Below, in pieces: positions 1-64,000 of a stretch of 64,000 nt of DNA. Each line of letters starts with the position of its first letter. Position 1 is the first letter of the stretch. Made by a program: the position numbers and the translations under genes. This DNA is from Phoronis australis (Eukaryota; Animalia; Phoronida): the NCBI GenBank assembly GCA_002633005.1, contig NMRA01000072.1, positions 206,952-270,951 of the forward strand, in the 5' to 3' direction. The notes beneath the pieces are model-generated. The model did not search any database and was not told where the DNA came from. It saw nothing but the letters and a program-made list of their open reading frames with translations.

Positions 1-1145
1 GTGTGAATCATACAATACCAGTACAACCACGCTTTATAATATAAAATTGACACATGTAAAGGTTACCCCCTCTACGTTTTAGCTGGTTTGGTGGTGTATC
101 AAAGAATGATTAATGACCAGTTATAGTGTATATACTGACAATGTTGCTGGGGTTGTGGCCTTTTAATTGAACAGAGAATCTATACGGCAAATAATACTCA
201 AGTCCTTAGCAATTTTAAGTTTCTTAACTATTAAATGAAATCATGTAGTCAGTAAAACTCAAATACACATACAAGTGCTGTGCATGATGGATTACTCCTT
301 ATTTACTGTGGTGCTATTGAAGAAACGCCCATGCTTTTTTTCTGAATAGATTGAGAGCAGAAATCTGATCACCGGCTTGGGAGCAATCATGAGATAAGAG
401 TCCCCGTGTCCTAAATGCATGTATACAGGCAGGACCAGTGGTTCACTAGTCCCAGCTAGACAACTTTAAGATTCTCTCTAGTGCCAGCAAGACAACTTCA
501 AAATCCTCACTAGTGCCAGCTATACAACTTCAAGATCCTCACTATCAGTGAAGCATGATACTAAGTCTTGTTTTTTATTTTAAATCTTTATTTGTATACT
601 GTGATAAATCAGTGTAGTGCACTTAAGGCCAATAGTCTTGACTAAAACATCATATAGCGTATCTATTCCTAAGTCCATCACAGTCTAAGCGCCACTTTAT
701 TCCATGTTGAGCTTGTCATAGTCTGTGCCCTGTTCATACTCCTTCACTACACGTTCTGGTTCAGTCAGTTCAACACCACACTCCTCAACGGTCTTGTAGA
801 AAATGGCTGCCTGCAATAATGACACACACTTTCTATGAATCAAATTCATATGCAAACCACTAATTACATATATGGTACTGATTTGAATAATATTCTTCAT
901 TTGAGACTAAAATAATAGCTGAAATTACCATATTTACAAAGGCTCGTGTTGTTACTTACAAATGGGCAGATTCTACCACATGTTGATTGGTAACGGTAAC
1001 ATTTTCTGATGAAAGTTATTTCTGTCACGAAATGTGACGAATCAAAATAGAACTTTCATTTCCACCATGATGTGTCCTGTACTGAAGAATGGATTGAGTA
1101 ATATAAGCTTTTCCAAAACAGACACTAAGCTCTTACTTTGTAATG
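1..1145. repeat. Near-identical copy of 1721-2871, ending exactly at a single N (1146)
   Basis: Colinear with 1721-2871, with scattered SNPs and small indels. The copy stops at ...actttgtaatg|n. Confidence 0.92.
697..810 (-). CDS. MRPL18: Duplicate copy of the MRPL18 terminal coding exon (probably an allelic/assembly duplicate)
   Basis: ttgcag acceptor, then AAIFYKTVEECGVELTEPERVVKEYEQGTDYDKLNME*. One amino-acid difference (E/D) from the copy at 2423-2536. Confidence 0.6.
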   Translation of the reverse strand, partial: AAIFYKTVEECGVELTEPERVVKEYEQGTDYDKLNME

Positions 1146-2160
1146 NATGGAGACAGTTTGAGATTCATAGATCCTTATAATTGAAAAAAATGTTCATTGA
1201 AACTATAGACACATGGTGAACAGAGACACCTGGTGGCTGCCAAAAGTATTGCTCACAGGCTACTTTAGTTTTTGACAATATTGGACAAGACAACTAGTTC
1301 TTGTCTGTCAATCATCTAAGTTCTTAACAGGTCCTCCTGGAGGCAGTTTGTTTGCAAGTGTTGGATTTTATATTTTAACCTATTAAAAATAATTAAAAAA
1401 TTATGGGTCATGGGTTGGAGAAATAAATGAAAAGTATGGGCGGTGGGTACGAAATAAAAGTGCCTTCCCCCCCCTCCCATACAGATTTTGCTGGAACAGC
1501 CCTTACTGTGGCAACCAGAGTTGTAAGGATTATATGAATGCATGCAAGTTATTTTGCATCACAAACAAAATTGTGAACATGAAGTAGTTTGTCTCTTGTT
1601 TTGAGTGCAATCTATATTGCGAAAAAAATTAACTTTAAAATCTGTATCATTACAGTGATTTCACAAAGGCAAATGTGACTTTAATCAGTAAAATAATAAT
1701 TAAAATGGATGGGTGACATGGTGTGAATCATAAAATACCAGTGCAACCACGCTTATAAAATTGACACATGTAAAGGTTACCCCCTCTACGTTTAAGCTGG
1801 TTTGGTGGTGTATCAAAGAATGATTAATGACCAGTTATAGTGTATATACTGACAATGTTGCTGGCGTTGTGGTCTTTTAATTGAACAGAGAATCTAGGTG
1901 GCAAATAACACTCATGTCCTTAGCAATTTTAAGTTTCTTAACCATTAAACGAAATCATGTAGTCAGTAAAACTCAAATACACATACAAGTGCTGTGCATG
2001 ATGGATTACTCCTTATTTACTGTGGTGCTATTGAAGAAACGCCCATGCTTTTTTTCTGAATTGATTGAGAGCAGAAATCTGATCACCGGCTTGGGAGCAA
2101 TCATGAGATAAGAGTCCCCGTGTCCTAAATGCATGTATACAGGCAGGACCAGTGGTTCAC

Positions 2161-2257
2161 TAGTCCCAGCTAGACAACTTCAAGATTCTCTCTAGTGCCA
2201 GCAAGACAACTTCAAAATCCTCACTAGTGCCAGCTATACAACTTCAAGATCCTCACT
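2161..2257. repeat. 32-bp tandem repeat x3 (also at ~447-543 in the duplicate)
   Basis: Three tagtgccagctagacaacttcaagatcctcac-like units. Confidence 0.8.
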
Positions 2258-2422
2258 ATCAATGAAGCATGATACTAAGTCTTGTTTTTTATTTTAAATC
2301 TTTACTGGTATACTGTGATAAATCGGTGTAGTGCACTTATGGCCAATAAGGCTATTCACAGTCTCGACTAAAACATCATCCAGCGTATCTATTCCTAAGT
2401 CCATCACAGTCTAAGCGCCACT

Positions 2423-5400
2423 TTATTCCATGTTGAGCTTATCATAGTCCGTGCCCTGTTCATACTCCTTCACTACACGTTCTGGTTCAGTCAGTTCAAC
2501 ACCACACTCGTCAACGGTCTTGTAGAAAATGGCTGCCTGCAATAATGACACGCACTTTCTATGAATCAAATTCAAATGCAAACCACTAATTACAGATATG
2601 GTACTGATTTGAATAATATTCTTCATTTGAGACTAAAATAATAGCTAAAATTACCATATTTACAAAGGCTCGTGTTGTTACTTACAAATGGGCAGATTTC
2701 ACCACATGTTGATTGGTAACGGTAACATTTTCTGATGAAAGTTATTTCTGTCACGAAATGTGACGAATCAAAATAGAACTTTCATTTCCACCATGATGTG
2801 TCCTGTACTGAAGAATGGATTGAGTAATATAAGCTTTTCCAAAACAGACCCTAAGCTCTTACTTTGTAATGTCATATCCATTTAACTCATTTTTAGTACA
2901 ATTTTTAAGCATTGTAAACACTACAGTTTAAATTCTTTAAAATCCAAATGAAATCGAATTAAAATTCTTTAAGTAAAATCTGAATATAATACTCACTAAC
3001 ATTTGGATTGTGACACTCACATAGCAAACACTGACATCTTTGATTTTGAGTCATCTATTTGTGAATGCTAACGCACTTTAACCAAGTAAGAAACTAAAAT
3101 ATTTATTAGTAGAAGACAATTTACTGTTCAAACTTCCACCTTCAACAAGAAAAAAAATAGTGCAGTTGGTCTGATACACGTTGCATCAGATGTGCGCAAG
3201 CCGCTCCGTCCATTGCACCAAATGCAAAAAACCATTTCATTTATCAATAAACAGATACTTAGACATACACAGAAATTAAGACCCGAGTTGAACGGCCAGA
3301 GACCTGACTCAAAGGTCTAGCAGTGGGATCCACCGAGATATGAATATACGACCTTGTGAACAAGAGAGGGACACTCAACCCACTAGGCCACACTGCCTCC
3401 TTCAACAAGAATGCCCAAAAATCTGTTAACAGTCAATTTTTACCTTCTTGGACTGACTTATCATGTGGTCATCTAAATAGGCGTACACTTGTGTTATTCC
3501 AGCTTCGAGACACCTTTTGGCCACAATCCGTCCCATGTTTTCCGCCGCTGATAAGTCAGTTGTGCTGAATAGAAAAAACAAGATAAGACCGTTACTTCTT
3601 GGACACCAAAGGCAGTGTAATGGTTACTTTTTACTCAACAGAAAAACTGGTCAGTTACAGGTCAGCCCAGAACCAGCTTTCTTCACAAAATAATGAGGAG
3701 CAACTGGTTCTCACAATCCGGGACCCCTCTAAGTACCTAAAACTGTAGAACTTGTTTAAGTCAGATCTTTACTCAACTCGCACAAAGTTTGACAGTACAG
3801 TTTCTCAAGTTCTTGAACTCAGCCCTTCAGAAGTAGGGTTTTACATTACCCGAACTAAATCTCTCAGACCAGTTGGATTAGACGTTGAGAGTTTTACTGA
3901 TTAAGCTTAATTTTACTGACAGAACCAGACTGAATTCCAGCTGAATTCTGGCACACCTGCTTGGTACGATTTTTTGTGACAGTTAATCTTCATTAGCAGA
4001 GATTGTTTCTTCAAATGTCCTTAACTTTGACTTTTAGTTGTCAACACATGAAACCACATATCTTTCAAGTCCTTGATAATCAAAACAAACAAGCAACACA
4101 GGAAAATTTATTCCATTGCCTTACTCATGAGAGGTAATTAATATGGGGGGACAATTAGATTGCATAAGAGGGACAGATTACAAAAGTACTACCAACTGCT
4201 TACACATTTTTATAAAAAATGTAGAATTTTTTGCACATGTACATACGCTAAAGTTTCACTTGAAGGCAAAGGCAGCTCTCCACAGTGTACGCGCACTTAT
4301 CTTAAACTGGGTTCTTTGTGTGTCTGTGGTACAATTCTAAATACTTTTCATTTGAAAACTAACTGTAAAATCAAGAACAAGGTAGCATTGCATAGAACAA
4401 GTTTCTCGCAAGAAAAGTAAGACCTTGTAAAATCACGGGAAGGAAAGGTGAGTGTGTCACAAGTATGCTCAGTAACTTCCTAGCCTACTGTATTCCAGCA
4501 GAATGGCGGCCACTCAAATGATTGGTAGGAGAGGTTGGAATGATGAATAATTGAATTCATAAATTATGAGGCAAAACTCACTGTTTCTCATGAATAAGCA
4601 ATCATGGTTTCTTGAAGCAACTGCAAGCTCATGTTTTGAAAAGCAGTCCAAATCAACATATTCTATTATATTGTAATGATACAGTCTGATCCAGCGGACA
4701 GGTGCAAGGAGTATGGACCCCACTATTTATAGACAACTGCTGGGCGCTGAGGCCACACCTGTCCACTAAATTTCAGTATCGGTTTTTGATACAAAATTCT
4801 TTTCAGAAACCGAATCATTTTACTTGGACCTCCCCTTTCACAATAAGCTCGAACCTGCCTTTGAATGAGCAAATCAAGCTTCATCCACATGCTCTTGCTT
4901 ACTCCTTGCTTTAATCAAGAGTTTCTCATAAAGGCATATGTCCCAAAATATGAATATAAACACAGCTTTGTATATACAGGCATGTGGCTCTAAACATGTA
5001 CACCTGCACCCCTTACCTGTATAGGTGTTTCATTATGGCCTCTTCAGAGGTACTGGCCATCACCACTCTCTTGCCAGTACAGTGTTCAACGTAGGCATGG
5101 ATGTTCCTATTTGTGATCTTCAATATCAACCTGTAGTGGTGGGTGAAACATGATTAGATACTCAATAAAGTCTCCCACTGCTAGGTTAAAATACTGAATG
5201 GGGTTAGTTAAGTTTTATTCTCTAACGACTTTCTATAACTTATGAATATCCCGAAATATTAGTACCATTTTAAATTCCTGGAGCCCGTTCCAAGAAACTG
5301 ACTTAACTTCATCACGCTGTGACAAACCAACTTGTAAGAGTCTGGGACCCATTCCAAGAAACTGACTAGTTTATTTTTGACTTATGTCTAAGACTTGTCT

Positions 5401-8400
5401 ACACTTCCAAGCTTTGAAACTTCCACATCCGGTAATTTTAGTCAAATTAAGAAAAAACATAAGCCAAACTTAAGATCTCTTTCTTGAAACAGAAATGAGA
5501 AAAATCTAAGTTTGACCTTAAAATTTACTGAAATTCAAGATTTTAAAGTCAGTTTTCTTAGAACGGGTCTCTGTACGGTGGATATCATCCTACAATATTT
5601 TGGAAAACCTGTTGTCACTCTCAACAATGTTAAACAATAAAAAGTGTTGGAAAAATGATAAAGGGACAATTAAGGTATTGACTCAAGTAAATTGTGCGAA
5701 AAATGTTTAGTTACATTTTCAAAGCTACAACTTTTTCACCTTGAATAGAATTTACCTCAAAGAACAGAAAGCCAAAGATGCAAAACTATTTTCATAAAGC
5801 CAGCTCTCATTATGCATTCGAGTTCATGTACATTAATATAAACCTACAAAGTGATATTTGAATATTGCTACACAGATATTGATAACGTTTTTGACATTAT
5901 TGTGCTTAGACCATTAAAGCCCTTCTCAATGGTTCTTCAAAAGTTTAGAATTTCAATTCATCAATTTCATAACCTCCAAATGCCAAGCATTTTCCAAAAA
6001 AACATAATTTAGAATGGAAAAGGCAACCTGTTAGTGTGAATGATAAAGACCGTGTTCAGGTGAGCAATTTTTATAAGGCAAACTGGACATCTGATCAGAA
6101 GGAAGACTCTTAAAACAAGTTTTCTCAAGTCACTCTACCTGTCATCCTGTGAGTAATTAATGGACAATCACGCGTGATCACCAAGGATGAACAGAGTCTT
6201 AGAACATGAACCCTGTCATTGGAATGTAGGCTTCTCACGGCAAGAAGACTGATCTGCTTTCTAATTTAGGGTTGGCAACAAGATGGCAGATCAAAAGTCT
6301 GACCAGCATTCATATGCAAAATGTTTTTCAGGTAGCAGATCAGATGTCCGATCTACCTACAGATCGTTCAACGTGTGAATGCTTTATTATTGATTTGAAC
6401 TCACTTGTGGTAGTAATTCTTTGGAGGATACTGAAACTGCCAACCCTCCCGCTTCTCTGCAATGCCTAGAAATTCTAAGTTTCTGGAAGAGAAAATTGCA
6501 TACTGTCATCTACAAAGTGACAAACAGATGGAACAAAGGAAAAAATGTCAGAAGAAAAAACCAAGTTTAATTTCAGAAAAGCTAGGCCATGTAAAATCAC
6601 GCGAATGAAAGTTGAGTATTAGTGAGTATGCTCCAAATCTCGCGACATGGCAGCCACTGAAGCAATTGGTCGGTGAGGTAGGAATGTTGAACCATGGGAC
6701 AAATTTCAGGATTTGAGAATTCACTGTTTTTGTTCCACAAGATTTCTCACCGCATGTGCATAACAAATGTCTTGGGTGTAGGAGCGCAGTTTCCGACTTT
6801 AACTGAGAATGAAATACTACTAGGTTCATGACCTACATGCTGTATCAATTTTAATTGAGCGTCGCTTTCTCATACTGACCGCAAATAGGATAATCTAAGC
6901 AACAGCTCTTGAATTGTTAGATCACACTCAATGGAAAATGTCTTACTGAAAATTCAATATAACAAAAAGACTGTGGTATTGAAGCAAGCATACTACCTGG
7001 GGTTACGGTTGATGAAGTATGGGTTCACCTTGAGGTCTTTATTATCAACAACATCACTGGAGAACGAATGTTTGGGCTGACCTGCAATAGTTCACAGCAA
7101 TTATTGATTAAGGTAAGATTTTACAGTTATTCAGTTTTGATGCATTGGATAAATGTTCATATAGTAACTTAACAATCACATAAACCGGATCCAACCAGAC
7201 AGCAAGATTTCATCCCACTATGGTTAAATCGGACTTACCTGAATGACCTACATGTAGTATACAAACTGGAACAAGCATTCCCTGAACTTCGTCCACATTA
7301 AGAGAAAATCCGACTTATGCATGTTAGGGTCCAAGAGTTTTATTCTACTGCATACCGGTGCATTGTCAGAACCTCTAAAACATCCACGAGATAAGTCTTA
7401 CTCTACAGGTAACTGTCTGCAGTGAGACATCTGGTAGACTGTATAAAGGGTGCTTAATTCACACAGCCTGCAATCAATTGCTCTTTGCCTGATAGTTTAA
7501 GGCATTGGCTCTTGAGCCAGAGGATGTGGGTTCAGTTTCCAGCCAAGACCGAGGGAAGTACTTATGTTACAGTGAAACCTCACAACAAACTAACTGCCAA
7601 ATGGATCTTTTTCAATTCTTCGAAGGCTCCTACTGTTGTTTGGGATGCTCACAATTTAACAAATTTTGCCTAGTGGTAGATATGATAAAAAATAAAAGCA
7701 TTTGTTTAGGGCTAACCACATTTTATGAAAATGAAAACAATCACTTGCCTGTCATATTGAGAAGATTTTACCATATTTATGTAAGTGACTGAACAACATT
7801 TGCAAGCAGAAAATCTCAAACATTGAAGCTTCGCCAATTTGACAACTCAAAATACCCTTAAATTTCATCCACCATTTACGAAAATTCTCAAAAAAGCATT
7901 CTAAAATGACATGATAAGGATAGCACTTAGAAAGGATGATGTGACTTGGGGCTTTTCATTGACTTACACTCAGTCACTTACAGTACCAGAGTGTACATTA
8001 TTATAACATTCAAATATTCCGATAGGTTGACGTTGAGAAATACATCAATATACTGCTCCAACTGTTGACAAATGCCTTTGAGGCTGAAACTAAGAACAAA
8101 TTAATTCAATGCATTCCAAAACATTTTGTATACTGTGACTCGCTTTAAGTGCTGCGTACCTGCATTTCATTGAAGAAGCGGACTTTTAATTTAGACCACA
8201 TAATACTACAAAATTGGATTCAACTAGTTCCTTACAATGACGAAAAATTATTTCTGGGTTTGCAAAGAAGTTTGTGAATCTTTGGGATCAAGTTCAGCGC
8301 AGCCACAAATGACAGTTTGACAAACGAACTTATACTACACCTGGTCTGATCAGTGCTGATCCCAAGCAATAACGAGTTAAGTTCAGCACAAGTCGGATAT

Positions 8401-9712
8401 AATGGACCCTGACTGAGAGAACCAGGCAATCACTAAATAACAGCCCCGTTATTTAGTGGATGAAACTGGTTCTCTTCAGGGTCCATTATATCCGACTTGT
8501 GCCCTAAGTTCTTTCAAAGCCCTGAAATATTTATAGAGTTGACCAAGGATAAATTTGCGAACAACTTTATAACTCTAAGTGGTCTAAAACAAAATTAAGC
8601 AAGTACGCACGCACGCACACAGGGATTTCTGCGTGTTGACTGTTGCATGGGCAGCTGCAGCACTGAAAAAAGTGGGAGGCTATAGCCCAACCCAGCCCCC
8701 TTGTGGTGCACTGCCCATAGACCATTGGTGGAGCAGCACTGAAAAAGTGGGGCTATAGCCCCCACAGCCCCTTATGGAGCCCATGTGTTGTTCATCTTTT
8801 CACTGAGCACCGCCGGCCTGTACAGCCCTGGACCAGTTGGCGCTATATGAGTATGACAAATGGTGTGCGACGAAAACTACTGGTGGTAATGTTCGTTGAA
8901 TGAGCAGCAACATTCGTTGTTTTTAACCCGACTCATTTTCAAAGATAAAAACTTACTGAACAAAAGACTTGGACACCGAGTAATTCGCGTTGTACAAGAG
9001 AAGCAATTAGTGTCTAGCAAAGCAGGAGAAATTCGTCGCAAACTCGCACCAAAAGCATTCATTTTTAATCTTTGATGTGTGATTGAAACGATAGTTTGGT
9101 ACGAAAATAATTAAACCTATTTATATATTTTGTGTTTTTTAGGCATGGATAAATACTTACGGTTCGTAAAATTAAAAACATGTCTACAAAATTTATAGTT
9201 TTGTTTTGTGTTCGGGTGTTTTACTGTAGTGCAAAGACAATAACAGAGAATCAGTAGCATAGCCCTGTACGCCTCATATCCTGTTCCGGTGAAACATGTG
9301 TCGGGAACCGATATCTAGGTTTTTTTTTGTTTAAGCAGGTTAACAACTCCGACCCATAAAACTTAGATTGTTTTCTCACCAGTTACAACACGATTATATC
9401 TGTATTTCGTTTCACCTGTTCACCTCATGCTCTTAGTTGAAGATTCAGAGGTGGTGCAGGTTACAAACTGGTGGCGGTGCGTGAGAAAAACTGGGGGAGT
9501 GGTGTAGTGGATTTCGCCATTTCGCCGCAGAGCAAGATTTTTGTGACGCAAGTCAGATCACGCGAGTGCAAGGTGAATGTTTCATTGAACTATCTTGTTA
9601 GCCCTACCTTGTGTTGTCATGTTGATTTTCTGTTCTAATGAGAAAGACGTATCCTGCTGGAACATATCGTCCGGTTACCTATTTTCGTCAGGCTCCAAAG
9701 TTCGTCCGCCAT
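2423..9712 (-). CDS. MRPL18: Mitochondrial ribosomal protein L18 (uL18m), spliced; first coding exon uncertain
   Basis: Phase-consistent GT-AG exons 7081-6997, 6482-6405, 5130-5017, 3564-3444 and 2536-2423. They translate to ...VNPYFINRNPRNLEFLGIAEKREGWQFQYPPKNYYHKLILKITNRNIHAYVEHCTGKRVVMASTSEEAIMKHLYSTTDLSAAENMGRIVAKRCLEAGIT..., matching the uL18m signatures NRNPRNLE, ASTxExAI and RCLEAGI. Candidate phase-1 first exons are 9712-9679 or 9665-9608. Confidence 0.93.
3152..3400 (-). mobile_element. tRNA-derived SINE with target-site duplication
   Basis: Head GGAGGCAGTGTGGCCTAGTGG (A box) with a degenerate B box; tail ...cagaccaactgcactatttttt. Flanked by direct repeat ttcaacaagaa (3141-3151 and 3401-3411). 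Homologous copy at 43978-44231. Confidence 0.8.
4426..4620. repeat. Dispersed repeat, diverged copy at ~6590-6790
   Basis: Shared blocks tgtaaaatcacg...agtatgctc...atggc(a/g)gccact...attggt...ggaatg. Confidence 0.6.
5345..5570. mobile_element. MITE (PIF/Harbinger-like) with ~23-bp TIRs
   Basis: TIRs ggacccattccaagaaactgact / agtcagttttcttagaacgggtct, with CTG on both flanks. Extra TIR copy at ~5279. Superfamily assignment is inference. Confidence 0.6.
8386..8502. repeat. ~117-bp hairpin/palindrome (foldback MITE-like)
   Basis: Perfect 27-bp outer arms gcacaagtcggatataatggaccctga / tcagggtccattatatccgacttgtgc, plus inner arms gagaaccag and cactaaataac. Related core at ~3669-3712. Confidence 0.85.
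8646..8785. repeat. Two tandem copies of a short element
   Basis: gcagcactgaaaaagtggg...gctatagccc...cagcccc occurs twice, bounded by catgggc...gcccatg. Confidence 0.6.
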
Positions 9713-9835
9713 CTTGTTTCGCGTGCAGCGCAACCACGCGGGACTTAACGTTCCAATTTGGAGTGCTCGTCTTCACGTTAGGTACTAACCTCTCGGGAGA
9801 AACACGTATCAAAGTAATGAGACAAAAATCGGTGA
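9600..9835. promoter_or_regulatory. Putative bidirectional promoter shared by MRPL18 (-) and NLE1 (+)
   Basis: Locally CpG-rich. YY1-like AAGATGGCGG on the minus strand (9706-9715) and TCTCGGGAGA (9791-9800, one mismatch to TCTCGCGAGA). Outward-facing donors at 9678/9607 (-) and 9832 (+). Confidence 0.6.
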
Positions 9836-11069
9836 GTTTACCGATTGTTTTTTAAAACCACTTAAAAATCAGTAGATTTTACTAATACACTTTTTTGTGC
9901 GTTTTCAGAAGATGTTTTCGAATTTAAATTTTCTTCCGACGGGACACAAAACATGATCCAGGGTTTGTTTATGCAATGTATCTGTTTGTCCCAGGCACTA
10001 GTAGGATCTAGAAGGCCAAAGGAAAAATCCGCAGACAAATGCGATACGCTGGGTTCTTAACATTTTTGCCTCACGTTCACCATTAAACTGCATTGAAATG
10101 TTGTCCAATTGGCTTTTATTGGAAACCACAGTGCAGAGCTCAACATCAAAACTTCAAATCGAGTTTATGTCAATAAAAACAGGCTGTTGCAATTTTCATT
10201 ACTTCGTTGGCCTTTTTCTGCATGTTTCTCAGTTTTTACAAAAGGGGGCAGCATATGACGAACTTAGGTGTCACAATAAAATGGCTGCCGAAGGCAGTGC
10301 ACATTTGAAATAACTCGGCACAAATTAAAGAAAACTTCCGAATCGATGAATGCGGTATATCTGTGAGAGTTAAATCGAATCCTATTCAGATCATAACTTT
10401 GAAGTGGAATAATTCGGTGAGTACAACAGCAAGTCGGTTTTATGCTTAGGCGGACGAACATTGGGTTCCCCAGTATACATAGCCTAGCCCTGCCACTAGG
10501 GGCCTAGGGCCTAGGCAGTATCCAATACTCAGCTCTTAAACAGAGCTGAAGGTCCACCGGAGGTCTTTTCACCACGTGGTAAGATCGATATAAACCATAA
10601 GAATGGGAGTAGAATTCATATTCAGTGTGTTGGTACTAATCAAATCAAATTCCCTTGTCATGTTTAGAAAACTGCAAACGGTCTTATCAGTTATATTTCG
10701 CCTCTTTACCTTCCTCTAACAACAGCAAATCAAATCATGTGCCATTTTCTGCGCTTAATTTTTTAACCTAATGATATTTCACTGATTAAAATTACTACAC
10801 TCTTGTATCAACAATATTCATTAGTATGAGTTTTTAGAAACGAAATTCAGTACCCTGCACAAACTACGTTGTGTCTCAGATTCGACAAAAGCCTCGTCAT
10901 ACAGAAGAACACTCAGGAAGGGGTCATTTATGAACATAAATGGCTATTGGTTTACATTGGTTGTCATAAATAAATGAAATAATGAGTACTCAAGGAGATG
11001 TCAAATGATATTGTGATCTACAAGCAGCAGATTTAATGAACTTTGGACGTATTCCTTATTTCAGCCAAG

Positions 11070-14000
11070 ATGGAGGAAGGAAAACGGATTCTTTGTCAGT
11101 TCAAGAGTGAGGATGGGGAGGTAGCTGGTGCCCCCTTTGATCTTCCGGTCGACATCACAGTTGACAAATTGACTCTGATCTGTAACGCTCTTCTTCAGAA
11201 GGTACGTTTTAAATCATACCGTGTATGGCTTCCTGACAAATTGGTGGTTTGCGTAATTTGTATTATGTATTTAAATCAATACACGACAACTCCATGTTAT
11301 GATTTAAGCCGTCACATAAAAAATCTATTTTTGGTCAACGATAGCGTGTTGGGTTCTTTTTCCACCATCTATTCCTCCAACAAATTAACAATATTATCAG
11401 TGTAATTACTTAAACCTCATTCTTACACCATTTACCTGGTGCAGGTGCCCCCAGACTAACGTGATGTACGAGTGAATGAAAAACTTCAGTCAGCAAAACA
11501 GACTCCCATGGTGTCCAAAGCTCTTGTAGCTCTTCTGATCTAGGATTACATTTTACATTTATAAAATTTGTTTTAAAATAAGTAAATAATTGAAAACATT
11601 CAAATTAAAATTATTCTTTTTAATTTTTTTTTAATTTTTGCAATGCAAAAATAGTTGAGTATATTGTTTTCTTTTTTAACAGGCCTTCCGAAATGACTAA
11701 TTCTATATTTATCAAAGTGAAGTTTGGAATTGATCTTTGCTGACAATAGGCTCTAAATATGGCGCCAAAAAGTGCATAACACGAAAATGTTGTGTCATAG
11801 TTGTTATTACAAAAGGTGCAGGAATCAGAATTAATTTTAAACAAACAAGCATTTGTAGAAAGGATCCCATGCAGCAATTAGTATTAAAAAAGGGCGTACT
11901 TTTGTATCATTTACAATAAAATGACTTGCCGTGACATGCCAGTTTATTGAGTCTGAGTATGGGCTTCCCTGGTCCAGAAGTCATATTTTATTTAGGTAAG
12001 GATCAAATTGAGACCAGTTGTATTACAGTGCGTGGTCAAAATATGAATTTGTTTTTAGGCGAGAGGCAGGTTTATTCATGTATATAAATTTAATCGACAT
12101 ACTACAAGGAACAACTAATTGATTCGTGTCTTCTCTCTCTTTCTATAATTTTTATGTGTTTTGTAATAGTTGATAATTTCATCGACAGGAGGAATCTACT
12201 CCTTACTCATTCTATGTGGATGAAAAAGAAATTACAGAAAGCTTAGGAAAGACATTGGACATTGAGCAACTAGAAAGCACAGAGAAAGTTGTGGATATCC
12301 TGTATCAACCTCAGGCTGTGTTTAAAGTGCGTGCTGTGACCCGGTGCACTAGTACCATAGAAGGCCATGCAGAGGCAGTGATATCTGTTGCCTTCAGCCC
12401 CAGTGGAAGGTACTTTATTTTCAGTTTCTTTATTTAAGGGAGTTTGGCAGGCCTACATTTAGCGTGTGTCCAGCTTGTTGTTTTACGATGTAGACTAATT
12501 GATTAAACATTTGAATATTATTTGTCATTTCAACTATTAACAGAAATGCTGACTTTTAAGCTTTTGTTGCTAAAATGTTACGTAACAGCAACAGTTACTC
12601 TAAACATGCAAATAGGCGTAAACACGTCAACAACACTCATTTCACAATCCCAGCAACATTACCTGATGGTCATCTAGTGTTGTGCAGTGGGATGACTGTG
12701 ATCTTGAAATTAGTGAACTTTCTTCTGTGACATTGTTTGAGCTAAAATAGCTTGGTGACCCACTATTTTTTTCTTGTTTCATATCAAACGCTTAAAAAGC
12801 ATCAAAATGAGATTTTAAGGAAGCATTTTAAGGGTGTTACTTTTTGTTTAAAAGCCAGTTCCAATACTCGAGGTATTCAAACTCAAAAAAAATTCTTAAA
12901 CGTCGATGTAAGAAAATCGGTAAACCGGAAATTTGTAATTGAAGCTGTTAAAATATGAAATTGTCATCGTGCTACAAAAAATATTCAGTTTTCAGTGGTT
13001 GATTAAATTAGATGTTGGTTTCATTTTTGCCAGAGGTGGCTCTGTTTGAGCAGCTACAACGGAAAGAAAAATAATTTGTTAATCCTGACATTCTTCGAAT
13101 TTTTACAGTAGGCAGAGTCCACAATATGATAATTTAAATAATTCCAACAATAAATAAAACTGTCAAACTCTCTTAAGTGCCACGGTCCTGAACAAGAACA
13201 GGTTACTCTGTAAATATTTCTGTTATATAGCTTAAGATTAAATTTACCTAATACTTGTATGATCATGAAAATAGTTCCTGTCAATTCATTCAGTGTGGAT
13301 CTGTTCACCAAACCTTGGATACAATGACACTTGCTTTTCTCAGCTGTTACTGTATATTAATTGTGTTGTCTCTCCAGGTACTTAGCAAGTGGATCAGGCG
13401 ACACTACTGTCAGGTTTTGGGACTTGAGCACAGAAACTCCTCAACACACATGTAAAGGTGGGTACTCGATACATGTGAGTCACTATGAAGCATATTAACA
13501 ATATTACACTACCAATATTAGCACAGGAACTCCACAACACACATGTAAAGGTGGGTACTGGATACATGTGAGTCATTATGAACCATATTAACAATATTAC
13601 ACTACCAATATTAGCACAGGAACTCCACAACACACATGTAAAGGTGGGTACTGGATACATGTGAGTCATTATGAACCATATTAACAATATTACACTACCA
13701 ATATTATTAGCACAGACTCCACAACACATGTAAGGGTGGGTAGTGGATACATATGAGTTGATATGAACCATATTAACAATATTATACCACCATTATTGTT
13801 AGCACAAAGACTCAACAACAACAATGTAAATGTGGGTACTGAATACATAACTGGCCATTACTATTGAGTGCATACCATTTGATAAGGTGTAAATGAATAC
13901 TGTCTGATATTCGCAATTTCTTCCAAGATTTGAGTAATGCCGACGTGGATGCACATAAACAAACAAGTCACACTTATCTTAAACTTTTATTCCTGTGTTT

Positions 14001-17000
14001 CTGCTGCAATTGCTAAGTACATAATTTTACATATATCTACTCTTTTTCTGTCATCGTTCATATTAGCTCTCTGTGGCCACAAAATGAATACTATTGGATT
14101 ACTTATTTGCCTACACGATGTGGCAGTTAGTTGGGCAGGGTTTCATTTCAGGAATCTACAAAACGGTTACTGAATCATGGTGAGAGTAATTATCATGTTT
14201 GCCAACATAAACTATGCTACACTCATTTCTGGCACAAAAAACTAAAAGCTGCATTTCGACCTGTTTAGGTGGCTAAAAGATGAAAATCGAATTTTCCTTT
14301 TACTCGCAATCGGTATGATATTCTTTACCACGGTTGGATTCCTTTTCTGTTACCAACAAGAACATGGAAACCAAGAGGGGTCGGCCAACTCTGAAAGTAA
14401 TTCATTAATGACACATTCACTACGCATTGCCTGTTACTCGAGTTGCTGAATTATTCGGTAACAATTCAAGATCCAATGAGCAGTTGATGTTTTAAACTTC
14501 AAATCGCTTTGTTTAAGTATTAAACAATAAACAGCGTCGAAAAGCTCTTTTTAAAAGGTCATTTTACTTCCCATTTGTAGTCTAAACTCTCAAATCTTCA
14601 ATCATGCTGGTGAACTCTAAAAACTGGTCTTTGCTACCTTAGTTGCTAGGGTTGATATTAGTTGCTACTATCGAGATGAATTATAACGGATCACCTGCAA
14701 AACTGGAAGGGATTGTAAACCTTGTCAAAATTCATGCATTGAAAGATTTGAGACGTGGTGTGTGTTGTTGAGTTGCCTGGTATATAATGTGTTTCGGGCC
14801 AAGGTACGGAAGAAATATACCTTTAAGATACAGGGATATTTTAATTTTAATTATTATTCATCTCTTGTACAGTTTTGTTTTATTGTTATGCTGAGACTTG
14901 TTTAGCTAATGGAACATTTGGTTTTATTCCCGGTGAAAATTATATTGATGTAATCCCATGTACATTTCTCTTGCAGCTCATAAACATTGGGTATTATGCA
15001 TAGCATGGTCACCAGATGGAAGTAAATTGGCCTCGGGATGTAAAAATAGTCAGGTAACTTTAGCATGATTGTTTTACAAAATTGTCTTCAATTGCAATGG
15101 CTTTTCAACGGTGTAGTAAAGTGTGCCTCTCAGCAGTTTGTGTTGCCTGCCTTTTGTGAGCGTAATACTATTTATATACCGCATTCCTCTTGATGCAGGC
15201 ATGCAATAACCACGTGTCCGTGTAATAAACTAAAAGGTTATTGTATAATGGTATTCATGCGTGAGAAAGAAAATCAAGTCTGTGAAGAAATGTGGGTTTA
15301 ATAATTGTGGTATAAATATGATTGCGTTATTAACCTGACTTCATCGCCACTGCAGCGTCAGGTAATAACATCATCCTTATAAAATCATGTGTAGTTTAAT
15401 TTGTTAGATTTCTTGTTGCAGGCGATAAATGAAATGCAGTTTTAGTTACAAAACGTTCACGTTTGCATAAACTACATTATTGTGCCAGGCTGTTTGAAAT
15501 TATTTTAGTCTGTAATTTCCCTCCCTAGTTGTTGTACGTTGACTCTGTAGGTGTGATGAGAAGACGACTCCTCTTACACAACCCATTCACTAAACTAGGA
15601 ATTTCCATCGCGAATTAAGTGTGTTCACTGGCCAATCCCATTAAAAGAAGTTCATCTTTAATAGTCAGGAGGCAGCACCAGTCCTCCAACTCATGTGACC
15701 TGTCGCCATTGATTGTCAAAGTTTCTGATTTTAGATCTGCATATGGGACCCAGTGACGGGCCAACAGAGGGGCAGAACACTAGCAGGCCATAAACAGTGG
15801 ATCACATGGCTGTGTTGGAAACCATTACACTTGTAAGTTGGACCAAGCAGAGAATTTGAGTTGGGATGAACTGTTTAAGAGACAATAGTAGTTTGAGCTC
15901 TGACTTTCTAAGGTAATTCTCAGTGCAATCTTCTAAGTGGGGACAAACCACTCTAGAACCAACTAAGCGTTGCGCAATATGAGTAAGAACTGCACAGACG
16001 GTGTTGTACTTGAGGCATTGTTACATCCTAAGTTGTCCATCCCCATCCTGTTTGTGGAGATGTTATGTTAGGTTTGGATGTTATGAGAATGAATTTAGTA
16101 TGACAGCAAATTTGGCTACCAGTGACTTAGAAAATTATTTTATTGGTAAGTAAATAATTTACTTTAATCTTCTTGAGTCTTTCCATGTAAGAAAACAAAT
16201 CATGTTATCTGTGGCAAAAATGAAACTTTTCCACCAAATTACAAGCTTGCATTGCATTAATTTTGCAGAGATCCTGAATGTCGCTTTCTAGCCAGTTCAT
16301 CAAAAGTAAGTATTGAATGAATATAAGCCGCTCGGCACCTTCTAATTGCCAATTCATCAAGTGTTTGGGCACAGTATCTATATATTCCCATTCAGCTGAT
16401 GGAGATATTGTTTTCGGTCACTAAAATGAAAACCCGCAAATTCTAGCTCAATGAGTTCCATTTTCAGCAATATGTAACTGTCTTCAATTTCTTCTCAAGC
16501 TCGGATATCCCTTCTAATGTGAGTGAGGAGACTAAACTTATTTTGTTCATTGTGTTTCATTGTGTTGTGTCTGATGTAATGTGCAATGATGTATAGGTGT
16601 GTCTTGCATTCATTGTGTTGTGTCTGGTGTAATGTGCAATGATGTATAGATATGGCTTGCGTGATGTTACTACTGTGACTTTGAAAGGGTAGAATGTTAT
16701 TTGAAAGCGACTAATAAAACAAAACTATGCATCAAACTTTCTCCTTGAAACGACTGGGGATTTCCTAAAGAGCCCCTATTAACATAAATCCGTCATGGGG
16801 GCTCTTTCGGAAACGAGGGCGAAAAGAGCCTCCATGGGGTCTCTTTCGGGATCGTTGTGCATTTCTGGTACAGGTCAAGGGTATGGAAAGTGTGGAAAAA
16901 TGTCACTGTTTTCTCAATTTGAGTCCATAAAAGGACATGACTTGTTAACGGAGCTGTCAATCAGGCTTCCGTTATAGTAGCCAAGTTGCCAATTGAGTCT

Positions 17001-20000
17001 GAATCCTGCCAGGTATTTCAACCGAAGTTAAAAACTAGATTAAAGCAAACCACTGCCTCTGACGCCACCATCACTGACTTGAGTTGAACCTTCTAATCTC
17101 TAATGCAGTCATTTACTCCCTCGCACAGCTCTTTTAAAGTTCACTGCTAAACAAGTATACTGTCATAAGAAACTCCAGTTTCTAAAAGAGTCAAATTTTC
17201 CGAAAAAGCCCGCTGGGGTCTTTTGGTGGATGTAAAATCGCTTCAGGAAATGAACATTTCCGAAAGAGTTCCCTGGGATCTCTTTCAGAAATCCACTGTA
17301 ATGTTTACAATACTAGGATGCAAGGAAGCTTCCGTGTTTTAAAGCATAAAAATGGAAACGTCGTCTGGCTAAATTTAGTATGTGTGTATTTATTTTGTCG
17401 GTTGGCACTTTCCTGTATCTGAGTACTTTGCCCTAGGATGCTACAGTACGTATCTGGGACACACTGCTGTCTCAATGTAAGATGATCCTGTCGACACACC
17501 TGCAATCAGTTACCTGTGTCAAGTGGGGAGGGTCTGACCTCATCTACACTGCATCACAGGACAGAACCATCAAAGTGTGGAGAGCGGATGATGTAAGTTG
17601 GATGATGGATAGTAATTTGTAGTCCCACTTCATGTACAAATAATGTACAATGATTAAGAGAGTTGTCCACTCCTGAAGTTTTTGATGAAAACTATCAAAA
17701 TTGGTTTCCTTTGCTGACTTCATATTTGATTAAGACACGACTGTTCTGTTGGATAGCATCACAGACACTTGCTTGTATTCTCTGTACAATTTTTGATCAT
17801 CAGGTGTACAGTTTTGAAGTAAATTGCGTATAGACAAACAAATAAATTAAAATAGCAGCTGTATTTTGAGAGCACATGTCCCATCATCAGGTACATAGGA
17901 AAGTGGACATGCTAGAAGCAATATCAACAATGGCAGCAGGTAAATAAGCGTACAAGCAGTGTGTGTGAATATAACACACAGTGGGAAGCTTACAAACCAC
18001 TAGCGCAATAGAGCTGCTCATTCTGACTTCAGATAAGGTCAACCAGACTGTGCACATAATGCCCCCTAAGGACTGCAAAATTTGTGGCCTTCCAGTAAAA
18101 TATGGGGAGATGATATCAAAAGAAAAACAGAAATGCATTATTTTAGATGTGACTTGGTGTTTACTAACAATAACAGTTTAGCATGAATAGTTAATCTATC
18201 CAAATCAGCAGATGTTTAAGTTATTGGAGATTCAACAATATGGTGCACTGGGGGGCGGGGGGCATATTAATGTACTTTGAACTTGACACCCATCACTGTG
18301 CAAATTGTAACATTGTAGCAAAAATTCAGTCAATTTTTTTGTAATAATTTCATGAACATTTTTACTTCTGAAGACTATGAAGCAAATATTGATTTAAGTA
18401 ACCCATCCACATCATTGCATGCTGTCTACTGTCCCAACTATGAGAGAAGTGGTGCTTGTATTGTCTCCACAAACACTTGATTTTTATACAAATTCGAATT
18501 TGTTAAAGGGTGTCCTTTGTCGTACTCTCCAAGGTCACGGGCATTGGGTCAATACGATGGCCCTGAGTACTGACTATGCTATCAGAACTGGGGCGTTTGA
18601 TCCTGCCAAGGCCACTCTAGTCCCAAGAGACGACACATCGAGCCCTGAGGAGCGTGCCAAGAAGGCATTAGAAATATACAACTCGGTTAAGGTGAGTTCT
18701 GTTTGATGCTGCTTTTAATAGCTTTGGTACATACATTCTTTAAAGTTGCTGCAAATCTCCAAAAAGACTTGTTTTTCATTTAGATCTCTCACGATTATAA
18801 AATTGACCTTATTTTGTCGTGGAAAGAAATGTAGGTTTGTAATTGCTTGGAGCTGTGCTGACCCACTTTGTCACCCCTACTTAGTGCTCCTTCAAGGCTC
18901 AGAAATCACTTCTAATCTGAGTAAAGAACAAGTCGAGGCCTGTTTTGTAAGTTTTTTGTTGAAAGATTTTTTATGTTGAAAGATTTTTTATACAAAGAGG
19001 GCACATAGCACCTTTAAATATTTCTCACAGACACAGTATGTCAAGTGTGGGCTTTCAGCTTACTTCAATGGTTCGTTGATTGCCAGTTGAAATTATAACT
19101 ACTTTGCATGTACAGTAAAACCAACATAAGTTGAGCCCACCCAGACCGAGAGATTCTTTCGAGTAAGGAAATGTCTGATTTATCTGAAAAGCTGAGTGGA
19201 GAAACTAGTACACAACCATATGCAACTGTCTCAGAGTTAAGCAAAAACTCAGACTTATGCGTGTTCGACTTACGCAACTGTGTAATTAACTAGGTGTTTC
19301 TGCTGATTATGTAGCTTTGGTGCAGAGCTGCATGAGTATACAGCTTCGCACCGATGTGGGTAGAAAAATAGCCTAATAAAATCTGGGACAAAATTAATGT
19401 TATTGTAAATTATACTCTTCCTTGAGTACACTGGTGCTAAATATATAGTTGTCATTCGACTGTTTTTCTCCTGCTAAAGTTGTGGAGGGATCTTATCTTC
19501 ATGAAATAGAGCTTCACTTATTGCCAATTCTTTAATTGACTGTTCTTTTTCCACAAGGTTGCCTACATGTCACAACAATTTGTTGTAAGTTTTTAGTATT
19601 TCAGTACCTGCTAACAGAATTTCTGAGCAAATTTTGCTTCGGCGAAGCTGTCGTCATCTCCCAAAAGATATCGTATTTCAAGTGTCGGTGACAGACTTTT
19701 GTTTGTAACTAAAGCCTGAGAATGACATATTAGCTTATTAGATTGTTTTTTCACTTCATGGGTTAACAGGCAAGGTGAGTGTCAGTTGACTCCCAGATTT
19801 TGCATGCACCTCCTTGGGTTGTTATCATTACATTTTCACGATGAGGTGTTGAGCTGAATTATTTGGGTAGTGTGTAATTTCAAGGTTTGCCATGAAGTTA
19901 ATACACATGGATTTCTAACTGTATTTTGGCATTAGTCTTCATGCAGTTAGCTGACTGGCTACTGCTTATGCTGCTTTTGTTTATACTTCCCTAGGGATCT

Positions 20001-22358
20001 GACCCTGAGAGGCTGGTTTCTGGATCTGACGACTTCACGTTGTTCCTGTGGAAACCTGAGGAAGACAAAAAGCCAGTGTGTCGCATGACTGGTCACCAAC
20101 AGCTGATCAACGAAGTGTTATTCTCTCCTGACACCAGGCTGATAGCTAGCGCCTCCTTTGATAAATCCGTCAAACTATGGGATGGGAAAACTGGCAAGTA
20201 AGCACTGAGGCTGGCTCACATTCATGGACACAACTTTAATGTGTACATAATAGGATTTGGTGAAAGTGAAGGATTTTTTAAAATATACAGTGTTATGGGC
20301 TTCTAATTAATACTTGAAAAGAAAGAACTAAATTGATTCTTGATTATGAAGGTGGCCAATCACCATAAGTGTTATGGTAAGCAGTTAAGTCCACTTTCTC
20401 ATTTAGTTTACTATTTTTTTACCAGAAGGAAACTTGATGGGCCCCACTTGAAGTCAGTAAACAAAACATTGAGTCTGTGTGCAGTGCATGTGCTCCGGAC
20501 AGTGTCAGTAAGTTGTTTGTGTGATATTTTGTCACAAGCCTTTGCCCTATATTATTTTACAATTACGATTGTGTTTTGTCCATAGGTACCTTTTCTCACT
20601 TCGTGGTCATGTTCAGCGAGTCTACCAGGTGGCGTGGTCTGCGGATAGTCGCTTGTTATGTAGCGGCAGCGCTGACTCCACACTGAAGGTGTGGGATGTG
20701 AAGACGCGCAAGTTATTGCATGACCTGCCAGGTCATGCAGACGAGGTAAGGGTCAACTTGAGGTTAACGATTAGTGAGAATAAACAACAGAGTCGTAGCT
20801 GGTCTTTGAGTTTTACAATGTTTAAACTTGTGAAAGCCTTTGGTTATAAAAAGTTTTCAAGTAACAACTGAAGTAAGATCATTCAGCCACACTCAGAAAT
20901 GCATCTTGCAAACGTTTCATGGAATGCGGGAGTGAAGAAATCTTGCAGAAAAAATGCATAGTTCCGCATATAGATGCATATGCTTATTTGAGGGGTTGCG
21001 CGGTAAATTCTTTGTTGTCTCGGATATATACATATGATCACTATTTTATTGTTATTACTACCTCCACTGTTATAGGTGTATGCAGTAGACTGGAGTCCAG
21101 ATGGTCAGAGAGTGGCCAGTGGTGGCAAGGACAAGGTGCTCAAAATGTGAGTTACTATGGTGTTGATAGTATATCCTGATGAACTCTCCCCGGCTGCATG
21201 AAACAGTCCCAAATAGGGACTCAGCTATGTTCCCTAAATCTACTGTGTATTTGTGGACACATATAGTCCTTTCTTATGCTGTTTTAGTTTTTGACTCAAC
21301 TCGAGTTGAACTCCTTGTTGAATTCTCAATATTATTGAAACCGAGCAGTAGAGTTTTTTCACGCAACACTCCTACTTTAACTGATTATTTATTTTCATTG
21401 AGCTAAAGGCTCGGCTTTTAGTTATATTTATTAGAAAATGTAATTAAGCATACAGAAATATTACATCTGTGAGCAACGAACAACACAAATATGTAAGAGA
21501 TTTAGTCAACTTAGTTGAGTCCCTGTTTGATGCAACTAGCCACTGGCTTGTATACTACATGCCATAAGTACCATACTCGTCCGTGTGACCGCCCATATAC
21601 ACTACATGCCATAAGTATCGTACTCGTCTGGATTACCGCCCATGTTCAGCTTACTGTCCACCCCCTGTTTTTTTCGATTTCCAATTTATGTGCCCTGACC
21701 AGTAACCCGGATGAGTACGACATTTAGACAAGATACCATTTTCCAATCATTAGTGCTAATCGGCTTGCAGCAAGAAGGATGGGGAATGACTTTCCATCAC
21801 TCATAATTCCATCGAAAATTTAGCTTTAGAATGGCATTTGAACTTGTCATTACTTTTGGCCTGTAGTTGTCAGATGTTTCAGTGGTGTGACTGCGCTTGA
21901 AAAACTGTCACCACACAGTTATGATTCTCAAAGATTAGCTTTAATTGTGAATAGAAAAAAGAATTTATTGCCATGAAGGTGTTAAAAATGTGCCTTCCTT
22001 TTTGGTGTCATTATTGTACAGTACATTAAAACTTAATTTTGTTAAAGTAAGTTAGTATTATGCGAATAAGAAATAATTTTTTTTCAGAATTTATAGAAAT
22101 ACCTTTAAAATTAGGGTAAATCACGCATAAGCTTGCAGTTACATCCTGGAGTTACAGCTGCAAACAATTGGACTAAATGTCACGACTGACCTTGAGATTT
22201 GACTCTAAATTAACCAATAGATCAGGTGTATCTTGCACTATATAATACAAAAACATTTAATACCGTTTTGTTTTAAAATGTAAATTGAGAGATTATATCC
22301 AAGCAAAGGGTCAGTAGTTTATTCACCAACTATGATTTTTTTCAGATGGAGGCGATAA
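11070..22358 (+). CDS. NLE1: Notchless homolog 1 (NLE/UBL domain + WD40 repeats; Rsa4 ortholog), 12 coding exons, 476 aa
   Basis: Exons 11070-11201, 12189-12409, 13378-13457, 14977-15053, 15735-15832, 16269-16305, 17437-17592, 18509-18691, 19995-20197, 20586-20745, 21076-21146 and 22346-22358 total 1431 nt, all GT-AG and phase-consistent. Motifs [74 protein letters not shown] and terminal WRR*. Confidence 0.98.
13427..13848 (+). repeat. ~93-bp minisatellite (~4.5 copies) spanning the NLE1 exon-3 3' end and its splice donor
   Basis: Units start at 13427, 13520, 13613, 13709 and 13801, each agcacag.aactcc.caacacacatgtaaag|gtgggtac... Confidence 0.93.
14240..14380. repeat. Dispersed repeat family (other copies ~24345-24470 and ~38150-38290)
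   Basis: Shared blocks gctgcattt...ggctaaaa / aaagatgaaaa...atcggtat...gatattc.ttac...gttacca.caagaac. Confidence 0.5.
16556..16661. repeat. 53-bp tandem repeat x2
   Basis: ttcattgtgttgtgtctg(a/g)tgtaatgtgcaatgatgtatag occurs twice. Confidence 0.8.
16754..17298. mobile_element. Non-autonomous DNA transposon/MITE with imperfect TIRs and subterminal TCTTTCGG repeats
   Basis: ctggggatttcctaaagagc... at the left end versus ...tctctttcagaaatccactg at the right. Multiple ctctttcgg/ccgaaagag motifs near both ends. Confidence 0.55.
21553..21644. repeat. 47-bp tandem repeat x2
   Basis: actacatgccataagta...tactcgtc...accgcccat occurs twice. Confidence 0.75.
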
Positions 22359-23293
22359 CTTCGTGAAACTCATTGTTAACGTCATAATCACAGATCCTCG
22401 GTCTTGTACATGTAGCAGGATTGTTGTCATTATTACCAACATGTCGACCAAGACTGCGCAAGTGTAGGAAGTGTTGCCAAAGAGAGAGTGCAGGTGGGCG
22501 GAGGTGTTGAGTTGCGGTCTCATGGAATTGGTTCTTCTCAACTGTTACCATTAGCTTGCATATAGCTCATCACCTGTTGCTATAGTTACTGTGAGACTGG
22601 ACTGTGCAAACTGACTGTTGGCTGTTGGCGGGATGTCTGTTGTCAAAAATGTAATTACAAATTATTTCTTGCATCCGTCAAGTTCAGGTAATAGCAATGT
22701 GTTTAGTTGTGTATCCACATGTACTGCCACTTAGTACCACATGCTATTAAATATTTAGACATCATTGCCAAAACAAACTTAAGAGGATAAGAGGCTGTTG
22801 GACCTAAACACATTTTGGGATAATTGGAGTTGATAGCTTTGGCTAGAGCTATAAAGCAACAAAATCTGTTTTGTTTTTGTAATTTTGTTATAAATTGGCA
22901 ATTCTCGCTAAATTGTCTGTCAGACATTCGCTGAAATCGAGGCTGGTATCTTTACCATTTAAATATACTTAAATACTCTAATTGACATTTAGCTGAGTGG
23001 CAGAGCATAGGCTGCAACTGCAGAGGTAAGGAGTGTGATTCCATGCTGCCTCTCATTCCAGAAAAAATGACTTTTTGCCGATAATGTCCCTTTAAGGAAA
23101 GACTTGATGGTTGTTTCTGCAATTATGTTTAGCAGAATTTTATGTTTAGCAGAATTCAAATCCTCTAATACAACTTTCTTGTCAAGTGAGACGTCAAAAG
23201 TCTGTTCTGTGGCACTTAAGTTTAGATTAAAGTGATCAGCACAATTTACGTGGAGCGGGTAATGTTTCCTGTCAGAGAAGTTATGATGTAATG

Positions 23294-23304
23294 AATAAAA
23301 TAAA
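23294..23304 (+). terminator. Candidate NLE1 polyadenylation signal
   Basis: Overlapping AATAAAATAAA ~0.9 kb after the stop, followed by a GT-rich downstream element (gtgtttgttgtttctt). Confidence 0.5.
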
Positions 23305-23648
23305 TTAAATATTTTATATTTCTAGTGTTTGTTGTTTCTTGTCCATTATAAAGTCCTCGTCCTTTCTAACTTATAGGAGTGTGTGGGAGGGTGCAATCCA
23401 GTGATTAGTTTGATTTCTTTTGTTTTATGTGAGGGCTCACATAAAACTTAGCATGGTGTGAAAACTTAGCACCGCTAGTGAAAACTTAGCAGGGCATGTC
23501 ATTTATCAGAAGATAGGCTTACGAAAATGCCAACACCTGCAGATTTTGGCATGACGTGTTCCAGTAGATTGCTATGTGTACAGCTGCCGTATTAAGCCAA
23601 GTGGTCATTAGATGGACTGTATTTTTCGTTATTTCTTAGTAATTGTAA

Positions 23649-25215
23649 TCAACTAGTTATATTTATTTGTATGGCTGAGGCTTCAGGAGTCTTCAAAATG
23701 CAACAGTCGGAACCCCAGGTACCAGACTGACGTAGTCGACGAATTCGCACGCCTTCTCGCACGCTGTCTGCTTGACTGAAATGAGATTAGTAGCGTGAAT
23801 CCTAGGTATGAAGCAAGGTCTTTTTGAAACTTGATTAATTGGAGTGAAATAGAAAATTGCTATTGTAAGGACTCTTAGAAATGTCCATTTGGTTTGAATC
23901 ATAGACCACTGCTGGAATTTGTCAATATTGAAATCGTTTACGATGGAACGTGACTTCACTTCAGAATTCGGATCTTGGTTCCTTCAAATCGTTTCATTGC
24001 CTAAGTTTCCCATCGATGGCTTACCGTTGTCCAAATACTCGGTGTGTTGAAATGGACGAGTCGCGGTGCTCCACGTGGAGAATAAAGACGGGACCTAGAG
24101 GTTCAAAGTTCTCGTTGTCGACTGTGTCCTCCTGTAAGAATGTTGTGGAGATATTTTAAACTGTACTGCACTTCAGGGGGCTCCTGGTTGTGGTACGTAC
24201 CGGCCCTCTAATCATCCGCATGCCCCACTAAACTGCAAGCCTGGACTACTGAATCATTAATACAAACGTCAACTTGCACACTAGTAAAATGTATTGAGCA
24301 TGTGAACCCATAACTCATACATAGACCTATTCGTGAACCTCTAAGGTGCTTTTCGCCCTGTTCGGCTAGTGGCTAAAAACAAAAATTGAACTGGAACTTA
24401 AAATCTAACAAAATCGGTATCATGATATTCCTTACGGTAATAGGGCGTTGTTTCCATTACTATCGAAACCAGCGACTCTAGAAAATGCTTTCAGAGTTTA
24501 TTAGGGTTGGCCAACCATAAAATAACAAATTCGAAAGTGATAGGTATTGTCTGTGTCATAACTTGCCGGCATATTCGGCAATTATTCAGGATGTTATGAG
24601 CCTGGTGATATTTAAACCTCAAAGCGCCCCAGTTAAGAATTCAACATTGACAGCCAGTCGGGGCGAAATGCATTTTTAATGAGTATCTAAGGACGTGATT
24701 CGTTTGGATGATTCGATGGTCGTGCAGATGATAATTAAACCACGAATTTTAACTATTTGGTTTTCAACATACTTATGAATTCGGTGTCGTACTGTAATCT
24801 GTTTTGTCGAATGGTTGCATCAAGATTTGAAACTTTGATGGTTATTTTCAGGTATCTTTTTTCTGTTTAGTGTTATTTAAGCCTATTATCGTGAATGCAT
24901 TAGACAAATTCTGTGCAAACATTCTGCGCAGAAAGACGGAATGCAGGAGACGGCATGCACCAACCATCTGAGCGCTTCATTGTTTTTTTTTTTTTTTTAT
25001 TGTTATTATTCGTTGCTTAGTCTGACCACGCCTTTAACTCCTTGTAAGCTTACGTGGAAGGTCACCCGCTTTTCACTTTTCTTTGGACTCGTTCCACCCG
25101 CTTTTTCCCTCCTAGTATGGAAGTAAGCATAAATACATCCCGCTGTAAATAATGCCGCGCTGGCGCAATAAACGAGAGCACGATTGTGCCAGGGGTTGCT
25201 GCCCGAATTAATCAT
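23649..25215 (-). CDS. 131-aa signal-anchored protein with PP1-docking RVxF and Inhibitor-3 (PPP1R11/Ypi1)-like motifs, 3 coding exons
   Basis: Exons 25215-25054 (162 nt, CAC|gtaagc), 24131-24025 (ttcttacag|, 107 nt, CG|gtaagc) and 23775-23649 (ctactaat branch point, tctcatttcag|, 127 nt) join in frame: MINSGSNPWHNRALVYCASAALFTAGCIYAYFHTRREKAGGTSPKKSEKRVTFHEDTVDNENFEPLGPVFILHVEHRDSSISTHRVFGQRQADSVREGVRIRRLRQSGTWGSDCCILKTPEASAIQINITS*. Confidence 0.78.
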
Positions 25216-26809
25216 TGGTTTTAGGTCTTCAAAATTATGGCCATGTGGTTGATGGAACGGCCACCATAAGTCGCCTTCATTCCATCAGTGATATGTGTCT
25301 TAGGGAGTCATTTTCGAGCTATCCTGGCATGTATTTTTTAACGCTTTGATTTTTGGTTTCTAGGTTTTGTCAAATTGTACGTGTTTGTGACCAAATTACT
25401 TGTGACGAAAACACAAAGTGCCCGTGAATTTCTGAATACTTGTACGTGCCCCGTGGAAGAACTCGATCGATTAAATCTTCTCGTGGCTGTTCAGAATCCT
25501 GCTTTTAATGTCGCCATGCTTTCAGTTGTAAGCTTAATAGCATGGTGCGAAAGGCTTGGTTAATGAAGGAGCGTGGAAAGTGTTGTAGAAGATTACTTTC
25601 TTACCGGAAAAGCTCTTGACTCCAGACGAACAACATTTTTGCGTCAAAATCGTAAGAATAAGTTTCCCGTAGATGGTTACAGAATACCCGTGGGACGGCG
25701 TCCTCGTGCTACCGGAGAGTCCACCGGGCTTTGCGTCTTCTTACTGAGATAAATAATGAATACGTCCACACTTCCAAATGCATACTCGTGTGATTGTCCT
25801 GAATTCTTGTTTTTGAATATCAACACACAAGCCGGACATTAAACGTTTGGGGGGGCAGCGGGTCCTAGTTTGGCACCGAGACGACGCAACATGCCCCTTG
25901 ACCAAAACATGAAAAATCATCGTCGGCACGCCGTTTCCTGGATCCGCCAATTTACAACACATAAAAATGTGTAGAGGATCGTGTTACAAACACGCAAGTC
26001 CCATTACTTTATGTTGCTCGTTGTCTTGCTGGCCCTTAATTTACCAAGTGGCCCTCGTGATGCTATTTAAATCGCTTCATGCACATTGTTCTTAGTTCTA
26101 AAAATGTTCTAGTTGGTGCCAAAATGTTACAAACTCAACCATGTCACGAACACCTGTGATTTAAATGTTAGACATTGTGAGAGTTATAGATGAAGACTAG
26201 GAAAATATTATTTCCATCTTGCGCCCAATCGCCACATATAGGTATAACAAGGTTTCCCAAAACTGTTCACAAAAACATTCTAAACTATGAGAAGCAGGAT
26301 ATGGTTTTACTGGGAATTTATGGTTTGTTTGTTTGTTCTTTCATTTCAGGAATGCCAAAATTTGTTTTTATAATACGTAGTAGACAGGAAAACAGCCACA
26401 GTTGACTCTCATTGCAGGAAACATGTGTTTGACTTCTGGTTCCAAGGGCATCCAGTTTTTTTAGCTTTTCGCAGATATCGACGATTCTTTGACCGATTGG
26501 CCAAGGTAGAGAACCATTGAAATTCCTCGGGATGGAAAGCACTGAGAAGTGTTCGTTCGTTATGTGGAGCATGCGTGGAATATAAGCGAGTCAGTTGTGG
26601 AGAGTTTGAAGAATCCTCGTTTCTCTGCGATGAGAGTCAACTGTCACGTGGCATTTTTCTGTGCCTTGCAAAAGGAACTTCAATTCCTTGAATATGTAAA
26701 ACACACCACTAATTGCCAATAAAACCATTTTTGATGTTAGTATTTCTGAGTATTTTGCTAACGTTGGGATATCCAATAATGCGATCGTGCAAGGTTGCAT
26801 TTTTTTTCA

Positions 26810-29800
26810 TCACAACACATTTGCTGACGTCATATTTTTCTCACGCAAGGAAGCCAAATACGCTTCGTGAGCGTCCTTAGTCCTGTACTGATTACCCAGA
26901 ATGCCAAGTTTGCTTAACGTTTCCTTTGCTTGGTCCGTGGGAGTCAACGAAGGACGTGCTTTAATTTTCTTGCAATTTTTGGGGCTTCCAAGTGGACGTG
27001 TTTCAAGCGATACTTTGTTGTTTGGTTTTGGTTTTGGCGGCGGCGGAGATCGCAGTTCGAAAATCTGCCTCATTGTCTCAAGGCGTTCCAAATACTGCTG
27101 ACATAATAACGGATCTGAAAGAGTCTGGGACACGAACTGGGCCGTTGGGTCCAAAACAACAGCTTTTTCATTGGACCACACGCTCCTAGACTTTTCGTAA
27201 TTATTTCGGCCTGCAACTTCACCAGAAGATAATACATAACACGACGCGTGTTGATGCCCAGTCAAAGGCGTTGCATCGCAAGTTAGGGGTTTTCTCTTCC
27301 CTTCGATGCATGTTGTGCCGTGGAGTCGGTTACCTTTGATGTACCCGATTTTGTCTCTGCTACTGAGTGATAACGATACGCCACCATTGATTCTCAGTGA
27401 TGGCAGGTCCTTGTGCGACCGCAGTTCTGTTGGCGTTGGTTTTGCGTTGTGTCTCGTCTGAGCAAGATGAAAAGAATATTTTCTTCCATCAAGGATTTGC
27501 TCGACCGCATCCTTTGTCTCGGCCTCTGTTTTTTCTTTGTTTCCGTCTGAGGGATTTTTGTCCGACTGAGCATTCTTTCGCAGTCTGAAAAAGACAAATT
27601 GTGATGTTCACTTAACTGAATCTGGTACAGCTATACGGTGCAAATCTTTGGGCATAAATGATTCACTTTGGCGGGTCAACTGCAGGCCAAAACGTGATTG
27701 TTTTTTTATGACATTTGGCTTTCACACCAATCAAATTACAGCTTTGGGTCCCACAAAAATTAGGGTGGTGGTCGCAGGGTCCCTCATGGCAAAACTAGTT
27801 TGCGGCAAAAATTGTGACATAGGGGGAGTGGAAATATCGGGCTATCAGGGTAGCTCGAAGGTAGTGGCAACCAGGGGCAGCTTAAATTGTCAATTAAGGC
27901 CCCTTGTAGCGTAGAATCCCGAGAAATCTTATTCTATCACTTTTCCATGTACATGGACAAGGGACAAAGTTTTTCCTCTTTTTCATCCATGTCTCGGGGC
28001 TTCTCCCAAACGATTACATCCGTAGAAGCATGTTCACGGTTGCATGTGCTGGATACTTGGTATGTTTGCATTCTTAACCTTATGAATTGTATTGTTGGGA
28101 TAATAAATAATGTTGATTACAACATCAGCGTCGACGTATAGGTTAATAACAAGAGGAAATGACACGCATTCACTCGGTTTTGCGTACTGAAAGATTTTTA
28201 AAGCTTGGATAGGAAGGATAATGTCTTGTCACGTCACGAATGGACGCGGGAGTTTCGATGACAATTTTAGTGTTTGCTAAATGGAAATCCTCACCTAAAA
28301 CTTGTGCCGAAGAACCGACTACCCTAATATCAGAGTTTGAATGCAGGCACCGTGTAGTTGCTTGCTTGAAGGAGTCTCGCAACCATAGACATCCCATTAT
28401 TAAGATGACTATGCTCGCAACCTTAAAGGATGGCACCTGGTTAGTTCCAACGAATTTGTAGCACATTTGTCGAGATTGATACGCAAAACCGAGAGGAAAG
28501 GGACACGCAAGTTTCAAGGGTAATGGTGTTAGACATGTGCAGTGGAAGGCGTTTTCAAGGAGCACGTGCAGTTAGCCAAAGTCAAAGGTTGCTAAAATTG
28601 GCGCCGAGTTCTGGTGACGTCAGGTTACTGGTGCATTCGTTGACTAGACCGTTAAACTACAGCGGTGCAATTCAGTCGCTCTTCACTCGTGACATTACCC
28701 AGACGTTTCTGAGACGTTGCCTTGATTGGCTGCTTTGGTGTGCTCTTCATTCAAAGCAAGTTTCAAGGCCAACTGAGAACTCTTTCCTGGCCGGAAGTGA
28801 ACGGGGGTTGCTTTAATTTCAGGTAGTTTCAAGGGCGCGGGTTCTTTTGGCGCTGCATTAGGAACAACTGCGTCTTCCGTCTCTAAGTCTTCGATTTCTA
28901 TGTCAGATATTTTTGGTAAATGGAATCCTTGCTTCTCCACCTCGCTGGCACTTTTTGTCCTCCTCCAGTCTTTTATTTTTTCGCTGGTGCTGGCAATGAG
29001 ACCTTTAACTTCAACCTTTGGAAGTTTGATGAATTGTTTGTTTCTCCAGTTACTGACATTTTCCCTGAATACCCTACAACATGCAACGTCTATGGTGTAC
29101 AACTGGGGCAAAATAGGACAAGGATAACGACAAACGGGTCAACTTGAAGATACGTTTCTAATATTGTTGTAGCCCAAAGTAAAGAATATGTGACAGACTG
29201 GACGCCTTTGTGGGCTGCACATCGAGGTTTGTAACGGAATATTGCACATCATGGTCAAACACAAGGAGAGTGGGATGGTGGTTGGGTATCGAGGTAAAAG
29301 CGTCTGCTAGTGTCGGCCTATCAGAGAGACGTTTACATTTTGACGTACGAGGTTTGGGCGTGTCTCATTTACCAGTCTCTTTTGCGCGTGATGAATTATG
29401 GGAAGTACATTGCGAGTTGCAGGCATATTTCCGATAATTTGCCAACCTTGGCATACTTGTGTGGAACCGTGAAAAGGTGGTTGAGTGAAATGGGGCACCA
29501 CTATAGTGGACGATTTTGTAATGTGTACGTCTGTTAGATTCACAAAAAGACGGTTGCGTTGACAATTTTGATGTCCTGCTCATCCAAATATTTGATAGGC
29601 CTCTCCCCCTCCCCGCTTTTCTGGACTTGCCGAGTAATCACGCCTTACGAAATAAGAGCAACATAAGTTTCCGTTTAGCTGAAGGAAACATTCGATCTAC
29701 ATCCGTCATTCTTACCTTTGGGCCCGGGCTGTTTCCTTGGCGATTTCACACAGTAAGCTGATTCTTTCGATTATTCCCCTGTAAAAGAAAATCTCTTATT

Positions 29801-31135
29801 CCAAACGAATTGCTGTTTGATATATGCACAATGAACCAGTGTTTCTGTAAATGGGATGGTGACATCTATTAACGTTTACGTACCCCTCAAAAACCAAGAA
29901 TTTAAAACAATGAATGCATAAATGGCAAACTTTAAAAGATGTATAGTACTTCAGCGTGATTTTGGTTTTGATATGACTAGTACCTAAAGGCCTCTCCTTT
30001 CTTCGATTCCTCTCGAAAAGTAGAGATGACCTTGAAATATCGACTGAAACTAAAGTATGCAATCGTAAACAGCTTCGATGAAAGAGCCTCCATTGGCGGC
30101 ATAACTTTTTTAATTTAAGCTGCGATGTCAAACCATTGTCACCGTAAGAGCATTAGGCCTATTTCTGGGACCTGTTTCTCGAAGAGACTATCGTCTTTTG
30201 ACTTTAGCCAAAGGTCAGAAATCTGATTACCAGTAACCAAAAGTTGATTTCTGAGCTTTTCGTTTCTCGAACCGTTTTGTCCTCTGTCTAGTCGAGCAGA
30301 CTACGGGTTTCTGTCTTCTGACTTTGAGTTGTAGAAAGGTTTATTTTCTAACGTTCAGCCTTAGCCTGACTTTCGTAAAACAGGTGAAGCTATTCGTAAA
30401 CTGGTTTTTTAGCTTAAAGTCAAAAGCCAACATACTTTTCGGTAAACAGACAGCTAGTGGTCAAATGGTCGTGGAGTGTACGTTCAATTAGCAAAGTTCT
30501 TGCAATTTTTTACCTTCCAAGTTAAAAAGTACCACGTTTATTGTGTATGAATGTAACGAATGTTGCGACATTTGGGACAACATTCGGGTTGGTTAGTAGG
30601 ATATTTTAGATAAAGAGATGCGTCCAACTTACTCTCCCATGTTCTTTAGTCTTCCCATGTAAGGATCCGGGACATGGTGACCTAAAATTGGTATCTTACC
30701 ATCCCGTAAAGCGCGTGTCGACGATGCCTCGTTTCTATAGTCAATTATGTATTTTCTGAGGTCAGCGTGATGGGCAAACACGAAACAGGAAACATCGTCC
30801 TCTGTTTGACTCCTGGCGTTCCCTGAAGATCGATAACGATTGTTTTGCAAAAATTTCGGTTTTCGCTTTCCGTTTTTTGTAGATGCGCTGATTCCTGTCT
30901 GTTTGACACTCGTCACCAAAGTATCGTCGTCTGTCCAAGCAGACAGGGGAGTGTCTGAGTCGTGTTTAAGTACTCTACACTCGCAGGTAGACCTATTCCA
31001 TGCTGAAGTCTGCAAACTGTGCTTTCTATCTGAGTTTCCATCAGTCTTTGTCTTACCAGATCTCTGGCTTCCACACGATGACGCATTTCCGGAGGTTTCG
31101 GTTCCATCTTTTGAAGTATCCGACTGCGTTGTCAT
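26810..31135 (-). CDS. Uncharacterised 571-aa protein, 4 coding exons
   Basis: Exons 31135-30633, 29778-29716, 29073-28699 and 27584-26810 total 1716 nt, all junctions phase 2 and GT-AG, with no internal stop. The splicing links three separate long ORFs of the track. In-frame TAA just upstream of the ATG. No family recognised. Confidence 0.8.
30168..30452. mobile_element. MITE related to the GG(G/A)CC(T/C)GTTTC-TIR family
   Basis: ggacctgtttctcgaagag ... cttttcggtaaacagacagc, with internal tgacttt/aaagtca repeats. Confidence 0.45.
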
Positions 31136-31314
31136 TGTTATTTCTTACCCGATCAAGAGACCTCCTAAAATTGAAATTAAAGCGATTATAAGCCCGCCTT
31201 CCGTCATAAAAACTAAATTTTGATTTGAACCACTTAATGATATGAAATTAGTCTGAAATTGTACTTGATTTCTGATTTTGAAAAGAACGGACAGTTCGTC
31301 ATTGTTTGATATGA

Positions 31315-31574
31315 GGGGTCTGGTTCTTGAAACGTGACATTAAAAGGCTTAAGTTAGAAATTTAGTCATACGCTCCACACTGTTTCTGAAAATAATTAAT
31401 CTCACTTGAGCAAAAATGACAAGTCTCGGGGATGTGATCAAAATTGCCAGTTGCTGAGATGATTTCTGTAAGTCATATCTGGATTGCGGTGCGCAAATAA
31501 TTACTTGACTAAACCTTTTTTCAGCAATTGTGAAGCGGGAGTATAAAACCTTTACTGCCCTTGAAACAGGCCCC
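31315..31574. mobile_element. MITE related to the GGGGCCTGTTTC-TIR family
   Basis: ggggtctggttcttgaa ... cttgaaacaggcccc. Confidence 0.45.
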
Positions 31575-32550
31575 TGGCTTTACAAGTTGGCTTGTCACGG
31601 CATGTCAATTAATGCGCGCCGAGCACTGATTTTAAGAAATAACGAACTTGCAGTTCTTTGGAAACCCAGAAACTCTCTGTCATCTGAAATAAAGACAAGT
31701 TATCGGATCATTTTTAGCGGTAAGAGTTCTAAATCTAAAGTAAATTGCTTTGACGGAACGCGGGTTTATAGCTGTTTTAAGTAAAGTGAGAATTATTAAT
31801 AGGCCTACTTAACTACGTATACCAGTGGCTGAACCAGAAATAATTGCTTAGTCGTAACGTTTCTCTTACTCACCTCTCAACTCGCCCACCCCCGTGTTAA
31901 TGTTGTAGGGTTTATCTGTGAACTGTATAGTGATATCGCTATGAGCTTTCTCAGGGTGAGTGAAAATTAACTTATTACTTGTGCTAAATGTAATCTCATC
32001 ACGTCACGTTGAAGATAGGGAAAATTCGACCTTTCCGTAGTTATCGGATTTTCGGTTGAACTCCGTGGAATTGCTACTGCATGGATATTTTGAAGCAGAA
32101 CTAAATTTGCCAGTTTTAATTGTTTGACCAATGTGGAGCTTCTCATTCATCGGCGGCCAGACAGTTTTCAACAGTGGCTGCACAATGGGTACACTTGCTT
32201 GACGTCGCCGGCTCGGAAGGGTCAACTGGCTAAGATATCTGATTGGATGAAGTTCGTCAACGAGAACCAATCAAGTCTCTTACCCGGTTGATTCGGTGGC
32301 ACCGGCGAACCAAATCAAGTGTACCCAGTGTTGTAACGAACGCAAATGCCGCCAATGAACGGAATATCTTTAAACAGATGCTCGCGTGGAAATAAAGCCG
32401 CTGAAAGACGCACCTTGATTCTGTTCGGTGTTCATGCTAAGAATATGGTCATTAAAAATCCATGGCGATACATCAAGTCAATATTGATAGCAGGGCTTAA
32501 TATTGAGATCCTGAGTAAGGTAGTAATCAAAGGTAAAGAGCAGCCAAATC

Positions 32551-33213
32551 CGGGGGTAGTCCCGCAGAAGAGGTATAGGGGACGTGCCGGTCTGGAGGGT
32601 AATTTTTCCACGACCAGATTACTCCGGAAAGGGTACCTTTTCCGACATATTCTTTCGGAAATGGCGTCTTTTGCGACAAAATAAAATGCAAAAGGCAGGG
32701 CTTGGAATGACCAATGACGAAAAGAAGAAAAATTCCCAGGGGATGCATCGTTCCACAAATAAATAGGCTTGTGTGAAAGAAATATTTTTGTGTTGTAAAG
32801 TTTAACTGGAATGAACGTTTTTGCATGAATAAAATCAAAATAATGCTAAAAAGGGACGATAAAAGACGAAATTCTCTTAAAAGAGGAAAATTCCAAGCCA
32901 TGAAAAGGGTTTGTTTTGACAGTTCGAAACCGTCTAGTAGAACTACAGTATAATCTTAACTTTGTAGCAAATGATGTACTCATGTCGACAACATGGCATC
33001 TCTTCTTGTACTGTTTCATAGTGGGTACAACTGTCAACTTTATGTATGGGTTAAGTTCGTTGGATTGTTAACTTTCTGAAAAAGGGTGGAGTTTCTGGAA
33101 AGATGTCCAACAAACGGGTGATTTTTTTCGTGGAAGCTCCCCGGAAGTACTTTTCCTTTTTTCGTGTTCACTCAGTAAATAGTGGGTATCCAAAATTTCC
33201 AGCTGCACCCCCG
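32551..33213. mobile_element. Degenerate non-autonomous DNA element (GGGGGTA...ACCCCC ends) hosting a nested MITE
   Basis: gggggtagtccc...ggaaagggtacctttt at the left end and gctgcaccccc at the right. A similar left end occurs at ~33560. Confidence 0.4.
32696..32902. mobile_element. hAT-like MITE, TIR CAGGGCTTGGAAT, flanked by AAAAGG direct repeat
   Basis: TIRs cagggcttggaat / attccaagccatg; aaaagg at 32690-32695 and 32903-32908. Second family member at 54576-54810. Confidence 0.75.
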
Positions 33214-35773
33214 CCAAAAGTACTGTCGAGTATCCTCTGGATATCCATGAACAATTCACTGCAAAGTTGTGTCTCAAGTACAGATTATCTCGGTTATTGA
33301 CGGTTTATTGTGTGACAAGCTCGTGAACCATTGATCTATGGAACCGTTGCAAATCTCAGATAAAATCCAATATATGTGAATCGTCTGACGTGCATTTTAT
33401 TCAGTGATACGAAAACACAAAATGGGATTCGCCCACTATTTGAAATGTCGTTTCCGTTCATGTTTTGAAGGGATCGAATGAAAATAGATGCATGCACACG
33501 TACAGATGCAGAGATTATAGGGGCAAGGGCGAATAAAGAGATTGGCGCTGGCGACTGGAGGGGGTGGAATTCCCCGGATACTCTCATAGAAAAGGTATAT
33601 ATGGGGCGCACTGCTCAGTTGCGTGTTTTTTTTTTCACAAACCGGTTTTCCTATAGGTAATTTTCCAACAAAATTTCCCTACGAAAGGATATTTTTACGC
33701 CTATGCTACGGTTCACTACAGGAGTTCGAGATTAGATTAGGGATTAACATTTTCTTTATCTCATTACAAAATTCTAAAAAAGGGGTCTTTAATATTATCG
33801 ATATTTTAAAAACTCCGCTGCAGAAAATGCACCCTTTTTACAAACGATTATCTTCGTGTTCTGTTTCTGATTTAATAGGATAAAAAGACACCTATTCAAG
33901 AATCGCTACGAACGAATTTAGTTAATGAAATTAACCCCAACGAAAGGGTGGCGTTTCTGTATCAAAAGTCTACCAAAGATTGTCTTGTTCATAGAAGCTC
34001 CACCGTGTCCCGGCTTTTTTCTACTCTCTAATTGTCAGTTGGTGGGTATCTTAAATGTCTGGCTGCTCCCTCCGTCGAGTACCGCGGGGATGAACTTAGG
34101 TGACAACGCCTAGAACAATTCACTCGATCATGTCGTAGCTTCCCACGAGCAGGCTATGTGTGTTCAGTCGCGTAACTTAGATCGGATGCAGTTGATTGTT
34201 CTCTGTGTTAGAGCAAGAAAAGCAAGGAGACCATTTTGACGTCGGAAATTAGGAGTGTGACCCTTGCAGTGATCGTTTGCAATAAATTATAATTCAATCA
34301 ATCCCACGCTTGGCATTGAGACCCCTGCAGCTGTTTGCGTGCCAGGCTGACTTCACCTTTTTGATCGTGAAATTGCAAGCAGTAGACTGTAAATGCTGTT
34401 TGTATATTTTAGTTAATCCCTGTCGTAACTTCACTGATCTTAGGTCTTGTTAAATATTCAAGACTCTTGCCGATGGGCTTTTGCATCAAAGCCTTTCGTG
34501 ACAACCTTTCAAACAAAATAAAACTAGTTTGATCTATACGGTGAAACGTCTAAATACCTACATGCATATACAATTGGTCTTCGTGACGCGCGGGTCACCG
34601 AGGCAGAAAACAGAAATTAGACGTATGTTCTTTTTGTCAGATATTTAAAGTCAAGCCAGTACATACCCTTAATGCCACGCCAATCACTACAACAGTTTCT
34701 TCCAGTCATATAGTCCCCGTATGTTCTCTGTCTTGAGTTCACAAATCCTATCGGAGACTATTCACCGTTCCCCACCGACTAGTCATCATCGTGTCACTCT
34801 GTGTTCCAGAGAACTGTTCAGGGAATCTAGCCAGTCTAATTATCTAGCAGTAATCCCCAGAGATAGCGATACACACGACGTGGTTATTCGCTCACCATTT
34901 CCTCTGTGAACCCTTATCAAAATATAACTCGGTGAATATTTTATTTATACCCCCCGACAAACAAACCTCATTGTACGTAAATGTATGCCGTTGCTGGAAA
35001 AGGCTATTGTATCCCTATATGAATAATTGGCAATGTTAAAGCTAAGGCCATAAGTATTTGCTTTATACGCGAGTAGATGTTAATAAAGTCCCATTAGACT
35101 TGCTTAATTGTTAGAATAATCAAAGAATTAGAAGCCAGTGTACCAATTGCTTCAATGTATCATGAATCGTAAACAGCGCAGAAGATGTTTTGTTCCGACT
35201 TTGTTCTAAAAATTATGAATGATCGAAACACTGCCAACAAATTTTGAAAAGCTTTCGTGAAATCTTTTGACCTGTAACCTATTGGGTAGCATGTAGTCAG
35301 TATTCAAACAGATCAATTCCCGCTTGTAAGGTGTCGAAAATACAAAATATAACTTAAAAAGTGTAAAGTAAAACGGAGCGTACCGTAGTATCAACGGTAA
35401 CAGTTTCGCATCGACCATTAATTAATAGTGAAAATTGTGTGGTAATAATTAGCATTAACTATTTCATATTCCCACAGTTTATCTAAATTTGAATAAGGAA
35501 GTTCACCTTCCATTTTATGAGAAATTAATGAGAGACGCCAAATGTAAATATAAGGGCGCATACCAAAAATGAACCCTATAGAAGGCTCAAAAAGCATTTC
35601 ACTTTCTGGTCTACGCCTTACTCCTTTGTTAATCAGCGAAAAAGCGAGCGCCCATATCATTTTTTGCAAAAAAAAACATTTTCCGAAAGCCTCATTGCTA
35701 CATTTTCAAAATTAATTTCAATGCAATATGGCTCGTCAACTTAGCCGGGCTTCTTGCACTGACTCAAGCCATC

Positions 35774-35936
35774 NNNNNNNNNNNNNNNNNNNNNNNNNNN
35801 NNNNNNNNNNNNNNNNNNNNNNNNNNNNNNNNNNNNNNNNNNNNNNNNNNNNNNNNNNNNNNNNNNNNNNNNNNNNNNNNNNNNNNNNNNNNNNNNNNNN
35901 NNNNNNNNNNNNNNNNNNNNNNNNNNNNNNNNNNNN
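35774..35936. other. Assembly gap (N run)
   Basis: Run of ~163 N. Confidence 0.97.
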
Positions 35937-37841
35937 CCCTGTATAATAATATAATACCGTGCCCAATGAACTGTCAGACTCCCGTTTATGCGGCTCAATA
36001 TATATGTACGTGACCACACAATAAAACTATACCCACGCGTTACTGGCAACCTCCATAGAAACTGTACTTGACGCGGTGCATTCCGTTCAATTTTCAATAA
36101 GCAAAACGTAAATTGGAAATCCAATTTTATTTTACATATTGCAAATTAGATTTTGAGCAAGGATTGGATTTCAATTTGCGTTTTGTACTTTAGTGATAAT
36201 GCAATTTAATGCATGGCGATTCACATTCACTCTGCCATCTACAACTCCTCCCCTTATGCTTAAACATTCGATTTAAGGGCACACGGGAGCTTTCACCGTT
36301 GTAGTATTTTTTCACGTTTTGGTCTTGACTTGTAGTTGTAAAGCAAACTAAAATTGAAATGGCAAATCAAACCAACATCAAATGTTATTCTTACCAACTG
36401 TGATGGAATTCCTCACGGGAAACTTCAATTCAAGACACTGTACAAGACGGCCGTATACTTACTGGAACAATTCGTCCGGCGTAGAGCCGCCTTCACTTTT
36501 TTGATGGACGACCAGAACCGACTGCCCAGTATAGTCGATGAGAAGATTGACGACGGAAACCCAGAGAAAACACACGTCGTTATCTAAAGCTGAACTTCGC
36601 CAAAAGACAATTTCCACGTGGCGCCACTAATAAATATGAGCCAATAACGATCTCCTCTGCAAATCGCCTGTCAGCACAATACACACTATTTGGCGTAAGA
36701 ACGATCAGTCTCTAATTACAGCATACTAACACCTTTAGGGATACTGTGACATCGGAAGACGTCATCGCGACGACGATCGCGTTCAGCGAGTTTTTTACAG
36801 AGTGAAACGCACGTTTGACTGCATGTGATACTTGAATCATGCACTATGGCCTTTACCTTCAATACATGAAGTTGCAATAGGATACAGGCATTACTATTTG
36901 TAATGTAACACGTTCTGGATAATTGTTTATAGCTGCACGCAACATACACTTTAAAGTAACTGTGGACCTTGTTTGCAAGGTTGTACTTGTGTGCAAATGT
37001 CTTAAATTCAAGTAGCTCTAACCCTTACAAACTATATAATTATTTTCTGAAAGGTGAATAAATTTTCTAACAAAATGTATTATTCTTATTTAATTGTCTT
37101 TATTTTTACACGAGATATACGTTTTTAGGAAAAAACTTTTTGACTTTGAACCCAAGACCTATTTCAAAAATCTGAGACATGGTTCCCTCGAAAATGCCGT
37201 TATCGTCAAGTTTACAAAAGATCATTATAGTTGGAACAATATTTTTAAAATCACTGTTCAAAGTCACATTTAACCAGACAAAATTTTGTACGAGTTATAC
37301 CAGGCGAAATCGAGCTTAAAGACGAAGTAGACCCGTACTTCTGACAAAGAAATCAATTTTTAATTTAACCCACTGGCGTTACAAAATCGGTCTCATCCTG
37401 TTCCTTTATCAGAATAGAAATGATTTCCAGATTTGAAAAGTATCGTCACGGTTTTTACGGCTATTATTGCTGGATGGCTGGTAGACTTTATGAAGTTATT
37501 AGCTTCGATCAGATAAAATTCATTGTTTTTGTGATTTTGTTACAAATCGCCATTTCTTACCGATGCCTGCCAAATATTGTCTGAAAATAAAGCAGGCGGC
37601 TTTACACAGTTAAATATACTTAAAATACTCTGTCACTTATTCATGGAGCGGGATTTAGCTCCGTCAGCAGAGCGCTTAACTGCCATCGCGAAGACTCTAG
37701 ATTCAGTCAACTGATCCGCGCTGCGAGTAAACCCAGCAAATCACTTCCTCGCCGACGTCACTTCAAGTTACTCGTCACGGCGGGTTAGTTTCAGTGGCCA
37801 AAGCAAGCGGACGATCGCCGCACAAATAAAAAAGTTCATGT

Positions 37842-37885
37842 TCATTCGACGTTTCGTCTATTCATAAGACATCATCAGGATATAT
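37842..37885 (-). ncRNA. Minimal type I hammerhead ribozyme motif (Penelope-type)
   Basis: Minus strand reads CUGAUGA-U-GUCU(uaugaau)AGAC-GAAA-CG-UC, with palindromic ACGU replacing helix III. Helix I pairing is weak. Confidence 0.65.
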
Positions 37886-39861
37886 ACAATAAGACAGCAA
37901 GTGTCGATATACTAGTCAGGTTACATTCATGTGATGAAATGAGAGTAGCAAGAAATATAGGGAATAGTGAAGTAGGTCATCACCATAACTGTAGGGTCAC
38001 TGAGCTCTGCATGTTATTCAGAGAATAAGCAAGTAAGACCGTTACCGGAAATCCATGTGTTTCATAGAACCAATTTCAATTCAAACACAGCGCCTTGGTG
38101 AGCAAAAGATGCCCGTGGAGAAAATAGTTGGCTTGAGTTACATGTTTTTTGAGCTGCATTTTGCTGGCTTGTTTAATTGGATGATAAAGATGAAAACAGA
38201 ATTAATCTATTCACTCTCATAAAACCAATCTAATAATATCCCTTACGGTGACAAGATTCTATTTCCGTTACCAGCAAGAACGTCGAAACAATCACCGCCG
38301 TATTCAAGAAAACGCTCCAGAGTTTACTGAGGATGGCAAAACTTTAAATTGCGAATTCGAAAATAGCGCATCACTAGTCCAGACTGCCTGTGACTCGAAT
38401 TGTTAACGGCATTGTAATCGGCAATACAGAGTAAAAAGGTCTTATCCCATTTAATTTTTTGCCCTGCGAAATGCATCTTCAAACTGAGAGTCAATAGCAT
38501 GAACAAGCAAGACGTAACGCGCGGGCACTTTGTGCGACCAGTGCGAATTTTTCATCACTTTAAAAGCGTGAATCTGTAAGCTATACAATGGATTTTCAAA
38601 AAGGTGTAGTAAAAACACAACTCACGTATCAACTACGACGAGGACACAGTTATTAGAACGTTGTGCTCACTGAGCAATGACATCAACTATGCGAGTATCA
38701 ATTAACTGCTAACTAAACACAATGCATACCGGTTTTCCAATACCTGGTGAGATTCTCCTTTACTGCACAAATTCGATTATCATCTTTAATGACAACTGCG
38801 ACGGCACTAAGATATAAGGTTCTGCCACGCGCACAGGGATTCGAGTAAGCTAACGCAGGCTGGTGTTGTCTTACACAGTAAAAGATACGGACTATATGAA
38901 ATTATAATTCTAGACCAAAATAGCACAAATGTGAACCATTCATTTTATTATTATTATTGATACTTGCTATTTTCATACATTTTTCCTTTGTATGTCCCCT
39001 CTGTGAAAAGGGGACGGGGTGTTTCTTATAAAGATCAAAATCAGGCCAGTGTCCCATAGACGCAAAATGCAGGCCAGTAAAGCTAATGCGGTCAAGTGCT
39101 GCATTTGTAATGCATGTATCTGGTGAAGACTTCTTTGGTCTCCATTGAGTTTTTGCTAGTTTCTCGCATACATGGAATGCAGCTCAGGCTAGTGCCAACA
39201 TTTCTAAGACAAAATTCAATGGCATATAGCTCCCAGAAGTCCCAGCAATTGCTCTCAGGGTGACTTCACAGAAACATTGGAAATCAAGGACAACTTCAAG
39301 ACAAAAGTTCGGTAAGTGCTCTTTTCAGTAATGCAACAAAACTAGAGAAAATGGGAAATCTTCCACCAACATAGATTATGACCTTAAAGCACATATAATA
39401 CACATTTTCTGGAAGCTAACACCCTGGATTTTCCATGGTGACAACTGAACCCTAAAGGTTTTAGGGGCGAATTTTCGTGTGGTCGTGATTATAGAAATTA
39501 CCAGTAAAATGTAAATATGACATGTTTAAGGATCATAATATCCTAATGTTTAAAGCAAAGTGATCATAAAAATATGTTTAAACCAAACTTTTAAACTTTT
39601 ATAAGTAAAGATCGTATAATTAAGTTGTGTTCTTTGGATAACATTAATCAAGCAAAGAGTAAGTAATTGTTACGTTTCCAAGAACATCTCCTGATTGATA
39701 AAAACAATTCCAAAAGTCAACAATTCAACTGAATCAAATAACACAAGATTAAAACTAAATATCATGTATTGTTGATCAAGACCAGCTCACAATAATGCCA
39801 CCAGAGGGCATAAATTTCAATCCTGATTTCCTGTAACTACATGATTGAGAATTGTCATAAA

Positions 39862-42800
39862 CTAACTTGACATCTTGTCCTGTGAGAAGATGACCCACAG
39901 CAGCAAACCCCCAGATATGGCCAAACCGCTCCTGAAATAATAAGACAGCCGTGAAACAGCTCATCATGACATTATTTGACTAAACAATCACAAAAACACT
40001 CCAAGAAATAGCTTTCCTATACCTCATTCTCTACCTCACATCCATTCACTACTTAGACCGAGGTCTGGGAGACACTTTTTTCTGCTATTGTTTATTAGAA
40101 TTGAGCCCAGATCTCCTGAGCTCAAAACGACGTCTCCTCCAATGGTATAATGGCAGAGAAGAACTGTGTACTATGCCAATATCTTTGACGCTTTCCTAAC
40201 ATCGGACTCGTAGATTTTCAGTTAAAGGTTCTACTCAAAGAGTTAAATGCTCATATCAGAATAACTATGGAGGTGAAAATGAACAAAAACTGAATTTCTA
40301 CAACTACAAAATTTAAAGCAAAAAATTGCGTGAACAAAAGCACGGTAAGTCAGATTAGAAATTGTGTGTTTTAGAACACTAGCTAGATTAGCATACTACA
40401 GTGCCACCTATCTGTTCAAATGTGCATAACTTGATCATGAGACGCAGAATTGGTGGCACTCTGGCTGGCGTAATGTTACAAGAGAAAGTAATGAGTAGTT
40501 CAAATCAAAAAGAGAGCACAGTCTTAGCATTGAACTGTGGTCATGTTTTGGTTTGTACTGACTATTTGTATGTAGAATGTTTCACAACTCTATTGCATGC
40601 TGCACTGTGCCAATCATGCAGTACATTACAGTGTCTTATCCAATGCAGTATTGAACTGAGCTGCAATAAACTGAACTATATAGCAAAGCTTTGTACAGTT
40701 TACCGTGCTATTTTGCACCTGTCTTAAAGTTTTACATAAACATTGTTTGTAAAAAAATCTATATTTTCTAAAGACCAGCTGCTGTTAGCCTTATGTCATT
40801 TTATTTCTGCCAGAAGATGAGACATGATCGGTCTAGAGACATAGCCTCTTGGTAATCTGTGGTATAGTTGTTCGCATTAAAGCATCAAGAAATATACTGA
40901 GAGTTCAAACCAGTAAACACGACAGCTGCAACCAACAACACTGATGTGTATTCAATAAATTCTGCCTCTAACATTCAGTAAAAATAATTCCTCAAAGAGT
41001 CACGAACACAGTACACCAACTGTGACGTCACTCACCACAACAATCCCCTTATGACAGGCGAATGCTTCAGTAGACTGTACTTGGATACAGATAGGTACTT
41101 GTGGTTCTTGAAAGCCTTGAGGATGTCTTTGGCACACCTGTTGTTGCCAACGGCAACCAACCCCTGACGAGAACTCTGCAGCCGTATGTCAACAGACCCA
41201 TAAGCTGAGAACTGGGAGGCCACCTGGAAATAGTGAACAGTTCTCAACAAGCTTGCTGGACTTGGGGGCTTCTGCTCAGAAAAGTTGGGCTATCACACTC
41301 AAATTTGAAGCATCATATCAAACGTTAGATCGTCAAACTATCCAAAATAATGCACCCATGCGCCATGGCTGGAAATGAACACTTATCTTTTGACACACTT
41401 CCTAAGGAACTCAGTGTTGTTACATTCTTATACAATTATTCCCAAAAACTCATAAATTTGCACAAGCTAAGTCCAAATAATAAATACAAACACCCTGTAT
41501 TTTACTCTATGGTAGGTTAGTTTTCAACAACTTGGCTAAAATTAACCATCTAGTGCTAAATTTGGCTGTCACATTTTTGTTGATAAGCTGCACCACACAA
41601 TCAAACACTCACGCATCATTTCAAAGTCTTTAACACACAACTCCTTTATAAACTCAGTAAAATGAATAAGAACACTGACATTTTCCAACTGAATACTAAG
41701 CCAACACTTCTGTGAAACAATATCTCCTACATCTCTTTATAACTTTTTTTCTGTAGTGACAAATACACACTGAGTAAGTGTTAGAAGTATCATCATAATC
41801 CAGGGTGTTTTTCTTTACCTCCATGGAGTTAAGTTTCCATGACGACAGTTTACTGCTGACTACTAACCACTGTGGTCGACGAGATACAGGGTCAGACCCT
41901 TGGAAAGACTGAAACAATAGGAGATACTGAAGTACATCAAGAGACCAACACATATAAAAGTATTCAGCCAAAATAACACGGAATTCCCTGTCACGATGGC
42001 TGGGCAGAGACCCAATTCAGAGTACACTGTCTCATGATCAAGAATAAGGGCAATAACAGATAAGTTAGTACGGATTCTGTAATTAGAATTTTGTCACCCT
42101 AATAGTTATTACCGGAAATTTTTATTACTAGAAATAGCTGTCATGACGGGAACACGATATTTTGGCTGCTTTTGTCTCTTACTGTAGAAACCTACGCTGA
42201 AATCTCAGCAATTTCAGACTTTCATAAGTTCTCAAAACATTGTTTGATTGAAGTTATTGTAATAAAGCTTATCTTGTACAGAAAAAAATGGGAACATTTT
42301 CAATTGTCCACCATATTGTAACCTAAACTGTCGTGATATTCCCACACAGATGTAGCAGTGAGGGACTTAACCCACGATTACATGATGCAACATTTTAGAT
42401 GAGGGTGTATGAGTGAAGACTTGAGACACCTACTCTAACCTGGTTTTATTCCCATATCAAAAATGGTAGGATTTATCCCTTAAAATTCCATCCTTTCTCA
42501 TCGGCACTATTCTGACACAACAATAGCGTAAATTTTTTCTGGAATTCAGACCCTAATATCCTAGTTACGGTAGGTTCTTCAGTGAAAGAGTATGCAGAGG
42601 TTATTCCTGAAAAAAGGAACCCTAGCGCTGTTTTGTTACTAAAAATGAGTCACTTGTCAATGTCTCCAGAAAATCTGAGTTAGCAAGTACCACCCAAAGG
42701 AGCTCAGATAATGGCAAGATTCTGAGTTAGCGGCATGGAAACATGCATCTATTCCGCGGTCATTAGGTATTAAGTACATTTATCGTTGTTCTGCACAAAT

Positions 42801-45800
42801 TTTTGCCTGATTAAAAAAATCAATAGGTTTCCGCATAAATTCAAATAAAAATTTATAATATATAAAATTATGAAACGTTATTGTTTCTCAATAAGAGTAC
42901 ATACATATACATACAATACATAAACACAGTACGTTATCAGTCAGAGAACCTACCATATAATCAATAGATGCCCTGATGAGATTTACGTTGTTCTTGTATG
43001 GTGCTAACAGACGGAGGTAGTCGTGAAACTCCGGCGGTCGAACCTTGGAGGACCTTTGAAAAGCAGTTGGGTATTACTAAGTTTTTAACTAATAGTGAAA
43101 CATATTCAATGCATTCAATGTTGAAAATACATGTGTGAAGAAGCATTGACATTGCCGTCCTGTCTACTCTTGAGTCAACCTGGGTAAATTAAGAAAATGT
43201 GGAGAGTGCAATTATGAATATTGACAACTACATTGACTAGAAACACATAGGAGTTCATATGTATGAAGGATTGTAGTTGCTTTCAGATAATACGTTCACT
43301 TCGATTTTCTCACATATATAATTCCATGAGGGTCGAGTGCTGTGTAATTGTATTCTACTTTTTTTAACATGATAACTGCTGACGTTTTGTATGAATAGAA
43401 TGTAAAACTGTTTGCAATGTATGTATGGGAAGCTGCTACAGCTGCTACTGATTCACACTGGTAACATAAAATTAATTCGTTTATCAATAAATTTGTATTG
43501 CAGTTGAATGTTGTTAAGTATATACAAATAAATAAGCTTAAGTCTGCAAGCTAAACCAAAGCACAAGTGGTATGAACTAAGAGATAATTATATTAGATGA
43601 GTTCGAAGAGAACTTTTCTATGAATACTGCACTTGATGGCACTTTTCACCCACTTCATACAGACGCCACCCATTTCGTAATTATGCCACCCATTTCGTAC
43701 TTACGCCACCCATTTCGTACTTACTGAACACCATAGAGCAAAGCGAGATGTGCCAGTCTGATGAACACAGTACCAGCCATGAACGCATCATACCCCGCCT
43801 CGTGAGGATGATGAATGTCATCTAAGATGGACAATAGCATGATGTTACGTGAGTTGAGGGCGAGACGAAACTACTATCATCCCCCTAAGGGACAACTAAG
43901 CTGTGAATAGCCTAGTGTTAAACCTGTCTTTTCTCAGAACTGGCAGTGTCAATTGGACCTTAGTGTTTTGTGATGGAGGAGGCAGTGTGGCCTAGTGGGT
44001 TGAGTGTCTGTCTTCTGTTCAAAAGGTTGTAGTTTCGAATACCATTGGACCCCACGGCTAGACCATTGCGTCAGGTACCTTGCTCCTCAGTTCGGTCTTA
44101 ATTTGTGTCTATGTCTATATCAAAAGTGTTATTTGTGCACGTTTATGATAAATTAAGAATCAATTCAGGTGTTTGATGCAATGGGCCCAGCTGCGTGGTT
44201 TGTGCATGTCAGACCACTTGCACTATTTTTTAGGGCATTAGAGATACTCCTTATGTTATTTTCACCACTTTAGACCACACAGAGTTACATATATCGAGAG
44301 CCATATGCACTAAAATAGATAGGAAAATTTTGTAAATGACAGCTCTGCATGGAATGACATTTTGTACTGGGTAATTCGTAAAGTGAAGCACAAGCCATTC
44401 AACTGCCGTCGGCCATTTTGTTGATGCACCATGACAAATTCAAAATTATTTTGAAAATTTCATATTTAATTCTGATTTATTCTTTACGTGTTGAAAGAGC
44501 ATCATTTGGGGATAAGTTTAAATTAGATTGGTTTGCAATTAAATTCTTTTCACGATGTTTTTAACAGGAAATAAGTGGAAAGAGTACTTTAACGGAAAGT
44601 ATTAGGCCTTGTATGACCTGGCTCATTTTATTACATAAAGCTACCAATGCTATCCAAATGGTCAGAAAATGGGGGTTAGCAATGATTCTGTTATGTTTGA
44701 TTACCTGCATTCAGCACTGGTGATAAAACCGTCTTTTGGTACACATTTCAGAGGAGTTCACGCAATCACATTATGAATGAAGAGGAGTCCAATAACTGCT
44801 TCTGAGGCAAGATTTGACACCGTAACTTGTTTTATTTCAGTCTGAAGTTCGTGCAGTTTCAAGACCTGACTACAATGGAAATGCTCACTCAAGTAACACT
44901 TATGCACAAACCCTAACCAACTTAACTCACCGTATCTGTTGAAGCCTTCTGCATGGCGGATGGTAGGTGAATACAACACAGTGAAGAGGCCCTTTTTACT
45001 GAAACATACGCAACATGGGAGTAATAGAATGGGAACATCAACATTACAAGGATGTCTATCCGTTCACATGTAGCAAAACACGAAAGACACCCTTCCAGAT
45101 GCAATAACCATTAGGACAATTATGTAGTCAACTTCACTGTATATGCTGAAACTCTGAGAAATAGGCACACTCGCGAAAACATGACACTTAATTAGTAAGA
45201 GATCATGTCACTCAAGCAGTCTTTGTCTCGTGTACATTTTGCTTCATAGAAAGGATGCCAGTAATTCAGTCATCCTGGAATCAAATAATTGTTACACACC
45301 ACTGTATTATGTTTCACTGACAATACTCGTTGATCTTACCTGGACAATTGTTCATAAAGACCTGACAGACTGGTTGAGTGCACAAGCCCAGTCTCAGCAA
45401 GAGGCTGAAACAGCAAATATTTAGAAACATGAGGTAAATGTCTGGGAGCCACTACGTAATATATAGGGGCGCAGTGTATATTTGAAATTACCAATCACCA
45501 CTGTTCTGCTTCAGAACAGAAGTTTACAGCTCACCAGGTGCAATTTCCATCTGGTTGATTGATCTTCAATTTTTAGATTCAAAAAAACAAATTATTTTTA
45601 AAACTTTTCCTTTTCATGTGACATACAACATTTTCATTGAAATAAATGATTCAACTATTGATGCTAGTAAATGCCAGCACGCCATCATTAAGGATTCTTC
45701 AAATGACTATTGAACTCACATTTATGCATCAATAATAAACTTTTCAATTTTAATTCAGTTTCTTTTAAAAGATAACTGAGCTTAACGCCATTTTCCCAGT

Positions 45801-48800
45801 CAACAGCACAAAAAGTTTTATGCAAAAAACACAAGAAACAAGAACTGAGGGTGACAACTGGGATTGAAACTCACTAGGTACTGACAAAGATGACAAAATG
45901 ATCAACTGACAGTCAAGTCTGGGTATAAAATAAACTAACCAATATTTCAGGATTAAATTAAGAGACGTCAGTTGGGTTAGTGCAAGTCCAATGACCATGT
46001 CAGCTGAGTTATTTTGATGTTGCTGCCAAATACCTACCTTTCTTACATTCGACACAATGTGTTTGGTGTCATATATACAAGGGAAAATAGAATGAATGTC
46101 AGCTTTGAACTGTTCGTACTTGGCTGAAAAAGAATTAAGTTACAATAAAGACACATACTGATATCTGACACCTGTATGTTCTTGTAAAATCCCACAAATT
46201 TGAGATAAAAATTACTGTCAACCTTGATCAGACTTTCTTTGTCATTTTTAGTGAATGCCCTCAATTCCACAAAAAGGTTTAAAGAGGCATTGGTATAAAG
46301 CTTGAAAATGGTAAAGCCTTTATCTGGAGTCACTTATCTTATATAGAAAAATGGAAAAATAAAAATTCACCATTAAGAAAACGATCACATAAAAAGGTCC
46401 TAAATGATTCTTCAAGATTTTTCCTCGAGCCCGATTTACCCAACTCACAGTAATCTTTAGCAAGCTAAGCAGTGGTTAGTGGGGCAGCAAAAAAATTCAA
46501 TCTTGTAAATAAATATCAAAATAAATTGATGCACTGTCGAGCGGAACCACAAACAGTATATTACTGTCCTACATTGTACTGTGCTGAACTGAATTGTACT
46601 GTGGTGAACTGGGATACACTCCATTATGCTGCATTGCACTTTACAGTACAGTACCATGCAGTACTGTTGCTTACCTACCAGGAAGGGGCTTGTGAAACTT
46701 GTCATAGATCAGCATCAGATCCATAAACATGTTGTGGCCAACTAAAGGCTGAAAGAAACAAGGAATATTGTTTTCGATGCCCACGTTAGTTTAACACATG
46801 TCCTCTGCTTTTTTTAGTTTTCCATTAAAAAGTAGGCATTGATGTGGATAAATACACAAATGCAGTCTTAAAACATTGTGTCAAGGACAATAATCAACAG
46901 GCAACAGGATGGAGAAATGACAGAAAAAGACAAATAAGTTGTCAGTATTAAGTCAATTTTTTGTAATATCTCTTAATAAAATCATCACTTTTTCGAACAG
47001 ATCGGGTAACAAACACTAACCTTGTTATGTTTTTTAAGTAATCTGATTACCCTTGTAAATCCAAGCATTGAATTCATTATTCTGAAAAAAGAGCAAAACG
47101 AATCCTTGGTTATACTTGTCATAAGCAAAAACCAATACAACAGAGAGAAGTCAGATAAAACTGTTAGCTCAAGGCATTTTTTGTTATTTATAGGTAAAGT
47201 TTTATTGTGTTGGAATCATAACTTTTATACCAGAAAATGTTGACAAAGTCATATTTGCCTTTAGCTTGAGCGTTACATCAGCCAGTCACCACTTACTTCA
47301 TTTCCTCCTCTTTCTTCACCTTATCACAGACTTCTTTCCGTCGGTCTCCGGCCCCCGTTTCACCTTGATCAGGAGGTGTCTTCTCCACTGTTACCTGTAA
47401 TTACAGTGGGGACCCTGTTACAGGAATAGATGTGTCACTACAGCCTTACTGAACACGAAGATATCATTAGACTCACAAGCACACAAGAATTTGAGACACA
47501 TTTGCTGAATACAAAAACCTGCATATTTTGACAGCCAAATTCATTTCACTGACCGTGTATTATCACGAATTAATTTTCGTAACTTGCACTGATCACTATG
47601 TTGTCATTGAAACGGATTTAAGTAATTGACCTATTGCCAGCTGTAGGACAATTTGATGACCAACTGGATTGAGCACAACCTTCAACAATTACTGCAATTT
47701 TTCTACCGTTTGTTAGAGATTTTGACCAAAAAGGCGGAGGTGTTGTTTGCCCAGTAGCAGGTCAATCATGAAAACCGTGACAAACAAAAACAATGTAAAA
47801 ATTCAATAACAGATCAAATCAGTGTGCTAAATGAACAAACATCAAAATATCATCATTTCTTAACACACCACGTGTGCATTTTATAACACTCGCCACTTCA
47901 GGGACACGTGAAGTGAGAAATCTTGGCTTACACAAACAAAATTAAGTCAGAGTAGTCTTACAGTTTATAGCGGATATAAACCTGCATTCCGTCAAAGAAA
48001 CTAGTTTTAGTCTTAGACCAATAAACACTATAAAATTGATCTCAGTTTGTTTCTTACTTAATAGATGAAAAGTGTTTTTTTTTTGTTTTGCACAGAAATG
48101 ACCGCTGGAGATTTAGTGCACCCTAGGCCCCTCCAGCTACGAACAAAAAACAAAACGCCTCCGGCATGCCATTTTTTGGTGCGCCACAAACAGTTTTTCC
48201 TTCCAAAATTATAGCTGTGCAACCCTTAAAAAGATCCTAGATCCACCAGTGCAACCTTACCTTGTCTGAGTCACTGGGGAAGATGGCTAGTCCTGGGTAC
48301 CTAACTTGAAGTTCACTCAGCAACACATACCTAGGGACGTCTGGAAGTAAGCCCAAGTCAGTCATTGTAACCAGCGTGGAATGGGTACCACTTTCTGTTT
48401 CTCACAGAACAAAGAGATGAATAGCTACTTGTGCCTGTTAATGTATCTAACATATGATGCGAATAAGGATGATGATTTGTTTATAAATAATAACAAGACA
48501 AAAAATGACAACAAAACCACTGCAAATACTTTAAGAAATACATAATGCAAAACATCTGCTGTCACTTTACAATCGTAAAATTAAAAATCACTCAAGATTC
48601 TGTGCTTTCCTCCATGATAACAAAAGGTGAATGTATAGTGTGTTGTGACATTCTTAAAAAAAATAAAAACAATATGACCTGTGTCCAATGGCACTGATCC
48701 TGTGACCTTTGGCAAAAATTCAATCAATATTTATGACTTGAAAGCAACAATGGAGATGTTGGTATTCTGGGTATTTACAAATTTGAGTTTACCCACAATT

Positions 48801-51800
48801 CAACACTTCCTCATAGCCATCCAATCACTATCAGTTGGACTGTCACCTAGCTAGTGTGTGCTGGTAATAAACTTACGAGATTTTTCGTTACACAAGCAAG
48901 ATTTATCCAAATGCACAACATACTAGCCTCAATGAAGGCACCCGGATGACATTCCAGCGCAGGCTATAGGGACAGCAAACACTCCCTACGCTGCATAAGA
49001 ATCTGGCCCTTAAAGTTTCCATGAACCCACCCTTAGTAGATCATTACGGCGTTTTCCCATTGCTCCCAACTTGTTCGATTCTATAGCCCAACAACAAGTT
49101 GGGAAGATGATCCCTGTAGCCAATATCTTACACAACTGATTAACTCCATTCTGGCATTAATGGTTGGAGGGCCAGCTCTCTTTTGTTCGATAATTGCTCT
49201 AATCCCCAATAAGATCGTATCTAGCCTGACTGGGCTGTGCTATTAAAAATAAAAGTTAAGTTAAAACATATTTGAACATAAACCAATAGCAATTCCTCGT
49301 CAAAGTGCTGATCATGTTTGGTTTTTGAATCGACGAAATCGCCTAACTACTTACTGAAGTTATGACAATCTATTCTTTAAGAACATACCAATTCGCTCTG
49401 GGTTTGACTGTGTTCACATGTGGTTTGTAAAAAGCCAGGTAGATAATTGGCCTGCCTATTGTCATACCAGACAAGAGACTGTGCTTGGCAGTTAACAAAG
49501 GAGCTAAATGTTATCACATGCTCATAACCCACTACGTCTGGTAATGTCACTGAACGAGAGAACGCCATCATGACAAATCACTTGCCATTTTAACTGGTCT
49601 ATGCTTCTGCCGTAGTCCATCACTCAGATTAGAAATGATTTCTGGGCTTGAAGCAACTAACGATACCTTAGTTGGAGGTCATGCTTGCAGCATAAAATGA
49701 CACGACTACACAAGCTGACATCACTTCTCAAATGTATTGGTCTATTTACACCAATCATTAGCCTAATTATTTAGATTGGCACAATGTTTCAGTCAGTCAC
49801 TTCTCCGGCCATCTTCAGGTGTTACAGCATTCTTAGAAGAACGAACACAGGTGAAAAGTACACTCATACTGTTGCCATATCATCACCTCAAAGTGGTTTT
49901 AGGAAGACAAGCTAACTTATTGATCTTGGTCTTGAGCAAGAATGAGCTGGCAAGTCTTCGTGACCCCAGAAAACATTTCTAATCTGGATAGGAAACAGTC
50001 TGAGATCAATTTTATGATTGGAAATGGCCTACAACAAAAGTAAGTTTCTTGACAGCACTTAACACCACTGCACATCCAACAAACACATACCATCAGAACA
50101 CTGTAGTGTGCACATCCAACAAACACTTACCATCAGAACACTGTAGTGTGCACATCCAACAAACACTTACCATCAGAACACTGTAGTGTGCACATCCAAC
50201 AAACACTTACCATCAGAACACTGTAGTGTGCACATCCAACAAACACTTACCATCAGAACACTGTAGTGTTAACCTCTCTCCCACCGCAGATGTGGCGGAC
50301 CATTTGGCAACTTCCGAAAGCGACTCTTGAAGTAGATTTTCATCAATTCCCCTAGTAACAGTTTAACAGTCAGCCATTTAAGTCTGCCTTTATCTTACAC
50401 ACCAACATTTAGGCCCAGGCACCTGTTGGTACAGCTGAGCCTATGTTCAAAACATTTGAGTAAAACCAAGTGCAAGTTTGGGCATGCGAGTGAAAGATGA
50501 ATTCTTAGTAGTAAATATTAATATTTTCCATTTAAGATTAGGTAGTGAAATACTAAGCATAGAAACAATAACACTTTAAGATATGCATCGGGCCCATCAA
50601 GTAACTTGTGAGAGTGGGTTAATTTCAGTCACCAAGGCCGCGTTCCTGGAAATTTATTGTTATTTCATAATTTCAATTTAAACAAGGATTACAATACGAC
50701 GACGTTGCTTTGAAAGAGCAAATATGCCTGCAAAGAGGATTATGTTTCAACATTAGAACATGGCTTATAGCAGCTTTAAAATATCAAGCTTACCTGTCCA
50801 ACCCTGAAAATAATGAACCTTGCTCAAACTCCTGTTGTAGCTGTTTCTCTTGGACTTCATTCATATAAGGCACGCCTTCACTGACAAACTACAAGTATTG
50901 AACAGGCAACATTCAATTATTAATAAAATTAATGTGTGCTATCAGACTCCTGGATTCTAAAACAATGAAACAATGCCTGTGAAATTCACTCAGTTGCTTA
51001 CATAATGTGAATTTAGGTTCGTAGCTGAAAATCACTGAAATTCAAGTTAATTATAAACACGCCGTCTGCAAAAAAATATTTTGATTTAGACCAGGTACTA
51101 TTATCAAACTGCTTTCAACTTTTCCTCACTCAGATTAGAGGTAATTTCTGAGACTTGTAAAAGTGACATAATTCATTAATTCTTCAGATTAGGCTTGATG
51201 AGTTGCCTTGACCTGCCATGATTTTCCTAAAAATACCTGAGTTCTACTTTTAGGCAGTAAAGCCGTAAGCATTTACGTGACTTTTGGTTGGACAGCAAAC
51301 TTACTGTATTGAAATCAAACCCATGCTTGAATAAGAACTTCAAAGATGAAGCCTGAAAATAAAAATATCACATTAACAGTTACCTTAATTCACAAAAATA
51401 AATTCCTTATCAAAGCTGTGGATGAATGTACAGTTTTTGATAATAATCACAGCTCACCACCTCCACAGTCATTGTCATTAGTTTCAAATTTCCAAGTACT
51501 AAAGGTCCTGAACTTTGAAAAATTAATTAATTACATTAATTTTGTAAATGGATTGATGTTAATTGGGAACAATGTAAATTGAAGGCGGTTCTACTACAAA
51601 AATTGCTTTTAGCAGAATCAATGTTAATGTCACTGACTCCATTAGAATATGAATAATAGAAGGTTACCTGTCAAAGTCATGACACTTTTTTGAAATCACT
51701 AGCTTTCGGTCTCATCTCGAGACCTTCGTCAGGAGGAATGGCAGATAATTGGAGCCTCACCGTGTCTATTACGTCATCGTTGTCTTGTGTCATGAGAGGT

Positions 51801-54800
51801 GACTTCTGTCGAATCGTCAGAGGGAATAAATCCTGATAGAAGGCAAGAAGATCGAAGCCTGAGTCTCTGTTGAGTGATGAAGCGTGCAGGTGGATTTTCA
51901 CCGCTTTGCATATCTTCCAGTTCTCCCTCACCAAGACTATAGCATTATCCGCCCAGATGTTGTGTCGTGTCTGAAAACAGTGTTCGCCAATCACAGACAT
52001 CGAGCTGGTCGATGTACTCAGGTGTTCCTTAATACTAGTTCCGAGGTTCCCTAGCAGTCTCACCGACATAATTTGTATCACAGTCAGGGGAGTTGATCTT
52101 GTAGATAACGCTGCATTTTCAGCAGTCCTCATTCCATCCGACGATCCCACAGGGGTCAAGGCAATGATGACTCAGACGAGGCTCCAGTTACCAGCCATTA
52201 CAACCGACGAAGATCTCGAGAAGAAACCGAAAGCTAGTGGTTTCAAAAAATTTTCATGACTTTGACAGGTAACTTTCCATTACTCAAAACATGAAAATTC
52301 CTGTACAAATTTATTGAAATTAAAATCCACCACAGCGCTAATTACGTCAAGCCCAAATTATTACTTCAAACTCGTATTTATCACACTGGCTTTAGCGAAT
52401 CACTGATTAGTAATCAGTGTATCCATTCCGACCATAGTTTTATCATGAGCGTTATTTCGGGGTATTATAGAACAAAAGCCTGAAAATATGAGCCAAAAGA
52501 ACAGTTTTCAAAGACAGCACTGCATAGACTAAATGGCTCCGATCTACTCGTGATTGGTCATAAAATGATGCCAAGTAACGTAGCAATGACCTTCCCATCA
52601 GGGGCACAGATTGGTTCCTTCATCACAATAATAGTCTACTACTATTAATTCATTGTGTATATCCACCAGGTGGCGGTAACTCCTTTATACAGTCACACCT
52701 CGCATATACTGCGCTGCTGTTAGTTCACAATAAATGCGCATACTGTACACTGGTCCTCATATTATTCTGCTTGCAGGATGCTTAGAATAATTCATTATGT
52801 GTGCAGAATAATACAAAACATTATACAAACGTTTTATTTTTTCAAACCTTTTAAATTCAAAAATAACAACCCCAATCAAGGTAGTTAATTTGTGTAACTT
52901 TTTCAAATAGGACGTAAACAGTCGGGAACTTGACTTATGTTTGGCTAGCACAAAGCCGACTGTGCAATGGAGGTCAGAACGAGGCTAGGCACTGCATTAG
53001 GACTTTAATTAAAGATGTATTTGCATGCTCCTAACTATGCTAATGTATAGCAGGAACTAAACCACAACACTATTTGAACATAACCTACGTTAAACAAGTG
53101 CAGTTGTATTCATTGACAACTTGTAAATGTGAAAACAAGAAATTCTGCAAGTAGGTAACCTTTGCTCTAATGATGTACCCGCATCATGCAGTGTTATTCC
53201 CCAACACCACATCACGATACTTACTGGACACGGATGAGTGATTTACGGCAGATCATTTTCGACACAAAACTCAATCATTCTTAAAAAAATTTGGCAATTT
53301 CCATATTCACATTGTCACTGTTTCTAACTAATTTGACCAAGTAATCCCAGAGAGAAGGAATAAGCCTGTAAGTTCCACTTTAAATGATTACCTCATAGAT
53401 CAGACAACAACTCACCTGGCACCAGAAGCTTGTGCCGATACTTCCAAATGTTGACGGAAAGATGTAGAAGTTAAAAGTGTGAGCATCATAGCTGCAAAAT
53501 AACACAGTGAGAGTTTGCAAACAATCTCATAATCTACTTGCAGTTGTACTGAGAGTTTCCAAACAATCTCATAATCTACTTGCAGTTGTACTGAGTTTCC
53601 AAACAATCTCATAATCTACTTGCAGTTGTACTGAGAGTTTCCAAATAATCTCATAATCTACTTGCAGTTGTACTGAATTTCAGAATCAATTTATACTTAG
53701 AATCGATTTATGTTCATCGGCTTAGGTTGTTTCACGTCAAGAAAGTCTTGAATAAATGAGTAAATTGCATAGCTTTCACGAGGTTGACTTTTCATTTTGA
53801 TTTCTCATCTTTCTTCCAGTTGTCCTTTTTGTTCTACTTTGTCATAGTAGTCAAGTGTTAACAGGTGAAGTCAGAGAATGTCAAACTTGAATAACATGGG
53901 AAATCTTATTTAATACATTAACCATAGCTATAGTCCTCTGCTATAGCAACACAAACACAAGGTCCAGACCCCCCTCTATACTTGCAGATGAACAAATATC
54001 ATTGCAAAAGAGTACAGTATAATGTACCTCATTATCACAGCACGTAAAACTCCAATCTATCTTGTGAAATTTAAACAGCAAAATAATGAACTTGCCATTT
54101 TAGTGACTAACACACATCACACACCAGTGAAGAATACAATTGGATCTCTACTTACGTACGTTGTGATACAGATGACCTGCTGAAGGTTGACAGACCTGGT
54201 GAGAAAATTTGAATAACACATAGATGAAGGTTGAAGATATGAGATCTAGAAACGCTAACAAGAATATTGGCCGACTTAAAATCACAGTAATAGAAGTCAT
54301 GATATAAGCATTTACCACATAATGACAAAGAACAAACAAGAATCTCGGTATAAATTTAGGAGTGAATATTAAACAATCACTTGAATAAACTAGAATTTTT
54401 TCAACAAAATAATATAGAAAACATCTTCATTTATTCATTTCATCACAAATCAGCGAGAAATAAACAGAAATTCTTAAAAATAATCACTATACACATTTCT
54501 TTACTTTACACAAGTATTTTTTTTTTGTTTATTTAAAATATATTTGGAAACCTCCGAGACAAAATCTTCCAGAAGCAGGGCTTGGAATGACCAATGACAA
54601 AAAAGATGAAAAATTTCCAGGTGATGTATCGTCCCACAAATAAATAGGCTTGTGTGATAGAAATATTTTTGTGCTGTAAAATTTAACTGAAATAAACGTT
54701 TGTGCACGACTATAGTCAAAATAACGATAAAAAAGAGACAAAAACACAGGAAACCGGAAATCAAATAAGAGGAAATTGAAGCCAAAAAAGAGGAAATCCT

Positions 54801-57125
54801 CTTGAAACCCGAGAATTGTCCCAATCGCAAAAATGTAATTATTCATTTTAACTGTTAATGTACTGTTAATGTTGATGAGTAAATGTTATCCTTGATACTA
54901 CAGCATTGCTGCTACAAGTTCCACCAGATCAAGGAATATGGCTTGGTCAAAAACTCACCAATCTGACAAATGGTCACCTGTGAGGCATTCTTCCTGAGTT
55001 TACTATATCGCTCTGCTCCACTATCAAACAAGCTGAAAACAAAAATGGTGAAGAAAAATATTCATTACCTATAAACCCAGAGTAGAATCTGCCAGATAAA
55101 GATCGCATACGGATAATTTCAATTGCATTTCGCAGCTGACAGCTTGTCTTGCAAAGGAGACAAACTGTTGTTGTTACTGTTATGTTACTCTTATTGATAA
55201 ACACTATTTCACGCGAGATGCAACTCGCATCACGAATTTACGACAGCTGACTTGTTCTGAGCTCTCGTCAGCGTCTTTCTGGTTTTGATTTTCAGTTTGT
55301 AAGTCGTGTTATCGGAGTTCAGTCTAATAAACCATTTCTAAACCGTTTTATATGAAGTTTTAACTGACTTTGGCTAACGGCCGTAACACTAATGACTGAT
55401 TGGTGTGGAGCTTAGTCACTGTATTAGGTCGATATGTCAAATTATTGAGCAGTATACCTTGATTTTTCCCCTTCATCCACAGTTAGGCCAGTAAATTCTG
55501 AGTCAATGGCTGAAAACAGAAAATCACAATAAATACAGGATTACATAATAAACAAATTACTTTACTCTCGTATTGTTTACTACCCCATTTTATGTCTCCT
55601 GGGCTGCCCCCTCACCAGGTCTAGGTTTGATTCCTGGATGGCGATGACTTGACTCAGCAACTGCAAATAACATCATCAAAACTGTAGGTCTCAGACATAC
55701 AGTAATTCTCAACTTGCGGCATGGAAACAGTTGCCATAATTGTCATTTTTATCAATAAAACAACATTTTTCAACTTCAACATGTTTCGACGTTTCAAACA
55801 TCAGGAGAAGCAATCAAGGCCATCTAATGATCTTGACCCACACAGTGTTCAATGAGTAAAGCTATCATGTTGTTTTTAAATTTTATTTTTGTGGAGAAAT
55901 TAGAATTTTATAGTGGGTCATATTGTAGACTAAATAAGTGAAAAATTACCCTACTCATAACTTATGGAATACTAAAATATTTAATGCATGACCAGTGAAG
56001 CTGTATATAACACAAAAGAAACTATGGCGGATTCTGTCCCCCTCACACATGTTATAGCTGCATTACTAGAAGGCATTATGCCAACAGTGGACAAGAAAGC
56101 GTGCACTGTTTATCCAAGAGTATCCCGTCCAGCGAATTCCTGGCACATCAAAGGCTTCATGACACCGTCATGGACTGAAGTGAGCTAGTCACTTTTCATA
56201 GGCTGGGCTGAATGTTTTGGATGAGTAACTGCGGTCGTCAATCAATGGTTTAACGTACAAGTTTCAAAGTCAAAAACCAAACAACAAGTAAGGCAAAGAC
56301 CAACATGACTGTTTTTAAAATTGAAAAGTGAACAGCAGTTGTGTTTGAATTTTTAGAGAATAAGCGAACTGATTTTCTTCAGTATAACGGCTACTAAGCC
56401 ACGAGCATTAATTAGTGAAATGATTAGTACGGGTTAGTCACAGTACAGTTTAGACTCGCTTGGCGGGGTAACAAAAGCCCAAGTGTTAGCGTGCGAGTTG
56501 TCTTATGGTTTAAGAACTGCAATTAAACCCGCGAGTGAACTGTCAGGGTATCAATAATCTCTTTCGTTTGGACACCTGTTTTAATTTGTGATGCCCTAAA
56601 TCCAGTCACGTGTAGTCTTGGGCCCTCTGACCCAGTCAGGCCAGGCTCAGCAGTAGCTTTAGCTCAGGAGTCGGGGCCTTCACCACCCTGACAAACCAGG
56701 ACTCCACCTTTGGCAGCCACGGGGATTCTGACAGTTGGCCACTGGGCGAAAATGGTCAGTTTAGGGGAGGGCAGGTGTGGAGAGTCTGAAAAATATATGG
56801 CGATATGGGAAATTTTGTGGCCAATCAGTGGAGCTAAGAAAGGCCGGGTAACAAAGGCTAAATCCAACCAATACAACAGTCTGAGAACACTGCCATTACG
56901 ACTGATCTGTGGTTTGCACTTGGCTTGGCTTTGCTGTTTTCGAGTCACGAGTCACGAATGTCAGTGTCAGGTCTGCAGAGCGGTCGGCGGCCGGGCGGGG
57001 TAGTAGGGCACATGCCCTGCGTACTTCCATCGCCCATCGGTCTTACCGATAAATAAAGCTTCCTCGATGTATTTCTCAATGGCAGGAAATACTTCTTCGA
57101 AGTTATTTTTAAGTACATGGCACAT
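39862..57125 (-). CDS. PNLDC1: PARN-like ribonuclease / pre-piRNA 3' Trimmer (CAF1 family, DEDDh), 20 coding exons, 545 aa, C-terminal TM
   Basis: Exons 57125-57047, 55509-55458, 55032-54959, 54195-54156, 53491-53416, 51352-51305, 50888-50794, 50351-50251, 48340-48261, 47394-47297, 47081-47021, 46748-46679, 46123-46038, 45404-45340, 44998-44931, 43821-43725, 43053-42954, 41908-41819, 41223-41036 and 39931-39862 total 1638 nt and are phase-consistent. Motifs AIDSEFTGL, FNFYIFPSTFG, PLVGHNMFMD, IYDTK, PHEAGYDA, NVNLIRA. The hydrophobic tail GLLWSGLAISGGLLLWVIF favours PNLDC1 over PARN. Confidence 0.95.
41965..42168. mobile_element. MITE with imperfect ~30-bp TIRs
   Basis: cagccaaaataacacggaattccctgtcacgatggctg versus the reverse complement cagccaaaatatcgtgttcccgtcatgacagcta. 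Confidence 0.55.
43662..43724 (-). repeat. 20-bp tandem repeat x3 starting at the PNLDC1 exon-16 donor
   Basis: Minus strand gtaagtacgaaatgggtggc twice, plus a degenerate third unit. Confidence 0.85.
43978..44231 (+). mobile_element. tRNA-derived SINE (same family as 3152-3400)
   Basis: GGAGGCAGTGTGGCCTAGTGGGTTGAGTGTC head, TTCGAAT B-box remnant, tail tcagaccacttgcactatttttt. Confidence 0.8.
49779..49823 (-). ncRNA. Degenerate minimal hammerhead ribozyme motif in PNLDC1 intron 8
   Basis: Minus strand reads CAC-CUGAAGA-U-GGCCGG(agaaguga)CUGACU-GAAA-CA-UU-GUG. Helix I is CAC/GUG; helix II has one mismatch. Confidence 0.55.
50070..50269 (-). repeat. 40-bp minisatellite x5 spanning the PNLDC1 exon-8 3' end and its splice donor
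   Basis: Minus-strand unit acactacagtgttctgatg|gtaagtgtttgttggatgtgc. Donors at 50250, 50210, 50170, 50130 and 50090 (the last is GTATGT). Confidence 0.95.
51650..52286 (-). mobile_element. 5'-truncated Penelope-like retroelement: GIY-YIG endonuclease remnant between inverted pseudo-LTR copies
   Basis: Minus strand encodes SVIYKINSPDCDTNYVGETAR(frameshift ~52050)NLGTSIKEH...VIGEHCFQTRHNI...SLNRDSG. ~135-bp imperfect inverted repeats at 51650-51786 and 52157-52286. Confidence 0.85.
51696..51736 (-). ncRNA. Hammerhead ribozyme core in the Penelope-like pseudo-LTR (mutated inverted copy at 52200-52240 +)
   Basis: CUGACGA-A-GGUCUC(gagau)GAGACC-GAAA-GC-UA with palindromic AGCU. The + copy reads CCGACGA...GAAAGCUA. 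Confidence 0.7.
53508..53676. repeat. 40-42-bp tandem repeat x4 just upstream of the PNLDC1 exon-5 acceptor
   Basis: gagagtttccaaacaatctcataatctacttgcagttgtact units. Confidence 0.92.
54576..54810. mobile_element. Second copy of the CAGGGCTTGGAAT MITE (right end degenerate)
   Basis: Colinear with 32696-32890 (cagggcttggaatgaccaatgac...cacaaataaataggcttgtgtga.agaaatatttttgtg). Confidence 0.75.
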
Positions 57126-60100
57126 ATCAATAACTCAGTGTTCAACATTCGAGGCGTTATACAAAGCTGGACCGTGAGAGAACGTCGTTGATGCCCGTCT
57201 TTGCCTACTTGAACTGCTTACTGGTATCTTTGTTCAAAATGATAGATTTTAAAACTTGAAAAAAGATGGCGCTGCAATCTGTTTTCTTGGAGCAAACCTT
57301 AGGAGAAACCACTCCACGCACCGTTTATGTTTAGCCATTGGACTTTATTGATAAACCTTCCTAAAAAGAGCAACATACGTGCTTGATTAATCGGGATCGA
57401 GTACCCCCCTTCAAGAGGGGATTAGTCCCTCACTTAGTACGAAAAGATGTAAAAAGGTGGCATAAATAAAAACAACCAACTGGTATCACTATTTTTGAAA
57501 TAACACAATTTCAAAAATCTAGAAGAAATTACTACCAATTGATCCGTCATCGCGAAGGTGTCTAAGAAGGAAACGCTGTAATATAAGGCAATAAAAAGAA
57601 AATCAGGAAAATGGCAGCACACTGTTACATCATCGGGGCCCCCTTCCGAGAGGAGAACTTTTTAATATTTTCGGAAAAGGAACAAAAATAGAATCAGTAG
57701 CCCATTTGAACTAATAAACGGAGAATTTTCCATGCGGCCTTTGGCTGATTTGTAAGTAATCACATTTACTGAGAAAAGTAGGTTGTGATAAACTGTCCCG
57801 GCGTTTGCATAACTAGGTTATAATGCATGCTACGTTAGTGTCAGGGCCTTGAATGACGCTCTTACACTGAAAAAATCCCCTGCCACCTTCCACCGTCCCC
57901 AAAGAAGCGCCAACCTGTCATTGTTCACCATTAATGGTAAACTTAGGTTGCAATAGAGGCGACAAACCTGAAGCGCGTCAGAGTTTAAGTTTACATGGGG
58001 AACTCCAGCGACTTGAAGCTTGGGCCAGCTACACAAGTAAACAACCACGCGTTCTCACGTGTAAAACACAATGCGGTGGCTCGTGGCTTGAATACTCCGT
58101 TCAAAGGCGAATGTCGTTACAGTTACCAAGTTTAGCCAGAGAGCAGATAATGAGGGTGAAAATGAAAGGTGCAAAAACTTAGCCGTCGGAAGGTAATTGA
58201 CTCGGGATGCTTTTTAAAAACATTCCTCCAATTAAAAATACCCTTTAGCAATGTTGTATAGCCTATGTGTTTAAATGCGGGGTGTTTCCTTGGGTACTAC
58301 ATTCGACAGACAGCGCCCAATAATACCCCATGACTTGTCCCTGAGAATTGAACTGCAGCTGGTCAAAATCCCTGCAATGTGTCATTTTAATATCTTTAGG
58401 AAACAAAACTAGAAAGTAAAATGATTCGTGGTGCACCTTTACATAATTTATTTATTACTAAAACAATGTGGCGACAGCGTTTATCTTTTCAAAAAAGAAT
58501 AAATGGTTTGCAAACAGTGCGTGCGGCGTCTCGTTGTTCTCAGGGTTAAAAACTACCGTGTGCGTTTAGTCCGATACTACGAATGCTTGACCCAAAAAGT
58601 AAATTCGAAGAGTAGAATAGGTGTTGGTAAGTCGGAACTAATTTGGTTTTGTCGACCAGAGATTCTTAGTTCTCCGACGAGCTTGCTGAACCTGTTGTTT
58701 TTTATACAAGTTTTATCATTGGAAAAATTATGAGCCTTATTACAAAAAAAAAACATTTCACCTTTCAGTTTTATTCAAACTTTGTCAGTCTTTCCAAACC
58801 TCTGTTTCCCATATTCTTCAGCAGTGGCAGCCAACAGAAGTGCGCGACAGACTGAGCACAGATGTTTAAGCAGGAAGTTTGCCAAAAAGTTTTGGGTTGA
58901 ATCCGCTTTAATTTCGAAATAACCTCATGCTGCAGCGAGTCATGGTCGTTCCTGTTTTGTCTGGTTAGACTCGCCTATGCTGTGACAATACGCGTACTTG
59001 TTATATGACAAGCGTTCATCTGAATATGAATAGCTGTTTTGTGGTTCATTTGATCATAAACGGAACAGAACTGATGAGTTTCACGCACAACTTATTCCTT
59101 TGAAATCGACTACGACTGATGAATGCTGCGCGTTTGTTTGCAATGAAAACAAAAAGAAACAATACAATAAAATATCGCACCTCACACAAACTCAAGGTAT
59201 TAAGTTTTTATTGGGATGCATGTCGAGAAACACATAACACGTGAAATTAGTCGGGGCCAGGGCTAGCCGCTGTAGAACACGCTATTTTCATTTCATACAA
59301 CGCTGTTATCCATATCTTGATCAATACTGCGAGACAGGCCTGCTCTAGATTGTTTTACAGATGTTGTCAAGTACTTCCCAAATACGTTTAAGTAAATTTG
59401 CCCAAAAGAATCTAGAGTGACAAAGGGCCGTAGGCAGCAAAGGGATTAACAAGCGGGCAAATGTACCCCTATAATTTGAGTCCCAAATGCTCTTACGCAG
59501 GGTTGAAATCCTTTCATCGTGGGCATTTTCTGAGTATACTGGTATGTGATTACTTCCCACAACCATTCACAGAGGGAGTTTCCTCCTTTTCAGTGGCTTG
59601 GATCTAGGAACTAGTACTAGCCTGGATCCAGATACATTTCATTGACGAATACGGATAGGTAGGGCCTTCAGACGCCAGGTTTTTAAAACATGCATTTAGG
59701 CTAGTGTGACAAAAGAGACGAAAATAGTAAATTCCCACTTTTGCCTTATACTAGATCTCACTCAATCACATTTCACCGAGTAAGATGAACAAGGACTACC
59801 ACGTCACTAGCTTCTATGCAGAAGTCTACCGAAGCCCTGAAATTACCTTTATTTGCATTTTCGCGGGAGTCATCATAGCAGCGGCCCTTCTGTGCTATAC
59901 CGGTACCTCTTTGTCCACAAAACACTATACACTTAATCAACGAACCGAGAACTTTTCTATTTCTCTGAACGCGTACATTCTGAGAATCAAAAATCTTTGT
60001 TACTATTCTAGCATAAACGTTCCGATAGGTGTGTAGAAAGCCTGTTTAGTCATAGAATTTAGGTGATATTCGCAGGTCGCGTGTTATTTTAGAACGTGTG

Positions 60101-63100
60101 ATGCGTCCCTCTAGTTCTGATAGGGCTCTAAAAAGAGTTTCTTGGGACGACGATGTGAACTGTCTGGGAAAAATATGCAGCCAGTGCGAAACAAAATGTC
60201 AGCTTATTTTGAGTATACTGGTACTTTTAAATTCTATAACAGTAATACCTATTACACCCAAGTGGGTTATTCATAAAATAAGTAAATCTCGAAAGTTGCT
60301 GAAACATATGACTGGGATTAAAATAATAAAATATTTTTGAAATCTCAGCATACTTCGTGACATTGAAAAATGACCATGCATTGTTTCAGAAAACAGTCGT
60401 TTAAAATTGTCGAGCTTCATCAAACTGTTGTATCGTTTATTCAACAACTAACAAGCATCGAGTCTACAAATGAATATGATTTGAAATGCTGCACGACACA
60501 AAGGCGAAATATATCAAATTGCTTAAAAAAGCATTTCCAGTAGGCCTAAGGAAAGTGTCGCATCCCTTGGAAATGTTTTGTTACTCAATGCGTGAAATAC
60601 TATGGTTGATAAAGATCTTAATAGATGTGATAACAATAAAGATTAAATCATTTGTTATCAGATTGTACTATGCAGACGGTAACCACCTCACAGTGTGTGG
60701 TGACGTCACAAATACTTCTTCCATTTTGTACAGGTAAAACCAACAAAGTAGCAATCGCTTTCATTTCCCACCCCATGTTTTTCTTAGTTAAAAATTTTCC
60801 AAAAAGTAAGCTTAATTCGCAACTACTTATAAGGAATGTCTTTGCATTGTAAGCCCATACCCCAGTTTTGAATTTGAAAATGTGTTTAAACATTATCCAC
60901 GTTTATTTAATTTGCAGGTGTTTTATTTAAACACTGTATAGGCCATGGGTGACAACGGTTTATGGAACAGCATAGCATTTCAAAATGGCGGTTATAAGTA
61001 AATGTTACCTGTATTGGATTATAAACGTAACTTTTTGCCAGTTCTGAAATAATGGTGGATTATAACTATCAGAAATGGCTAGCAGAGAACGCAGGAAAGA
61101 TAAGACGGTAGGTTGTCCGAATCGTCAGGTTTTTACCTGAAATGGTTTGCAACCTGTAACTAATCATGTATCACGATCTAATGATACAGTCACTGCAGTG
61201 GTTCTCAATGCTGGACTCGGTGGAGTGTGACTTACGTATTGTTGAGAGTCTTCATAAATCATAGGACCGAGTCGCGGCAGTACAGTATAGCTGGGTTAAT
61301 GAAGTAAATTAATATAGAGCGATGCGTGCCGCTCACGAGATTGGAAGGAAATATTATTTTGGAATCCCTTAAGTTGACATTAAAAGACCACCTGTTTGAA
61401 ATTATCAGGTGTGTTAGTGTCATGGTGAGCGAATGGCAAATTGTACCACTGAGGCCTGGGGCCAGTGTTTTGGGCTCTCATTTATATAAACTGCACTAAG
61501 CTCAAAAAGTGTACTTATATTTTTCAAGTGAACTGCTTTAAGAAACAAATACTGTCCGACTTGTTTTGTACATCACTGTGCTACTGATTCATTTTCCAAA
61601 TTGCAATAAACATTTGTCAACAAATGTAGCAAGTGAAACTGCATTATTTACACATTTTTATATTGATATGCCAAGTAAAACACTTTAGATCAATTACAAT
61701 TTATGTGGAGCTATAAACCTGAGTTTCCTCAAAGAAGTAATCATTTGCTTGAGACCACTCAACACTACAAAATATGATACCATGCTTGAGACATAAATTA
61801 TCACATGGCATAGGAAACCAGTTGTAGAGCCGGGTCTCGAGCCTAACAAACAGTCAATTTCCGGAAACCCTGAAATCTTTTCCAATTTGAATATGGAAAG
61901 ATTTATGACCAATTTCATAACAGTAATAGGTCTTAGTAAGAAGTTACTTTTTGTGATGGTTTACAGCGTGTTTATTCCCGGTTTTATATTGTTAACTGTT
62001 CAACTGCAAAAGGCTGCTAAACCCTGTTTTGATGATTTCAACCAATCCTTGTTCTGTCACTTGCTAATGCATCAGTGGAGTCAATCTTAAACGACGAAGC
62101 AGGAATTGACTAAAAACTCATACTCCCTATGTCACAGATTGGATATTGTGGTTTTTGGTAGGTCCTCTTTCGCCACAGTTGCTATGTAATTCACTAAAAA
62201 CCGTAGGTCAAGCTTGCCTGTTTAGCAGAGGTTGTAAGGAGTTTTCAAATATTCCTCCAAGCTTTTATGGGTTGTCAGGATTACAGAGCATTACTTTATA
62301 CCAGAAATGGAAAGGTCGTTTTTGATACCTGTTAATAGGCCAAAACCCAGTTCAGTATCCTTTTAAATGAAAGTGTCATCAAGGGAATGCAGATTCTCCG
62401 AAGGTCAAAGTTAAAGGATGCAGTTTTGCTGGGCATGAGAAATCCATCCAGTAGTTAAATTACATTGTACCTCTGTAACTCAAATATTGTACCTGTGTAT
62501 GTTATACAGTTGTGATGGTCCTCATACAATTTGATCAGCAAACAAAATGTTGAAAGCTACCAATTTCAAAGTACTGTTGTTGTTACGTTTGAAAATAGAT
62601 AGTGGCAATGTCAAGTTTTGAAATTTTTATAGCAAAAACTGTGAATCATAGGAGACTGAGACGAAGTTATACCATTTTTGTCTGGGTCAATGCCCAGAAC
62701 ATATACTGAGAAATCGGTAGGTGAGCATTAGTTCTATAGCTGAAGGTGAGTTGTTTACAATTACAAAATATTTGAAGAATCTGGGTTGCATATTTATGGA
62801 AGGACCAGTCAAAACATCACTGAAGATAGACAATGTACTGTTTGATGACAATATATAGGATGTTAGTCATGAATTCCCCCATCCTGAAATCTTCTTGTTT
62901 TGCAGAGGTAGAAAAGTACATTGTGTGATTGACCTAGTTTTCAAATTGTAGGGTTGCCAACACACTTACAATCCTACTCAAGAAAAAGTGTATTGTAGCT
63001 CATGTGACAGCAAAACTTTAATCCCATCTGAATGACAAATGGCAAACCAATTTTAGTGCTGAACACTGATTAGCACATAGCAGTGTGCAACTGAGGGCAA

Positions 63101-63418
63101 GTGCCCCACAGAAGCACAGTATTGTGAATAAATACTACACAATCACAGATACAGGGAACGCTGCATTATTCCAGGAATTGGGAGTTCTAAAGGTTGTGCT
63201 CTTCAAACTAAAAGTCCTTGTTAAATGGGGGGTGAGCAGTTGACCGAACGTAGACCTAAGCTTCCGCACTCGTTGCTTTGGACAGACAGCAAGCACAATA
63301 CACACTGGCGATACTGTTTCATGGAAAAAGTTACTTAAAAAACTAAAATGGGATGATGAGTTGATAGGTGATTTACTAGAATTCGTTTATTGTCCGCTCG
63401 GTTGCTTGTCACTACTAC

Positions 63419-63808
63419 ATTCACAAAGTAATTATAATACTAGCGTTTTAGCAGGCATTTTTGCTAGTACGTAGCAAAAACACAGTCGTGTGAATGGTTA
63501 CAAATGTCTTTTTGCCAGTTGTTTGAATTGCCCCAAAACTACTGGCGATTTTGCTACCACTTTTGTACCCAGAGTGCTTACTTCAAAGGACACTCATGTA
63601 CAGGGGTAAGAGGCCTTTGTTAATCATTGCATTAATCAATTCGTGACAGACAGTGACTGTAAAAGCATTTCCAGTGGTGAGGAAACAAACTGTTGGGGAA
63701 AATGACCTATTCGCTGACTGTTCTCTGTCTGGCATTTTTGCTAGCAGTGAAGCTGGCATTTTTTACTAGTAGTGAAATTGCTAGTGTTTTCCACACTCAT
63801 GTGAACTT
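63419..63808. repeat. Degenerate repeat with recurring (ct)ggcatttttgctag motif, probably MITE remnants
   Basis: Motif recurs at ~63454, ~63543, ~63729 and ~63753, with gtgtgaa/atgtgaa ends. Confidence 0.4.
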
Positions 63809-64000
63809 AATGTGGTTGGAGAGGCTTCCTTATCAGCTGTCAAATGGAGGGCTCTTGATTCCTCTTTATTACCTGCTGTGTTTATATACATGGTGGTAAA
63901 ACAGTGGGTTGTCTCCCTAATTACTACTTCCAAGTTATATGGCTTCAGCCTGATCAACAAAACTGGACTATGTGGACTAGGGTTGTTGGATTGGCTTAGT

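Follow-up and report, generated by a model that had tools for sequence, protein, structure and literature searches.

A spliced three-exon gene with an Inhibitor-3-type PP1-docking segment and a predicted membrane anchor

Inhibitor-3 (I3), a soluble protein known both as an inhibitor of PP1 and as a maturation factor, is among the most ancient regulators of this phosphatase. The locus described here raises the question of whether a small gene, split so that its PP1-docking motif is formed only by splicing, encodes an I3-like protein carrying a membrane anchor, and whether such a protein would inhibit PP1 or tether it. The window, meaning the whole 64,000-nucleotide stretch that was analyzed, is intron-rich eukaryotic DNA with a GC content of about 38%.

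Gene structure, transcription, and surroundings

As read from the sequence, the candidate PP1-regulator gene consists of three minus-strand exons with coding lengths of 162 nt (25215-25054), 107 nt (24131-24025), and 127 nt (23775-23649), the in-frame join of which gives 131 codons plus TGA. Both introns have the donor GTAAGC, and their acceptors are TACAG (intron 1) and TTCAG (intron 2). Features of the gene and its neighbors are as follows.

25216..25386, minus strand: 5' leader of exon 1 (from read depth, molecule ends at 25353, the ATG list, and a frame check)
25054..25215, minus strand: exon 1 coding, codons 1 to 54, with the predicted signal-anchor helix (residues 13 to 32), a basic linker, and KRVTF (residues 49 to 53)
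24132..25053, minus strand: intron 1, 922 nt, phase 0, GT-AG, 47 + 37 junction reads
24025..24131, minus strand: exon 2, codons 55 to 90, with EDTVDNE (the I3 "kink" or DNE element), then non-I3 sequence in the place of the basic patch
23776..24024, minus strand: intron 2, 249 nt, phase 2, GT-AG, 53 + 38 junction reads
23649..23775, minus strand: exon 3 coding, codons 90 to 131 plus stop, with the basic RIRRLR and the CC-I motif (residues 114 to 116)
23320..23648, minus strand: 3' untranslated region, approximate end (from depth and indel tables; AATATA at 23320)
about 11,000-21,200, plus strand: Notchless/NLE1-type gene (NLE and WD40 matches)
26810-31135, minus strand: unannotated multi-exon gene with long low-complexity exons, just upstream of the PP1-regulator gene
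about 41,000-46,100, minus strand: PARN-type gene (CAF1 and RNA_bind matches)

RNA evidence came from four runs (X1 to X4), all labeled as the same species, about 18 to 19% of each raw run being used. The splice junctions predicted in the initial annotation, 25054/24131 and 24025/23775, were recovered at exactly these bases in stranded RNA from two of the four runs, with 47 reads in X1 and 37 in X2 across intron 1 and 53 and 38 reads, respectively, across intron 2. The intron 1 joint was reported at 24130/25053; a shift by one base gives CT..AC ends and is equivalent to 24131/25054. Neither junction was represented among reads from X3 and X4, which do not count as a test of splicing, the organism having been demonstrated in neither, and X3, which contained no exon reads, is uninformative on tissue specificity. 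The first mate lay on the plus strand in all exon reads, so that the RNA most likely derives from the minus strand. With splice sites and reads in agreement and no coding indel among those listed, the spliced three-exon gene and its 131-residue frame are confirmed. Based on read depth, the transcript extends from about 25,353-25,386 down to about 23,320; its leader contains six upstream ATGs, opening short upstream ORFs (uORFs) of 2 to 19 codons, and its 3' untranslated region carries several insertions and deletions between animals.

Two variant gene models were considered and set aside. An alternative acceptor at 24094 had no corresponding joint among those listed. A frameshift in exon 2, leading into a second, GC3-rich frame that looked coding in exons 2 and 3, was matched by no listed coding indel, and at 23736 the variant is silent in the initially annotated frame. 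In X2, reads covered 23870-24024, the donor-side half of intron 2, at a depth of at most 14, compared to about 60 on the exons; a frame check places a stop right behind Arg90, with loss of the cysteines, in a transcript that retains this intron. Intron 1 contains a repeat near 24490-24655.

X1 and X2 also contained a few reads of opposite orientation at 25468-25600, immediately before the point where the transcript begins; these hint at a bidirectional promoter from which a divergent transcript arises. Close to the gene start, on its upstream side, lies a 15-base element (25412-25426) that recurs with one mismatch at 38520-38534 (two matches compared to 0.14 expected, for an element chosen after it had been noticed) and is possibly a shared promoter element. 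The neighboring gene at 26810-31135 had no Pfam match at an E value of <0.01, and four-exon models that use the splice sites of best appearance leave its frame unclosed, which means that an exon or a boundary is missing. Elsewhere in the window, a tandem duplication (40-933 and 1754-2659; period of about 1.7 kb, 97% identity) and minisatellites at 13427-13798, 50029-50276, and 53469-53716 were found.

The docking segment and the displaced cysteines

The initial annotation had placed an I3-type RVxF-xx-DTVDNE segment across the first splice junction, and this assignment held. The read-confirmed junction assembles KRVTFH/EDTVDNE (the slash marks the joint), in which the RVxF motif KRVTF occupies residues 49 to 53 and DTVDNE, identical to the human I3 sequence and located two residues past RVxF, occupies residues 56 to 61. 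For comparison, human I3 (chain 8dwk_C) reads KKVEWTSDTVDNE. An I3 reference set was collected with a degenerate pattern, which yielded 72 metagenome loci with 61 distinct cores; the two loci checked both match PF07491 (45 and 63 bits), and one locus matches human PPP1R11 (PDB 8dwk). Because the pattern fixed the W, the DNE, a seven-residue spacer, the K, and the CCI, these columns of the derived profile are invariant by construction. The spliced protein scored 21.4 bits on this profile (18.0 for residues 43 to 62 and 1.4 for residues 114 to 121), compared to 13.9 bits for the best of 20,000 shuffles, 10.9 bits for the top scorer among 2,938 six-frame segments taken from the window without splicing, and 55.7 to 92.8 bits for the cores from which the profile was built; shuffle P values for the profile are not genome-wide. 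With a position weight matrix (PWM), the first motif scored 29.5 bits, a value that none of 20,000 shuffles reached and that compares with 32.9 bits for the weakest true I3 core.

According to the I3:PP1 structural study (PMC10066265), a turn follows RVxF, and DNE residues bind PP1 Arg261, Asp253, and the 257-260 backbone. As the study also notes, S/T occupies the "x" position in over half of the RVxF regulators, human I3 not being one of these. The window protein has Thr52 there; S/T also occurs at this position in 11 of the 61 I3 cores and so is not on its own a mark of targeting subunits.

The remaining I3 elements were missing or displaced. As described in the structural work (PMC10066265), GRRSS of I3 lies in the PP1 acidic groove and Lys59 positions the CCC over the active-site metal; removal of the CCC changes the KD from about 9 to 376 nM (about 40-fold weaker binding) and the IC50 from 75 to 422 nM (about 5-fold weaker inhibition), and the cysteine contact is dynamic, withstanding the loss of one or two cysteines. 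In the window protein, the GRRSSK patch is missing, and DNE is followed by NFEPLGP, with a net charge of -1, whereas the seven residues behind DNE carry +1 to +4 in all 61 I3 cores, a comparison that stays informative since the search pattern left these columns free. Residues 63 to 70 matched none of the 61 cores at these columns. The Lys59 equivalent is Ser, followed by Asp, and the CC sits 53 residues past DNE (Glu61 to Cys114), compared to about 10 in I3.

DCCILKTP is present in the C-terminal exon as initially described, and as a second I3 motif it is weak, given its 1.4 bits and the Ser at the Lys59 equivalent. The proposal that CILK acts as a SILK motif found no support, since the SILK element of I3 lies N-terminal of RVxF; no such element was found in residues 33 to 50 of the window protein, and a loose pattern for it is present in 30 of the 61 I3 cores. 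CCIL also resembles a CaaX prenylation motif, and a protein ending there was rejected: 14 codons follow, and no stop-creating variant was among those listed in the reads.

The description of the product as a derived I3-like protein is partly borne out, with support for the docking segment and weak or no support for the second motif. The protein was not filed under the I3 family (PF07491) because the basic patch and the in-register cysteines were looked for and not found, and it is best read as a protein outside that family with a putatively I3-derived docking half. The weak CC motif and the Ser at the Lys59 equivalent make tethering a likelier function than inhibition, and strong inhibition of PP1 by the predicted protein is probably absent. 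Since the I3 active-site clamp is not in its usual place, the protein likely holds PP1 at an organelle surface and does not switch it off. The reading that we favor, at a probability somewhat short of one half, is thus a PP1 tether: a small single-pass protein, anchored in an organelle membrane, that would dock PP1 via an I3-derived RVxF-DNE segment and leave the active site largely open.

It is possible, but unlikely, that the protein is instead a membrane-tethered I3-type inhibitor, the insert of about 44 residues looping out so that the active-site metal of PP1 comes within reach of the distal CC and PP1 is silenced locally, with RIRRLR replacing the basic patch. Several observations are consistent with this: CC-I-x-x-x-P agrees with the human I3 sequence CCIYEKP at four of seven positions, P occurs at that column in 24 of the 61 cores, the shuffle P value for the CC region is about 0.01, and the basic cluster lies 8 to 14 residues upstream of the CC. 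In the structural study (PMC10066265), the I3 cysteine interaction is described as dynamic and able to cope without one or two cysteines, so that RIRRLR and the distal CC could conceivably loop back. Against inhibition, the CC region reached only its 1.4 bits on the profile and 0.6 on the PWM, compared to 18.6 for the weakest true I3 core, and at each of the nine positions before the CC, none of the 61 cores agreed; Ser and then Asp stand at and behind the Lys59 equivalent. A dicysteine that follows basic residues might just as well be a site of palmitoylation.

Convergence, in which an unrelated lineage-specific membrane protein gained RVxF plus an acidic extension and so bound the same PP1 surface as a tether not descended from I3, is judged quite unlikely. 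The likeness to I3 is confined to about 14 residues, lacks the upstream SILK-like element, the basic patch, and the acidic tail behind the CC, has F where all collected I3s have W (a residue fixed by the search pattern), and is split by an intron, all of which speaks for convergence. Set against these points are the six consecutive identities of DTVDNE in exact register past RVxF and the roughly 20 of the 29.5 PWM bits (by rough arithmetic) that lie beyond RVxF, far above expectation among a few hundred RVxF proteins. Furthermore, one collected I3 locus (L025) reads VTWHEDTVDNE, and the weak CCI echo follows in the right order.

The N-terminal helix and coding support

The initial annotation had described about 20 hydrophobic N-terminal residues followed by basic ones. 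An uncharged helix (residues 13 to 32; 20 residues without charge) with a basic C-flank is borne out (flank charges of +1 and +5); its hydrophobicity is marginal, with a Kyte-Doolittle 19-mer value of 1.58, which was reached by 169 of 5,000 shuffles, and a simple Hessa sum of +1.8 kcal/mol. Of the 72 I3 loci, 5 were too short upstream for scoring; the other 67 had no upstream 19-mer with a Kyte-Doolittle value above 0.89. The only Pfam match of the helix, to ENOD93, was below threshold. On balance, helix 13-32 probably inserts in a membrane, a prediction given about two chances in three, and by our judgment a mitochondrial location accounts for roughly half of that probability. The composition is compatible with mitochondrial outer-membrane targeting: a review (PMC4010795) describes moderate hydrophobicity as typical of mitochondrial signal anchors and also as too ambiguous to separate mitochondrial from endoplasmic reticulum (ER) anchors.

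A PP1 binder without membrane insertion, the helix at 8-39 being a protein-binding or peripheral helix, is very unlikely. The marginal hydrophobicity would fit it, as would the AlphaFold model of exon 1 as a single sequence, in which one helix (pLDDT of 88 to 94 over residues 11 to 30) runs on through charged residues to residue 39, and the possible addition of 17 N-terminal residues in the RNA allele. It is opposed by the 20 uncharged residues, with an Eisenberg mean of 0.61 and a moment of 0.12 (i.e., not amphipathic), by the flank charges of +1 versus +5, and by the Tyr16-to-Cys change of the RNA allele, which lifts the Kyte-Doolittle value to 1.78.

The RNA animal differs from the assembly in exon 1, within whose 162 coding bases at least 11 sites show a near-fixed base change; among the sites listed (heterozygous ones may be missing), seven codons are residue changing (4, 16, 35, 37, 39, 40, and 41) and three are silent (22, 26, and 52), so purifying selection there is weak. 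Exons 2 and 3, for which variants are given in full, contain three heterozygous sites, one residue changing (codon 78) and two silent, and no fixed difference. Residue changes are concentrated in codons 35 to 41, the linker behind the helix, and the motifs are unchanged: no amino acid variant was listed in residues 42 to 77 or in the CC-I motif, and the variation at T52 is synonymous. The interval 25054-25351 (exon 1 plus leader) carries many near-fixed differences from the assembly, unlike exons 2 and 3, and is read here as a divergent haplotype block or a conversion tract.

Indels between animals occurred at 5 to 6 sites in about 450 nt of untranslated sequence and at none in the 396 nt of coding sequence (P of about 0.02 to 0.04), which together with the variant pattern gives modest support for translation. 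The start context is weak and, like the six upstream ATGs, weighs against translation. In the RNA animal, 85 of 87 and 58 of 60 reads lack one base at 25261; in this allele, the ATG at 25267 is in frame, so that 17 extra N-terminal codons without a stop are possible, and the ATG at 25244 is lost. Owing to this 1-base difference, the start codon is not certain.

All homologue searches used single exons (35 to 54 residues), and their blank results are accordingly weak evidence. Exon 1 had no match among proteins of 29 to 95 amino acids and, among longer proteins, 11 candidates, none with an E value of ≤1; exon 3 had six candidates among longer proteins, none with an E value of ≤10. HMMER searches with exon 2 against 1.84 billion representatives returned none with an E value of ≤0.001, and exon 2 matched nothing in PDB sequences or the ESM Atlas, where the best value for exon 1 was 0.83 (lead level only). 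Exact look-up in a sequence collection found none of four queries, single-exon Pfam queries gave no PF07491 match (cut-off, 27 bits), and when exons 1 and 2 were aligned with I3 pieces, the two did not fall in tandem. In viral contigs, the relaxed motif had one match, to an unrelated phage ORF. Among the open-access papers listed in literature searches, no title or abstract opening mentioned a transmembrane or membrane-anchored I3-like protein, and the earlier statement that no named family has such an architecture agrees with this and with the single-exon database searches. Eukaryotic contamination accounts for a contig assigned to a bacterial genome (L076, 1-2357), which carries intronless eukaryotic genes that include a complete PP1 catalytic subunit, together with FKBP/TPR-like and LEA-like proteins (both labeled by eye).

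The transcript might also be an orphan that is decaying or scarcely translated (e.g., what is left of an I3 duplicate) and that no longer acts on PP1. The six uORFs, the many amino acid differences in exon 1, and the lack of a homologue in the single-exon searches might point this way. Such a reading is highly improbable: the assembly and both read haplotypes keep the frame intact, whereas the untranslated regions carry indels; precise splicing assembles the motif; and variants in and beside the motifs are synonymous.

Proposed role and comparison with known systems

In the favored tether model, helix 13-32 would insert so that its basic C-flank faces the cytosol; a mitochondrial outer-membrane signal anchor of the Tom20 type would fit the moderate hydrophobicity and the basic flank, and an ER location is also possible. 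KRVTF would occupy the RVxF pocket of PP1, and DTVDNE would make the kink contacts of I3 with PP1 Arg261, Asp253, and Ala259/Lys260, as these are given in PMC10066265. An acidic, proline-containing stretch would stand in for the GRRSSK-CCC clamp; with the clamp replaced, binding would resemble that of CCC-deleted I3 (about 40-fold weaker, with poor inhibition) or be weaker still. With Thr52 at "x", docking would be open to switching by phosphorylation, a feature of targeting subunits. The gene likely originated by duplication of an I3 gene, the docking half being kept and a membrane anchor gained.

A more elaborate scheme, to which only a low probability is attached, casts the product as a membrane-anchored I3 paralogue with a split module that captures PP1 at the mitochondrial surface and switches between tethered-active and tethered-silent states. 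The docking half would lie beside the anchor, and the cysteine clamp, about 50 residues off, could be dropped through retention of intron 2. PP1 would possibly be captured as the SDS22:PP1 complex; PMC10776994 describes the same I3 path on PP1 in the SDS22:PP1:I3 trimer and a function of I3 in p97 recruitment.

If the tether model is true, the gene would show a route from inhibitor to targeting subunit, in which the docking half is kept, the clamp is lost or displaced, and an anchor is gained, and it would offer a natural test case for the function of the DNE kink without a cysteine clamp. Small exons and a motif formed only by splicing make such genes easily overlooked. The lack of an orthologue in the single-exon searches limits the weight of the case, and the gene is possibly a lineage-specific oddity.

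Among known systems, Inhibitor-3/PPP1R11/Ypi1 (PF07491; PDB 8dwk, 8dwl, and 8u5g) resembles the window protein in length (126 versus 131 amino acids), in the order of basic residues, RVxF/W, two residues, and DTVDNE in exact register, and in a downstream CC-I. Unlike I3, which is soluble and disordered, the window protein has a predicted N-terminal hydrophobic helix, lacks the upstream SILK-like element, the GRRSSK patch, the Lys59 equivalent, and the acidic tail, places its CC 53 residues past DNE rather than about 10, and has F for W and Thr at "x". GADD34/CReP (PPP1R15A/B) combine an N-terminal membrane-binding helix with RVxF and bring PP1 to an organelle (PMC10743859), as is predicted for the window protein. 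They are far larger, with an amphipathic helix and eIF2alpha- and actin-binding elements, whereas the window protein carries a DNE extension of the I3 type, and no substrate site is known in it. D-AKAP1/AKAP149 has an N-terminal mitochondrial signal anchor, which the helix of the window protein may also be, and differs in its size as a large scaffold, with regions that bind PKA and RNA. It also anchors PP1 through RVxF, according to PMC4516873. Unlike the window protein, it lacks an I3-type motif. TMEM225 differs in being multi-pass with a C-terminal RVxF. Similar to the predicted product, it is small and membrane-bound, and a role in regulating PP1gamma2 in sperm has been proposed for it (title of a reference in PMC6930163). 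Membrane-bound RVxF proteins as such are already known from GADD34/CReP, D-AKAP1, and TMEM225.
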